From Aplysia californica (taxonomy: Eukaryota): a stretch of 64,000 nucleotides of DNA. Position numbers and translations under genes: made by a program. The first letter of the stretch is position 1, and the number at the start of each line of letters is the position of its first letter. Where the stretch lies: contig NW_004797931.1 of assembly GCF_000002075.1 (NCBI RefSeq), forward strand, positions 157,355-221,354, read 5' to 3'. The notes beneath the pieces were generated by a model. The model worked only from the letters and a program-made list of their open reading frames with translations. It was not told the origin of the DNA and did not search any database. Shown here piece by piece: positions 1 through 64,000 of the stretch.

Positions 1-2098
1 TTTTGCTTTGTTGGTTTGTATTTGGGTGTTTATTTGTTGTTGGTTTTTTGGGGGGGGTGCTTATTTGTTTTCTGTATTTTGTTTTTGTTTTATTTTGTTT
101 TGTTTCGGGGATGAAAAATAATGGGGAAGAGGGGATAGTGGTGCGGGTCTCAGCGCGACCACAAACGAGTAAGGCGTTCAACAATATGTTTGGTCCAAAG
201 CTAGATCTCTATATGACATCACAGGAGTATCAAAAAATGGGGAAATATTTTTGTTCAAAAAGTAAAAAGCTATTAAATCCTGATACAAACAGTTTGACAT
301 TGGTGCTGACGAGATACAGTATCCAAGCAAAAATGCTATTGAGCTATTCAATAAAATAAACTTCTCCTTTTGGGGATTAATGTAATGGTTAGACTTTTAC
401 TTCTAGCGCTGTAGACACGCCAGGGTGGAGCGTCTTAATCCTGTAGGCCTACAGCCCACGACGTCTTAACAGGCTGGCTCAAACAAGCACGCCTTCTTCA
501 TCCGTCTGGTAACAGTTCTATACTGTGTTGATAGCGATGTAAAAATGTTTCACAAACAATTAATCATTTCAAAATTAAAGGATACGTCGAATCTAGAGAA
601 GAAATTTTTAATAATGCTTTGGCAGTTTGATCCCGTGGTTTCTGTAATGTACGCCACTCTGCCATGGGGTAAGAAATATAATTATTCTAAACATGTAGGA
701 ATATCGATCACTTGAACAAACTTCCCATCCTTCTCTCAGTCCCACACCATGTCCAGCCTCTATTCATAATAGATATCAGACAAATCGTTCTAGTAAAAAT
801 GTGGCACGGCTATGAGGCGATGCATCCAGCTCACTCACGAAGCTAGCTTTGCACAGACAGCACTGCCTGGGAATATACTTTACCGATCCTTTTTGTGAGG
901 ATATGAAAAACAATGACTAGAAAAGCCTTTTTGCTATACTTTTAAATGACATTTCCATACTTATGTCTAATGTATTTGATCAGTTTGAGTTTTCGAAAAG
1001 CGTATTTCTAAAGGTTACTGAGCACGTTCTCTGAAGCGTTCATATTATGTGCAACTTCTCAGTTACTGGTACTGGAAAACGGTAGGACATCAGGGCATAA
1101 GACCGTCTTCCTTCATCCAAGCGGTCACTATATTATTATTAGAACCTAGAGCGGCGTGCACAATCAAGACAATGTTCCGATCGAGTTCATAAAAACCGGA
1201 AGTGAGAAAAAAGTCACCTGCGCTCTCCATCACTGAAACCAGGAAGCCACTAAGCGTGAGCGATACAATGTGCCGGTGTGATATTTCTGCGCGAAACAAT
1301 GACTGGCACCGTGGTCAACCCCTAAACATTGATCTTCTACGTCTGTATTAATCGATCCGATAAATCAATCCTCGCTCACGCAACGTTAGGCACGTCAACA
1401 AAAGTTAGAATGTCACTGAGAAGGACAAAATCTTTTCATGGCCTGTCGTGCGATAAAGACTTCGACATTCACCTATGACTCTTAAGTTACGCGAGAGATT
1501 TCGAAGCGAATTTAGGAGAAGTTGAGGGGGGGGGGGGGTTCGAACAACAATAAACAGAGTAATGTTACAACATCGGTCTAGATCACACCTGGGCAGAATT
1601 ATTTGTATCACCTCAAAATAAGAGCTTGATCAGTTAATGTCTCAGAGCGATGTAGTGCTACTCAAAGATTTATTCAGCTTCACGAGACCGAATAAAAGTT
1701 GTTTATCTCATGTGAAAATAAAAGACCTAGTTCTTCTTGTTCTATTAAAACTTAAAGTTTAAGTTTTGATAGAACAAGAAGAACGGGAATAAAGGGTAGC
1801 ACTGTGGCTGATGTGGTTTACGTTTAACTCGCTAAGGATATAACAGACACATAATTAATTATGTCCGATCAGCAGCAGATCAAAGGCAATATAGCGGTAC
1901 ATTTCAAACTACCAACTTGTTTATTTCATCGTATGCAAGTTATATGTATTCTTCTTTATCAAATTTCAATTAAAGGAGAACAAAAAGAAGAAAAATATGT
2001 ACGCAAAATGAAGGTATAGGTTACTTCTACTTCGTCTTCTTTTTTTTAGTAACCCAAATATTCCGTCTTCAAGCCCTGCTAAATAACGGGAATGCGCG

Positions 2099-2101
<3 letters not shown>

Positions 2102-2136
<35 letters not shown>

Positions 2137-2265
2137 NNNNNNNNNNNNNNNNNNNNNNNNNNNNNNNNNNNNNNNNNNNNNNNNNNNNNNNNNNNNNNNN
2201 NNNNNNNNNNNNNNNNNNNNNNNNNNNNNNNNNNNNAGAAGAAGAAGAAGAAGAAGAAGAAAACC

Positions 2266-2297
<32 letters not shown>

Positions 2298-2330
2298 CAT
2301 CAACAAAGGCAACAACAACAACAACAACAA
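2102..2330. repeat. Compound microsatellite (CT)n / gap / (GAA)n(ACC)n(AAC)n
   Basis: Simple repeats flanking the N gap 2137-2236. Confidence 0.9.
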
Positions 2331-3079
2331 AGTGGAGGGGGAGGGAGAAGAACATTTTCGAAATAAACTACGTGCGTCTAATCGGACGTGAAAGCTAAAT
2401 TGATATCCCATAAATATTTTTGAATGCATTCTTGGGCATTTTATTAAAGATTATTCACTACATTTCTCTAATTGAGAAAACGGAATCAAAAGAGCTGGTG
2501 GCGATATTTGTAGGCTACTAATTTAGCATTGGGTTCCCCTTTTTTCCGAAAGTGGCTTATTTTATTCTTTTTTTTTGTTTCTTTTTTTTTTTGTCATAAC
2601 ATATTTCTCTTTTTCTTTTGTTTTCTTTCGTTCTGGTTTTTTGTTTGTTTGTTTTTTCTTTTTTTGGGGGAGAGGGGTGGGAGCAGCCACAATTGTTGTA
2701 TAAGAAACCCTATTAGAGAACAAGACAAAACTTTTTCCACACTACAAGGGGCGAGGTTTAAAGTCTGTGAGTAGATTGCTGAGAATAATAGTGTGGTGTA
2801 CAATCATTGACGTTAGAATAGTTAGGTGTAGTTTAAAGGGTTTTCATAAAATTTTCTCCGTTCTTCTCTCCACTAGATACAATCAGATTGTTAAGGCTAA
2901 GGTTCTACCTATTGATCATATGGATTGAAAAGATTAGCATGCCTGTGAAATACCGTATGGCGGGGGAGGGGGGACTTGACAGGTAGCTTTAAATAATGCG
3001 CGATACCGATACCTTCTCTGCTCAAGATTGGCTAGGTGGCACTGTGACACAACGCCAGGGTCGAGTTTCTGTTGAGTTG

Positions 3080-3136
<57 letters not shown>

Positions 3137-6100
3137 ATCTCCAATTATATATAATATCCCGAGGCGAAATAATCATCACTGGCTCTCAACTACATACCAA
3201 ACCTTTGAAATGTGTTCAGCATTTTTTTTATTCTTCTGAAAACCCGTAATGCAAACATACCTACATAATCGCGCAGAAACGGAGCACTCGTTCACCTCTT
3301 GAAAGATCAAAAAACTTTTCTGGCTGAATCCAGTATGTCCACCTCCAACTACATGGACCTTTCTTATGCTGATGAAGGCACCACAATCGATCAAATGCTG
3401 TAGAAATGTGTGCCGGGCCACTTTTAATTGTTCAAACGACCGATGTTATTGATTTAAAACTTGAATAGACTACACATTTTTGAAGAGATGCCGCGGATAT
3501 ATTAGCTTATTTCATGTTTGTTGGTTTACAAGCACTTCATACGAGGCACGTATTGATTGTTCAAACTTTACTGACTGCGGTAGATTCCAGTTTGATTCTC
3601 CGAAAGCACTTGAACTTTGTTTTGTTTGTGCAGTTCCCATGACTTTCCATCACCATTGCTCGGGGACTAGCTTGAAATAGGGTACTGGCTATTAGACAGA
3701 CGGTACACGGGCGTACCAAACCATACAGAATACAAGGACGCATGCAATCACTTACCACCTAATATTTATTGTGTGCTCGGGGCTTTGCATTGAGCCAACA
3801 CAACCAATTGATTTCCTTATTTTCATAGCTATCGATGGCGGATCGATTCGACCTTTGTGCTAACTTTCCCCGGGTATTGTCGGAAAGACGCAATGTCTCG
3901 TTAAGCCGGGCACTCTGGACACAGGCGTCTGTTGGAATGTTTGAACCTTCCATTACTGGAGTTTGTTCTAGCGCTTCTGCAGACACTTGAGGCAAACTGC
4001 AGACAGAAAAGGGACCAGGGAAATCCGAGAACCCACAAGGTTACTGTAGGCATTGTTGCGCGCCTGTCACTTTAAATGTCATTCAATAAAAGATGGAGGT
4101 AGTCATGCAGAAGTTTGATGATGATTTGTTCTGTTTGCAAAGTTACGAAATATGGTACCATTTACCTCTAAACAAACTGATGACGAATGACGCAAAACAA
4201 ACAGTAGGCCTTTCTTGGGAACAAAAATGTATTTGCATTTTATATTAGCTTATTTGAGCCTATAAAACATGCCTGTGCATAGGTACGCGAGAGAAAATAA
4301 ACGGGGTCATAAGTACGCAAATGCAAATACTTGTACACGCATAACATTAATTGGATCACTTTTGTTTCCTTCCAGCCTACAGACTGCAGTAAAAAAAATA
4401 ATAAGTTGCCGAATCAGAAGTTTACTGTTATTCATTTATATTTTTCTCTTCTTTTTTTTACTTTTGAAGGTAAAAAGGGGGAGGGGGTGAGGGTTGATGG
4501 GTTTTGGGAGGGAGGAAGGTCTTCGTTTTTCTTTTTCATTCTGTTTGAGTAAGGATCTAAATCGGTATCTGTTTGCGTTATGAAATGACCGCTTGTGAAA
4601 GCCGTTGTATGATTTTATTCGGCGCCATTTGCTTTTTTTCTGACAATCGTTAAACAAACAACAAGAAAATTGTACANNNNNNNNNNNNNNNNNNNNNNNN
4701 NNNNNNNNNNNNNNNNNNNNNNNNNNNNNNNNNNNNNNNNNNNNNNNNNNNNNNNNNNNNNNNNNNNNNNNNNNNNNNNNNNNNNNNNNNNNNNNNNNNN
4801 NNNNNNNNNNNNNNNNNNNNNNNNNNNNNNNNNNNNNNNNNGAGGTATTGTGGTGAAATTAGGCACTTGTCAAAATATGNNNNNNNNNNNNNNNNNNNNN
4901 NNNNNNNNNNNNNNNNNNNNNNNNNNNNNNNNNNNNNNNNNNNNNNNNNNNNNNNNNNNNNNNNNNNNNNNNNNNNNNNGGGCACTGTGTGGTTCCTAGA
5001 TCGATTATATTTTGCCAGACCGTGTCCGCGGTCGATATTTCGGCACGAAAGAGACAAGACTGGACGTTACAATATTATTATTGTATTCGGAAAAGGATAC
5101 TGGCCTACCTCACTGAGATATATATATATAAGATTTAATGTCACCAATTTACATGTTTGTTTGAGTAAAGAGTAGGACATCGATACGACTACTGTCATTT
5201 AAGTGTCGGGGAAAAGTTAAACAGAAAAACGGAAACAACAGAGGGAAAGGAAAATAGTAAGACATAGATCTACCAGTGGCACACTCCAATCACCCACAAT
5301 TTACAACAAGCATGAAAGACCTACAAATCTTGGTAAAAAGAACAGGTTGACAACAAAAAAACAAAAACACAGCAGCAGATTCTACAAACACCCGTTACCG
5401 TAGTTGGAAGAACCTCAAATAAAGAAAAGGAAAGAAATTAAGACACGTTCTTTGTGGGGCTAGGCCAACAATTACCAATTTATTTATTGCAAATAAACTT
5501 ATAATGCAGATATAATACACTGAAATTGATGTTGATGTGAAAGTAAAGGAGCCATAACTTAAAGAAGGAAAGTTGGAAGATGGAAGGGGATGTTGCATGA
5601 TTATAATGTTGTGGCGCACAAAAAAAATTCAAAGGTGGAGCACTTTACTTTGATGTAGGTGCTTTTACACCACCATTGACACAATTTAGATCGTTTTACG
5701 AGGCGGTTTCGAGCCTGCCTGATAGGGCCAACCCGGTTGGAGAGGCTAGGGACACAACGTCCCAGCAAAAAGTTCGAGATACTCGATTTAATTCTCGCTA
5801 CACGGGATTCGAACTCAGGTCTGCTCCGTGCGACGAAGAAGTGCCCAACCGCTACACCACAGACGTCGGTCGTGAAGAACTCTATCACTTTGTCCTGAGA
5901 TAGACCAAGAAAGGGCACGCGTATAACTCAGTTGGTGTCTTGCTGCCTTTTGGTGAAGATGACACTGTTTGAATCTTTTCTTTACATATGTGAAGCGTGC
6001 TTACAAAATGAGTAGCTTCTCCTATTCTATCCCCTTGGGAATAGGTACATCACGCTTATAGGTGGAGTTTTTAATATCTATAACTATGAAATCATAAAGG

Positions 6101-7407
6101 GCATGTTATACATTAAAAATATGACATCAATAAGACATCTGCAAATTTTACCCTTTTGTCGATTTTTTGTCAATATCTCCATTTGTGGATTGCGAGAAGT
6201 AACTCATTTTGTCAGCTCCTATCACATATAATACGGGCATTCAGAACTTGGGACGAAAGTAGAAAAAGTTGGGAGGGAGAGTTATTATAGATCCCTCTCC
6301 CACCTGGCTCAGGCCTATCGAAGATGGACGCTCAATCCAGAGGTCCTGCCTTTGAAACAAAAGAGTGTTGAAAGTTGCGCTGAACCCATACGGTGCCATA
6401 CCATAACATTGGTAAAAATGAAAAAATCAACCCAGGAAAAGAAGACTGACGCCAAAGTAAATAATAGGCCCTACATAATGTACACAAAAATGTAAACCCA
6501 GCTTAAGAGTTCCTGATGTGTTATTTCAACTTTGAACTTTGAAGTTGGAGAAATAGCATTGGCACCATCGCCGTGTCTCCTCACCTTCCCCAGGGTATAA
6601 TGTAAAGGGAATGGGCTTCAATATGATTATGTATTCTGACACACACATGAACACAAAAACTGAGCCACTCAGTTTTATTTGATCGGAAAAGTAAACACGT
6701 TGATATTGCAAGGACACAATGATTGCCATAAAATGTGAGGCAAAGCAATATCATAAGACAGAAATAGCACACGAATAGCAAGGCTTAGGCCCGAGAAAAG
6801 TTTTAGTGGCGCCCCCCACCGGCATATTGTTCAAGACAATTAAAAAGGAGCAACCGTGAGGAGTATAAAATGAAGAGTACATTCCCGGATCACGCAACTC
6901 GGAGAGGAAAAAAAGAAGGCGGGAGGGGGAGAAGGGGTATACAAACATTGAATACGAATGCTCCTTCACTCATGACTAAGTGCATGTAGTATGTAGCTAG
7001 AAATTGCTGAGAAAAATTGGATTGTAAGAACGTTTTAAACCCCCCCCCCCCCCCCCCCAACTGAATTTCGAATTGAAGGTGTAATTGTTTGTTTTAGTAA
7101 GGTTTTATGGCTCTCTCAACTGCATAAGGTCATATAATAAGCGCCAAGGGGTGGATGTCAAAAGAGAAGTCCAAACGGGGAATCAGGCTTACTTTGCTCA
7201 CCTTTCTAGCGTCAACAGCACAAAGTCTGCTGCAACTATCAAGGCACCCCAGAAACAGCAGTTCACAAGAAACACGACTTGCAAAAGAAGTAGAGGATAA
7301 GTGACGGTAGTAAGGAAGAGGAAAGAAAAAGCAGCAGTTTCCCCCTATGTTGTTCAGGCACAGTATGAGCATGGCATTGATAAATCAGCCCATTCACAAT
7401 TCTACTG

Positions 7408-7409
<2 letters not shown>

Positions 7410-7463
<54 letters not shown>

Positions 7464-7796
7464 TGCATTTATATAGCGCATATTTATGCTCAAGAGCATG
7501 CTCTATGCGCTTTACAACTATTATTACCCCAGCAGACCCTCTGAGAAGACACAGAAACATTCTCAGCTTCCGAGGAAGAATACAGTGCAAGCTGCGGATT
7601 TCACGCGCTCAAACACTATCAAACTGACAAGATCTTTCACTGTCTATAGCCGGGTACCCATTTCTACCTGGGTGAAGTGAGGAAAATTTGTGCAAAGTGC
7701 CTTTCCCAAGGACACAACGTCGGGCCCCTGACGAGATTCGAACCCACGACCTTGCGGTTGCGAATCCGAGAGCCTAACCACTAGACCACCGACGCC
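7410..7796 (-). mobile_element. tRNA-derived CORE-like SINE with L2-type tail and (ATT)n end
   Basis: A box TGGTCTAGTGG, B box GGTTCGAATC, central GTGTCCTTGGGAAAGGCACTT, tail matches the L2 3' end at 47180-47250; partial copy at 61790-61990. Confidence 0.85.
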
Positions 7797-10689
7797 ATGT
7801 TAATACCCCCCCCCCCCCTTGGGAATGGCTTAAAGACACTTCAGTCAGTAGCATTGCCTTGGGGGGGGGGGAGTTAAAAGTGTCCGAAAAATAAATGATT
7901 TAAGTCACATTTTGAAAAAAAAAAAATTCAAAAATAAGAGCGCTCATATGACCTTATGCAGTTGCGAGCGCGGTAAAACCCTGTACTACTACTACTATAA
8001 AAATAAGAGTCCTTCGTACATGTACATTATTTTGACACATGTTAGGGAAGACAATGCAACATAGCATTTGATTTGAATGAAATGACAGTATGACTTTAAC
8101 TTTAGATCTGAGTTTTGGACTTTACAAACTACCCAAACTTGGTAGAGCATGTATTTCATGCCTAAGTCCAACTGATTTTTTTTCTTACTTGACCTCAAAG
8201 TGACTTAGAGTAGACCCTTTATATTTCCTAGTATTCCAACTGCTTGCAAGGCGGATTGTTTAGACTGTATCTCTGAGAGCCAACCAGGGCTGCGTGGTCC
8301 CCATGACAATGAAATATAAGAAACCTGACTTTGGAACTAAAATAACTCAGGCTGGCAGAATGGCAAGATATGGATTGTTCAGATATGTCCCAGTCCCAGA
8401 AACAACGTCCAACTATTGGCAACGCTAAAAAGATGACCCCCATGAAAGCTCATCAAGCAACCTCACACTCACACTATTTCACTCAGCCGGAAATCACTTC
8501 TACTATTTCGGTCCAGTAGGGATTACAGAAAGCGTCGGAACTATTAAACCTATCGCTACCATTCGCACATTCTTTCTCCCACAATTTAAAAAAATGTTAG
8601 TAACGTAGTAGGAGTAAAGAAAAGTCACACTGACGATCACCCAGTGCTGTGAAAGAGCAAGATAGCCAGAAGCAGCAGAGAAAGAGCGCAGTAGAAGTAG
8701 AACATACCAGAGGCGCCTTCCTCGGCCATGCACTTTTAGTGAATGATCGCATGCCGCCACCATTCACGTATTATTTCTTTTCATGTCTATTGCCAAGTGC
8801 CGTTGTTCAGTAGGGTAAACTGAGGACAATGGGACCTAGTATCTTTCTTAGGGATACAACATACTACCAGGGAATGGACGTTTTTTGTTAGCCCATATCC
8901 TTCGTCTTGCCACTGGACTGGGTAACCAAAATAAGCATACATATATATAAAAATTTATATGTATATATTGCTGTTTCGGCTAGGTAGGCCTATATCACTA
9001 AGCACTCAATCAAAAACTATGAACTCCACGTAACTTGTACCTTTGGCCTTCGAAACTCAATAAATCTGAATGGAGAGGTTTTGTTTAAAAATTAAAGCGG
9101 CAGCAAAGGGCTGTGGTACACGTAATAATAACAAACAAGTGCTCATTCTTAAATCAAAGAATTAATTTGCGTGCCCGTATTGTTCATAGATTCTAATTTT
9201 TTTTAACTTGTAGCAGTAACACTGGGTGAAAGTAAGTAGATTTTTTAAAAGTAGGCCTACAGGTGACCTGCATTCTTGCATCTATCATCTATATATAGTT
9301 ATCTAAATCTGTCAATCTCATATTTCGCCCCGCTGTCACATTCTCGTACGTGAAATTTACTTTCGCGGGTTTAAAATACAGCGAGCTGTCGACCCCGCAG
9401 TACGTACAAGAACCCTCACTCGGGTCGATGTAATAATATAGTCTCAAAAATGGAAGTGCATGCAAGTGCAAGCCCATGCAAGCATACAAGTTCTCAGTGA
9501 GACAGCATTCACCGATTATGCTAATAATTGTGTCAGTCTGGCGTTAGCTTATGTTAAAGGGCGTGAATGTTGACATAGGGTGGAAGAAAGTCTAAGGAGC
9601 CGAGGGTATTCAGTTTGAATCAGTTCAGGAGCCTTGGTTTGATAATCGGCGAGCTGAGTCTGCACTTGACTTAGGCTATTGGCAAACTGACGTCGGGAGA
9701 CAAGGGGGAGAAAGTGCTACAGGACGTCATTTGAGTCAATTTGACAGAATGTCACAAACGTCACTGTCACTGGCAAGTGCGCTGTGTCCGTGAGCAAGGT
9801 CAGCTGTTTAAGGACGAGCAGCAGCAGGCTAAAGGCAAGGTTGCGGCACGTTTCAAACCATGATCATAATAAACAAATCAGAAACACGAATTGGCATCAT
9901 GTGTTTTAAAGTAATATAGCGAGCATATTGTTGATTGCCTTTTTAACTTTCAGACAAATAAAAAACAGATTGGCAGGATTAGAATAGAAGTTATTCAGTA
10001 CCTCAGAACAGCGATTCTTCAACTTCAAGCGTTGTCGAAAGACCAGAAAGTGTGTCCTCAAAGACTGAAACTGAAAGAGTTCACCTTTTTAAAAAAAGCT
10101 TTGCGCCAGCGGCGGCCAGCAATGGAAAATGAAAACCCACTCCCGGGAAAGACAATGCGTCGTGGGTTTTTCTCTTTTCTTTACTGTTGTTATATTTTGA
10201 GCTATATATTATAGGCCTGCGTGAAATCGCCCAGTTATAGTTGTCCACCATTTTCAGGGAACAAAATGACCCTCAACCTTTTGTAGTAGGGCCACACAGG
10301 CAGGATTTGTGAGTTATTCATGATTCATTCTCAATGAGCTGACTTCATCATTACCACCATCATCGTTCTTGTTAAGTAGAAGTAAAACATATGGAGCCAC
10401 GACATAATTTTGAAGAATCTACGGCATTGGACATATATTATTATTATCAAAACTTGTAAGATTTTTAAGGCTTCTTCGGGATCATTTGTAGAAAAAAAGA
10501 CACCATCATCATCAATTGTGTAGTCCCGTTGGCCGTTGCGGCGTCAAGTATGACTGTCCACTAATCTCTTCCACTCTCTTTTCATGTGTTGCTTGCCGCC
10601 ACAGCCAGTTATCAAGTTCTTTAAGGAAAAGAGGACTATGTAGATCAATCTGTCTTTGGTTTATATTTTTTAGGGGGGGGGGTGAAGTA

Positions 10690-11475
10690 TTTTTATGGCG
10701 CTCGCAACTGCGTGGCTTAAAGGCGCTTTTATGTAGATCTATTTGAGCGCGCGAGGCACATCAAACATTTTCAGTTGGTAGGAAATTTTGAATTTTGCCC
10801 GGGTTGCGGCCGAAGCCAACTCCTTATCAATTTTGGACCACCAAGGAATCTTTAAGTGCGCAATCAGCACACGAGACCTCCGATATTTTTCGCTCTTATC
10901 TGAGAAGTCTAGGTGTTAGATCTTACCTACCGAGATCTACTGACCACAGTGAAGAGACGAAAACTAAAATGGTATGGGCATGTCACAAGATCCACAGGAC
11001 TTGCCAAAACAATCCTGCAAGGAACCGTACAAGGAAAGAGAAAGAGAGGAAGGCAGAGGAGATGGGAGGACAACATTACAGAGTGGACAGGAAAGACGAT
11101 GGGTGACAATCTGAGGACAGCAGAGGACAAAAATAGATGGCGAGAGCTGGTTTTCCAGTGCAGTGGGGCCCCAACCACGGGATAGAAGAAGAAGACCATA
11201 AGGTTAGGGATGTGGCTGAAAGAGCAGTAAGAACGAGCAAAAGGGTAGTTAGCAGTAGAAAAGCTGCAGAAAGAGCCATGAACTTAAGAGTTAGAGGAGG
11301 GGGCAAGGGGCAGAAAGAGGAAATGAAAGCAGGCGACATAACATTGTTAGAGAGCAGGAAAGGAGGTGAAAGTTAAAGGAGAAAATTTAAGAATTTCCAT
11401 CGCTTTCCAGATTCCAACGCGGGACCTATTGAGTGAGAAGTGAACACTGTAACCTCTTGCCAACGGGAGCACCCC
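10690..11475 (-). mobile_element. Diverged copy of the same SINE, interrupted by an RTE LINE fragment
   Basis: Collinear with 59535-60039 except for the 10930-11195 insert. Confidence 0.75.
10930..11195 (+). mobile_element. RTE-clade LINE 3' fragment
   Basis: DLLTTVKRRKLKWYGHVTRS...GTVQGKRKRGRQRRWEDNI followed by a (GAA)n tail. Confidence 0.85.
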
Positions 11476-12194
11476 TCTGTCACCTTAGAGCCAATTTCAA
11501 CAAAACGTTGAACAAATAAAATTCACCCCAATCAGTCTGTAAGTGTAAGGTAAACTCCCAACTACGAAAATTGAAAATTAATAGATCTAAATTTTTATAA
11601 GTGTCTTTTTTAGTTTTAGTAAGTGTTTTACGGCACTTGCAACACAATAATGTCATATAAGGGCTGAAGATTAGAGGTGTCACAAGAGAGTAACAAACAC
11701 AAAAAAGAGGGGAGATAAAGACGATAAGATGTTTGATAGGAAAGAAGAAACAAACCACAACAGAGCACCCGTCAACCACACACAAAGAGTCTTTACACAA
11801 TTTAGATCATTCAGGAGGCAGGCTTCGACCCTGCTTGTCAAGGCCAGCCCATGCCCAATGTTCGAGCAGAGGACCAAGATACTTGATAAAAATTCTCCCC
11901 ACACAAGAATCAAGCTCAGGCTTTCTGTGAGCAACGGCGAAGCACGTAACCCCTACATCACAGACACTAGTTCAAACTTAGTTTTATACGGCACTTGTAA
12001 CACAATTAGGTCATACATGTATAAGATTACAGTTGTTACAAGAGAGTAACAAACACAAAAAAGGAGGAGAGATAAGGAAGATAGATATTTGAGAGGAAAG
12101 AAGGAGCAAACCACACCAGAGCACCCGCCAGCCACCAACAGACGCTCAAACTATGTATACGTCACGTACATAACACAGGAAAATAAACACATTA

Positions 12195-15100
12195 ATATAT
12201 CACGGTACAGACAATTTATTAATAATGAGCTGGTGAGAAGGAATACACAGAAATGTTATAGTCCACAAATTGTTTCACCATCAGTTGCTTTTTTTTTGTG
12301 TGTGTGGAAAAACAGCACAGTCAGTTTTCACATACCATGTGCATTGTTAAATAAAAGCAACGAAATTACAACAAAAATGGTCCACATCAACTTCGGGGAG
12401 AAAAACAAAATAATCCAAAACACAAGACTACCAAATATGTGTACAACATAGACAAACAGAACCACCTAACACCAGGTGTTTAGACTTCCCATCTTTAAGC
12501 CAGACATGCAAACAAATATTACACAGCAGGCCAAAAGTACAGCAAGGGTGTTATAAAAAGAGTAGCTCTCATCAGAAACAGATCGGAAGAAAACAATTAA
12601 GTTGTATGATAAAAGTTTTGTCTTAGTCTTAGCCTCTGGCAAGTGTCATTCCTAAAAGAAGGAGTCACAATAAAATGGGTTCTTTAACTTGAAGACTAAC
12701 ATCTATACTCTACAATTTCAGTATTGAATCATTCTTATACTGGTGCAGACAATTCCATCCAATTAAACATTAAAAGACAGAGAGGAGAAAGATTCAGAAC
12801 ATTCCACAAAGTATAGGGAAATCACTTATGAAATAGGTTTCCCTCTACCCCATAAAATTCTTCATCTGACAGATAAGTAAATTTCAAACAAAGCTGTGAA
12901 TTTCACTCTTGTTGGCAAAACCCCACAACTGAACATGCCTTGTGCACACCTTATGTACACACAAAGGATGTGTGAACAAGCAACGAGAGTAGTGAGATGG
13001 ATAAATAGAATAAAATAAGTGCTTGAAAAGAGACTGTGCCTGGAAAAAGTTTGGCGAGGACAAAAATTATTACGCCACCCTAAAGTAGCAAATACTTTTT
13101 AGAGAGTGCAATCTGAAGTTGATTTACGAACATTGGTGAAAGGAATTTATTCCGGGACAAGAGTTGGTCCGTGTTAATAAAAGATAAAACACTGGCAAGT
13201 CTGTCCACTGTGCCAAGCAATGGGACATTCAAAGGGGGCAGTCTACAATGCTGACTGAGAACACCAAGACCAAATATTCATAAGAATCCATTGCAAAAAA
13301 AGTATGAGCAACACAGGATGACCTACACTCAATCCCTACATTAATGACATCATGCTGGAGACTGCAATGTTATTATAATTATCAGTCCAGGGAGAAACAT
13401 CACATCAAAATTACCACATATTTTTTTTTACCAAACAGCATAAAGAAAAAGTTAATACAAAATGAAAAAGTACATCACTAGATTCTACGTACTACAATTT
13501 TTGGTGTTGACACCTTTAAGGGGATCCACTGGTCAGATCAGTAAATATTTTGAAAAAATATCAGTTTTCGGATTTTGGAGTATCTTAATAGATATCAATA
13601 TCAAGGATCCATCTTTAGAAGCCTAATTCCTTTATCAAACTTATAAATAGCTGGAAAACGCATTTAAGACAAGTAGCAATGTAGGAAAATCTTCACCAAA
13701 AATTATCTCTCTTTGCAGTTTTCTCAGAATTGTTGATCTGACCAGGTTGCAAAACTATATTCAGTAGATCTCAGAAAGTTACTGTCAGAAGTGTTTCACA
13801 TTTGGACACAATCTTTTATACACATTTCTCTATAACTTTACAGGAGCATTTTTGCTGTTTATGGAACACATTTGGAGTTTTAGGCCTGTTTTATTTTACA
13901 AAATCTTAAAACATTGGAGACCTGAATGTAGAGCATAGCAAGGACTGTAAGGCTCACAAGTCAGTACAGAACATTCAAATTTGGCTCTGTAAGGTTGTTC
14001 TACCTACCAACAGTAATCGCCATGCCAAATATTAGGCTTCTATCTTGATGAGTGTTGATGATTGACAAAATATAAAATTGGTTTTAAAAATGCTGAACCA
14101 ATCCTTTATTTTTGATGGCTCGAGATTACTAAGGCTAAAATCTTGAATTTTTTGCTTGATAACCTTTTTTTGTACTATGTCACACCCTTTGATGCAGAAA
14201 AGCAAGCGTTAGACCAAAAACTGTAGCATTTGGGTGTTGACCATAGCTACACCCCCTTAAAATCACTTGCCAAGACAATTGTACAGAAGTCCACGTGGAA
14301 AACAAATCAATCAACTAGGAAATCCACTTAATCCTGCAACCCACTTCACACCAGACACATAACAAAAAATACATCACATTACCTTTACTATGACTATGAC
14401 ACAATAGCATAAACATGCAGGCTACCACCTTTACTCAAAGTGAAGACTTCATAAGTCAAAAGAGGTAACAAACTTGGGTTTATGACCATTTTACAGTGAC
14501 TACAACTTCATAGCTAGTGACCAATATGTACATTTTCCTCCCCCCATTAGTCACACTGCATAATTTTTTTTCTGAACCTGTTAGCGCTGAAGATCAACTC
14601 CCTCTCACTATACAACAAAAACAAAAAGCGAAAACCTTTGATTATGTTATACCGAGTATGAAAAATGTATGACCTTTTGAAATGACTATTAATCAATTCT
14701 ACACTCACACAGCATAACCATAAGACCACCGCAATCATTCACCAAGACAGGTCAAACACCCTGTATATCAAAACATTTCAGTAACGGGCAAAGTCACCAA
14801 TGCGAGACCAAACAATGCCTCCCACTATTCCCAAGACAGTGCAGTGTCCGCAACAAGTTGACAGTTTGTGGCCATAGAGAAGTCACGCAACAACAGACTG
14901 CTTCTTGAAGACGGAAAAAAGGGGGGCGTGGGTGAGGGAGGGGGGTTTACTCTACTCTAAAGAAAGAAATAGGTAGGGGTAAGGGCCTTAACCAGAATGT
15001 CGTTCCATATGTACAGATCTACCCTGACACCAAGTCAAACAAATTTAAAGGTGCACTAACAAAGGCTGATTGATACCTCTGTTTGAATGCGTTCCCATTT

Positions 15101-15627
15101 CTAGAAAAAGGACATGTCAGCAGCTTTTAAAATTCGAAATCAGCTTAGGATCAATTTTGACCAAATACACTCCTCTTTAAATGAGTGACTCTTCTTTCTT
15201 CTCTCACAAAGCATGAACACAATCTTATATACATGTACTTGGCAGTGCTCAAACATTTCCCAAACCCACAGGTCACAGGTAGCCTAAGTTCAAAACAATG
15301 TCTTCGTAACCCACTAACGCTGATTAATCTATACTGTAAATTATTTCTCCCTTGGGTCCAAACTGAAACACAGCCACACCCAGCGTGAACTGGGACAACA
15401 TACAAACCGAACACACTATCATACCATACATCAACACATGCATTTACCATTCAAATTTCCTATGAGATTATGATGATGTCTTAGGGGTAAGATAAAAATG
15501 AAAACTGTACATGTGTAACGAGTGAGTGAGAGCACGACTTAAGAAACCCCAAAGTGCGTGTCCGTTCTTGATCTGAACTTGGGGGCTCATGACGATATCC
15601 AAGATAGCACTCTCCTCCAGTAACTTT
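12195..15627 (-). other. Probable ~3.4-kb 3'UTR of the SRSF3-like gene, AATAAA at 12215-12220
   Basis: U/G-rich on the minus strand; AATAAA is followed by a GU-rich downstream element (TGTGTTTATTTTCCTGTGTT). The end position is approximate. Confidence 0.55.
13520..14256. mobile_element. Kolobok-like MITE within the predicted SRSF3 3'UTR
   Basis: TTAA|GGGG...CCCCC|TTAA with imperfect TIRs sharing TGGTCA. Confidence 0.65.
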
Positions 15628-15634
15628 TTAACTC
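15628..15634 (-). CDS. SRSF3: SRSF3-like terminal coding exon (G AGT TAA) opening the 3'UTR
   Basis: Strong acceptor CCCCCATTCTCTCTTTCCAG|GAGTTAA completes ...RS* in the correct phase. Confidence 0.75.
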
Positions 15635-18600
15635 CTGGAAAGAGAGAATGGGGGTGTACAAGGTTTTTAAAAAGTGCAACGGAAGACCAATAAATATTTG
15701 TAAAATGTAAACTCATTTTCAAATTCATTAAGTGCTAGGGCAAAAATAGTTTTAGAGGTAATAATGAATTTAATAATAATCGAGAGATCATTTCTAGTGT
15801 CCACTCCCTGGTGACCTTTAGGCACTTGACAATAAAACAAAATTTCAAAAGCTTATACCACGACCCATTCAAGGTACGAGCTGTGACAGGATATCTCAAT
15901 TCTGTACAGTCTACTGCATGAGTGAATCAGGAAACCCAACTGAGCCCCAAGTACTGCACACTATACTTTGAACACAATGTAGCACAGGACAGTATTCTGT
16001 CTATAGTTAGATGCATACATTGCACAAACAATGAAAGCTATATAGTTCTGGAAACGCGCAAAGAATAACTTAGCGTTCATTTAGATTCATGGAGATTCGT
16101 CATGTACCAGTCAATAGCCAGCTATACACTCACAGCTGCCTCAACTGCAGATTGCCACCTCAAAGGCAGGCATGCACTTTTCGAAAAGAAAAAAGGATCA
16201 ACAGACAAGAGAACCTATGCACAGAACAGTTCCATACAATACTGAGCACCCAATAACTTTGCTTCTCTATTACGTACTTAAATATTTGAAAGCCTGCACA
16301 AATGCAAACAAGTTTCCAGCAAATTACATCAGTGACAATTGGGACCATTAATTAGAATTTCTGAAAAGCAATAAGTAACCTGAATGATTGGGGCACTTTT
16401 ATTCATGTGAGTTCAAAAGAAGCGCAGTGACAACATTAAGTCACTTATGCAGTGCTTCCAACAGCTGAAGATGAAAAGTAAGGAACATTTTGTCTGGGGT
16501 CCAGGGACAGCGTCCCGGTGTGGGTTCAGGGAGCGAAACCCCCGAAGAAAATGAAATTCAGTACTTTTAGAGGGTTACAAATGGCATTTGGGAGCCTGTT
16601 TGAAGAGAACACAAACAACCCATAACATCTATTTTTTTCATCTAGATTATTGCTCAAAGTAGAGTAGTAACTTGAATGGCTCAATAGTGTGAGAGTTGTA
16701 AGAAAAACACACCGCCAGCAAAGAAACAAAACAATTTTAACACACCTAGAACTTGATCAACAGAATATACAAAGTTCAGCTATGGTTAAACGAAGCACAT
16801 GGTCACAATAGTGATCATAGTGAAATACAGTGGAAACCATATATAACAGGCCCGGTTAAAAGTTATCGGCAATAACAGGGCCTCACCGGAGCCCAATTGA
16901 TTATAGTAGGGACAAAGGCTCGTTAACAAAGTGTAAAAGGTAAGAGAGAGGGAGAGAAACACACAGTGGGTGATGTGAAAGAGGGCAACGGTGTACTGTA
17001 GACTTCGATCTAGCCTTAAGCCTAGCTACACGCACGCGTAATATGTCATGCGCAGGCCATGGGGAACTACCCATGAATAAATACAGTTGGATTAGTCCAC
17101 AAATGCTTACTTCCCTTGCTTTTCTGATTTAACACGGATCTGATATAACAGGACTTTTTCTCTGGTCCCATCATCCCTGTTATATCAGGTTTCCATTGTA
17201 TTGGCCATTAAATACAGATAACAGGCAAGACAGCCAAACAAATACAAGAGGAATAATAAAGCTTAAAACCCATTAGTGGCACCTTCCACGACTTACAAAT
17301 ACAGCATAGATGTATAGCCAGATCAGAACCAAAAACAGCTAGAACATGTCTCAAGGGATCTGTTAATAGAGTTGTGCTTCCATAAATAGGAAAAAGAAGA
17401 CAAGAACCTGACAAAGACCATATAGAAGGAAAAAAACAAACCCCATAAAACCCTGATAACACCAAACAATTCCTTCATGTTCAGCAGATTTCTTATCAAG
17501 GGAAGTTGTAATGCAAAGAATAAAATGGGGGGGGGGTAACATTTGAAATCCTTTCCAAGTCAAGGTCATTTTGTGCGAAATGCTTTCAAGTGAAACAAAT
17601 TTTACTGTACTTGCTGTTATGCATTCACTCACCTGCTCCTGCTCCTTCTCCTGGGAGAGCCTGAGGCACCTCGACTCCTGGATCGCCGACGGGGAGAGAA
17701 CGACCTGTACAGAAGAAAAGCAACACGATGGATTAAAACAACACTTCTCATAATAACTTTAAATCCCATCTACACAGAAAGAAACACAACATAAATTTCC
17801 AACATCAGGACGTCGGTGGGACAATTCCTAAAGGAACAACTCTGAAACATTGACAGCATTAGCAATATGACATACTACAACATGCATCTAGTGGGAGAAG
17901 CCTGACATGATGAAAGAAACTCAGCAGTGGACAGGAAATTCATGGCTAAAAAATACAATCCCATATATCCTCAGGTCCAAGTTGAGCAAAGAGCCTGTTG
18001 AGGGTTTTTTTTTAAACCCCCTCCTAAGGCAAACTTGTGCCAAATTCAAAGATAAAGTGCAAGAAAATCAAGCAACAGTGAAATCAGAAGCAACATGGTG
18101 GAAAAGAAACCAAAAGAATAAGACAAACTGACATTTTTCTTGCTTGGATCTGGGAATGTATACATGGCAACCTTGAGGGGACCTACAGGCTCAATTTTTT
18201 GGTCACCTCACTGTACATCCATTGTACAAAGTACAGTACCGTTACCAATATCTCGTTGATCATAAGTTCATGCACGCCTTTACAATAAAACACTGTTTGG
18301 GGGGGGGGGAGAGATAATTACACATGGACAACTATTCGAAAACTAAAAACACTGCTTCTTGAGAAATATAAATGTTTTTAACTTGAAAGAAGCACAACAA
18401 CACAGTAACAATCACACAATACCAAGTCACAAACAAATTAAAAAATGCAAAAAGTGTATAGACAAATAAAAAGGAACCCACCAGTGGTACTATCCAGTAA
18501 TCATGAAAGAAAAGTAACCTTTGGATGTCAATAGTATCGACTTGTAATCAATCATCAGCCAAGACGGCAAAAGCAACCAGCTTGAGGACTTTCAGTGGAT

Positions 18601-21600
18601 TTATACATAAAACATTGTACAAAGGGAACAAATACAGATGTTAGAAATAGGCCGCGAAGAAAAATAGCCCCAGCATTCTGACAACAGAAACAGAAAGGCC
18701 AATCTTTAGTCCAGTTAACCATACCGAAAGCCTTCATGTTCTAATTCAAGAAACACAGCAAGAGGAAAAAGACGTAAGCATGGGAAATGGGATGAGACAT
18801 GGTTTGTGGAGAATAAGCTCAACGTCTTGGAACACAATATGATACCAGACATGCTGAAAGAAGTAGTAGAACACTAAAACACTAGAGGGGCTCATCTCTC
18901 ACACACCCACACACAGAAAAGGAGAAGAAGAGAAAAACACATCTTTAATGAAGGTGTTTTTACGTCCCTAGATAATTTAAGAGATGGGCTTCCAACCCAG
19001 GCTGAGAAGGATGCAACATCCTAGTAAAAAAACCTAGAGCATTATTTTATCCACATATTTCTATTGTTAACCCTCTGCGTGCGCATCACGAGCACTGGTC
19101 GTGAAGACTCATACCTCTCTTCCGCGCGCATCGCGACCACCGGTCGTGATCTGACATGAGGGTAGAAACTATACTGCTGACATGAGAATAGCAAATTTTT
19201 TTAACTGCTGGTTACTACAGTCAACCAGTGCAAGGTTTATTAGTGTCGCTGGCCGCGCATTTCGCAGTTGGGGATCGGTTTGGAGTTTTTTATCGGCAAT
19301 TTTCTGGGATATTATTTAGTTTTCAAAATGTCGGATTCGTGAGCTGATTTCCACAGATTTACCCAACATTTTTCTGGAATGGGACGACAGTGATAAAGAG
19401 TTTGGATTAGGTCCTCAAATAAAAGATTTAGATCTACATGTGAATGATGGGGAGGTATTGTGTTGTAGATCTAGCGAGGTTAAGCCCAGAAGGGGACGTC
19501 GATATTCCTGCTGATCTCCAAGCAGGCTGGCCTAAAAACGATGAAGATTTTGATACCAACAACAACATCATAAAAAACTACATCTGACCAAACATAAGGG
19601 TAGTTCATTATTTAAGACACATTTTTCCTTCTTACTGTAATTAGAAATCATAAGAAATAAGAAAGACCCACTTTTATATCACCTTCAATGTTTTTAGTTC
19701 TCCCCCCCCCCCCCCCCCCCAGTACCCTCATATTACAATCACTCATTTTTCCAGCACTCGGAAAACTAATTAAAAAATCTGATAAAAGGGTGTCCCGTTG
19801 AAAGAACAAAGTATTGGGTAACTTCTAATTGAATATGTATACCGATGCAAAATAAATGAAAAGCATAGAAAGTGAGATGAAAAGAGGCTGATATTTGTGA
19901 ATGAACACTGATTTGCATTATAAGTAAAAAAGAAAAAAAATCATTTGAAACCAAACATTCACTTCACAACACCAAAAACAAGAAACAACAAACATTATCA
20001 AGAACACAAGGGAACACACAAGTTACTGTTGCTCTCATCTGCCTGACAGAACAGAATCTTCACACGGCACAATAACCTCCATTATGATTCACCAAGCGAA
20101 AACTTGGCCTTGCCACTTACGTTAGAGATATACCCAACAGTCTCTTAAGTTTGAAAAACTCATTTTCTGGCAAACACCTTTACTTAAGGTCCCAATCATG
20201 CATACTAGACTGAATCCTAAAATACGGAATCAATTTAAAAGACAAAAACCATCTGCGTCTGATCTGCATCCCTTCTCTTCCAACGCCCCAGCATTTGGGC
20301 TATACATTTTACCCGAAGGAAAACAAGGTCAAATTCATTTGTTCATAAGCAGCAATAGCTTAGGATCTTGTTCATCCACTCTTTCTGCTATCTCCACATA
20401 GCCTACACTTCTCTGTCCAGTCTTCAGCTGCAAAATAGCACCCGCTTGTTTCCATACACACGGTAGTTTCCTCATGCCTGACAAAAACTGCCACTTTTCA
20501 TGAAAGACTTACATATCCAATATTCTGCGAGCTGACAAGTTGATTCAAATAATGAATGATACTGATAAAAGTGAAATTCATGTTACGAAATTTTTCCGGC
20601 ATTCCGAAATGAGCAAATTTAGAAAGCAGAAAAGACCTGAATGTGTATCAGGAGACGTGATGAGGATGAGCAAACTATAAAGCCAACATAATAATACCAG
20701 CATACCGTTTTACAACGAAGAAACTGTTGACGGCGGAGGAGTTGGTTGATGATGATGATGAAGATGAAGTGGGTAGGTGGAGGGCAAACGGAGAAAGACT
20801 TCTGCCCTGTAGACGCCCCCATGGCTTCGGCATATGGACTCATCCACATTCAAAACATTCCCTTCTTGTGGCAATAACTACCTATTCCTCCCACCATTAA
20901 TAACAAAACTGTAGGTAACATAAGCACTTGCTGTAAGGATGTGCCTAGATTCATAGCTGCTCATAGTCCAAATTAATGTGCCTGATTTTTCTACTTCAAA
21001 GCAGTTATGTGGGAGAACTTCCCAACATTGACAATTTATCGCTTGACTCACCCCTGCCTACTTCTTACAATAGAACACGTTACTCAGCAAATGGAATTTT
21101 TCAAAAATTATAAAACAAACCAGAAAAAAATATTAACACCCCTCCCCAGCTAGGACGAAGTTTTAGGACCAGTCCATTGCTTTTAACACATGGGGGTGGC
21201 GAGCAGGCAAATGTCCACCCTTAACTATAAGGGTAGGGGCCCCGAAGTGTTGGTTGAGCCTAGCTGCGGGGATGCTGAGCTGGCTGCAGGGGGCTAGCGC
21301 GGAGCGCCGAGGCAGTCCACACTGGCATGGGGAGCCACAACCTTAGTAGCTGAGACGGTAGGGGTAGTGGTAGGTAGAACATGTAGTAGCAGTGGTCTGC
21401 CTCCACGAAGGCCAGGGTAACTTAACAAAGGCCGGCGGAGGTAGAAGCAGAGGCCGCCTCCTTGTGAGGTTGGTTGATTGGTTGGTTGGTTGATTTGATG
21501 TGCTAGTAGCAGTTAAGTGAAGAGGGTGGTGCTAGTAGTAGTGGTGGTGGTGGTGGTTGTTTTGGAGCGGCGAACCCTGCACAAGATGATGACGGAGACC

Positions 21601-24600
21601 CTGCGAGAAGTTACATTCAGAGAAAAGAGCATCAGTCAAACTGGTAACTCCTAGTTGCTACACAATATTTGGCTGTGCACTGCACATTTACCACTTACAG
21701 AGTGAAAACGGTCACTATATCCACACAGAGACCAACATCAAATACACATCTTTAAACATCAAAACAATGAAGGCACAAGAAAATAGAAAAATGTCAAAAA
21801 AACCTATACTTGAACTTGCATCCGAGCACACCTCCTCATCCATCAAAGAGACCGCCAAACGTTCTACCTACAGCAAAGTTATTCTGTCAATAATGACAAG
21901 CAATCACGGTTGTATAGATTACAGCAAAGAAATAGCTCAAACACACAATATCAAATGAGTTAGCGCAGTATCCGATATCTCGCATTCTATCTTTATACAA
22001 ACAAAAAAAATTTTTTTTAAGGATTTGGTTTCCAAATCCGAACACTGTTATATCCCATAACCCCATCAATAGACAGCCACCCTAATAAATATTTTCAAGC
22101 TACCCATTTAAATTTTGATGAAAGCAAAAGAGGGACGACAAAGGTACGACATTCAATTCATATTCTTAAACGGCATGATATAACATAAACACAAACCTGG
22201 ATCTGCGGCCGCTGCCGCTTCTGTAACTGTCCCCATACTGTTTGCTGGTTCCCCGTGGAGGTCCCCTATTGCCCCATCGTGAACGCCCAGATGACATTTC
22301 TATCCGCACTCGTCGACCATTGATTTTGCTGAAAGTACATACAATACACCCCCACTGTATACACAGCTTGCCAATAAATTTAATAACTGTAGGGGATTCC
22401 TCAACAAAGCAATGCACATAACTGTTATAACAGAAGTAAATACAGTGGAGTCTGCTTAAATCAAACATAACCGTAAGAAAACAAAACCCCAATTTTTTCT
22501 TCACTTTATGAGCAATTTCTTAACACCAAAACCACAGCTAAATGGAAGAAAATCCAGCAATCCAGCAGATTTTAGTTTAAGCGAACTCAACAGTTCATTT
22601 TCTAAACTCTTTGTTATAGTAGAGTTTTTATGGCACTCGCAACTGCATAAGGTTATATGAGCACCAAGGGGTGGTTTGTTTTAGTAAGAATTTTACGTCA
22701 CTTGCAACACAATAAGGTCATATAAGTGCCGAAGATTAGGTGTTACAAGAGAGAACAAACACAAAAAGAAGGAGATCAGGACGATAGATGTTCTATACGA
22801 AAGATGGAGCAAACCACACCAGAGCACCCGCGAACTACCCACTAGTGGTGGATGTCAACAGAGAAGTCCTACAGGGAATCAGACTGACTCTGCTCACCTC
22901 TCTAGCTTTAACAGCACAAAGTCTGCTTCCACTATCAAGGCACCCCGGAAATAGCGAGTCACAAGAGTGTGACAAAAACATACAAAAGAAGTAGAGGAAA
23001 ATTGACGATAGTAAGGATGAGGAAAGATAAAGCAGCAGTTCCCTGTTGCAATTTCAGCACAGTATTGAGCATGACATCAATAAATCAGCCCATAAACAAC
23101 TTTACTGTGCAACAGAACATGGAAATGTCCCCCCTTTGGGAATGGCCTAAAGACACTTCAGTCAGGGGTATTAAACTCTGATCTACAGTCAATGAAAGTA
23201 CAGCTTATTGTATGGTTATTTGTTATATGATATTAGTTCATATTCTCTGTATGTTATGTGGTGTACCCCATATTATTTCATGTTATGTTGTACCTGTATC
23301 ATTCATTGTCCCTGTTAATCCGTGTTCACAGATGAAATGATCATCTACCGTTTATAATAAATGAACTACACTGAGAAGTCTTTCTTCATGATGATTTCAT
23401 ATCAACCCTCGGTACGATATCCAATGTGAGAATGATCTCACTAAGGGGCCTTCTTCTCCAGACACAAACAAACCGGTGCCATGCCCTGACTGCGGGAAGA
23501 AATTCAGTGTATTCAAGCAAAGGGAAAACGGCTCCTGGAACACTAGACCCCACACAAAATGCATCAATTGCTGGCGAGCTAGTCGTCACAGAGAAGAGCC
23601 TACATCTCTCAGCTCCTTGTCGACTGAGCCGGCTGTGTCCCAGATTGGTGTGGTGGCTCTGCATCTCGAAGTGATCTCCAAAAGTGACCTCAAAAGGTCT
23701 AAGAGCTCATGCCATTCTCGTGCAGAGCTCTGCATCACAATGGCCGGGCTCAAGAAGAACACAAACCAGCCTGAAGCCCTTGTGAGAGGTATCGTGGACA
23801 GTGGGGCCATGTCAAACCTGTGGGGCCTAAAGAACTTCACTGACAGTGGCTTTTCAAAATCTGACCTTCTGCCTGTGAATATGGACATGAGGGCCGCTAA
23901 TAAAAACCCCATAAACATTGTTGGAGCCTTTAATGCATTAGTTAAGGGTAAATCACCCATTGGTGAAATTATTGCTAGCACATGCTTGGTGTACATATCA
24001 GGCTGTGTGAATGATTTCTTCTTGTCATATGACACTATGCTTGATCTATGCATCATTGATAAATCTTTCCCTACAATTGGTGCATGCATGAACAAATGTT
24101 TTGGGTCCCCACCCAGCAAACAAACCAGAAAAGAAAGAGCATCAACAACATGGTAGGTCAATTAATTCTGGTTGCACTGGTGAGGAACAAAATGAGCACA
24201 ATTGCAAATGCCCTCAGCGAGAGTCCATACCCCAAAGACCCACTTCACTGCATTTTGCTCCTATACCGGAGAACAATGAGAAAATGCGTGATTGGCTGCT
24301 GGAGAGCTACAGTAGGTCCACCTTCAACAAAGGCTCTTGCCTTGCATGACAAGACCCCCTGTAAAAATACATGTTGAAAAGACTGCCAAACCCAAAGCCT
24401 GCCACACGGCAGCACCCATACCCCTTCACTGGCAAGAGCAGGTCCATAAAGACCTGGTGCGGGATGAAGCTTTGGGGGTAATAGAGAAGGTCCCCTTCGG
24501 AGTGCCAGTTACTTGGTGCCACCGCATGGTAGTCACAAGGAAACGCGATGGCAGCCCAAGGAGAACAGTCGATCTCTCACTCCTCAATAAATTCTGCAAA

Positions 24601-27600
24601 CGAGAAACCTTTTCAGCAGAAGCCCCTTTTCCCCTTGCGAGGCGCATCCCTGGTAAGACATGGAAGTCTGTCACTGATGCGTGGAATGGCTACCACAGTG
24701 TGCCACTAAGAGAAGATGACAGACACCTCACTACTTTCATATTTCATAACCCCATTCGGGAGATGGGGGTACACTCACGCACCACAGGGTTTCCTTTCTT
24801 CAGGGGATGGATACAACAGACGTGAGTACGCGAGGTATCGCGAGTCCCTATATGCCTTGGATGGTGTCATCCTCTACAGAGATAGAATTGTCATACCATC
24901 TTCCCTAAGGAAGACCATTACTGAGGGCCTTCACCCTGCTCACCAAGGAGTCTCATCAATGGAGATATGGGCTCAGTCCATTGTGTTCTGGCCAGGAATG
25001 ACTAAGGACATACAGCATGTTCGAGCCAGATGCACGGATTGCAACAAGAATGCACCGTCTCAAGCCCAACTTCCTTCAAACCCTGCCCACCCACCTTCAA
25101 CCCCGTTCGAGAAAGTCTTTGCAGACTTCTTTGACTATGGAGGCTACCACTATCTGGTGATCGGTGACCGTCTGTATGGGTGGCCCGAGGTTTATTCCAC
25201 CCCCACAGGAAGTGCCCATGCTGGAGCAAGAGGCCTTATAGCCTGTCTACGGAAATTCTTCGCCACATTTTGGGTACCAGAGGAGTTGTCATCAGACGGC
25301 GGCCCTGAATTCACTGCCTGCCAGCCAAACAAAAAACTTCCTGTCCACATGAGGTGTACACCATAGGAAATCGTCCGCATACCACCCACAATCCAATGGG
25401 CGTGCTGAGGTAGCTGTCAAATCTGCCAAGCACCTTCTCAGTTCCAACATCAACCCCTCCGGAAGCCTCGACAGCGACAAATTCTTGAAAGCCCTTCTGC
25501 AACTTAGGAACACCCCAGACCCTGATTGCAAGCTTTCACCTGCCGAGATTGTCTTCGGGCATCCGATCAGAGACATGTTCTCTTTTGTGAATAGGCTTGA
25601 AAAGTTCTGTAATAAAGCCATACAGCCCATTTGGAGAACACAGCGGTTATAGAGCGCCCATTTAGTTTCGGCTGGCGCGAGGCAAGCAAGCCCGCGCTTC
25701 CCCAGGTCACGGGGTCATTTACCTGCGCCGCCGGGGATTTCCCTAATCAGCCGAACACCGGCAGCGCTCTTGTATTTTTTGCAAAGTTTACCAGCACAGT
25801 GAGCCAAAGCTAATGTAAGATGAATATTTTAATAAAGACCACGTAAATATTCAACATATTAAGGAAGAAAATGAAGAAATCGGAAGAACATGGTACATTA
25901 CACTTAAAAGCTGTGAAGTTCTCAAAAAGGGGACTTAATTTGATAAATGTGTCATGGGTAATCAATTATAAACATCGATTTAAATATGAATGCCCCCAAC
26001 GAATTCAATCAAATTTGCACACAGGACTGAGAACATAATGAAATTTGTACTGACAAAGGGGCATATGCACGAAGTTTCTGGATCCGTAATTATTCAGGTT
26101 TGAAGTTGATTTTTGCAATACTCTTGCTTTGCGACCTTGTTTTTTCATAGCGATATCCACGATACATGTAACTACAGGACAGATCTTTTCTTGCCGATAC
26201 ACTTATGAAAACACAACCTAAACACAAAATACAAAAAGAACACAATATTGCTGGACTGGAGGAATTATCTCATTTTTCCGCTGTAAGCTTTTGTCTTTTG
26301 ATGGGTGGTGCACACGACAGAGTAGCTCAGAGTGGGTTTGGACGTGTTGTGACTGCATGATTGTTTTGACGTGTTTTTCTTTGTCTGTTAGGCCACGGTT
26401 GCATGAATGAGATCACCCCCTTGCTCACAATGGAAGGCCATTCCAAACCCACATTTTTGTATCCAAGGAACGCAGTGTTTCTCAAGGATGTGTTGTTTGG
26501 GGATGACCTTTTCTTTTGATCGATTTTGATTGAGTAGCACATGTTTTACGGCACTATCGACTCAAGACCTTTTATTTACCAAATATGTTTCTGTATAAAG
26601 ACATATATCGTGTGATGCATGACTGAATATGTGGTATTCTCTCTAAAGTGATTGGCTTTCCATGTGCAATTACTGTGTGGATATCTTTGAAGGTGTCTTT
26701 TACGTGAACAAATTTCTCTCTCAGAACAATTAATGCAGTGTCTATTATGCTTTGATTTCGTGTACATGCAACTGTTCCTTTTGCTAAAAATGATGCTAGC
26801 TGTCTGTACACATGGGCTGTGATGAATTTATGGCAGTGGCTTCCTATAAATGAACGGCTGTTGTAGGCCTGTGGTGTGATGTTGTGTTGTTTGAGGATGT
26901 TATCAAATTCAGAGCAGGCAGGACTTGACCTTGGAATAAGCTCCTCAAACTCTAACTCTGACAGCTGATCATGTACACTAGAACCCTTCCTCTCAAATCT
27001 CTCTGCTTCTCGTGGATTATCCGACAAAATCTGACAGCCCTGTAACAATTGAATGTCCTCCTCGTTTTTTCCCAGCCCTCTTTCATTTTTTGCCATAGAT
27101 ATGCACATTTTGTCCTATTCCAGGCGTGCAATTCTCCATAGATTGATGGACCAGCTGTACATCTATATCATGTGCAGCCTCCTCAAGAAGGCGATGATGT
27201 TTGAGCACAATGCCCACCATATGATCATGTTGAGTGTGGCACTCCATGACAAAAATATTGTTAAAAATGATAACGAAAATCAGATGTAGTAGAGGCAAGA
27301 AAACTAAAAACAGCAAGAATGAATGTTCAGAGTGGTGGGTTGGTATTTTTTAAAAATCACAGAAAATCATAGAATAACTTCGTGCATTTGAAATTTGCAC
27401 ATGTAAATGAAAATTGTCACCACAGTTGATACATGAATTTCTGTTTAAATCGTTGGGGGCCGGATTGAAATATGGGTCATTCCACCCTTATGTGTACAAA
27501 AACGTGACATAGCACATCAAAATTCAAACTCAACTTGCTGCATTCCTATTTAAGGATTGTTTTGTTTAATATTGTAACGATCTTCATAGAAAATCTCAGA

Positions 27601-30600
27601 CCTGTACGGTGAACCATGTTTTAGAAAATTGATGTTTTCATTATGCAACACTCATTGTCAGAATTGTGACGTGGACGTAACAAAATTGCCAATAAATAAC
27701 AAATGCAATGTATTTTTCAACTGGTAATGTCAAATGTCCTTTTATTAAGCCATTAGGAAATGGAAAATATGAGAAATTTTAAAGAATTATTATAAGAAAT
27801 GGTAATTTCAAAAACAAAATGTCAGAAATGTGACTGGACAAAATTAGAAGAAAAAAAAGTTGACAAAAAGTTTTTACACAGGATGCAGCTGTAAGCAAAT
27901 CTGACCGAAAACCTACTTAAAGGGTCCATTAGTAAAACATTAAAATGACTTGTAAAGAAAAACCCATGAAAAATCTGAATGAATCAGTCTTAATGGGGGG
28001 AAATGGTTTTTGTCCTAATTGTGACATGGACGAAGTAAAACAAATGTTTTTGTAAATAAATTAATAGTTAATGCTTTAAATCTCTCAAAACCCATGGACT
28101 TCCTTAGTTCACAGGTTGACACAATGTGAAAAGTTTTTTAAAAACCTGAAAAAATCAAATGGAAAAAGAGAGACGAAAAACGAATATTTTCGTTGCAAAT
28201 GTGACGGATAAAAAAACAAGACGATACAAAGGTCAGCTTTTCTTACACCTTATATTTATCAGTACGGTACTAGCATTGTAAGGAGCTAACACTCAATTAT
28301 AACACAATTAAAATGGGAATAAACATTAAACCTACGTCAATTTATCAAGTCGTACAGTCAAGAATTTCCATCGTAGAGTAAGGGTAATTCTTAAAATATG
28401 CCTATATGGTTCCACATGGACAAATTGTGTTAGAAAGTTCCGTATTGAGATAGGGAAAGAAATATTGAAGGGCCTGTATGAATGTTTAGGTCACTTTTGA
28501 TATGTTTTAGAATCTAGAGGTCTTTTGCTAGTGAATACCACAGTCTTTGTGACTTGTCCCACCCCTGTCTCTTGACTTCGAAGTGAGATATTGTCGTTGC
28601 TATTTTTTCTCCTGCAGAAGCAGTCGAGAAACTAAAATGGAATCAACTAAAGCATTGCCAAATACTGGCATAAATGATCTTATGGCTTTCATTCAACTGA
28701 CAAGATTTTTTAAAAATGAAATTTAAAATAAAGACAAAATATTGGGTTTAAGAAACATTCTCTGCGGGGCATCAAGGGTTGGTGCATCTACCAAAGAAAA
28801 AGTCCACTGCTGGCCAGGAAAGGTACTGTCCATTTTTTCTACAAAACTTTATCTGGGCTTCACCCTCTTCAGTTGCAAGGACCTGTGGAGGAGACAAATC
28901 AAAATTCAATGAAGTCTTTCAAAGTACAGATGAAACAAAAAAGGTAGACTAAAGAAAGTTGCACGTCCGTAGTTCCTCTTTGAAATTAAATACAATTTTA
29001 TTTGTGACCAGTAGTGACCGTTGTCTGTGATGCAATGGCTAATCTCTTCGCCTCTTACGCAGAAGAACCGAGTTTGATCCCACATGGGGACAAGCATCTA
29101 TCTTTCTACTGGGATTCGTCCCTCTCACCCCAGGTTGGCCCTGACAGGCAGGGTCGAATGCGAAGGATGTAAAACAAAAAACCAAACAAAACCAGTACTG
29201 TTGTCAAAGGCCCATGTATCTTTGTCATTGATGCAGTTGCTGTCATGGTCGGCCTACCGGTATCTCATTCTTTGCTTATAAATATCAATGCGTGTACTTA
29301 CTTCAGCCAATGGATCACTGAGACGAAACTTGAAAGATAGTGAATGGATAGAGGAAATTCCATAAACAAGCTGATCCTTCATGCATACATATGGGCCTAC
29401 ATATTTTAATTTATGAAATGATATGTTTCATACAGGAACATAGCAAGACAGCCAACCTTCTTTCTACACCTAAAGAGCCACTTAGTTTATTTTACCACTA
29501 CACAAGAAGAAAGAAAAGAAACTAAACCCACTATATCAATCATTATTTCTTTATAGTTCTAGCCCCAAATAGTTTTTCATTCTTTGGTAGCTTCTAGACA
29601 AAGTGAAAGCCTTTTTTCTCAGAAAGCTGAAAGTACATAATACCAGACAATACACCACAAAAAAAAACCCAAAATATAACAGTATTATTTAGGGCTAGTC
29701 ACTCAGAACCACACACTACATGTTTATTTTTTATCCCAAGAGATGGTGCAATAGCACAAGATGAATATGAAAACTCATTTGCCAGAATTGTGACACTGGA
29801 CAAAAAGAAATTCTATGTCCAGTCACAATTGTAACATTTGTGTTAAATGAAGCCAGAACAAAGGGAGCATTTTACTGTATGAACCTTTCATGTGTAAGTT
29901 CTTTAATAATCACTGGTGAACAATCGAAAACTTTGTAGAAAGCAAAGTATGTGAAGATGGAATGCTGTTTTCATGTTCTAATCAGAAATGTGACACTGGA
30001 CAAAGTGTTGCCTTTTTTTTCCATTGTCACATTTTTGACAAACTACTGAAAACGCTTGCAATTCAATGCAATATGTCTTAATAAAGTAGAAAAATCTGGA
30101 ATTATATCTCCAACACAGCTCCCCTTGTGAATTGAAACTGAATTATGAACAAGTGGAGATCAATAATGAAAAAAACCCACTACTTTGTGTGTGTGAAACG
30201 TGACATGGACAAAAATTAAAATTGTGTCCAGTCACAGTTGCAACAGTTATAGTTGAAAATTCAAACGTTTGGAGAGGAAGACTAATCTTTTTTTTTTCAG
30301 AATTAATTCTGCTACTTATTTACTACTATTCATGGATGAAATGACTGCAATTATGTCTTAATTTATAGATAAATGATACATTTTTTTTAAAGCCACAATC
30401 GTGACTTGGGACAAAACAATGTGGTTGTGTCTTTTATGTCCATGTCACGTTTTTAATATTTTTCACACTAAAATCTATTTTAGACTAGAATTCTAAGTCA
30501 AAAGCTAGGTTTAAGAGAAAAACAAGAATTTGTCCGTTATAGTTGAACTGTCTGCTGTTAGCTATATCGCAACTAAGTCTGGACTTGGCTGAGAAGAGAT

Positions 30601-33600
30601 ATTTTGTTTCAAACGGCCCTCAGACATAAAAATTGTTTTTGTCCACAGTGTAATGTCACGTTTGTCACATAAAGTAGCAATGACCACGAAAATCCTTTTT
30701 TTGCCAGAAAATGTTTGCAAATAGGTGCATTTTGTAGCTTTATCTTCACTGAGCATAGAACTTTTTGAATTTTTAAAATCCATCAATAAACAAAAAAGTT
30801 ACGGATTTTTTAATCAATTAATTTCTGGTACACTTTTATATAATGAAAAAAACCCAAAATATGGGACGTTCTTTGGTGAGTTTTGAGACATATTCGTCAT
30901 AACTCTCTCATTTCTCTGAGTATTTAAAAGAAACTTGGCAACCCAGTACATTTTCTAGTGCAGAATCTAGTCCTGCTTTCAGATTTTTCATAGCTATCCC
31001 ATTTTTTGAGTTATGAAGACGTTTATAGGTAAAAATGTTGGCCTTTTTCGGTGCGTTTTGAGACAATATTTGTCATAACTCGCCTATTTCTTGGAATATG
31101 TAAATGAAACTTGGCAGTCTAGTACATTTTTTAATGCAGAATTTAGTCATGCAGTCAGATTTTTAATATCTGTCATACTTTTTGAGTTGTAAAGACATTA
31201 ACAGGTAAAAAAGTGGCGTTCTTTACAGATTTACAAAGATTATCAGTCATATGTTCTCCCAAAGTCATGATATTTGAATGAAACTTAGGCAACATAAAAG
31301 GTTCTTCCTTGCCAAGCAATATTCTGGATCAATTTGTCACAAAAATGTAAGTAGAGAGCTACTAATAAATCCAGTTTTGTACTAGTAAAAGCATGCATAC
31401 TTTGTTATAGAAAATAAGATCGTCTCTGTGTATATCCATTGTTGGACAGTGTCCTATTGTGTGGTAGATTAAGATGCGTTCAGATAAAATAGTTTACAAG
31501 TCATGGGAATATTTCGCATGTGTAGGCTACAACTCATACAATAAATGTAACATATTTACACCCCCCCCCCCCCTTCTCTCTCTCTCTCTCTCTCTCACGC
31601 GCGCGCACTCACGCACGCACGCACGCGTGAACGATAACAATGTATAAACGGGACTATCTTCCCAGACTGGACTAAATAAGTACCATACTCTTTAATAACA
31701 ATCTTAATGCCTCACTTTTCCCAAACAGAGCACACAGGACGAGTCCAAGTGTGTGCTTTCCCAAGAGGGGGGAATAGGCTTTCATAACGCAAACACAATG
31801 CCATACCACTTCTCAAGATGTTTCCTTTTCTGTTTCTATTCTTCTGTCATGCAATCAAGCAAATAAAAATGACTACATCTATTGTATTGTGACTAAAATG
31901 CAACAAAAACGCAAGTTATCAAGGCCCCCGTTTAGTTTTCAAGTATCCTTCCCCCCCTTTCCATTTCACATAAGCGGGGCCTCGTTTGTAGCGCCCGAGG
32001 CGACCGATGGCTGATGACGTCACTCAGTGGAAATTTCCACGCCGCCGGCCGTTCACCCAGCATGCGCAAATGGCAATGTCGCTTTTTTCCTTAGTTACTC
32101 CCACATTTTTAAAGATTACGCCAAAACCGCTAAACACAGAAGCATGAAATTTTAAGGGAATAAAGAAAAATGGTGTACAACGTATCAGTCAGTTTGACAA
32201 ATCACAGCTCCGAAAAACCTTCAAAGCGCACCACATCAACCACTTTCGCAAACGTTTTCGACTGCTTCTAGGATGGGTACAATGTTGTCAAACTGCATAC
32301 TACGAGATTGACCTCTTTTCTGATTGGTTGCCAAGTTTCATTCATATCCATTCACGAGAAGCGGCGTGAGAGCGAGTTGAAGACAACAACCTTTGCGTTA
32401 GTGCGTCCCATGAAACACCCCCGCTGCGGGGGCCAAAAATCGGCAGAACAAAATGCGCTCGGTGGGCATTGCTACATAAAGCCACATCCAACATATTCTT
32501 AACCTGAGAATGTCTTGATAAACTCTGGGTGTAGCACTGTAGACCTATTTTGAATATTGTCAAAACGGAATAATCACGAACGATTGTTGTAGACTCTATG
32601 TTCAATAAGATTTGTGGCAAACCGCAGCAAATGTGACTCTGGACATAAATAGTGTTTATGTCCAGTTTGGGGGGAACTGCTAGAAAGTAGCCACTACCTT
32701 TAAAAATTCTCACACGGAACTCGTAGTATTAAACAATTCAAATCACCAATAGAAAAAAAATCACAAAAAAGCTATAGTAAACTTCGTAGTAAGTATAATT
32801 TTGCTGATAATATAATCATTTTTAGTCAGAATCGGGACATTTCATCCAACTTGTCAGAAACGTGACAATGACAAAAAGTCTGGACAAAAACAGAAACCAA
32901 CCTGCCATGGGGCTCTCCATTGTAAAATGGCTGCGCCGAAAGCAAAAATTGCTGGATGAAGGGAAGTGCTCTGCCGTCTGTGACATAAAACGCATACAAA
33001 AGTCAACTCGTCATGAAAACAGATAGCGTCCTAAACGTGACATCGGGAGGAAAAACGAAGTGGTTCATTCCCCGGTCAAGAAGAACACGCGCATACGCGT
33101 TTCGTGGCGTTGGTTCTGACCTCATATTAGAAAGCGTTGCACATCCTTTTGAGGAAATAAACTGTTTTGTACACATGATTTGAATCTTGAATGTAATTGA
33201 GTCTTGTATTTCACGTTGATTTGGGACATAAGAGGTCACGTTTCTGACACATTTTTCTAATGCTTATTTTGCTTCAAAAGACCTTTTTTTTTTTATTGCG
33301 TATATTGTATCTTGAAAAAGATTCATTTGTCTAAATGGCAAATATTTCATCAAGCAAATGAAAGCAAGGAGAAAGGAACAGGCCAACTAATTTCTAACCC
33401 ACCTTATGCATGTCACATTTTTTCCTTCAATTTTTTCCCTTTTACGTGAGTTAAAAGGCTGGTATCTAATTAATCCCATGTTGTGCTTAAATTCCAGATA
33501 GGACCAGGTTCTTGAACCATCTATCTGGCTTCTGGAGATAGTTTCCACATCAAATCTTTATTTCCACTTATTTTATGGGCTAATTTCAAAAGCATATAAA

Positions 33601-35363
33601 AACGTACACGTTAGGGTGGAATGACCCATATCTAAATCCAAACTGAAAAAGTTCTAAACATTGAAGATGCCAGTTTGAAAATCATCGACTTACTTAAATC
33701 CCTTGTAAAACTGATATAATCGGACTTACAAGAAAACAAGTTATACCGGCCTACAGGTCAAACATAGCACGTTACAATGAAATCTCAATCGGCCTTGTAG
33801 CATTTATAGTTTCAGAGTTAGGAGGCTTTCAATTTGCACTAAAACGCCATATTTACTACTGCCCCGGCACAGGAGGAGTGGCGCTGCGGTCACCCCAATT
33901 AACCCCTCTGACAAGTGATTTATGACTACGCGCTGGGCTGTCGGGCGGGGCGGGCAAGGTGGTGAGGATGGTCGGGGAGGAACCGGGGAAGGAAAACTAA
34001 GTGAGCGGTCTGGACGGTATTTTATCCGCTGTGAGAAAGGCATGGGCAGCCAAGGAAACCGCTACGGACAAGGTTTGTGAAAACATCTGAGAAGTTCAAC
34101 GAGCACTCAAAAAACCTGCCCAAGATGTCCATTGGGGACAGATGTTTTGTCCAGAACCAGACTGGCAGTAGCCCTAAAAGGTGGGACCGAGCAGGATTGG
34201 TTGTCGAAACCGGCCCCAATGACCAATACATGGTCAAGATTGATGGCTCAGGGCGGCTGACGTCAACAAACCGGCGCTTCCTTCGCCAGTTCCAACCTGC
34301 CACTTCGACCATACAACCGGCACCGGCACGTAACAGCCCAAATGACTTTGAGGTTACTCTGCCTTTGGAGGAGGAGTTCCATACGGGACAAGAGTATGCG
34401 ACTGAGCCAGTCAATGAGGAGCAAAGGATTGCCCCAAGCCCTTCCCCTCAGCCCCAACCCCCAGAGGCACCTCAGGAGGCAAAGAAAAGTCTTTCCGCAG
34501 CCCTGAAACGCCTTCTCCCACACAATAAAGAGGGGTTACAGGAAGCGGTCAAACCTCAGGAGCAGGGGGGGGGAGAAAACCAAGGGGGGTTAGGAAAGAT
34601 CTGAACATGCCATGAACTTGGGGGGGGGGATGTATGGTTATTTGTTATATGATATTAGTTCATGTTCTCTGTACGTTATGTGGTGTACCCCATATTATTT
34701 CATGTTATGTTGTACCTGTATCATTCATTGTCCCTGTTAATCCGTGTTCACAGATGAAATGATCATCTACCGTTTATAATAAATGAACTACACTGAGAAG
34801 TATTTCTTCACTAATTAATTAAAAGCAATCTTGATCGAGACTGAAGTATACCTTTTTCGCTCAAAGAACTGGTGACTTTTCCCAGCCTTCAAATATCCTA
34901 CAAAGACGAATTTTTCCTGAAATTAAATCAATCGTACAACAAAAAAAACCCTCAGATCCCATCACTTTTCTAAAATTCAGTGGTAATTGTATTTCATTGT
35001 ACAACGTTCTATGTAAAGCAGTTTCATAAAACCTGGATTCTCTTGAATCTAATCGATAATTTAATATATATTGCAATTAAAATGCACTTTGCACCTGACA
35101 GATGTTTTTTATCTACAAAAGCAATGATTAAAAATTCCAACATACGATCCATCCAGAGCCCTCACTGCATCTTCTGCATCTCTGCTGTCTTCAAACTCGA
35201 CAAACGCAAAGCCTGGAGGCTTACGGGCTACCCATACATTGCGCAGCTGGCCATATTTGGAGAACTTTTCTTCAAGTTCTTGCTTTGCGCAGCCATAGCC
35301 CAGATCGCCTACATACACCTTGCAGTCCAAGTTCCAGTCCCGCATGGGAGCGTTACGAGACAT
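15628..35363 (-). CDS. SRSF3: SR-family splicing factor, SRSF3/SRp20-Rbp1-like, 142 aa; join(complement 35146..35363, 22197..22328, 17633..17704, 15628..15634)
   Basis: Spliced translation [22 protein letters not shown]...[33 protein letters not shown]|[17 protein letters not shown]...RRSR|[24 protein letters not shown]|S*. It has the typical SRSF3/7-Rbp1 RRM and an RS tail with no CCHC knuckle. All introns are GT-AG and phase-compatible (218+132+72+7=429 nt). Confidence 0.92.
16828..17198. mobile_element. Tc1/pogo (Tigger-like) MITE
   Basis: TA|CAGTGGAAACC...ATAACAGG and CCTGTTAT...GGTTTCCATTG|TA. Confidence 0.75.
17633..17704 (-). CDS. SRSF3: SRSF3-like coding exon 3 (RS domain)
   Basis: CTTTTCTTCTGTACAG|G acceptor, encodes [23 protein letters not shown], donor AG|GTGAGT; 72 nt. 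Confidence 0.9.
21052..21600 (-). other. Alternative premature-stop (poison) exon of the SRSF3-like gene; tandem acceptors at 21600 and 21576
   Basis: Acceptors TCGCAG|GGTC and GTGCAG|GGTT, in-frame R(VSVIILCR)[20 protein letters not shown] with TAA at 21513-15, C/A-rich body, candidate donor GG|GTGAGT at 21050-51. Same relative position as the vertebrate SRSF3 poison exon. Confidence 0.75.
22197..22328 (-). CDS. SRSF3: SRSF3-like coding exon 2 (end of RRM, start of RS region)
   Basis: Acceptor TTTCAG|C at 22329-30, encodes [19 protein letters not shown]...SGRRSR, donor AG|GTTTGT; 132 nt, phase 2/2. Confidence 0.93.
22610..23170 (-). repeat. Dispersed retroposed repeat (copies at 7085-7850 and 57065-57360) with a second family inserted at 22675-22842 (copies at 11610-11780, 11975-12138)
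   Basis: Multi-copy similarity within the window and a shared 3' tail ...CATATGACCTTATGCAGTTGCGAGTGCCGTAAAAC. Confidence 0.7.
23209..23388 (+). repeat. 5' LTR
   Basis: Direct repeat of 34631-34810, 177/180 identical. Confidence 0.95.
23476..25638 (+). pseudogene. Gypsy gag-pol remnant (Cys/His motif, protease, partial RT, integrase core), frameshifted; the integrase C-terminus resumes at 34034-34604
   Basis: ORFs 23476-24156, 24337-24825, 24716-25366 and 34077-34604. Removing the insert and one TSD restores ...[11 protein letters not shown]... Confidence 0.88.
26398..27240 (-). pseudogene. Decayed Chapaev-type transposase C-terminal half
   Basis: Motifs [28 protein letters not shown] and [37 protein letters not shown] (RAG1/Transib-like HxxxxH...EQGxE segment), with stops and frameshifts. 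Confidence 0.78.
27474..33627 (-). mobile_element. Sola-like DNA transposon nested in the Chapaev element
   Basis: TIR GGGTCATTCCACCCT(T/A)A(T/C)GTGTAC at both ends, 4-bp TSD ATAT, many dispersed TGTGAC(A/T)TGGAC-type subterminal motifs, and a transposase C-terminal-like remnant ([17 protein letters not shown]) at ~28760-28885. Confidence 0.75.
30675..32474. mobile_element. 1.8-kb non-autonomous TIR element with 7-bp TSD (hAT-like TAG termini), nested in the Sola-like element
   Basis: TAGCAATGACCAC...GTGGGCATTGCTA termini; TSD CATAAAG at 30668-74 and 32475-81. Confidence 0.8.
34631..34810 (+). repeat. 3' LTR
   Basis: Direct repeat of 23209-23388, preceded by a polypurine tract. Confidence 0.95.
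35146..35363 (-). CDS. SRSF3: SRSF3-like coding exon 1 (RRM; exon spans 35146-35375, ATG at 35363)
   Basis: Acceptor TTTCAG|CGCC at 35376-77, RNP motifs KVYVGDL and PPGFAFVEF, donor TC|GTATGT at 35144-45. Confidence 0.95.
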
Positions 35364-35795
35364 CTTTAGATGGCGCTGAAAAGAAAAATACATATTAGAA
35401 AAATGATCCATGAGCTCTGCTCTTATCTAATAACAGAACTTCCATGTGATTATTTATAGGTCTTACACCCCCCCAGGAAACCAGGAGTCAAATATTACCT
35501 TATAACCTGGGTTCTCCAACTCTGAATAATTAAACAGGAAGTGGAATAATGGATTGTTCTTGATTATTGAGTTTCACTTGACAAATATTAAGCAAAATGA
35601 GCGTACATTGTTTTTTAACTGGAATGACCACGAAAAACCTTTTTTTTGCCAGAAATGTTTGCAAATAGGTGCATTGTGTAGCTGTATCTTCACAGAGCAT
35701 GGAACTTTCTGAATTTTTGAAATCCATCAATAAACAGAAAAGTTACAAATTTTTTAATCAATTAATTTTTGGTACACTTATATTTACAATGAAAA

Positions 35796-36205
35796 GGTAA
35801 TTTTTTACTTTCCCTCCCGTCTCACACTCAGCTACCAGTTGTCTATTTTCTACTAAATTAAATATTGATGCGCTGAACATGAATATCAACTTCATTTCCG
35901 TCGCAAATTAATAGTTTTTGAAATATTTGATTGTTTTTAACCGAGATAGACATGCTTTGGACCAATCGGAGGGTTCCAGGGGGGCCTGCCCCACTGGGGT
36001 AAAAGAAAATCTGGGGGCTTACAGGGGGGATGCCCTGTTTTTAAACCCATAATTTGATATTTTACAGTTAGATTTGAAATTTGTCTTGAAAATAATTGAT
36101 TTGCAACAGTTTTAGTGGCTTTATGTGTGATCTGCAGCAAACAGTACAGCAGTTTGACCCCTGAAACAGTGCATCTGTGTGCGGGGGTGAAAGTAAAAAT
36201 TTACC
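35796..36205. mobile_element. Merlin/MULE-type MITE
   Basis: GGTAATTTTTTACTTTC TIRs; 9-bp TSD (C/T)AATGAAAA; the empty site is visible in the paralogous copy at 30841. Confidence 0.8.
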
Positions 36206-36484
36206 TAATGAAAAAACCCCAAAATATGGGACATTCTTTGGTGAGTTTTGAGACAATATTAGTCATAATTCACTCATTTCTCGGAGTATTTAAAAGACAC
36301 TTGGCAACCCAGTACATTTTCTAGTGCAGAATCTAGTCCTGCTTTCAGATTTTTCATAGCTATCCTACTATTGCTACATACAACAGGCTAAATGTAACAT
36401 ATTTACACCCCCCCCCCCTCTCTCTCTCTCTCATGCACACACACACAACATTAAAGGTTCGGTAAAATTGAAGAATACCGGATG

Positions 36485-37887
36485 GAAGTGGCTATTCTCA
36501 TCCGGGGTGAGAATAGAAAAACGATCTACCTCTCACCCCGGGTGAGACTTGCCAGTGTAGGCTATTCTCACCCGGTGCTAAACAAGACCTGTTTTTCCTC
36601 ATTTTGGAATACTGTCTATCGGTGTGGATGATCAAATTGATAAAAGCCAAGAAAAAATTACGTTATAGCACAAAAGTAAGCTAATTTGATCGTCTCCAAA
36701 GATGCTATGGCTATTTCATTGTTCGAATCGAGCCGAGCTACGCGGGTCGCCATTTTGTTTTGCCCGGAAGTTCTCGCAAGAACTACTCCTCCCCTCTCTC
36801 TCTCTCTGTCTCTTTCTGAATACTGTCTATCGGTGTGGACGATCAAATTGACCAAAACAAAGTTTAAAAATGATGTTAAAACACAAAAGTAAATTAATTT
36901 GGTTGTCTACAAAGATGCTACGGCTATTTAACTTTTCGAATCGAGCCGAACTACACGGGTCGCCATTTTGTTTTGACCGCAAGTTCTCGCGCTACTCCTC
37001 TCTCTCTCCACTGCCCACAGACAAAATTGTACGTTTTTAGACTTTTAGTAGGCTACAGTTGTAATGGAACGTTTGTTCACTGCACAGAATTCTACAATTT
37101 TTCTGTTATCACAGTGTAGAATTCTGTGGTTTAGGGTGAACGCAAAATTTGTTGGCCTAGATCTAGGCTAAACATTTTCCGTTTTTAATATCTCTCAATG
37201 GAGAATCTCGGACCGGTAGATCTATTCATAAACATTTTGTCAGGGGGGAGACCCCCCTGAACCCCCTCCTCCACCCAGCCCACCTACCAACCTACCCCAC
37301 TTTCTCGCGCAATAATGTACGAGTGGTCCGGAATTCTTCAATCTTCCCAAAGGTTCCTCCTTGTCAAGCCTAATTCAAATGGCCACCTCTATTCTCACCC
37401 GGGGTGAGAATAGTGCAGGCGAGTCTTTTGGCTATTCTCACCCGGTGCGCGTTCACCGTTATAGCCTAGATCTAGGCCAACAAATTTTGCGTTCACCCTA
37501 AACCACAGAATTCTACACTGTGATAACAGAAAAATTGTAGAATTCTGTGTTGTGAACAAATGTTCCATTACAACTGTACTTGTAGCCTACTAAAAGCGTA
37601 CAATTTTGTCTGTGGGCAGTGGAGAGAGAGTGAGAGAGAAAGAGAGAGAACAAAACAAAATGGCGACCCGCGTAGTTCGGCTCGATTCGAAAAGTTAAAT
37701 AGCCGTAGCATCTTTGTACACAACCAAATTAATTTACTTTTGTGTTTTAACATCATTTTTTAACTTTGTTTTGGTCAATTTGATCGTCCACACCGATAGA
37801 CAGTATTCAGAAAGAGACAGAGAGAGAGAGAAGAGGGGAGGAGTATATCTTGCGAGAACTTCCGGGCGGGTGAGAATAGCCACTTTC
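36485..37887. mobile_element. Foldback-type element with ~410-bp inverted arms (36762-37170 / 37462-37867)
   Basis: Terminal AAGTGGCTATTCTCA inverted repeat, repeated CTATTCTCACCCGG motif, long near-identical inverted arms. Confidence 0.75.
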
Positions 37888-38281
37888 AATTCAAATAGTA
37901 TTTGGTCTTCAAGACTTCTGGACTTCTCTGGATGTAAACAAACGAAGTGGCTAGCCGTACTTAAGTACGGCTAGACTGAGAGTCTAGCCGTACTTAAGTA
38001 CGGCTAGACTGCCAGTCTAGCCGTACTTAGATCTAGGTTTGGCCCAATCGACTCAAGCCTGTTAAGTACACAGGTCTCATTAGATCTAGATCTAGTAATT
38101 ATTCAGGTTCAAATACATGCAAGTCAGTAAGGCACCTTTTGGTTTTGTCTGAAATACAAATACTTTAGGCATTGCAAACTAAAAATTTCATTTACAATTC
38201 AGCCATCAATATTAAGTACGGCTAGCCTGACAGTCTAGCCGTCCTTAAGTACGGCTAGCCTGGATGTCTACCCGTACTTAA

Positions 38282-40901
38282 CCCATTGATACCGGCATAC
38301 GCATAGATACGCACGCTACCATTCATGACGGCATACGCATTTGATACGCATGGCTTTGTTTTGCTCTGTCACTGGACGAGCACGGGACCGATAGACTTGG
38401 TATGTTCCATAACGGGTACCTCATCCATTTATAAATACTATCAATCAAAGTCAAGCTTGAAAATATGAATTATTATTGTGTTACAAGCTTTTTTGTAGAC
38501 TACCCTATAAAATCAGAGGTCGTTAGCTCCTCTGAACAGCGAATTTTGCCGATTTTCGGGCCTTGGTTACGTGCGTTTCAATGCCGCCTACCCTATCATG
38601 TTTGGTACCGTCCGAAAGGTCATTCTTCCGCCCGTCATAAGAGTTCAATATAGTCGTCGTAATATGACTCATCACTTTCCTATTCCCGCGGAAAGTAGCG
38701 TGGGGTATGAGAGTAATGCGTGCTCTCATTGGCTCGTTCTAAAACAATGACCGAAAGTGTCTATAATTAGCACCGGAAACCGCCGAAGGCTGATGTAATT
38801 ACTAAAAATAATACCGAAAAGAGACCCGCGCATGCGCACAGCTTTACTTTTTGTCACATCCGTAAACAAGAATTCTCTTTCGCTTTCTCCCGGCTCGCCA
38901 AGTGCGTTACACGCTGATAGACTGTTTCACTGCGCTTGCGAGAATCTTTGCACAAAATGCAATGGAATCTTTTCAAGACGATGTTTGAAAGGGAAACGAT
39001 GTTGAGAATGGAGAGTTTAGCGACGGGATTGATGTGGAGGTGGACGTATCTGTTGAAGGCGCCCGTTACGATTTGGAGCGATGCGTGCGGTCGTTCCGCT
39101 TTTATCAACCATGCAAGAAGACGGCGGCTAATACTAGATTTGGGGATTGTCTGACGACGCTGAGAACAAGTACGTCTTTTTCCAAGACCAGTGGACAACT
39201 ATAAATCTTCACGAACGAACTGTTCTTCAGTTCTGAGGTGTGTATCCCCCAGTATCCACCCTAGAATTACAATTCTTTTCTCCAACTCTCTTTGTTTCAC
39301 TGTCTGCCCTCTCTCTGCCAGAAGACCATAATTGATTATAGGCCTACACTTGTATTCTTTTCTAAGACTAAGAGTAAGCTGTAAATTCTGATTATATAGA
39401 TCTAGATCTATATATATAGATTTATACTTTTTTGTAAATGATTTGAGAAAATTACTAGATCTAGTTGTTCAAAACTTCTCAATGTCTTGAATGTCTATTA
39501 CGGCTTGGCGTTTTTATCATTACCTAGCGGTATTAGGCTATCAGTAGGGGGTTTCCTCATTCAAAACAGCCTCGATGTATCAGTTACAGAAAAAAAAACT
39601 ATCAGCGTCTGTGATGCCACTGCACACTGATGATTCTTATTTGATTCTTACAAACGGAAAATGTTATTTTTTTATCCTGGGTTCTAGGATTTCGTCAAGG
39701 ACTTCGCCTCGGGCCTGATTGCAGACAGCATGGACAACAAACAGCCTGCACCACATCAGACCCGGTCCACTCTTCCTCCAACTCCATGTATGATGGGCAG
39801 AACCCCTCTGGCAGCATGAGGAAAGTGTGCTAATTTTGTCGGCAGAAGAAGTTTGTCAGCAAAGAGCTGCATCCACCAATTTTAGCTATAGTGCAGTGTA
39901 ACCCGCTCGTGTATGTAAAATAAGCAGCCAAACTGGATGAAAACATAAACATGACAGTTCAGTAAAAGCTCAACATGCTACAGAACAGTGTTTCATTCAT
40001 TTCAAGACTACTCTGGAGGCCAGTGACACAAGAGAACGGTCCGAGAGGAAGCAGAAAAATTCAGATCTCATTCGGATCCGCACCAGAACTTTTTGAGGAT
40101 TAGCTGATTAGCCAAATTCATATCCAGTGTAGAATATGTGTGGCCAATGTGCTTTTTCTTTTTGTGTTTTAGAAAAAATATATTGTAATATATTGTGCGT
40201 ATTCTTTCGTGGATTGTGTTTTCACTTTGGATTTATACTGTGTCATCTTGAATTTTGAACAAGCATCGATGGGTAAGTAGGACCTGCTGTGTGACATAAA
40301 TTAACATTTATTTATAGTTTTCTTTAGTGATAATCCTAACACACAGTCATTCAATGTTTATACATTGTGGAAACAGATTACTTTGAGTATTTATGCAAGG
40401 AAAAAAAGAAGCAAATTCACAATCTCTTTTTTCTAGTCTGATTTTCAGACGGTCTGACACTCATAACGGGTGACCTTTTTCAAATTGACATAACTTCTGC
40501 AACAATGAATGGATTTCTATACAATTTTTTTCAAAGTGAAGGGCTTTGAAAGCTCCACATTTTGTATGAGAACAATGTGGTTGTTAGCAGATAAAAAAAT
40601 GTTGTATTTAAGGGGTTTTCAGTAGTACAATTTTAGGCAATTTTTGAAAAAAAAAATCCTTGATTCAAATTACTCAAATTTGTCAAATTTTCATTCAAAT
40701 TGCATGAAAACCACACGAACACATTCACAATTCAATTCCTTTTATAAAAATATATACTTTATGGGGGTTCAATATTTAAATAACAGAGCTACAAGAGTTT
40801 TACTGAGGCTACCCCAGTTTGCTGGTCCATTTGCTGGAGCACAGGTAAAATGCCCAGTTCCTGGGGAGCAGCCCTCTGGAAGGGCCTTAGTCAACAATGG
40901 G
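38282..40901 (+). mobile_element. piggyBac element, internally deleted
   Basis: TTAA|CCCATTG...CAATGGG|TTAA; acidic N-terminal-like remnant near 38970-39200 and Cys-rich C-terminal remnant (RKVC*FCRQKK) near 39820. Confidence 0.82.
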
Positions 40902-42274
40902 TTAAGTACGGCTAGACTGCCAGTCTAGCCGTACTTATCTTAGGCCCTATTAACATTAGAAAACAGGAGGTTTAAAATACATGCACTGTCATTAAGGCCC
41001 CTGGTCCAGTTTCGTCTCAAATACAAATACTTTAGGTACTGCACACTAGAAATGTAAATTTACAATTCAGTAGGCCTATTTTTTGTAAATAGGTCAGTCT
41101 AGCCATCATATTAAGAATAAGTACGGCTAGCCTCTTCCGTAAACAAATGGATCGTGGACTTTAACAAACGGAACTACAAGATCACCCGAGATTGACCTCT
41201 TTTCTGATTGGCTGCCAAGTTTCATTCATATCCATTCACGAGAAGCGGCGTGGGAGTGAGTTGAAGACAACAACCTTTGCGTTAGTGCGTCCCACGAAAC
41301 ACCCCCGCTGCGGGGGTCAAAAATCCGCAGAACAAAACGCGCTCAGTGGGCATTGCTGAGAAGAAATCCAGAAGTCTTGATGACCAAATAATTGCAAATA
41401 GACTACACAAAGAGCAGGGATGCAACCTAACTGCAAAGGACCCAACTGCAAAACATCAAATTAAGATAAAATTCAGGGGGCCCCCCGTGAACCCCCACCT
41501 CCATATTTTTATCGAAGTGACTATTTCTCCGAACGTTCGGAGAAATAGTGCCGATCTTTATTTCTCCGAACGGTTTTCGGCTTCCGGTCTCGTGATTTTT
41601 TGCCTGTTTATTGCGAGAGTTCGGCGCCAACTTTCATTCTGCCTCTGGTCTGGGAAGGAACACGTACCGCATGGCAAGCCCGCCTACAGACAACCTTCAG
41701 TAACACCCACCACACACCCACCACCATCATGCACATGTACACACACTAACTAAACATAACTAGTGGGCAACTTTTGAACGTATGACGAGCTGAACTGTGG
41801 ATGGAGAGACAGTGTGAGTGAAAGAGCGGGTGAAAGGAAGAATGTGCGAGTGTATCCACAGGCGACAGCAACTACAAGACGACGACACTGACCACCCCTG
41901 GCCTGGTCCACAGCTCACGAACAAAAGGAATGCAGCTCAGGCGGTGTTTTGCCTATATTATTGTCCATGGTTCGCAGGGAACAAGTGAGATTTTCTTTAT
42001 GTGTGCCTGGAGGGATGGGGTGGGGTATGAAAGTCATGCGGACGGGGATGAGCCGCGGGAGAGAACACGGGAATTGAATGAAAGAGTGAAACTGAAAGAG
42101 ACAAATGACTCATGAGTCCTGGAGTGAATGGATCCTGTGTTTCTATTTTTGTATACTTTGAACTGTTACTGAATAAAGTTAAAGGCTGAAATAAAGCCCG
42201 AAAAACAAACAAACACACAGACACACTCCTCACTCTCCACTTACTACCACACACAGACACACTCAAACACTCAC

Positions 42275-42313
<39 letters not shown>

Positions 42314-42876
42314 AGCAAATTTTTGGGTCTATAGTCTATATCTATTTCAATTTTCAACAGCTAGTCTAGATGAGATTTTTAGATGAGTGTAAAAACGTGA
42401 AAAAGAAAGGTTTCACAACAGAAAGAAATCAAAATTAGAACAGCCCATAAACAACAACAAACATTAACAAATAAGGGCGTGTGTCCACCTGTCCGAAGAA
42501 GATTGGCAGTTTTAACCCTAAATGTGCGTAATTTTTAAAAAAGTACAGGATATTACATGTAAATTATGGAATCACACACATTAAGGGGCTTGCCAGTGTC
42601 AGTACATTGGTCGCAGCAGTGACAAACGCAGATGCCAGTTCTATGTGTCGTTATCAATAACCCTCCGTAGATCTAGATCTAGACAGCACACGAGTGAACA
42701 CAACACATTACGTTTAAAAGCAGCACCTTTCATAGGCAACACATCATATCTATAGTAGCGAAAAACTGTTTGGAATTGTAGCATTTCTTTATATAAATAT
42801 TTACGGCGGACATTTTTTGGACCGATTGAACCATATTGTATACGAACAATCTTTGGTAGGCCCATACTATAATTAT

Positions 42877-42928
42877 AGATCTCTAGACTAGATCTAGATT
42901 CTAGATCTAGAATCTAGATCTAGATCTA
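42877..42928. repeat. (AGATCT)n array in SRSF3 intron 1
   Basis: TAGATC runs; a further short run at 43210-43223. Confidence 0.88.
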
Positions 42929-43252
42929 TATAATATCCGAAATTTGGGGGAAAGGATGATATTTCAGAGTGTTCGGAGAAATAGTGCCCAGCTTTATTTT
43001 CCTGAATGTTCGGAGAAATAGTGCCCAGCTTTATTTTCCCGAACGTTCGGAGAAATAGTGCCGGCCTATTTTTATTAGTCCCCTGAAATCCCCCTTCTCT
43101 TGACTTTAACGAACGAAATTTCAAAATCGCCCATGATGCCATGATCAATCAAAGCCTGGCCTGGCGTAACTGAATTTAACACTGCAAACCATGTGAACAG
43201 TGGGTAAGCTAGATCTAGATCTAAATTGAGATACATACTTAAAGCAACAAAC

Positions 43253-43375
43253 CTTAAAAATCAAAAGGAGTTAAACAGCGTTTAGCAAATTGAGGCAAGG
43301 ACGCTAGGTAGTTTCTTGAGGTGGACAACCACGACGACTTCTGTTGCGGAATAGAAAATGGCGTCGTCGGAAGTC
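43253..43375 (-). promoter_or_regulatory. Likely non-coding exon 1 / TSS region of the SRSF3-like gene
   Basis: CpG-rich unique sequence with ETS (ACTTCCG) and YY1-like CGCCATTTT motifs, donor AAG|GTTTGT at 43251-52, followed by (AGATCT)n as in LIN9 intron 1. Confidence 0.55.
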
Positions 43376-43914
43376 GTTCGTCTTGAGCAAACGGTTTCCC
43401 AGATTTTGTTCGATTGCCAGGTAAACTTAACCCAAACGTCGTTAAGCAATGTTTTGGCGATATTTGACATGTAGGCCTATAATAAATGGTTCAGAGATAT
43501 TATGGAAAACAAACAATTTAATGAAAATTAAAAAGCTACCAAGCAAAACGCTTACGAAAAATTTTACTAATAAAATGGAATGAACTTATTAGAAATAATG
43601 AATTGTTGAAAAGAGCTGGAATTGAAGATATCAACACGACCATAAATTTATAAAAATAAAAAAGAGAAGATGGAGATATTTAGGACATGTTCTAATAATG
43701 CCTAGACAGACAACTACATGTTTTCCCTGTCAGACATGGTATTGAAGACCAGCTGGAAAAATGAAAACGAGGAAGACCAACAAGCTATATGTAAAGGCAC
43801 AATAGGTCCTTTTGGACTATGCTTTCTCAGTGTCAGTACGTATTTCCGAAATAGGTGGCTCCGGCTTTGAGGGCCGGTCCCTAGATTCAGAATAAGAACG
43901 TAGGCCGGCCTGAT

Positions 43915-45860
43915 TCTCAGTAAGGTGAACGAAGATCACTGCGAAAAGCGACGATAGACAGATGCGCTTTAACTGGTGATGGAGCATTCTCGCTTGTACA
44001 GGCCAGATACCGAGCCGGGTGGCTGCAGCATTGAGGACCTGTTAGTGTTACACCCGGTTACGTCCACAGTGAGTCTGTGTGAGGCACAGAATTCTACACG
44101 ACTTGTAAGTGTAGAATTCTGTGGTGTGAGGTGAACAAGGCACAAAGCGGCGACAGAGAAATGCGCTGAAAGGGGCTGGAGCTAGGCTTTCTGGAGCGTT
44201 CTCGCTGTGTAGAACCGACTATAGTGAGTAGAGTTTGTTTTTTTTGTAGTGTAATAAAAGTTTAGTCTAGATCTAGAGGTCAGTCTCTGCATTGTTGTCA
44301 TTGCTCTTGGACGTGCATGTTCTTATTTTCGTTCGGATTTACTGTTACCATTTCTACACTTTCCTCTCTTCTAAGGATTTCACTTGTGCATGCTCTTATT
44401 TTCTTTTGGATTTACTGTTACAATGTCTACACTTTCCTCGATTCTAAGGATTATACTTGTGCGTATATTACATTGTGTGTTTTAGTGTTGAGCAAGATTA
44501 CAGTTTTATTTCAACTTGACCTTGATCGTGACAGTGAAACTTACTTTCAGTTTCAGTGCGACGCATCATGGTGAGTGCGAGAGACATGGGAAGAAAGCTT
44601 TGCAAGTGGGGCTGTAAAAAGCAGCCGGCCAAAAAGCAGATACCAAAATAAAAATTTATAGATTTCCAAACTGGGTGGTTGGTGGGTGCTCTAGTATAGT
44701 TTGTCTCTTCCTTCCTATCATACGGCTATCGGTGTACTCCCCTCTTTTACTTCAATGTATCATGTTACAGGAGATAAGCTTCAAAGTTGTCATCACGATG
44801 TCGTGCATGTATAACAACTTTATTTATTAGAGGTAACAGATTGCTTTCTTTATCGACAGCTGACGGGATTCAGTCAATTAATCTTCTTTCCTAGGAGCTA
44901 AATATATATCCAAATGTGTAGTATTATATGAGGAAGATGTCTCTTCTTTCTGTTGCAACTGAAGATATGACTTCCTTTTTTTATACGAGCGAACTCGCTC
45001 GCACAAAAGAATAAATAACAAATAAAAATGCATTGAATTTAAGGGGGGGGGGGGGGTCGCACCTATTTTTGGTCAATCTGGGTTAAATTGGGTATTACAA
45101 TATTTTGTTGCCTTTCTCAGCCATTTCTCTGTTGATTTGATTGTCCTTTGGCACAATCGTAGCTAGTTAGATGCCCAACATTTTTTCTTCTTACATTGTT
45201 TTTCTATCTTCACTAATTAGGGAGGTATCTCATTTTTTGTCAAAAATATTTGATTTTTTAATTTTTGACACATTTTTCAAAACTCCTCTGAAGATTACAA
45301 GTGTATCTTGATGGCACTTGGCATACTTGTTGCCCTTATGGGTGGTTACATTACATACATTGTCAGCGGTTTTTTTTATATCTATCTTGGTTTTCATTTT
45401 ATGATTTTAAAAATTTGGAAAATTGACCGTTTTCTGCATTTTTGACAAGATTTGCACGCTTCTTCCTGTAACTCCGAAACGAAATAAGATATCGAAAGAT
45501 ACTGACTATGTTTAACTTATATGCCTCTTGGGTACATGTGTGCCAAAGGACAATAAAATCTTTCAGTAAATTTCAGAGGAGTATTGATTTGAAAACATGA
45601 TGTGAAAATCCAATATGGCGCCATGCGGCCATCTTAGATCAGGGAAATGTTGTTTTTTTTCATCGTAATAACTGTTTCATGACGAAGTTGTATGCCAAAT
45701 TAAAGGTTTCTAGGTCCAGAAATAAAGGAGTTAGCTCGCTTGTAGGACCCCCCCCCCCCCCCTTAAGTAAGGTTCACTGTCGGCCAAAGTAGTGAGCACA
45801 AGCGAGAATGCTTCGTCTATCTCCGTTTTTCGCACTGATCTTCGTTCACCGGACTGAGAC
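43915..45860 (+). mobile_element. TIR DNA transposon relic with a THAP-domain-like remnant
   Basis: ~45-bp TIR TCTCAGT..GGTGAACGAAGATCA(C/G)TGCGAAAA..GATAGAC at both ends; MGRKLCKWGC...(frameshift)KIYRFP at 44586-44670. Confidence 0.65.
45043..45762. mobile_element. Kolobok-like MITE nested in the THAP element
   Basis: TTAA|G(n)TC...GAC(n)|TTAA termini. Confidence 0.7.
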
Positions 45861-46726
45861 ACGTTCATCGCCAGGTTTTATGGAAGGAAAGAGGAAAAAG
45901 GCGTGACGACAGATTACAGTCGGCTGCTGCCAGCAACTGGCCGGGCTCAGCGTGAATTAACTTAGCCTAAGGGATACATGATAATATATGGCAATCGCCC
46001 AGGGCCTGCATGGATGGATGTGCAGAGATTGGAGGTGGTCAGGGACAACCAAGCCTATTATATAGGCCTCTATGTAAATCTACTTGAAAGTGTAAAGAGA
46101 GAGTATTAAAATTAAGTGATTAAAGAGTAGGCTAAGTAGATCTAATTTTGTCAAACCCAACAAAATCTCATTTCTTGACAGATGAGTTTAAGGGGAAACA
46201 AAAAGCCTTTACCAGTTTCTCATTTGCACCGTTGACATTTTAGACTCCTGTTATCATCCCGTACGATTTTCACAACCCGTATAACTGTTTTCTACACTAT
46301 CTGTTCAATAGTTTTAGAAGTGTCTATTACATATATTTATATATTATATATAATATATTGTTCTGCGCAATTTACCGATCAGCGCAATCGCAATCTACGC
46401 GTTTTAACGATCGTATAGTATAGTTGCGGGGAAATCCGAAGATTACGTTATTTTTTTATTTTTGAAGAGCTCACAGAGATGAACGATGTCTCCAACACCA
46501 CACCACCAGATTAATCGAAGAATGTAACAACTACGAAATGAAGATCAACATCAACAAAACAGAGACAATGAAAGTAAGCAGAAAGCCAGGACCACTCAGG
46601 ATACACATCAACAACAACAGTCTGAGACAGGTCCAAGAATTTAAGTAATGTACCTTGGAAGGGTATTCACAGAGGATGGGCGACTGAACACAGAAATTGA
46701 AACACGTACAAAAGGCCAATAATCAT

Positions 46727-47250
46727 TATTAAAATCTGTTTAACTTGCTACAAGTGCTTAAATGATTTATCACCGGACTATCTAAAACAGATTTTAACAC
46801 CCTATGTGCCTCCTACAACGCTCAGATCATCAAGTGACAAAACAACCCTTGTTAAGCCTAAAATAAATTACAAATCATATGACCAACGCTCTTTTTCATA
46901 TTTTGCCCCATTTGTTTGGAATAGGCTTCCAAAAACTATCAGAGAAGCAGAAAATCTAGAAATTTTTAAGAAGAAACTAAAATCATTTCTATTTTCATCA
47001 TATTTCGATTAGACAGAATGCATCCAAGCTGTAGATCGTTGTGAGTTTGTATGTGCGTATGTGCATATGTACGTATGTGTGGTGCGTGTGTGAGTGAATA
47101 TGTGTTTGCATGAGTATGTAACACTATGTACCTTTAAAATTGATTTGTAAATCCATAATATTATGTAGGCCTTTCATGTTAAGCGCATAGAGCATTGCAT
47201 AAGTGGATATGCGCTATATAAATGCAATCCATTATTATTATTATTATTAA
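46727..47250 (+). mobile_element. L2-clade LINE 3' fragment
   Basis: SPDYL...TLRSS...RSFSYFAPFVWNRLP...FKKKLKSFLF*, 3'UTR and (ATT)n tail; preceded by an RTE RT fragment at 46520-46715. Confidence 0.82.
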
Positions 47251-48504
47251 TAATGTTAATTACCAGCTTACTCCACAAGAACTGAAACATCCTAACACCC
47301 CAATGACAACAAAACTCAAAAATGATCAACACCATATATTCATCCCAACACTCATCAAAGAATTACAACATCTGAAATACGATATCGTAGAAAAGCAGAA
47401 AACAATACCAGGCGAGCAGGCGCGGTTCGTCCATAGAGCGCGGTCGTGCAGTGCCGGCCAAAATTTTGAATGTTCTATTGCGTAAAACACCCACAATAAT
47501 AGAATAAAAGAAGCCAGAAACAAACACAAGCCAAATAATATTATATCAAAACAAAGGTCCTTACTGGCGCCATAACTGTCATTTCTATGTCTATAGCGCC
47601 GTAAAACATATACTATGCCATGCCAAAGTCCACGCGCTTTAGCTAAACAGAAAACGATATTCAACAGTGTAACCTGACCTATAAATCGCTCTTGGGGATA
47701 ACCTAAGCGATGACGACACTCGTAGCGAGTTTGGCGGTACATTAATTATATTAATAAGCCGCCACATCTCAAACGTGCTCCTGCCGAATAGTGCCGAAAC
47801 ATAGCCCTCAGTACGAAGTCTAAAAATAAACACGATAGACCCTTCGCTCTTCTTTGCCAGTATTATGTGAGCCCCGGAGCAATCCAGCGGAGTGCTCAGG
47901 AGAACTGTGATTGGTTCATTGTTTGTCTTGCCACTATTTTAAGTGACTCTGTAGCCGTGAACCTGAGGGAGGTGAACGTGACCGTCCTGTGAGTTGTGCC
48001 TTTGAATGGTTTTGTAGTGGAGTAGTGAACGTTATTACATGTACTTGAGTGTTCAGTTCCAATACAGGAAGAACACATTGATGTTTAGCTAACAAACAAA
48101 TTTAGTACTAGAAATCAAAGCAACCAGTAAGAAGAATGAAAATAAAACCACGAGGCCCTCCCTCACCAACCCGAAGATCCTAAAATTATACACCGTCTCA
48201 TTTATTATGCCCTTGACTATCTTCAGCATACCCTAGCTTATTGTGCACGCCCACTTTTTAGCCCCACGAGCCGCCCCTGCAGGCGAGACAAAATTAGAAA
48301 CGCAGTAATCAGAGAAATGGTGGGCACAAATTAAATGATGTCATGCATCACATCCAACACCAAAGAGTCAAATGGTTCGGACATCTCATGCAATTACCAA
48401 CACACCATCCAGCACAACGTGCCTACATAAAAAAAAATTAGATGGCCACAAGGCTAGAGGGCGACCGAGAAAGACCTGGATAGATGGAGTCAGTAAAACT
48501 CTAA

Positions 48505-49146
48505 GGCTAGGCGTGCACAGGGCAACTTTAGTTGTGCAATTTTTTTTTAGCCCAAATGTCAGCAATGAAATAGATAAACACCACACCCACATCAAACTGT
48601 CTCCGGGCTCGACAAGGCCCATCCACTCTCCACTTTTTTTCACTCAGCACAATAGACAGGGGTAAACACAAATGCATTATTTCACTTTCGCAAGAAAAGA
48701 AAACGGGTAGCGATCCATAGCGATGAAAATTTTATTTCTATCATTGAAAAGAAGCCTCTCCTCTACAACAAGACCTTAGATGAGTATGCTGACAGAGATA
48801 AGAAAAAGAGAGCTTGGATCGAGGTTTGTGAGGTTGTGATTGAGAACTGGGGAGATCTGAGTCCAGAGGAAAGACAAGTGAAGTCAAAGGTGAATAGTTC
48901 TAGAGTATAAAATGTATTTCCAATAAGCCACGGACATGAATTAAACACTGTTCATGTGGAAAGGGGGCGAGCTACTGGCTACTCCGTCGTGGAAGTTCAT
49001 AACGTCAAATGAGGAAGTCAGTAATGATGAAAGGCTAGCCTACTGTTGCCTCGCTGTTGCTTAGCTATGTGCGCGCGGCGTATAAAATAAGTTGCCCGGG
49101 GACAGCAACTGTGACGCAACTAAAATTGCCGTGTGCGCGCCAAGCC
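48505..49146 (+). mobile_element. PIF/Harbinger non-autonomous element carrying a MADF/Myb-like domain remnant
   Basis: ~33-bp TIR GGCT(A/T)GGCG(T/C)GCACA, TSD TAA; internal DENFISIIEKKPLLYNKTLDEYADRDKKKRAWIEVC at 48722-48890. Confidence 0.82.
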
Positions 49147-49149
49147 TAA

Positions 49150-49779
49150 GTAGAACCATATTAACGCCCGACACCAACAGTCAGACATGACCCGTCGTTT
49201 TCAGTCGGGTGCGGACGACTATATTAACACCGGAGTGTGGCGGTCTGACACCGCCGTCTTGCAAATATGGTGAGTGGTAGAAGAAGAGAATTGTTGTTGC
49301 TGTTGCTTTTGAGACGCAGAGAAAAAAAGGAAAACCAAGACAAGAAGATTTTCCGTGCATCCGATCCAAAGAAAGCGTGATACACTAGGTGACTTTCATC
49401 ATTTGTTGGAAGATAGTGAAAAATTCCAACAATACTATTGCATGAAACGTAGCAGTTTCAATTAAATGCTAGAGATATGCAGAGCTGACCAAGAACTGCT
49501 AGAATTCTGTGTAGTGTCACTGAGTCGGGAAAGGAGACACAACTATGCAGAGATAACATCATTAAAATTACCTCCCATCTCGCCCGACGGACCGTCTTCG
49601 ATAGAACAGGTTTTGTTGGAGACGGTCTGACCGGGGACGACGCAGGATGTCGGGCGTCAGTATGGTTGCCGGAACAGTTTTTTGTTACCTTCCATTACTA
49701 AAGAACCGGTGCGCATTCTTTTGTGACCGAAGATGGCCTGGTCTGATCCTCCGTGTTGGGCGTTAATATGGTAGCGGCC
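49150..49779 (+). mobile_element. Second Harbinger derivative with transposase N-terminal remnant
   Basis: ACCATATTAACGCCC TIR, TAA flanks; RFSVHPIQRKRDTLGDFHHLLEDSEKFQQYYCM resembles the Harbinger transposase N-terminus. Confidence 0.75.
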
Positions 49780-51250
49780 TAACACAACTCAGGACATCTC
49801 CCTGACCCAAGGTCTCCGGCTCGAGGCAGTGAGACGAGTCTTTCTTCCCGCGACCCGCAAAAGGGTATAAGCGGCTGATAAAAGTAAAGTAAGAAGAGCT
49901 CACACAAATGATACAGTGTCATACTCAAAGTTCACTAAGTATTTTTAATTTATTTAATATTTTATAATAAAATATTTAAAAATCACTTCCATTTTTATTC
50001 TATCTAGCATTTGCGTTTGTTGCCATTTTTTGGTCCAAAAGTTGCCACAAACAGTGGCTAAAGTAGCCCAAAAAAGTTGCCATTAATGTTCAACTTTCAA
50101 CTCTCTGTGACGACGTATATAACAATATGTTGATAGAGGTAACATTTCTTGTGCTTTGTTTTAAGCATCCAGAATATATATCATTTGTAGTCAGACAGAG
50201 GATAAAAACGTAAAAAATAAAGGTTTCACAATAGAATTAAATCAAAATTAGAACAGCACGGATAAATAACCCCCAAAATTTAACAAATAAGGACGCATGT
50301 CATCCTATCCGGCCGAAGATTGGTTGTTTTAACCCTAAACGTGTGTAATTCAAGAAAAAGCAGGCCTACAGGATATTACGAGAAAATTATGGAATCACAC
50401 ACAATTGGGACGTGCCAGTACATTGTATTCGACTTTGGTGGAGACACGCTCTAACATAACACATTTATATTTTTTAAAGCTTAGGAACAGCATTAAATTA
50501 AATGACATGTCCCTGTATAAACAAAAACAAAAAAAAAGAAAAACAAATCATCAGAACAATTTTTAGAAAAATTAACACACCAACAAATTAAAACACAACA
50601 AAGAGAGAAAAATAAAAGACGGACAGCAATATAAATAGTATGTAATGTATATTGTAATGTACTTATATTCTCCGCATGAAAATAGATACACATGAACATC
50701 TTAAAACTTATCAAAATAAATGTCTTGTTAATGTTATGTTATGACGTAGGTTTGTTGTTTTGTCTTTTTCAAAAAATGCAAAAATCGCGGCCGCGATTCG
50801 CGGACCAAAAAATGCCCAAAATCGCGGCCGCGATTCGCGGGTCGGCGATAATTAGCAGGGGAAGTTGTTGGGGATAACGGATAAAGGGGAAGAGATGGAA
50901 AAGGGAATCGATGTGAAGGACAGCCGATCAGTTTTACTAACCACCAGCCGCCCTATTGTATTTTTTTCTAGTCTAATTACCGTATATTACCTTCACCTAT
51001 CTTCAAGTTCTTTTTTTTTAGATTTATATATTATAGTTATTCTAGGGCTAGGGCTAGGCCACAGAATTCTACGTATGCAGAATTCTGTGGGCTAGGCCTA
51101 CCTCTTTTGCGAGGGTGACTGTGAAAGATACATGAAACAATGTGTGCTTACGTGTAGGCCCTATATATCGCACTCGACTATCCTCATCGAAGTACCAAAC
51201 GGATTCTCTCTCAGTAGGCTGTACGCGTCTATAGTTTGATTTGAAAAAAT

Positions 51251-51686
51251 GTGAGGCAGCGTGGTGGAATCAGGCTCTCGTCGAAATAATCAAAATGAAG
51301 AAACTTGCATTTTCCCGCAGGTTAGTGAATTTTTATCGAATTTTTATTTTTTCACTCAACACCTCTCATGCCCATTAAAGAACTCATTCCTGTGTGAATT
51401 TTTTCTGAAAAACGTTGATTAAAGGCACAAAAAATGTAAATTTTCAGTTACCAAGGACTATTAAGCTAAGGAAATAACTAATCTTTGGCTTCCATTTTTT
51501 CACTAATTTTACCTCTGAGAACAAGTGATCCCCACCTCCTTCTTTCGCAAATATCTCGACTTGTATTAAAAATTATTGGATATTTTTTTCCTCCAAATAA
51601 AGACAAGTGAACAAGCTTTAAGATGATACGAATAACTCTACATGCCCAAAAATTGACTAGAGCCTGATTCCACCACGCTGCCTCAC
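51251..51686. mobile_element. Sola1-like MITE
   Basis: Perfect 28-bp TIR GTGAGGCAGCGTGGTGGAATCAGGCTCT, 4-bp TSD AAAT. Confidence 0.85.
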
Positions 51687-51780
51687 AAATACTAACCTAT
51701 ATGACACAGAGTTGACTCGTCTTGAAATAAAAATGAACTTAAATAATAGCCTGTGATATTAATGTGTACATTGGTTAGGG

Positions 51781-51856
<76 letters not shown>
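51781..51856. repeat. (TCTA)n microsatellite
   Basis: Perfect tetranucleotide run. Confidence 0.95.
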
Positions 51857-54189
51857 CCGGCTATAATATATTATACAATGTTATAATAATAAATAACATA
51901 TTATAAACCTTCGCTTTTGTTTGGTTTCCAATTGATTCCCAGATTGGGCGCCTTAACCCTTCAAATGCGATCATGAGACCTGAGCTAGGCCTTGGCATAT
52001 TCATGTGTTATACATTATAATGTCAAGAGGAATGTCCGCTGTAATTTATAATGTGACAGACAGACAGACAGACAGGCAGGGGGGGGGGGCTTAAACAATG
52101 TTTGGCCAGAAATTTTTAATGATGCAGTATGAAAAGCAGTAAGTGAAAAGAAGACACTACAACTTAGTAAGTACAACTACAACTATATAGTGGTCAAAGT
52201 GGCGCAGCTTATCCTCAATATATCTTTTTAACTCGTGAACCGGTGTTACCGACCCCTACTTAGCGTAGCAGTTTGTCTCAACTTAATCATTATTTCTTTC
52301 ACAATTGAGGCGAGGGGAAAAAAACCCACACCTTTTCTCCATAAAAAACCCAACAAAGTATATGAAATAATTTAATTAAAATCTCCGTCTCGCGGAAAAT
52401 AGGAATGTTGATATCACCCCGCTTCTCATGCACTTTTTGCGTAGACCTATTAGCCTGACTTACTTCACTGCTCGTCAGTAGACGCTCGTTAGCATCTGCG
52501 TTTGTCGACGCGCGAATCGCGGCCGCGATTTTTTGTATTTTTTTATCCACGATTTTTTGGGCATTTTTCAGGAAAAAAAGCTACTTCATATACCTATTAC
52601 TTATTAGACATGTATTTTGATAATTTTAAGGCATCCCTGTATAGGTTATTTTCTTGCAAAGAATATAAGTACATGACATACTAATTGCTGTGTGTCTTTT
52701 ATTTTCCTATCTTTGATGTATTCTAAATTTATGGGTGAGTTAATTTTTTTTTTTTAATTCTTATGTTTTTCTATTTTTTTCCGTTTATATAGCGTAATGT
52801 AATTTAATTTGATGCTGTTCCTACCCTTTAAAAATATATATTGTGTTATGTTAGAGCGTGTCTACACCAAAACCAAATACATGTACTCACACTGGCAGGC
52901 CCCTTGTGTGTGATTCCACAATTTACTTGTAATATCCTGTTGTTGTTTTTTTTAAATTACACATGTTTGGGGTTAAAACGGCCAATCTTCGGATAGGTGA
53001 ACACACCCTTATTTGTTAATTTTTGTGGTTGTATATGTGCTGTTCTAATTTTGGTTTCATTATGTTGTGAAACCTCTATTTTTCACGTTTTTACACTCTG
53101 TGTGGCTACAAATGATATTCTGGATGCTTAAAACAGAGCACAAGACATTCTGCAGGTGCTTTAGATTAAGTTACCTATATCAACATGTTGCTACTTACGT
53201 TGTCTCAGAGAGCTGAAAGCTTGAAAATTAATGGCAACTCTTATGGCAACTTTTGCCATTTTTGGGGGCAAGTTTTGGCAAGTTTTAGATTTTTAAAAAA
53301 TGGCAACAAACGCAGATACTAGGCCAGAGGCACATTTTACTAAATTTTAGTGGCAAAACTTAAGGCCACACATCAATGCGATCTCCTAATAAATGACAGG
53401 GGAAGTTGTTCATAATTTCTGCTTCTACTTTATAATAAGTCTGAGTAGCAGCAATATGATGGTTATAGGGGGTGCCCACATAGGCGATCGGGTCGGGAAA
53501 TTCAGTAAGAAGGAGACAAGGAGTAGCAGTAGATTAAAGCTGCAGAAAGAGTCAGGAGCCCAGAGGAGGGGGCAAAGGAGGTGAGGGGGTGGGGCCGAAA
53601 GAGGAGACAAAGCAGACGACAGAACATTGCTAGAGAGCAGGAAAGGAGGTGAAAGGAGACAATTTTAGAGAAGCAAATTTTTCGGTTCGTGCCCGGATTC
53701 GAACCCGGGACCTTTGAATGAGAGGCAAACACTTTAACCTCTAGGACACGAGAGCCCCCCAAATTGCCTGTGTATCGGCGATATTGACGAATTGCGCAAA
53801 ATCAGTTTGATATCTTATTGCACAAGTCTATTTGCTTGCACAATTTAATTGACCGTGTGTGGCGACCGTCATTTAAATTGTGCAATGATTAATCATTTTC
53901 CTTCCAGGTTTCGTACCGTCATCATGAATGGGGTGTCTGATATAGAAGAAGACATTAAAGCATTTCAATTGGAGTTTATCGAGGTTTACGAAAGTTTACT
54001 AGCCCCATAGAAAGTGAAATGTGACGATTACTGCAACAGACAAAAGAACAATGCATGGTGTATTGATTGGAAAAAAAAAGTACCAAAACTATACAAGAGA
54101 AAATGTCAAAAAGAGATAGATCAATGCCTACAGAACAAATTATCAAAGAAATTAGACACTTGCCAAACGGGGATCTAGACAGGAACAAC

Positions 54190-54670
54190 CAAACACCCCA
54201 ACTTCATACAACACTGCAAAACAAATCATCAAAAGCAACAACAAACAAGATTGGATGAACGGATGGGCCCTGGGAAAGCCAGGCAGAGCAGTTTTCAAAC
54301 ATATGACCACAACAAAAAGGAATGACAATATCAACCGCCTTCAGAGAAAGAAACAGACCACGATCTTCCGCCTACGAACAGAACATATACAGTTCAACTT
54401 CCACCTGAACAGAATAAACCCGGAACTTCCCCCAATGTGTCCCTTGTGTGACTATGCATATGAGACTGTGGAGCATCACTTGTTCCACTGCACAGCCCTA
54501 AATGACACCAGAGCTACCCTTCTCCCTCCGAGACCTAACACAGACAACACACTCTATGGAACATTACAGCAACTGCAGCAGACCTGCACTTATCACTAAC
54601 TGCATGGCATTGGACAGAAGGGCGAAAGCCCAGCTGCTGCTGGATCGATAACAACAATAACAACAACAAC
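54190..54670 (+). mobile_element. Ingi/I-group LINE 3' fragment
   Basis: IFRLRTEH...CPLCDYAYETVEHHLFHC Zn knuckle and (CAA)n tail. Confidence 0.78.
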
Positions 54671-55302
54671 GCAAGGAATTAGAGAAAGTGCATGACTCAG
54701 AAAAATCTGGTTGAGGGACGGGCCAGGTTTATGAACAAACTTTTGTGGTATTTCAATGCCCGTTTTCTGCAGCAAGAGCAACTGCCACAGCGATTGTGGG
54801 GTCGAAATCACCCATCCTGTCTCAGCGGGTATTGCGAGACCAAAATGAGCCTGGTTTGCACGATTAAATTGTCAATTATATTGAACTGTGCGTAGGCATC
54901 CTAAAAACTGTCAATTATATTGTGCAACCAGGATTGCATTTGCATCTCAACAATCCCCGATGATTTGCACTGCTATTAACATTCTTGAGTCTTTCAGGCA
55001 CACCCCCAGCTGATCTTCTGGTAGGAAAGATCTACACCTAGCCATCTCGGAACAAGGGCGAAAAAATCTTGGAGGTCCCGTGTGCACGTTAAAGACACGT
55101 TGGTGGTCTAAAATCGGAGTCGGCCACCACCCGGGCAAAATTCAAAATTTCGTACCAACTGAAAATGTTGGGTGTGTCTCGTGCGCTCATATGCCCTTAT
55201 GCCGTTGTGAACGCCGAAAAATACTTACCCCCCCCCCCCAAAAATGAAGATAATTCTTGAGTGCGTTGTTACGTGCACATGAAATTGAGCAGTTTTGGTT
55301 CC

Positions 55303-55700
55303 GAGAAACAACGCGGACGCTGGCTTGGTCTTTAGATCTGCTCTAGGCTATAAAGCAAAAGTATACATATTTTTAAACATTTCCCATGAATAATGTGGCC
55401 TAGGCCTGTTATAAAACAGAGATATAATTATGATTAAATTCATTTTCTTGACGTTTAAAAAAAAAATCCAGTACGTAGCCTATATATATAGGCCCACGAC
55501 ACAATAAGCTTGGTTCGTTGAGAAACAACGCGGACGTTACGTTGGCTTTGTCTTTAGATCTGCTCTAGGCTATAAAGCAAAAGTATACATATTTTTTAAA
55601 CATTTCACATGAATAATGTGGCCTAGCCCTGTTATAAAACAGAGATATAATTATGATTAAATTCTTTTTCTTGACGTTAAAAAAAATACAAATTCCAGTA
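55303..55700. repeat. Direct duplication (~170-bp unit, ~217-bp period) upstream of LIN9
   Basis: 55303-55473 is nearly identical to 55520-55700. Confidence 0.88.
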
Positions 55701-55777
55701 TGTATATTCCAGGCCTTGGCTGGGCTATCTTTGGGAGTGAATGATGTTTTCGGCACAGGCCAGCGGCCAGGCTACTT

Positions 55778-55823
55778 TGTCACGTGACATAATCTTTTGA
55801 AAAAGAGGCGCGTCAAAATGGCG
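55778..55823 (+). promoter_or_regulatory. LIN9 core promoter: E-box/CLEAR palindrome, CHR-like TTTGAA, E2F-like and YY1-like motifs
   Basis: TGTCACGTGACA at 55778-89, TTTGAA at 55796-801, GGCGCGTCAAAA at 55807-18, AAAATGGCG over the ATG. Confidence 0.5.
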
Positions 55824-55842
55824 TCCGAGGAGTCTGTGGCAA
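55818..55842 (+). CDS. LIN9: LIN9 exon 1 (MASEESVA)
   Basis: AAAATGGCG start context; donor A|GTGAGT; phase 1 fits exon 2. Confidence 0.8.
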
Positions 55843-58800
55843 GTGAGTGACGATACGAACTTTAGAAATCGGTTTTGTTAGAAGTACAGAACTATCTGGC
55901 TATGTTGTTATAGATTTTTACGACCATTTGGCCTTTTTAGGAAGAGTTGGATTCATGTCCATCCCTTCTTCATATTTTTGCCTGTAATTTATATTGAATG
56001 TTACAAACGAGTGGAATATTGTCAGCAGTCGCCGATTTATTTCGTGTGTGGCAGTGTGGCTGAGTGTGGGTACCTCAGCCTCAGGCTCAGGCACTCACAA
56101 CCCGTTAAAAAACACTCTTGACTTTGGTTACTGTAGATCCAAAATCTAGGTCTACGGCCCAAATGCTAGATCCAACTCATTCTTGTAAAAAAATCTTTTC
56201 TGTCTCTTCTTTACTTTAGAAATGTTAGTAAAACTGTTTGTCTGCTGCCCTGTTGTTAGTTGATGATTAGAGGGTAGATCTAGAATCTAGATCTAGATAT
56301 AGATATAGATATAGATCTAGATCTAGATCTAGATCTAGAAATCTAGATCTAGAAATCTAGATCTAGAATCTAGATCTAATTAGATCTAGGATTTTGGGAT
56401 GAATTTATACTTTTTTGAGGACTTCTGTAACGAGCGACCACCCCAACAAACACAAATGAATAAAGAAGACATAAAAAAGAAGCTGCTGCTAGAATAGAGA
56501 TTCTAGCACCTCTAGATCTAGATTCTAGATCTAAAAATCTAGATCTAGATTTTCTAGATCTAGCTCTCCTCTGTGATTGGCCCAAATATAGAGGCCTAGA
56601 TGTCTAGATCTAGATCTAGATCTAGAATCGAGATTGAGATCAGACGATGTATTTCCGCTATCTATTTTTGTCGTCTTCGGGGCTTTTCTTGCCAGTTGCT
56701 TTGCCACGCTTGCGATGGGCTTCGTCACTGGATCTAGGTTTCATCGCCGACTGCTCGGCTGTGTGCACGTGTGTATGTGTTCATGTGTGTGCTAGATCTA
56801 GTGCTGGGCAGTACCGGCAAAACCCGGTGTCGCCACTTAGTGCCGAGTATTGCCGGTGCCAGTACGTACTGGTACTGGGAGTGGCATCAGGAGGTGACGT
56901 CACAGACTGCGTCTCGTGTCTCACACTCTCACCACGACCAGCGCCGCCCGCACCCCCTTCCCCACACACACACACCACACACACACGTCAGAATTGGAAA
57001 GTAGGCAAATTGACGCAAAATACCTTTGAAGTTAACCGCTGCTGATGGCTGATTCATAATGTCATGCTCATTATAACTGTGCCTGATCTACAACAAGGAA
57101 CTGCTGCTTTTTCTTTCCTAATTAATCCTTACTATTGTCATTTTCCTCTTCTTCTTTTTTTGTATGTTTTTCACACTCACTCTTTTGACCCGTTATTTCC
57201 GGGGTGCCTTGATAGTCAAAGCAGACCTTGTGCTGTTGAAGCTAGAGAGGTGAGCAGAGTAAAAAGGATTCCCTGTAAAGACTTCTCTGTTGACACTCAC
57301 CCCTTGGTGCTCATATGACCATGTGCAGTTGCGAGTGCCGTAAAACCTACTTTAAAACAAAAAAAAAGCCCACGCCCCTGACTAACTCTGCCCAGATTGG
57401 ATTGTCCAACAGATTGGCATTGATGATCATGGAGGCCATGGGGAAAGGGATTACCCTCCTATTATATTAAACGAAGTGTATACAGACCCGGTAAACGGGA
57501 ACAAAGTCACGAAGTATACAGACCCGGTAGGGGAACTCTTTTGTGAGGTCGGAAAGTTTCNNNNNNNNNNNNNNNNNNNNNNNNNNNNNNNNNNNNNNNN
57601 NNNNNNNNNNNNNNNNNNNNNNNNNNNNNNNNNNNNNNNNNNNNNNNNNNNNNNNNNNNNNNNNNNNNNNNNNNNNNNNNNNNNNNNNNNNNNNNNNNNN
57701 NNNNNNNNCATGCCCCAGGTAACATGAGGGAACGAGAAAAATATAGGTGGGGAGAAAGAAAGACAGAGACAAACAAAGAAAAAGAGAATGCGAGCGATAC
57801 AGAGAGAGAGAGAGAGAGAGTAGAGAGAGAGACTGCTCGATTGAAATTATGACACTGTTCTTTTCTTCAAATTGTGATTCCTCCAAGTCCAAAAAACGGA
57901 GGAAAAACGATCGTTCATCGAAAAGACATCCGCAATCTTCATTTAGGTCTAGAGATCTAGATCTAGATCTAGATATCTAGATCTAGTGATCTAGGCTAAC
58001 CTCGAAACTAGATCAATGATTTATGTCTGTCTATCTAGACCTAGGCCATAGATCTAGATCTAGAAGAACCTAGGTCTAGGTCTAACCTGAGCCAAGAGGG
58101 CGCTGAAACTTTCCGAATTCACAAAAGAGTTCCCCTACCGGGTCTGTATACTTCGTGACTTAGTTCCCGGTTACCGGGTCTGTATACACTCCCTATATTA
58201 AAAGGAGGCAATGTCAATGGTGCCCATTGGAGAATCTCGGTTTTGTTTGGTTCGATTTCTTTTTCCCTAAATAATTTCTCCTGACTCTTCTGCTCCTGTA
58301 GCTTGACTCTTGACCAGTTAATAACTCTGTAAGCTCAAATTCTTGACATAATTAGTATCATATACAAAAAGTGGTCTGATGTTAATTGTTTTTCTTGCTC
58401 TGTGGACAATTGCAAGTAGTCTCATAAATCCTTAGATAAACAATATGAAATGAGAATTGGTGATTTTTCCTCTTTGTAGAACATTTTCTCGTGGGTGGTT
58501 GGTGGGTGCTCTGGTATTCTTCGGCACTTATGACCTTTTTGTGTTGCAAGTGCTGAAAAACTCTTATAATTATGATATAACTAAACTAAAAGATAATTTT
58601 TCTTTACTTCCTCCTTGTGGGTGATTGGCTGATGCTCTGGTGTACTACATATCTCGCCTTCTTTTCTTTTTATGATTAGTTTCTTTTCCAACCTCTAGGT
58701 GATTTAGGATACTTAACTTTATCTGAAAGTTCAGAAAGAGTTATACACTTAAGCAGTATTATTTTTTTCTGTGTTGACAAATTGGAAAGTGTTTTTGCCC

Positions 58801-60180
58801 TTTCCCTGTATTGACATTGATTCTAACGAGGATGATGAATGATGCAAAATTACTAAGGTAACTAACTCTTTGTTGATTTGTTGAACTTTTTGCGCAGGTT
58901 CTGCTCAAGCATTGGTCAGTCTCAAAGAAGGTAAGGATTATTATTGTTTCCTGAAGTTTGAATATGGGTGGTGGGATGGGTAGTAAAGGGGGTATTAAAA
59001 AATAGTATTATATATATATCAGATGTAAGTGTTACAACTTTTATTTTTACAGTAATCGGAGGTGCAAAATGTAGAGTGGCCCTATTAACTATTAACCCTT
59101 CCAGCGCCAGCCATTTTTGTGCACTCCCTAACCCCAGTCCCAGCCAATACAGCAGTATTTCAGAAAAAGAGACATGCATTCATGAAAATGATGTACCGGT
59201 AGTGTCTTTGCAATGAGGTTTAGATAATAACATGTAATCTTCAAAGGTAATTGAACAATTATTATGAAGATTAAAGTTTAAGAGGGTTGGCTTATTTCGA
59301 AAAATGCGAAAATTCGGTAGCCCCCGAAACTGAGAATATACGCTTTTGGGACGGTGAGAACCTGTACAAGCGCTGCTGAAAATATATGCGCATGGGGCTG
59401 GATGGGATAAAGGATTAATCTTGATCATTATTATCTTCGTTTCATTGTGTCTGATCATGGTTGAATGTTCTAATATAAATTTTTATTGACCACGCTTCAG
59501 GGTTTCTGGGAAGATTTTTTTTGTTTTTTTGTTTTGTAAAGTGTTTTACGGCGCTCGCAACTGCATAAGGTCATATGAGCGCGTGGGACACACCTAATAT
59601 TTTCAGTTGGTAGGAAATTTTGAATTTTGCTCGGGTGGCGGCCGAAGCCTACTCTTATCGATTTTAGACCACCGAGGGATCTTTAACGTGCGCAACTTGC
59701 ACACGGGCCCTCCGAGATTTTTCGCCCTTGTCCGAGAAGGCTAGGTGTAGATCTTTCCTACCAGAAGATCAGGGGTGTGGCAGAAAGACAGCAGTAAGGA
59801 GGAGCCAAGGAGTAACAGTAGAAAGGCTGCAGAAAGAGTCAGGAGCCCAGAGGAGGGAACAAAGGAGGTGAGGGGGTGGGGGGCAGAAAGTGGAAATGAA
59901 AGCAGACAACAGAACATTGCTAGAGAGCAGGAAAGGAGACAATTTTAGAGAAGAAAATTTTTTGGTCGCTACCCGGATTCGAACTCGGGACCTTTGAATG
60001 AGAGGCCAACACCTTAACCTCTAGGCCACGAGAGCCCCCTGAAGATTTTTATGGTGTTTGATAAGTATGTGAATTAAAAACAAGTGGTATGTTGTCTACT
60101 TGTCCGCAAAGGTTTACAAGTCTTGTATCTTTACTCATGCACACGCATGCACACACACAAACGCACACACACACACAAAT

Positions 60181-60217
<37 letters not shown>

Positions 60218-63200
60218 ACATAAACACACACACAAGCACAAAAGAATACACACCTGCCTGCTCAGCTCCTTTCTTCAGTCTCTTTATTATACTGATATTT
60301 CTTCTCGTTTTCTTTCAGGGTTGGGTTCACCACAGAGAATTGGGCATTACGTAAGTAGTAATGTAATTTTCTTGTTAGCACCCTTAATCTTTCTATGAGC
60401 TGGAGTCTTTGACATAACTCTTGAAATCTCGTAAATTTCAGATTATTGAAATGCTTGTTGTGCTTTCCTGTTTATTCTGAAAATTATGAACAGCTGTAGA
60501 GTAATGGTTAAGCTTTTCACTGGACACATAAGTTTGAATCTGGTACGGGAAGTATTTAATTGTGTCTTCTTTTTTATGCAGGGACCATTGCTCTGATGTA
60601 ATGTGGGAAGTATTTATTCATTGTAAAGTGTCTCCCCCTTTATGCAATGCAGCTGATGTGTGTTTCTAGTTTTGATCCTGTACCAAAGTATATCCTGTTT
60701 GTGTATATTCTGAACTGCATGTGTACAAATAAGAATAAGGTTTTTAAAAAAGGATTTCAAAGTTACAATTCCTGCCTTCCACCATTTATATTTTGTAAAG
60801 ACTTGAATCTATTGTGTTTTGCCTTACAGCCAAGCAGAATCAGGAAAAAGAATGCTAGGTTTTTCAATGATGATGAAGAAACTGATTACCAAGTGTCAAG
60901 GACTCCCAAAAGAAGAGCTGTTCAGCCTCCAGCAGTAAGTGGTTCAGATAGTGTTGTGCACATCTTGCCTTGAAGATAAACATTTGGGTAATGCACAGAT
61001 TCAAATAATATTCTGTAGTACTCGGAGACTTTTCCATTGCTAAAACATTAACACTTAAGTTTATTTAGGCCAACATAAGGTGTGTCTCGGCTCAGTTCAA
61101 GGACAATTCCTGTTGTAAGCAAGGCACTGATTCTGTGCCCTGTGGAGTTGTCTTGAGGTGTATGAAGTCAGTGTTGTGCTGAGGGCATCTTTTGTTGCTA
61201 TCCAATTCATAACTCGTATGTAGGGCTGGATGTATAGAGCACTCAAATGTAAAAAAAATTGATGCTTTACTGATGGGATGGCCTGATTGGAGGATGCTAT
61301 TGATAGGTCCTACCCTTCTTTTCTTTCCTACTTTTGTCTCTTTTTATCTGTCTACTCATCCTTTCTCTAAATGATGGTTATTTTGACAATGTGCTTCTCT
61401 TTACTCAAAGAAACAAGTAAATGTCAACAAAACCATTGTTCATTCTCTGTCAGCCTGCCCCAGTTAGACCAGCCCCAGTGTCTGCAGGGTTGGACAAAAG
61501 AGCTGCTCAAGCCACAGGGATGCGACTGAGGAATCTGCTCAAGTTGCCTAAAGCTCACAAATGGGTGTGCTATGAATGGTTCTACTCCAACATTGATGCG
61601 TGAGTGAAATGTGTCGTAAACTTTCAGATATTTATCCTTTGTTGTTCTTGTTTGTCCTGGCTTCACCTGTTTTCTATGTGAGGGTTTCTTAGTCTAGTAG
61701 TTAGGTGTCGAAATACCTTGGTTTGGTTTTCAACTAATGGAGAAAATTTTGCGTTGTTATTCTTTTTATAGTTCTTTATTTCACTTAGCTGGAAACTGGT
61801 GTGCTTGGCCTTTGTCAGTTTGTTAGTGTTTGAGCGCTTAACCAGCTGCTTGTACTGCATTCTTCGCGGGAAGCTGAGAATGTTTCTGATTGTTCTGTGG
61901 TCTACTGGGGTAATAATATAGTGCAAAGCGCACAGAGCTTGCTTTCGAGTGGGGACATGTGCTATACAACTGCTATTTATTATTATTTTTGGTAGAGACA
62001 GACTGAGACAAAAGAACTGATTTGAAAAACTTCCCCTGCAAGCCTTCAATCTGAAAGGATTAATGATTATATACTACAGCTTATGTTGTTTGTGAGGAGT
62101 GTATCAATAGGTAGGACTTTTTGAACAGTGTTTCAGTCTTATTTTTTTAATCCACAGGGCTTATAATTTTATTATAGAATGGTGTTGTGAGCTTTGTTAG
62201 TTCTTCTTTTCTAATTGACTGTGAGTCTGAATTGTTTAAGAGAGCGCAAGATTTGTTAACAGCCCCGTTCTCATATGTATTGTGAGTAGTATTGAGAATT
62301 GTTGAAGTCTGATTTGGATAAGTGGATAGTTGGAATGTGCCCTTGGTAGATTGTGCTTTTTTCATTTCCTTCTGAATTGAATGACTATTATTGATTCGAT
62401 GTCCTTCTCTTTACTCAAACCAACCAAAGCACCTTAAAGACTGGATAAGATATTTGAAGAAGGAAAAGCTTCTGTAGCTGGGAATGGGCTTATTTACCCA
62501 CAGGAAAGAATAAAGAGGTAGTCCAGTAGGTTCACTGCTCTTGCTATGACTGGTTCTTATTTGTGTCCACAGCCCACTGTTCCTTGGAGAAAATGATTTT
62601 TGCATTTGTCTAAGAGAATCATTCCCCCAGCTCAAGTGTAAAAAGCTTAGGCGAGTGGAGTGGAACAAGATACGCAGACTTATGGGAAAACCAAGAAGGT
62701 GGGTACATGTGTAGTTCTGTAAAAGTATAAATGTGCAGAAGTTAAATGTTGATTAGGAAGAAAAGTGCCTTTGCATAACTGTTCTATATTAGGCAAATCT
62801 GCGTGTTCTGAATTCTAACCCTTTGAACCCTCTGTACCGAAATTTGTTATGAACGCAACACGGCAGATACCCTGGAGTACAGAAATATCGGCATGACACA
62901 CACGCACCTAAATTGATGTGTGTTTACAGAAAAAGAAAAATATGAAACAGCATCATCAATATACACCAGCATATTGATATTACAAAAAAACCCAATGAGA
63001 TAAATAGATAAGATCAACACTTAAATGAGCTGTAGAAAAGTATCAAAGGGTTAATGTTGGTGTATGGTTTTTTAAAAGAAAATATTGTGTTGATTAGTGG
63101 GCAAATTAGGTTCAACTTTTTATGCCTGTGTTATTTATTTTTCAGATGTTCTCCAGCGTTTTTAGCAGAAGAGAGAGCAGTGCTGGAGGAGAGAAGGGAA

Positions 63201-63886
63201 AAGATAAGGCAGCTTCAGCAACGAAAAACTACAGAATTTAATTCCATCAAAGAGCTTCCAAATGAAATTCCATTGCACCTTGTCATTGGCACAAAGGTCA
63301 CAGGTAAGAATACATTTGCGATACTGTTTTGATGAGTTCTTGATGATTGAAATTTAAAAAAAAATCCTTTTCTTTCAATGGTGTTTGAACCAAACACACC
63401 CCTCTGGTTGATTTAGTGATTCCGTCTGCTACACGTACCTATTGTTTCCTTGAAAACTGGCCAGTCTACTTCTTGGCTTAGTAGCGGGTGTGGTTTGCTT
63501 AGATTTTGTCTCTGTTCGGTATTTTGTCTAAGTCTGTGGTGAGATGTGTTTTTTTTTGCGTCGTCTCTGTAAGCTGCTTAGCTAGAACAAGGTCTCCACA
63601 TCATGGCCTGGTAATTGTGTGACTTCTGATCACCATTTTTTCTATAAGAATGAAATAAAAGCGTTGAATGGGTGTCTTGTTCTCCAGAAATGGCTGATTG
63701 AAACAACGGTTCAGAATTTTGTAATGCTACTCTTTTTAAAATGCCTTTTCAGCGAGATTACGCAAGCCTCAAGACGGGTTGTTTACAGGCACAATAGCTG
63801 CTCTGGATACGGCTGATAACTCCTACAGAGTGGACTTTGACCGCCCTGGGCTGGGAACACACTCAATACCAGACTATGAAGTTTTG
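55818..63886 (+). CDS. LIN9: LIN9 (MuvB/DREAM complex subunit), 5' partial; join(55818..55842, 58898..58930, 60319..60350, 60830..60934, 61454..61599, 62573..62698, 63146..63303, 63753..63886), continues beyond window
   Basis: Spliced translation includes SSAQALVSLKEG, RLRNLLKLPKAHKWVCYEWFYSNID, RVEWNKIRRLMGKPRRCSPAFLAEER (DIRP domain) and PLHLVIGTKVTARLR...GLGTHSIPDYEVL (Tudor), all recognisable LIN9 motifs. All junctions are GT-AG and in phase. Confidence 0.95.
56275..56630. repeat. (AGATCT)n palindromic hexamer arrays in LIN9 intron 1
   Basis: Dense TAGATC runs at 56275-56390 and 56510-56630. Confidence 0.9.
57472..58193. mobile_element. MULE/Mutator-type MITE in LIN9 intron 1
   Basis: ~88-bp TIRs (AGTGTATACAGACCCGGTAA...), 9-bp TSD TATATTAAA; contains an assembly gap. 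Confidence 0.82.
58898..58930 (+). CDS. LIN9: LIN9 exon 2 (SSAQALVSLKE)
   Basis: ACTAAC branch point, GCGCAG| acceptor, AG|GTAAGG donor; conserved ALVSLKEG motif. Confidence 0.88.
59520..60039 (-). mobile_element. tRNA-derived SINE, full length (Meta-domain-like body)
   Basis: A box TGGCCTAGAGG, B box GTTCGAATCC, body ...GGCCCGTGTG...GCACGTTAAAGATCCC; other copies at 10690-11475, 53485-53760 and 55008-55225. Confidence 0.85.
60319..60350 (+). CDS. LIN9: LIN9 exon 3 (GLGSPQRIGHY)
   Basis: TTTCTTTCAG| acceptor, |GTAAGT donor; converts phase 1 to 0 as needed for exon 4. Confidence 0.75.
60830..60934 (+). CDS. LIN9: LIN9 exon 4
   Basis: PSRIRKKNARFFNDDEE...RTPKR; TTACAG| and |GTAAGT; 105 nt. 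Confidence 0.85.
61454..61599 (+). CDS. LIN9: LIN9 exon 5
   Basis: RLRNLLKLPKAHKWVCYEWFYSNID; TGTCAG| and GC|GTGAGT. Confidence 0.95.
62573..62698 (+). CDS. LIN9: LIN9 exon 6 (DIRP domain)
   Basis: PLFLGENDFCICLRESFP...RRLMGKPR; CCACAG| and AG|GTGGGT. Confidence 0.95.
62819..63050. mobile_element. piggyBac-type MITE in LIN9 intron 6
   Basis: CTAA|CCCTTTGA...TCAAAGGG|TTAA. Confidence 0.65.
63146..63303 (+). CDS. LIN9: LIN9 exon 7
   Basis: CSPAFLAEER...IPLHLVIGTKVT; TTTCAG| and G|GTAAGA. Confidence 0.95.
63753..63886 (+). CDS. LIN9: LIN9 exon 8 (Tudor-like)
   Basis: ARLRKPQDGLFTG...GLGTHSIPDYEVL; TTTCAG| and |GTGAGT. Confidence 0.95.
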
Positions 63887-64000
63887 GTGAGTCATTTAAG
63901 TCTGACCACTGTTAGCAGAAGGTTAGAAGTTTCAAAGGATGTCGGGTTGACAATAGTGAAGCCTCATCTGACTGATGGTTAATTGATGAAAGGACTTCTA

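Follow-up and report, generated by a model that had tools for sequence, protein, structure and literature searches.

Poison exons in SR genes are a textbook form of splicing feedback, and most work on them concerns vertebrates, flies, worms and plants. Negative feedback among the Drosophila SR factors Rbp1 and Rbp1-like is reportedly the subject of work by Kumar and Lopez in 2005, to go by its title. Mouse SRSF3, according to the excerpted text of the source, binds its own poison exon and promotes inclusion of this exon and of that of SRSF7, with CLIP clusters lying in both (PMC3439968). In human SRSF3, exon 4 is 456 nt long and carries a stop codon, giving a 124-aa product vs 164 aa; the same source, as excerpted, lists the SRSF3 motifs (A/U)C(A/U)(A/U)C, UCAUC, CUUCA, CAUCA, CAUCU, UCAAC and CACCACCACC, and describes exon 4 as near-identical among vertebrates, from mammals to coelacanth (PMC10321290). 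For fly Rbp1 and Rbp1-like, low-abundance, temperature-dependent isoforms are described in the portion available of PMC7726792. An evolutionary study of SR poison exons deals with SRSF4, SRSF5 and SRSF6, and SRSF3 lies outside its coverage as far as the excerpt goes (PMC4379411). By title and start of abstract, no study of poison exons in a mollusc SR gene was among the matches listed.

Here we analysed a 64-kb stretch of Aplysia californica DNA (the window) holding a gene of this group, all features of which lie on the minus strand. The product of the gene is "RNA-binding protein 1" of Aplysia, which belongs to the SRSF3/Rbp1 type of SR proteins and has 142 aa and an RS tail; our exon model is 100% identical to the NCBI protein "RNA-binding protein 1 [Aplysia californica]" (P0001). 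The RRM matched Pfam RRM_1 (E 7.2e-18), and the RRMs of SRSF3 and SRSF7 were its top solved relatives (E about 5e-24). On these sequence comparisons the gene belongs to the SRSF3/SRSF7/Rbp1 group of SR proteins, which bears out the SRSF3-like identity assigned in a first-pass annotation. The coding part of exon 2 (35146–35363), placed by the Pfam match and the identity to P0001, holds the start codon (35363–35361) and most of the RRM, and ends in ..GATGGATC/gtatgt. Exon 3 (22197–22328) contributes the end of the RRM and the linker and ends in phase 2 (..TCC AG/), at ..AGATCCAG/gtttgt. It is followed by a constitutive RS exon (17633–17704) and by a last exon whose start (15628–15634, G AGT TAA) carries the stop codon of the normal protein. 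This structure is supported by contigs from the RNA run X1: record 2 spans 22195–22328 and is joined to 17702, record 1 spans 17632–17705, and both joints seen in X1 land on the RS exon. A loose contig end at 22328 matches the exon 2 letters 35146–35175 and another at 17632 matches the start of the last exon, with which the C-terminus of P0001 agrees.

The productive mRNA, represented by record 2 and by P0001, skips the stretch at 21052–21600 that the first-pass annotation had proposed as a poison exon: exon 3 runs unbroken into the RS exon through the join of 22197 to 17704, at a depth of 27.3. The same run also contains the stretch in spliced RNA beside this exon-skipping form. Record 6, a contig of 997 nt (20704–21673), contains all of the candidate exon, running continuously from 21673 to 20706 and then splicing to 17704 at a depth of 7.85. 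At this joint (17702 to 20704, cut +2) the plus strand has the ends CT..AC, i.e. GT..AG on the minus strand. The contig overruns both borders first proposed. Joins of 22197 to 21600 or 21576 and of 21052 to 17704 had been predicted; a 3' join to 17704 was indeed seen, in one contig of one RNA run, but it comes from 20706, and the predicted joins were not seen in X1. No join of exon 3 into the candidate exon was found in the four runs examined, one of which is DNA (X9) and two of which (X22 and X23, raw polyA reads) are uninformative, as constitutive exons also have a depth of 0–0.5 there; these two gave 28 and 23 reads on a 4.9-kb stretch, mainly at homopolymer repeats. The usable RNA evidence is thus that of X1, one of the four runs.

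A contig that begins within the presumed intron, with its 5' junction missing, would fit splicing noise or partly processed RNA, that is, of an incompletely spliced intermediate or a low-level cryptic exon with no regulatory purpose. Record 6, however, reaches roughly one quarter of the depth of the junction total (7.85 vs 27.3), whereas X1 has a depth of 0 over the greater part of the intron elsewhere, with low values (about 1.9–5.7) at 17891–18261 and 19546–19652. Furthermore, all 54 sampled words of 21052–21600 were found in 18 runs from 6 studies among the matches listed, X1 being RNA, X9 DNA and the other 16 only guessed to be RNA.

The 5' border of the exon is suggested by two candidate tandem acceptors at 21576–21602, each preceded by a pyrimidine-rich tract. 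The first has its AG at 21602–21601 (..cttctcgcag/G, exon from 21600) and the second at 21578–21577 (..cttgtgcag/G, exon from 21576); they are 24 nt apart and in the same frame, just as first annotated. The sense-strand C content rises from 8–19% to 35–41% exactly at 21600, and the exon probably starts at 21600 or 21576. An acceptor at 21672 (cacag/CC), considered because the X1 contig ends there, was rejected as the main site: its pyrimidine tract is poor, and the contig is without the expected exon 3 overlap. Record 6 extends 73 nt past the better acceptor on its upstream side, to 21673, and carries no exon 3 letters, while record 2 goes straight from exon 3 into the RS exon with no break at 22197. 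Both observations would also fit an internal promoter near 21673, from which a separate, intron-started transcript would be spliced into the RS exon, with no cassette exon at all. We consider such a promoter very improbable, given that the contig has strong acceptors and the switch in composition 73–97 nt inside its end and that the acceptor-first layout is also present in a paralog and in a bivalve-like contig (see below). Contig ends are, moreover, poor evidence of RNA ends, and assemblers often drop short junction paths of low depth.

At the 3' side, the donor GG/GTGAGT (21046–21053, exon end 21052) that had been described as strong is present and consensus-like, but the X1 contig crosses 21052 and uses 20706; the 8-mer by itself is within chance, as it occurs 3 times in the window where 1.55 would be expected. 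The donor observed in RNA is ACG/GTATGC (20700–20708), spliced to 17704. The 3' end of the exon in the RNA seen is 20706, and 21052 is possibly a further one.

Each end of the exon has a C/A-rich block. The first, at 21197–21600, has 38% C, 81 CNNC, (ACC)11, (AACC)6 and CACCACCACC twice, and ranks first in C among the 2476 windows of 400 nt on both strands of the whole 64 kb. It contains 9 of the published SRSF3 pentamers (mean 2.55 in dinucleotide shuffles) and 15 copies of WCWWC (mean 5.86), numbers that were reached in 0 of 500 shuffles. The second block, at 20706–20796, adjoins the used donor and consists of (CAT)7 with CAAC and CTTCA; its 14 pentamers (vs 2.42) and 10 WCWWC (vs 2.78) were likewise reached in 0 of 500 shuffles. 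The dense packing with ACC, ACT, CAAC and CATC noted at first is therefore real and beyond chance. Short tandem repeats, (ACC)11 and (AACC)6, account for part of the motif excess. An origin of the stretch as a genomic repeat was ruled out, as it occurs once in the 927-Mb genome, and a search of Rfam with it gave no match. The open frame at 20849–20706 had one unrelated low-complexity match in a representative library, a search in which a blank is uninformative. Between the blocks, the middle of the contig (21196–20797) has an intron-like composition, and the contig may therefore be two exons with a retained intron.

These features bear on splicing noise in both directions. The intron-like middle 400 nt and the short tandem repeats of which the blocks partly consist are in keeping with it, and the C-rich blocks would then be microsatellite-like sequence that attracts the splicing machinery by chance. 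Against this, the composition switches exactly at a good acceptor, and the layout recurs in the paralog, in the bivalve-like contig and in annotated oyster isoforms. Together with the depth of record 6, these points make noise unlikely as the explanation, and we continue to read the stretch as a probable poison exon.

Translation from 21599 meets a first in-frame stop, TAA at 21513–21515, that is common to both acceptors and lies ahead of the RS exon, in line with the original suggestion of a short tail in place of the RS domain. All six acceptor/donor pairs tried gave an early in-frame stop, and each of the three frames has 8–17 stops. The stop lies 461 or 807 nt upstream of the exon donor, i.e. 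of the next junction, a gap larger than the roughly 50 nt to a later junction that marks a premature stop. To our knowledge there are no studies of NMD rules in molluscs. An mRNA that includes the exon would be unproductive, most likely as a target of NMD and otherwise as a source of RS-less protein.

We also considered that the exon might mainly yield a stable truncated protein (RRM, linker and a short tail, with no RS domain) that has its own function, rather than lead to mRNA destruction. Such a product would have a precedent, since vertebrate exon-4 transcripts give some truncated 124-aa SRSF3, according to the excerpted text of two sources (PMC10321290, PMC11193772). The included form is also fairly abundant in X1, and 15 of the 21 residues of the equivalent oyster tails are invariant across four proteins. 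In Aplysia, however, the predicted tail, which includes VSVIILCR, is of low complexity (T9) and unlike those of oyster and other molluscs, the choice between acceptors 24 nt apart alters it freely, and the stop is far upstream of two junctions, all of which makes a functional truncated protein quite improbable as the main output. Among the 120 proteins listed, none besides P0001 was Aplysia-identical, and comparison of the tails of 60 gave no Aplysia poison isoform. Similarly, no protein in the collection joins exon 3 to the predicted tail: three share exon 3 words and none of these has an alternative tail.

Elements of the same kind were found at the same place in related genes. In a zinc-knuckle, SRSF7-like Aplysia paralog (L085), an acceptor at about 5178, a CA-rich block and an in-frame stop are predicted from sequence between the knuckle exon and an RS exon at about 6490, and in both Aplysia paralogs the intron interrupts, in phase 2, the R codon before S. 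The bivalve-like contig (L017) has a comparable acceptor-first, stop-bearing element at the same intron position. In two pairs of SRSF7-like mRNAs from metatranscriptomes (L042/L043 and L053/L044), one form has an early stop at the point before the RS exon and the other lacks it, and the members of the first pair differ by a 192-nt cassette with 43% C and a stop. In oyster, the NCBI-annotated X2 isoforms of RNA-binding protein 1 or RNA-binding protein 1-like (P0037, P0038, P0041 and P0046) have a short non-RS tail and a stop directly behind ..RRRSR, which corresponds to ..GRRSR in Aplysia and thus to the same intron position; their tail, L..Y.PSQSASS.L.P.QRLP, is unlike the VSVIILCR of Aplysia. 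The placement of the exon directly after the RRM exon, as first proposed, is therefore matched in oyster, in the paralog and in the bivalve-like contig.

The first-pass annotation had also expected sequence conservation to be detectable across bilaterians, and this was not found. Blastn of the whole intron against 84 loci, among them 80 metagenome loci and the paralog, gave chance matches of 21–27 nt only, and none of the Smith-Waterman alignments to three candidate counterparts (the paralog and bivalve-like elements) scored above shuffles. This would also be consistent with noise; all these comparisons are distant and therefore leave room for conservation within heterobranchs. The proposed likeness to the human peptide (RVS/RVT and STTL/LTTL) would be a matter of about 3 + 4 residues, among which the R is already dictated by the split codon.

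Overall, the stretch is probably a poison exon, a further case of the kind known from SRSF3 exon 4. An optional exon of roughly 0.5–1 kb would lie between exon 3 and the RS exon and, when included, would end translation at 21515–21513, ahead of the RS domain. The C/A-rich clusters at its two ends are of the kind bound by RRMs of the SRSF3/SRSF7 family; as the most likely mechanism, the gene's own protein, and perhaps that of the zinc-knuckle paralog too, would bind them and promote inclusion, and this would in turn exert negative feedback on the protein level, as in vertebrate SRSF3 exon 4. As an explanation of the whole, we lean towards such an optional non-coding exon with own-protein inclusion and negative feedback.

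We tentatively suggest, as a possibility we find rather doubtful, that a stop-bearing exon ahead of the RS exon is ancestral to the SRSF3/SRSF7/Rbp1 family, and therefore at least as old as Bilateria, and was kept by selection on position and on dense clusters of own C/A-rich sites while its alignable sequence turned over completely outside vertebrates. Its retention would then extend to both paralogs of Aplysia as well as to bivalves, flies and vertebrates, with a homology that is deep in function but absent in sequence, and the "ultraconservation" seen in vertebrates would be the late freeze of an old device. The mollusc case, with two paralogs and bivalve counterparts, would help to date the SRSF3/SRSF7 device and would tell which features (position, stop and own-motif clusters) persist when sequence does not. 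Specialists will not find this surprising; for work on the Aplysia nervous system it points to an isoform of a general splicing regulator that is missing from the annotation.

Compared with vertebrate SRSF3 exon 4, the candidate Aplysia exon belongs to the same family of genes, is likewise optional and several hundred nt long, follows the RRM and linker exons, has many of the motifs that the family itself binds and carries a stop that removes the RS domain or most of it. The sizes differ: the human exon has 456 nt and gives 124 of 164 aa, whereas that of Aplysia would have 525–895 nt and give about 137–145 aa, against 142 for the normal protein. In contrast to the near-identity of exon 4 across vertebrates, as reported in the excerpted source (PMC10321290), no alignable similarity to the Aplysia exon was found even from mollusc to mollusc. 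The vertebrate exon is an established system, whereas the Aplysia exon has uncertain borders, and its feedback and NMD are suggested by analogy. Vertebrate SRSF7 (9G8) has a poison cassette exon that is cross-regulated by SRSF3, to which the stop-bearing, CA-rich exon predicted in the zinc-knuckle paralog is comparable. Finally, the Aplysia gene shares its NCBI name, "RNA-binding protein 1", with Drosophila Rbp1.

The candidate exon lies on the minus strand, in the intron between exon 3 and the RS exon of its host gene. Four coding pieces read from the sequence on this strand, the coding part of exon 2 (from the protein start at 35363 to 35146), exon 3 (22328–22197, joined in an RNA contig), the RS exon (17704–17633), and a last exon beginning G AGT TAA (from 15634), together give the full sequence of the NCBI entry 'RNA-binding protein 1 [Aplysia californica]' (P0001, 142 aa). 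The exon-2 peptide is 100% identical to P0001 and contains a Pfam RRM_1 domain (E 7.2e-18), and the solved structures nearest to it belong to the SRSF3 and SRSF7 RRMs (2i2y, 2hvz, 2i38, and 9asq; E ~5e-24). Given these RRM relatives and the identity of the exon pieces to P0001, the host is the SR gene of the Rbp1/SRSF3 type that lacks a zinc knuckle. Intron 2 (22331–35145) spans ~12.8 kb, and the positions of its flanking exons were confirmed. The RNA contig bearing exon 3 includes just 30 nt of exon 2 (22328–22331/35146), a remnant suggesting that the assembly graph branches where exons 2 and 3 meet. In a limpet isoform, P0017, the equivalent of exon 3 is skipped in frame, and thus by analogy exon 3 of the Aplysia gene (132 nt, 44 codons) may be skipped too.

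All 54 sampled words of 21052–21600 were present in at least 18 sequencing runs from six studies, none recorded as RNA, and four runs (X1, X9, X22, and X23) were mapped on 17500–22400. X1, a set of contigs, is RNA. One X1 contig represents the productive form, splicing 22197 to 17704 with GT..AG ends at a depth of 27.3. Another, 997 nt long (depth 7.85), is continuous from 21673 to 20706 and is then spliced to 17704 from an ACG|GTATGC donor. Because this contig joins 17704, the candidate stretch belongs to spliced RNA, at about a quarter of the depth of the RS-exon junction. Across the rest of the intron most X1 bins had a depth of 0, the exceptions being 17891–18261 and 19546–19652 (~1.9–5.7). 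X9 is DNA, covering the interval evenly at a depth of ~58 and lacking spliced joints. The two sets of raw polyA single reads, X22 and X23, placed 28 and 23 reads there, chiefly in homopolymer repeats, and reached a depth of only 0–0.5 on exon 3 and the RS exon, which makes them uninformative either way on the candidate exon.

The same RNA departs from the proposed borders. The first-pass annotation had drawn the exon from 21600 or 21576 to 21052 with a 21052–17704 junction, but the 997-nt contig starts 73 nt upstream of 21600, runs through 21052, and splices from 20706 instead. The borders are therefore wider or more complex than proposed. A join from exon 3 into the candidate exon (22197 to 21600/21576) was found in no contig, X1 being the sole informative RNA run. 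Since 21196–20797, the middle of the contig, is intron-like in composition (15.5% C), the RNA may comprise two exons and a retained intron between them.

The predicted splice signals and early stop were borne out. Two in-frame acceptors 24 nt apart (AGs at 21602–21601 and 21578–21577) each follow a pyrimidine-rich tract, the alternative tail ends at an in-frame stop at 21515–21513, and the GG|GTGAGT donor that would put the exon end at 21052 is present, the 8-mer itself being within chance (3 matches in the window vs 1.55 expected). Translation terminates after 7, 29, or 21 codons in every pairing of acceptors 21672, 21600, and 21576 with donors 21052 and 20706, and the 967-nt stretch holds 8–17 stops in each of the three frames; any inclusion therefore deletes the RS domain. 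The distance from stop to donor is 461–945 nt over all pairs tried. In the included form, two exon junctions would thus lie well downstream of the stop, an arrangement that elicits NMD where that rule has been established.

This stretch occurs once in the 927-Mb assembly, and an Rfam search of it matched no family. Upstream in the intron, 100-nt bins contain 8–19% sense-strand C, against 35–41% in the four bins of 21596–21197. Block A (21600–21197) ranks top in C content among 2476 400-nt windows from both strands of the 64-kb window, and block B (20796–20706) contains 38.5% C. The second most C-rich distinct region of the window, 10951–11450 on the minus strand (33% C), lies downstream of the gene, judging by the length of the X1 contig. 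We counted the five published SRSF3 pentamers from iCLIP and the SELEX-derived (A/U)C(A/U)(A/U)C (WCWWC), both given in PMC10321290, and compared them with 500 dinucleotide shuffles per block. Block A holds 9 pentamers (shuffle mean 2.55) and 15 WCWWC sites (5.86), and block B holds 14 (2.42) and 10 (2.78), respectively. None of the 500 shuffles reached any of these counts, so the packing with SRSF3-type C/A-rich motifs noted earlier is far above chance, part of the excess being owed to the short tandem repeats (ACC)11, (AACC)6, and (TCA)7.

Similar layouts recur elsewhere. Among 60 database proteins, at least seven (P0012, P0027, P0037, P0038, P0041, P0046, and P0062), as read from their sequences, lose the RS domain directly after the ..RS(S)R that closes the exon 3 equivalent. 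Four oyster proteins share the tail L..Y.PSQSASS.L.P.QRLP (15/21 positions invariant), and three of the four entries are named isoform X2 by NCBI. In a bivalve-like metagenome contig (L017, 690–1760), exon 3 resembles a clam protein; an acceptor follows ~370 nt later and, ~540 nt beyond it, a GTAATA donor, with C/A-rich sequence and an in-frame stop in between. This contig repeats the layout without alignable likeness to the Aplysia exon. Of two SRSF7-like metatranscriptome mRNAs, L042 has a clean cassette of 192 nt (505–696; 43% C) that L043 lacks, with a stop immediately ahead of the RS domain. The pairs L042/L043 and L053/L044 represent forms with and without an early stop at this point, and their source is a G+C-rich eukaryote. 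Read-through of exon 3 into the intron (22166–22196) gives a peptide, and P0012, a Logan-derived protein of another gastropod, reads ..RSRFVFILLMTE.. there. The first intron bases after exon 3 may thus be conserved, and relatives may make a further unproductive form by retaining the intron.

A second Aplysia gene (L085 4560–6560, G000:C66:242560–244560) has an RRM 65% identical and an SRSF7-like zinc knuckle, CYECGERGHYAYDC. Its knuckle exon ends ..CGGAAGAG|gtatgt at L085:4797 in phase 2, as in the Rbp1 gene. An acceptor (..tttgcag|A, ~5178) ~380 nt further on opens a CA-rich block (5200–5290; 33% C over 5178–5300 vs 14–18% around it) with an in-frame stop after 10 codons, and possible donors lie near 5574 or 5601, before an RS exon at ~6490. 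This paralog is thus a candidate to carry its own poison exon between the knuckle and RS exons.

Deep conservation of the exon sequence, which the first-pass annotation had thought possible, is not supported in these distant comparisons. Blastn of the whole intron against 84 other loci gave just 21–27-nt matches (E ≥ 0.09). Local alignments of 21600–20706, each with 200 shuffles, scored 24 against the L017 block (reached by 49 shuffles), 25 against the L042 cassette (23 shuffles), and 26 against the paralog block (4 shuffles), where the match is a CA repeat. The Aplysia alternative tail is also unlike that of oysters.

In molluscs, the candidate most likely corresponds to the SRSF3-type poison exon: it is real in RNA, bears a stop, is dense in the motifs of the family, and occupies the position usual for it. 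The drawn borders and deep sequence conservation are not supported, and we infer NMD of the included form and autoregulatory feedback. By title and opening of abstract, none of the listed matches on poison exons in molluscs concerned SR genes. In flies, a study by Kumar and Lopez (2005) reportedly describes negative feedback among Rbp1-type SR factors.

In mouse, SRSF3 CLIP clusters fall within the SRSF3 and SRSF7 poison exons, SRSF3 over-expression increases inclusion of both, and cycloheximide stabilises their products (PMC3439968). Human and mouse SRSF3 exon 4 is 456 nt long and stop-bearing, yields a product of 124 aa out of 164, and is 100% identical between the two species and 92% to coelacanth (PMC10321290). 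Low-abundance isoforms of fly Rbp1 and Rbp1-like are reported (PMC7726792), and an evolutionary study of SR poison exons covers SRSF4/5/6 and names SRSF3 once (PMC4379411). The SR-gene poison exon is a known kind of element, to which the Aplysia case would add a further member.

What the first reader, a model, noticed from the sequence alone, without database searches (positions are those of the whole stretch)
25639..34033. Chapaev transposon with asymmetric, RSS-like bipartite ends (one helical turn offset)
Seen in sequence: both ends start with CACAGCG, one mismatch from the V(D)J RSS heptamer CACAGTG. A second conserved block AGA(G/C)CGC(C/T)CA(T/C)TTAGTTT (15/18 identical) begins at position 13 on the left end (CACAGCGGTTAT-) but at position 23 on the right end (CACAGCGGATAAAATACCGTCC-), exactly 10 bp further in. 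Established: CAC termini with a 4-bp TSD mark Chapaev elements, which are related to Transib/RAG1, and 12/23 RSS spacers differ by about one helical turn. Inference: this family may use a 12/23-like asymmetric end-pairing rule. The second block is not the ACAAAAACC nonamer, so this is analogy or distant homology.
Basis: partly seen in the sequence, partly recalled or inferred. Interest (0 to 1): 0.8.

Follow-up and report, generated by a model that had tools for sequence, protein, structure and literature searches.

The report
Chapaev transposon with unequal RSS-like ends
This is a broken copy of a known kind of jumping gene (Chapaev, a cousin of the antibody-gene enzyme RAG1) whose two ends carry the same two short signals spaced 16 and 26 bases apart, and this one-helical-turn difference recurs in every related family whose ends I could resolve, recalling the 12/23 signals that RAG1 reads.

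Summary
Window 25639-34033 is bounded by CACAGCG tips and a 4-bp duplication (AGAA). An inner TTAGTTT block starts at position 24 of one end and 34 of the other.

It is not an autonomous element. It is a 2.24-kb internally deleted copy of a Chapaev-type DNA transposon, split by an unrelated 6,154-bp nested insertion and sitting in a retrotransposon integrase gene.

The 10-bp offset is not a private indel:
- All 30 ends of each kind sampled in this family keep it.
- Five TSD- or boundary-verified further families (two in this genome, three from other assemblies) have the block at 24-25 on the 3' end and 34-36 on the 5' end. Two less secure families agree.
- Tips and TTAGTT are conserved, while the spacers are about 40% identical.
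- Genome-wide, spacers of 16 and 26 nt give 540 and 520 matches, against about 77 per intermediate spacing.

The transposase model matches the RAG1 core (Z 29). Its N-terminus matches the RAG1 N-terminal region, and a weakly NBD-like domain sits in the equivalent place.

A rule requiring one short and one long end is plausible but untested. Similar asymmetry is published for Transib and RAGL elements. I found no report for Chapaev. Earlier notes of this scan describe the same layout on other copies in this genome.

The parts
25635..25638 (.). Left copy of the 4-bp target-site duplication (AGAA)
   Evidence: The same 4 bp follow the right end at 34034-34037.
25639..25645 (+). Terminal heptamer CACAGCG of the 3' end (the end downstream of the transposase gene, which reads on the - strand)
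   Evidence: Identical tip in 30/30 sampled copies apart from point changes.
25646..25661 (+). 16-nt spacer of the short (3') end
   Evidence: Length is fixed within the family. Sequence is only about 38% identical between families.
25662..25668 (+). Inner block TTAGTTT, positions 24-30 of the short end
   Evidence: TTAGTT is 100% conserved across the five families in the 24/34 register.
25639..27473 (-). 3' portion of the internally deleted Chapaev copy, up to the nested insertion
   Evidence: blastn against 2.2-2.4-kb copies at 97-99% identity. Corresponds to L078:2510-4048 of the full-length relative.
26572..27108 (-). 178-aa ORF, a remnant of the C-terminal part of the transposase
   Evidence: tblastn against the full-length transposase. 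151 matches in the genome. No Pfam hit on its own.
27474..33627 (.). Nested, unrelated 6,154-bp non-coding DNA element with its own terminal inverted repeats, flanked by the 4-bp duplication ATAT (27470-27473 and 33628-33631)
   Evidence: (inverted repeat I1). Uninterrupted copies read straight through this site.
33628..34033 (-). 5' portion of the Chapaev copy (upstream of the transposase start)
   Evidence: Corresponds to L078:6014-6673.
33994..34000 (-). Inner block TTAGTTT, positions 34-40 of the long (5') end
34001..34026 (-). 26-nt spacer of the long end
   Evidence: Length is fixed in 30/30 copies. Sequence is about 40% identical between families.
34027..34033 (-). Terminal heptamer CACAGCG of the 5' end
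34034..34037 (.). Right copy of the target-site duplication (AGAA)
24716..25366 (+). Host of the insertion: integrase ORF of a retrotransposon. The frame resumes after the element at 34077-34604.
   Evidence: Pfam Integrase_H2C2, E 3.6e-11.

Best explanation
Window 25639-34033 is a non-autonomous, internally deleted copy of a Chapaev-superfamily cut-and-paste DNA transposon. It was later split by an unrelated nested insertion.

Its ends are bipartite. Each has a terminal heptamer (CACAGCG, where cleavage occurs) and an inner TTAGTT(T) block. The two are separated by a spacer whose sequence is free but whose length is fixed: 16 nt at the 3' end and 26 nt at the 5' end.

This difference of one helical turn is an inherited, selectively maintained feature of the clade (shown).

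The element is moved in trans by a transposase of about 940 aa. That protein has a RAG1-like catalytic core and a RAG1-like N-terminal zinc domain (shown). It also has a three-helix domain in the place of RAG1's nonamer-binding domain (weakly supported).

Inferred mechanism: the catalytic core engages the heptamers, and the NBD-like domain, probably as a dimer on a flexible linker, engages the two TTAGTT blocks. The cleavage-competent synaptic complex would then be intrinsically asymmetric and would prefer one short and one long end, as RAG does with 12/23 signals.
For: Boundaries and TSD:
- Family A (the window's family) has 15/15 perfect 4-bp TSDs.
- Family B has two TSDs. In addition, contigs of four public runs join the exact empty site, skipping the 4105-bp element plus 4 bp.
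- Families C, D and E each have a matching TSD.
- Family F boundaries come from five contigs with different flanks.

Position of the TTAG block at the 3' / 5' end:
- A, B, C, D: 24/34.
- E: 25/36.
- F: 24/35.
- G: 24/34 and H: 25/34, both less secure.
- The long end is always upstream of the ORF.

Transposases of these families are only 33-55% identical.

Conservation profile: tip 0.86-0.89, spacer 0.38-0.40, TTAGTT 1.00, beyond the block 0.22-0.28.

Genome-wide counts: spacer 16 gives 540 matches (control 77), spacer 26 gives 520 (control 350), and the nine spacings 17-25 give 693 together (control 1236). The listings reveal further families with the same layout. By eye, about 41 convergent pairs within 5 kb on contigs C1-C46 are all short plus long.

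Protein:
- The AF2 model has pLDDT 85.
- Foldseek's 49 significant hits are all RAG1, RAGL or Transib.
- VIA gives Z 29 over about 460 residues to the RAG1 core, and some alignments extend into the RAG1 NBD.
- The sequence profile hits RAG1 residues 99-196 at E 5e-6.
- Invariant D, D, E and C-x2-C / H-x4-H residues are present.
Against: - No experiment or natural test of end pairing exists here. Every non-autonomous family could simply have inherited one end of each kind from its deleted parent, so the all-heterologous pairs count as roughly 6-7 family-level events, not about 41.
- The isolated NBD-like domain matches the RAG1 NBD only at Z 3.8 (rank 2 of 48,161 chains). This is below the level at which fold matches are trustworthy, and Foldseek found nothing.
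- The offset is 9-11 rather than a single value.
- The control count for spacer 26 is high (350).
- The inner block is not the RSS nonamer.
- The elements encode no RAG2-like partner.
- Ends of several relatives could not be resolved (L081, L083, L084, L090-L098, L100, L101), so symmetric families may exist unseen.
- Polarity could not be checked for the extra Aplysia families seen only in the pattern lists.
Confidence: 0.55

Rival explanations
1. The length asymmetry is real and conserved, but there is no pairing rule. On this view the extra ~10 bp at the 5' end is an additional copy of a ~10-bp A-rich unit, serving as an extra binding or bending site, an end-identity mark for ordered cleavage, or a regulatory site near the promoter. 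The transposase would tolerate any combination of ends.
For: - In two families the long end looks like the short end plus one more ~10-11-bp unit: family B and a family seen in the pattern lists.
- Indels inside any transposase-binding end are likely to be selected against, so a fixed length does not by itself prove a pairing rule.
- Unequal spacing between the terminal repeat and the transposase site is also known in Drosophila P elements (from memory), where it marks end identity.
Against: - The apparent repeat period differs between families (9 in A, 11 in B), while the net offset stays at 10. This points to selection on total length rather than on the unit itself.
- No short/short or long/long pair was seen among about 41 pairs.
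- The RAG1-like architecture makes an asymmetric synapse a natural reading.
Confidence: 0.35
2. The 10-bp offset is a private indel or a chance resemblance in this one family and has no wider meaning.
For: Within family A all copies are 97-100% identical, so their agreement alone is uninformative.
Against: - Six families with verified boundaries, with transposases 33-55% identical and drawn from at least four different assemblies, share the layout and the polarity.
- Spacer sequences have diverged to about 40% identity with no net length change.
- Genome-wide counts peak at spacers of 16 and 26 nt.
Confidence: 0.02
3. The element belongs to another superfamily (canonical Transib, CACTA/EnSpm or Chapaev3) and not to Chapaev proper.
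For: The core fold is RAG1/Transib-like. CAC tips are shared by the whole CMC/Transib group.
Against: - The TSD is 4 bp with no target consensus. Transib makes 5 bp and Chapaev3 makes TWA 3 bp (PMC4079192, PMC3014272).
- The protein carries the N-terminal RAG1-like 'Chapa' domain, which canonical Transib lacks (PMC4411706).
- Pfam DUF1280 is found in all 100+ relatives.
Confidence: 0.05

Closest known systems
Chapaev superfamily DNA transposons, including N-RAG-TP of Aplysia californica (Kapitonov & Jurka 2007; Panchin & Moroz 2008; discussed in PMC4411706, PMC8355894 and PMC4079192)
   Same: - 4-bp TSD and 5'-CAC...GTG-3' tips.
- A single DDE transposase with C-x2-C / H-x4-H zinc ligands.
- An N-terminal 'Chapa' domain homologous to the RAG1 N-terminal region.
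   Different: The accessible literature does not describe bipartite ends or a conserved length asymmetry for Chapaev (one search found no paper). The original Repbase Reports could not be read, so prior mention cannot be excluded.
Transib families whose 5' and 3' termini resemble RSS12 and RSS23 (Kapitonov & Jurka 2005, PMC1131882)
   Same: - Heptamer, variable spacer and second conserved block.
- Some families have ends whose spacers differ by about one helical turn.
- RAG1-like transposase core.
   Different: - Transib makes 5-bp TSDs and has an A-rich nonamer-like block.
- Most Transib families are symmetric (23/23-like), and the asymmetric ones have the short end at 5'.
- Here the TSD is 4 bp, the inner block is TTAGTT, spacers are 16/26, the long end is at 5', and all resolved families are asymmetric.
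RAGL-A transposon of Ptychodera flava, and some RAGL-B elements, with a 10-bp TIR spacer asymmetry (bioRxiv 10.1101/2023.08.20.553239)
   Same: - A 10-bp length asymmetry between the 5' and 3' TIRs.
- A conserved heptamer and an AT-rich distal block.
- An NBD in the transposase.
   Different: - RAGL elements carry a RAG2-like gene and make 5-bp TSDs.
- They have a TR2 region next to the heptamer and a GRPR/K motif in the NBD.
- The Chapaev elements have one ORF, and their consensus reads KTGGQP...PRK at the corresponding place.
V(D)J recombination signal sequences and the 12/23 rule
   Same: - The CAC-initiated heptamer is one base from CACAGTG.
- The spacer is sequence-variable but fixed in length.
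- The two spacer classes differ by 10-11 bp.
- The distal block sits at positions 24-30 / 34-40, against 20-28 / 31-39 for the nonamers.
   Different: - The inner block is not ACAAAAACC.
- Spacers are 16/26, not 12/23.
- A requirement for a heterologous pair is not demonstrated.
- These are transposon ends, not signals of a host gene.

Membership tests
Chapaev superfamily (Chapaev proper) | 3-4-bp target-site duplication | tested here: met
   - Perfect 4-bp TSDs in 15/15 family A copies.
- Matching TSDs in B (two copies), C, D and E.
- Exact empty site for a B copy in four public runs.
Chapaev superfamily (Chapaev proper) | Terminal inverted repeats with invariant 5'-CAC ... GTG-3' tips | tested here: met
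   All 16 ends of families A-H start with CAC.
Chapaev superfamily (Chapaev proper) | DDE transposase with the conserved C-x2-C and H-x4-H residues of the CMC/Transib group | tested here: met
   In the 49-sequence alignment D480, C570 and C573 are invariant. D551, H859, H864, E881 and E885 are at least 90% conserved. The model superposes on the RAG1 core at Z 29.
Chapaev superfamily (Chapaev proper) | N-terminal 'Chapa' zinc domain shared with the RAG1 N-terminal region | tested here: met
   Profile against PDB sequences: RAG1 residues 13-106 of chain 21wb_A, or 99-196 of full-length RAG1, at E 5e-6. Some relatives carry Pfam PF12560, RAG1 importin-binding.
Chapaev superfamily (Chapaev proper) | Phylogenetic placement with reference Chapaev transposases (Repbase) | not testable with these tools
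Chapaev3 subgroup | [quoted passage not shown] | tested here: not met
   TSDs here are 4 bp with no consensus and ORFs are about 900-1040 aa. The definition is taken from PMC4079192 and PMC3014272.
Canonical Transib | 5-bp TSD | tested here: not met
   The TSD is 4 bp in every verified copy.
Canonical Transib | RAG1-core-like transposase fold | tested here: met
   HzTransib chains match at Foldseek E 1e-8 and VIA Z 16-25. RAG1 chains score higher.
12/23-type recombination signals (RSS-like system) | CAC-heptamer plus a second conserved block, separated by a spacer of free sequence and fixed length | tested here: met
   Identity is 0.86-0.89 at the tip, 0.38-0.40 in the spacer, 1.00 at TTAGTT and 0.22-0.28 beyond it.
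12/23-type recombination signals (RSS-like system) | Two spacer classes differing by about one helical turn, one of each per element | tested here: met
   The offset is 10 or 11 in six verified families, and 9-10 in two others. Genome-wide counts peak at spacers 16 and 26.
12/23-type recombination signals (RSS-like system) | Nonamer of ACAAAAACC type | tested here: not met
   The inner block is TTAGTT(T) in all families.
12/23-type recombination signals (RSS-like system) | Efficient cleavage only with one short and one long signal (the rule itself) | not testable with these tools
   The only evidence is indirect: no short/short or long/long convergent pair among about 41 pairs read by eye.
12/23-type recombination signals (RSS-like system) | Nonamer-binding domain in the recombinase | tested here: inconclusive
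   Three helices (residues ~313-361 of the family B protein) lie directly N-terminal to the core, where the RAG1 NBD lies. Whole-model alignments reach RAG1 residues 390-409. The isolated domain (pLDDT 92) finds the RAG1 NBD 3gnb_A at rank 2 of 48,161 but only at Z 3.8, and Foldseek finds nothing.
RAGL transposons | Convergent RAG1-like and RAG2-like genes within the TIRs | tested here: not met
   Full-length elements are about 4.1-4.2 kb with a single long ORF.

The most novel reading that the evidence does not exclude
A bipartite end with two spacer classes one helical turn apart, read by an NBD-bearing RAG1-like transposase, would be a general and ancestral property of the Chapaev branch, and therefore probably of the common ancestor of Chapaev, Transib and RAG. 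On this reading the geometric basis of the 12/23 rule predates both the capture of RAG2 and the Transib/Chapaev split. Chapaev transposases would enforce a '16/26 rule' that can be studied with a single protein.
Probability: 0.3. Interest if true: 0.8.

Novelty: new variant of a known kind. Interest (0 to 1): 0.6.

Why it matters
How the 12/23 rule of V(D)J recombination arose is an open question. Current discussion rests on a few Transib and RAGL elements with unequal ends.

Here a third and more distant branch of the same superfamily shows three things together: a RAG1-like core, the RAG1-like N-terminal domain, and a length asymmetry of one helical turn that has persisted through deep divergence of both protein and spacer sequence.

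If the asymmetry is functional, it gives a simple system for testing how spacer asymmetry is sensed. The system needs only one protein, has no RAG2 partner, and includes recently active families with intact ORFs in a laboratory mollusc.

If it is not functional, it shows that such asymmetry can persist without a pairing rule. That would weaken arguments that infer the rule from TIR structure alone.

Tried and rejected
- **Genome letters ran out.** Further Aplysia families were therefore seen only through pattern-match listings, and their polarity could not be checked.
- **Ends not resolved.** Neither motif-plus-TSD scanning nor short-word inverted-repeat search resolved these loci:
  - L081 (Elysia): a 5' candidate with the block at position 35 and no 3' end found.
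  - L083, L084 and L098.
  - L090-L097, which are overlapping pieces of single loci.
  - L100, which is truncated with a degenerate tip.
  - L101, where only a 5' candidate at position 34 was found.
  - They are neither support nor counter-examples.
- **Weaker families.** G (L102) and H (L099) have no matching TSD, probably because the metagenome contigs are chimeric. I count them as weak.
- **Failed look-ups.** Nucella and Hydra proteins (P0063, P0110) were not on record, and P0112 returned no DNA. RING-bearing and cnidarian Chapaevs therefore stay untested.
- **178-aa window ORF.** It has no Pfam hit on its own.
- **5-bp TSD reading rejected.** Reading the window copy as GAGAA with a shortened right tip was considered, but 14/14 other copies fit 4 bp only.
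- **A-run not general.** The AAAA run at positions 11-14 of the long ends of A, B and C does not hold in D-F.
Full report
**1. What is at the coordinates**

The + strand at 25639 and the - strand at 34033 both begin with CACAGCG. The 4 bp outside them are AGAA on both sides.

TTAGTTT lies at positions 24-30 of the left end and 34-40 of the right end.

An offset scan that assumes nothing finds +10 as the best register for the inner 24 nt (15/24 matches). Only 5 of 2000 shuffles do as well.

**2. The 8.4 kb are a nest, not one element**

Each 200-bp end has at least 40 matches at 97-100% identity in the genome. That genome has 927,310,431 bp in 4,332 contigs. From memory these figures match the Aplysia californica assembly; I did not verify this with a tool.

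Fourteen complete copies could be assembled from the fetched loci. They are 1.6-2.4 kb long, and all 14 have perfect 4-bp TSDs with no target consensus.

The window copy aligns to these copies over 25639-27473 and 33628-34033. Between those stretches sits a 6,154-bp insertion (27474-33627). It has its own 36-nt inverted termini and a duplicated ATAT, and no ORF longer than 123 aa.

The whole element interrupts a retrotransposon integrase ORF (Integrase_H2C2, E 3.6e-11).

**3. The autonomous relative and the polarity of the ends**

The 178-aa ORF in the window copy (26572-27108, - strand) has 151 matches in the genome. One of them lies in a 993-aa frame.

That locus (L078:2510-6673, 4,164 bp) is 92-94% identical to the short copies. 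It carries a 789-aa ORF followed, after a single TAA, by a 166-aa ORF. The short copies lack L078:4049-6013, the middle of the gene.

This full-length copy keeps the same two kinds of end. However, its 3' tip is mutated and it has no matching TSD. A search with the deleted middle part found no second family A copy. The source of transposase for the recent burst is therefore not in the assembly.

The long end lies upstream of the transposase start, and the short end lies downstream of the stop.

**4. Is the offset private?**

No. Within family A, 30/30 sampled 3' ends and 30/30 sampled 5' ends have identical spacing. These copies are young, so that alone says little.

The informative comparison is between families:

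| Family | Source | Identity | TTAG at 3' / 5' end | Boundary evidence |
|---|---|---|---|---|
| A | window, Aplysia | reference family | 24 / 34 | 15/15 TSDs |
| B | three 4.1-kb copies, intact 906-941-aa ORFs | ~39% aa to A | 24 / 34 | TSDs ATTC and GTCT |
| C | deletion derivative into which an A copy had inserted | distinct family | 24 / 34 | TSD GAAG |
| D | L079, another assembly | 55% to B | 24 / 34 | TSD CGCT |
| E | L082, another assembly | 42% to B | 25 / 36 | TSD AGAT |
| F | five marine-metagenome contigs | 42% to B | 24 / 35 | contigs diverge exactly at both CAC tips |
| G | L102, metagenome contig | 37% to B | 24 / 34 | no matching TSD; weaker |
| H | L099, metagenome contig | 33% to B | 25 / 34 | no matching TSD; weaker |

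In every family the long end is the one upstream of the ORF.

The unbiased offset scan gives +10 or +11 as the best inner register for A, B, C, D and E. This is individually significant for A, C, D and E. It is the second-best register for F.

Across the five families in the exact 24/34 register, mean pairwise identity is as follows:
- 0.86-0.89 in the heptamer
- 0.38-0.40 in the spacers
- 1.00 in TTAGTT
- 0.22-0.28 beyond the block

This is the signature of two recognition elements held at fixed distances by a spacer whose sequence is largely free.

**5. Genome-wide view**

Counts for the pattern CAC-R-G-C-K, N(k), TTAGTT in the genome:

| Spacer k | Matches | Reversed-pattern control |
|---|---|---|
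| 16 | 540 | 77 |
| 26 | 520 | 350 |
| 17-25 (nine spacings together) | 693 (about 77 each) | 1236 |

The listings show further families with the same plan:
- An abundant family of about 1.56 kb at 24/34.
- A family at 24/33.
- A family at 24/34 whose long end is the short end plus one clean extra 10-bp unit. It also has partners at position 25.
- Another family at 24/34.
- An E-like family with the block at 25.

I read the lists for contigs C1-C46 by eye. I found about 41 convergent pairs within 5 kb. All were short plus long, and none was short plus short or long plus long.

Because deletion derivatives inherit one end of each kind, this amounts to roughly six or seven independent family-level observations, not about 41.

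**6. An independent check of boundaries**

I laid contigs of four public runs (kind uncertain, guessed RNA) on a family B copy with 100-bp flanks. In all four runs a contig joins position 4263 to 8373. It skips 4,109 bp, which is the 4,105-bp element plus one TSD copy, and 4 letters fit both sides.

That is the exact empty site. It confirms the tips from which the positions 24 and 34 are counted. It also shows that this insertion is absent from those samples or alleles, so the family moved recently. Contigs also tile the whole element in these runs. Whether that reflects transcription cannot be decided from contigs.

**7. The protein**

A word-index search found 114 relatives. Almost all carry Pfam DUF1280, and a few also have RING fingers or the RAG1 importin-binding family. 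Named hits come from sea slugs, periwinkle, dog whelk and Hydra.

Evidence from the 49-sequence alignment and the models:
- The alignment has invariant or near-invariant D480, D551, E881/E885, C570, C573, H859 and H864 (family B numbering).
- From memory of RAG1 numbering (D708, C727, C730, H937, H942, E962), the D-to-C spacing of 19 residues and the H-x4-H motif about 20 residues before the E are the same.
- The profile matches the RAG1 N-terminal region at E 5e-6.
- The AlphaFold model of the family B protein has mean pLDDT 85, with the core above 90.
- All 49 significant Foldseek hits in the PDB are RAG1, amphioxus RAGL or HzTransib.
- VIA-align gives Z 29, 459 residues at 4.5 A, model 365-930 on RAG1 477-1028. 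It gives Z 25 to BbRAGL and to HzTransib, and Z 11 to the next fold, the P element transposase.
- Several alignments extend to model residues 301-304 against RAG1 390-409, which is the nonamer-binding domain.

Folded alone, residues 260-370 have pLDDT 92. This domain model finds the RAG1 NBD crystal structure at rank 2 of 48,161 chains, but only at Z 3.8. Foldseek finds nothing. I call the NBD homology suggestive, not shown.

**8. Mechanism**

- Shown: cut-and-paste element with a 4-bp TSD, bipartite ends, a conserved length asymmetry with fixed polarity, and a RAG1-like transposase.
- Inferred: the core binds and cleaves at the heptamers. The NBD-like domain binds TTAGTT. One extra helical turn on the 5' end keeps the block on the same face of the DNA but 34 A further away. 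The paired complex would then be asymmetric and may demand one end of each kind.
- Main rival: the asymmetry is maintained for another reason, such as end identity, an extra protein site or expression, and no pairing rule exists.

**9. Comparison with what is known**

- Chapaev hallmarks (3-4-bp TSD, CAC/GTG tips, CMC-type DDE) are met. Chapaev3 (TWA, 3 bp) and Transib (5 bp) are excluded by the TSD (PMC4079192, PMC3014272).
- Kapitonov and Koonin place Chapaev within the Transib superfamily and describe the shared Chapa domain (PMC4411706).
- N-RAG-TP from Aplysia is the published precedent for the N-terminal homology (cited in PMC8355894).
- Length asymmetry of about 10 bp is published for several Transib families (PMC1131882, section 9) and for RAGL-A/B transposons (bioRxiv 10.1101/2023.08.20.553239).
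- I found no paper linking Chapaev with heptamer and spacer structure. The Repbase Reports that first described Chapaev are not in the library.
- Three earlier notes of this scan (s1-680731, s1-691460, s1-680787) describe the same long/short layout on other copies in this genome. They are the same observation on other DNA, not independent evidence.

**10. Verdict**

The conserved 16/26 asymmetry in the Chapaev branch appears to be a new variant of a feature known from its Transib and RAGL relatives. The functional rule remains to be tested.

Noticed in passing
window 27474-33627: A 6,154-bp non-coding element is nested inside the Chapaev copy. Its inverted termini begin GGGTCATTCCACCC, it has a 4-bp duplication ATAT, and it contains many internal short inverted repeats built on a GTGACA...TGGACAAAA motif. 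Its superfamily was not determined.
   Followed up: partly
L078:2510-6673 (G000 contig C289): This is the only full-length family A copy found. It is 92-94% identical to the young 2.3-kb copies, has a TAA where the derivatives encode Tyr, has a mutated 3' tip and has no TSD. The transposase source for the recent burst of at least 40 deletion copies is therefore missing from the assembly, or another family supplies it.
   Followed up: partly
L074:4268-8372, L075:4604-8706, L076:4685-8792: Family B has three copies that are 98.5-99.3% identical, with uninterrupted ORFs of 940, 941 and 906 aa. For the L074 copy an exact empty site is present in four public runs, so this family may still be active.
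   Followed up: partly
Pfam PF06918 (DUF1280) on L078:3696-6062:- residues 376-565: This 'domain of unknown function' covers the N-terminal half of the RAG1-like catalytic core, including the first catalytic Asp. It is present in almost all of the 114 relatives found. It could be annotated as a Chapaev/RAG1-like transposase domain.
   Followed up: partly
L076:4685-4691, and several rows: Tips alternate between CACAGCG, CACGGCG and CACAGTG among copies. One CpG deamination turns the family's heptamer into the exact RSS heptamer CACAGTG.
   Followed up: no
G000 C22:1055979 and C22:1056576: Two long (5'-type) family B ends lie in the same orientation, 597 bp apart. This may be a partial tandem duplication or an aberrant transposition product.
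   Followed up: no
control counts: The reversed-pattern control for the 26-nt spacing is unexpectedly high (350, against 77 for the 16-nt spacing). Some other repeat family presumably matches the reversed pattern by chance. I did not examine this.
   Followed up: no
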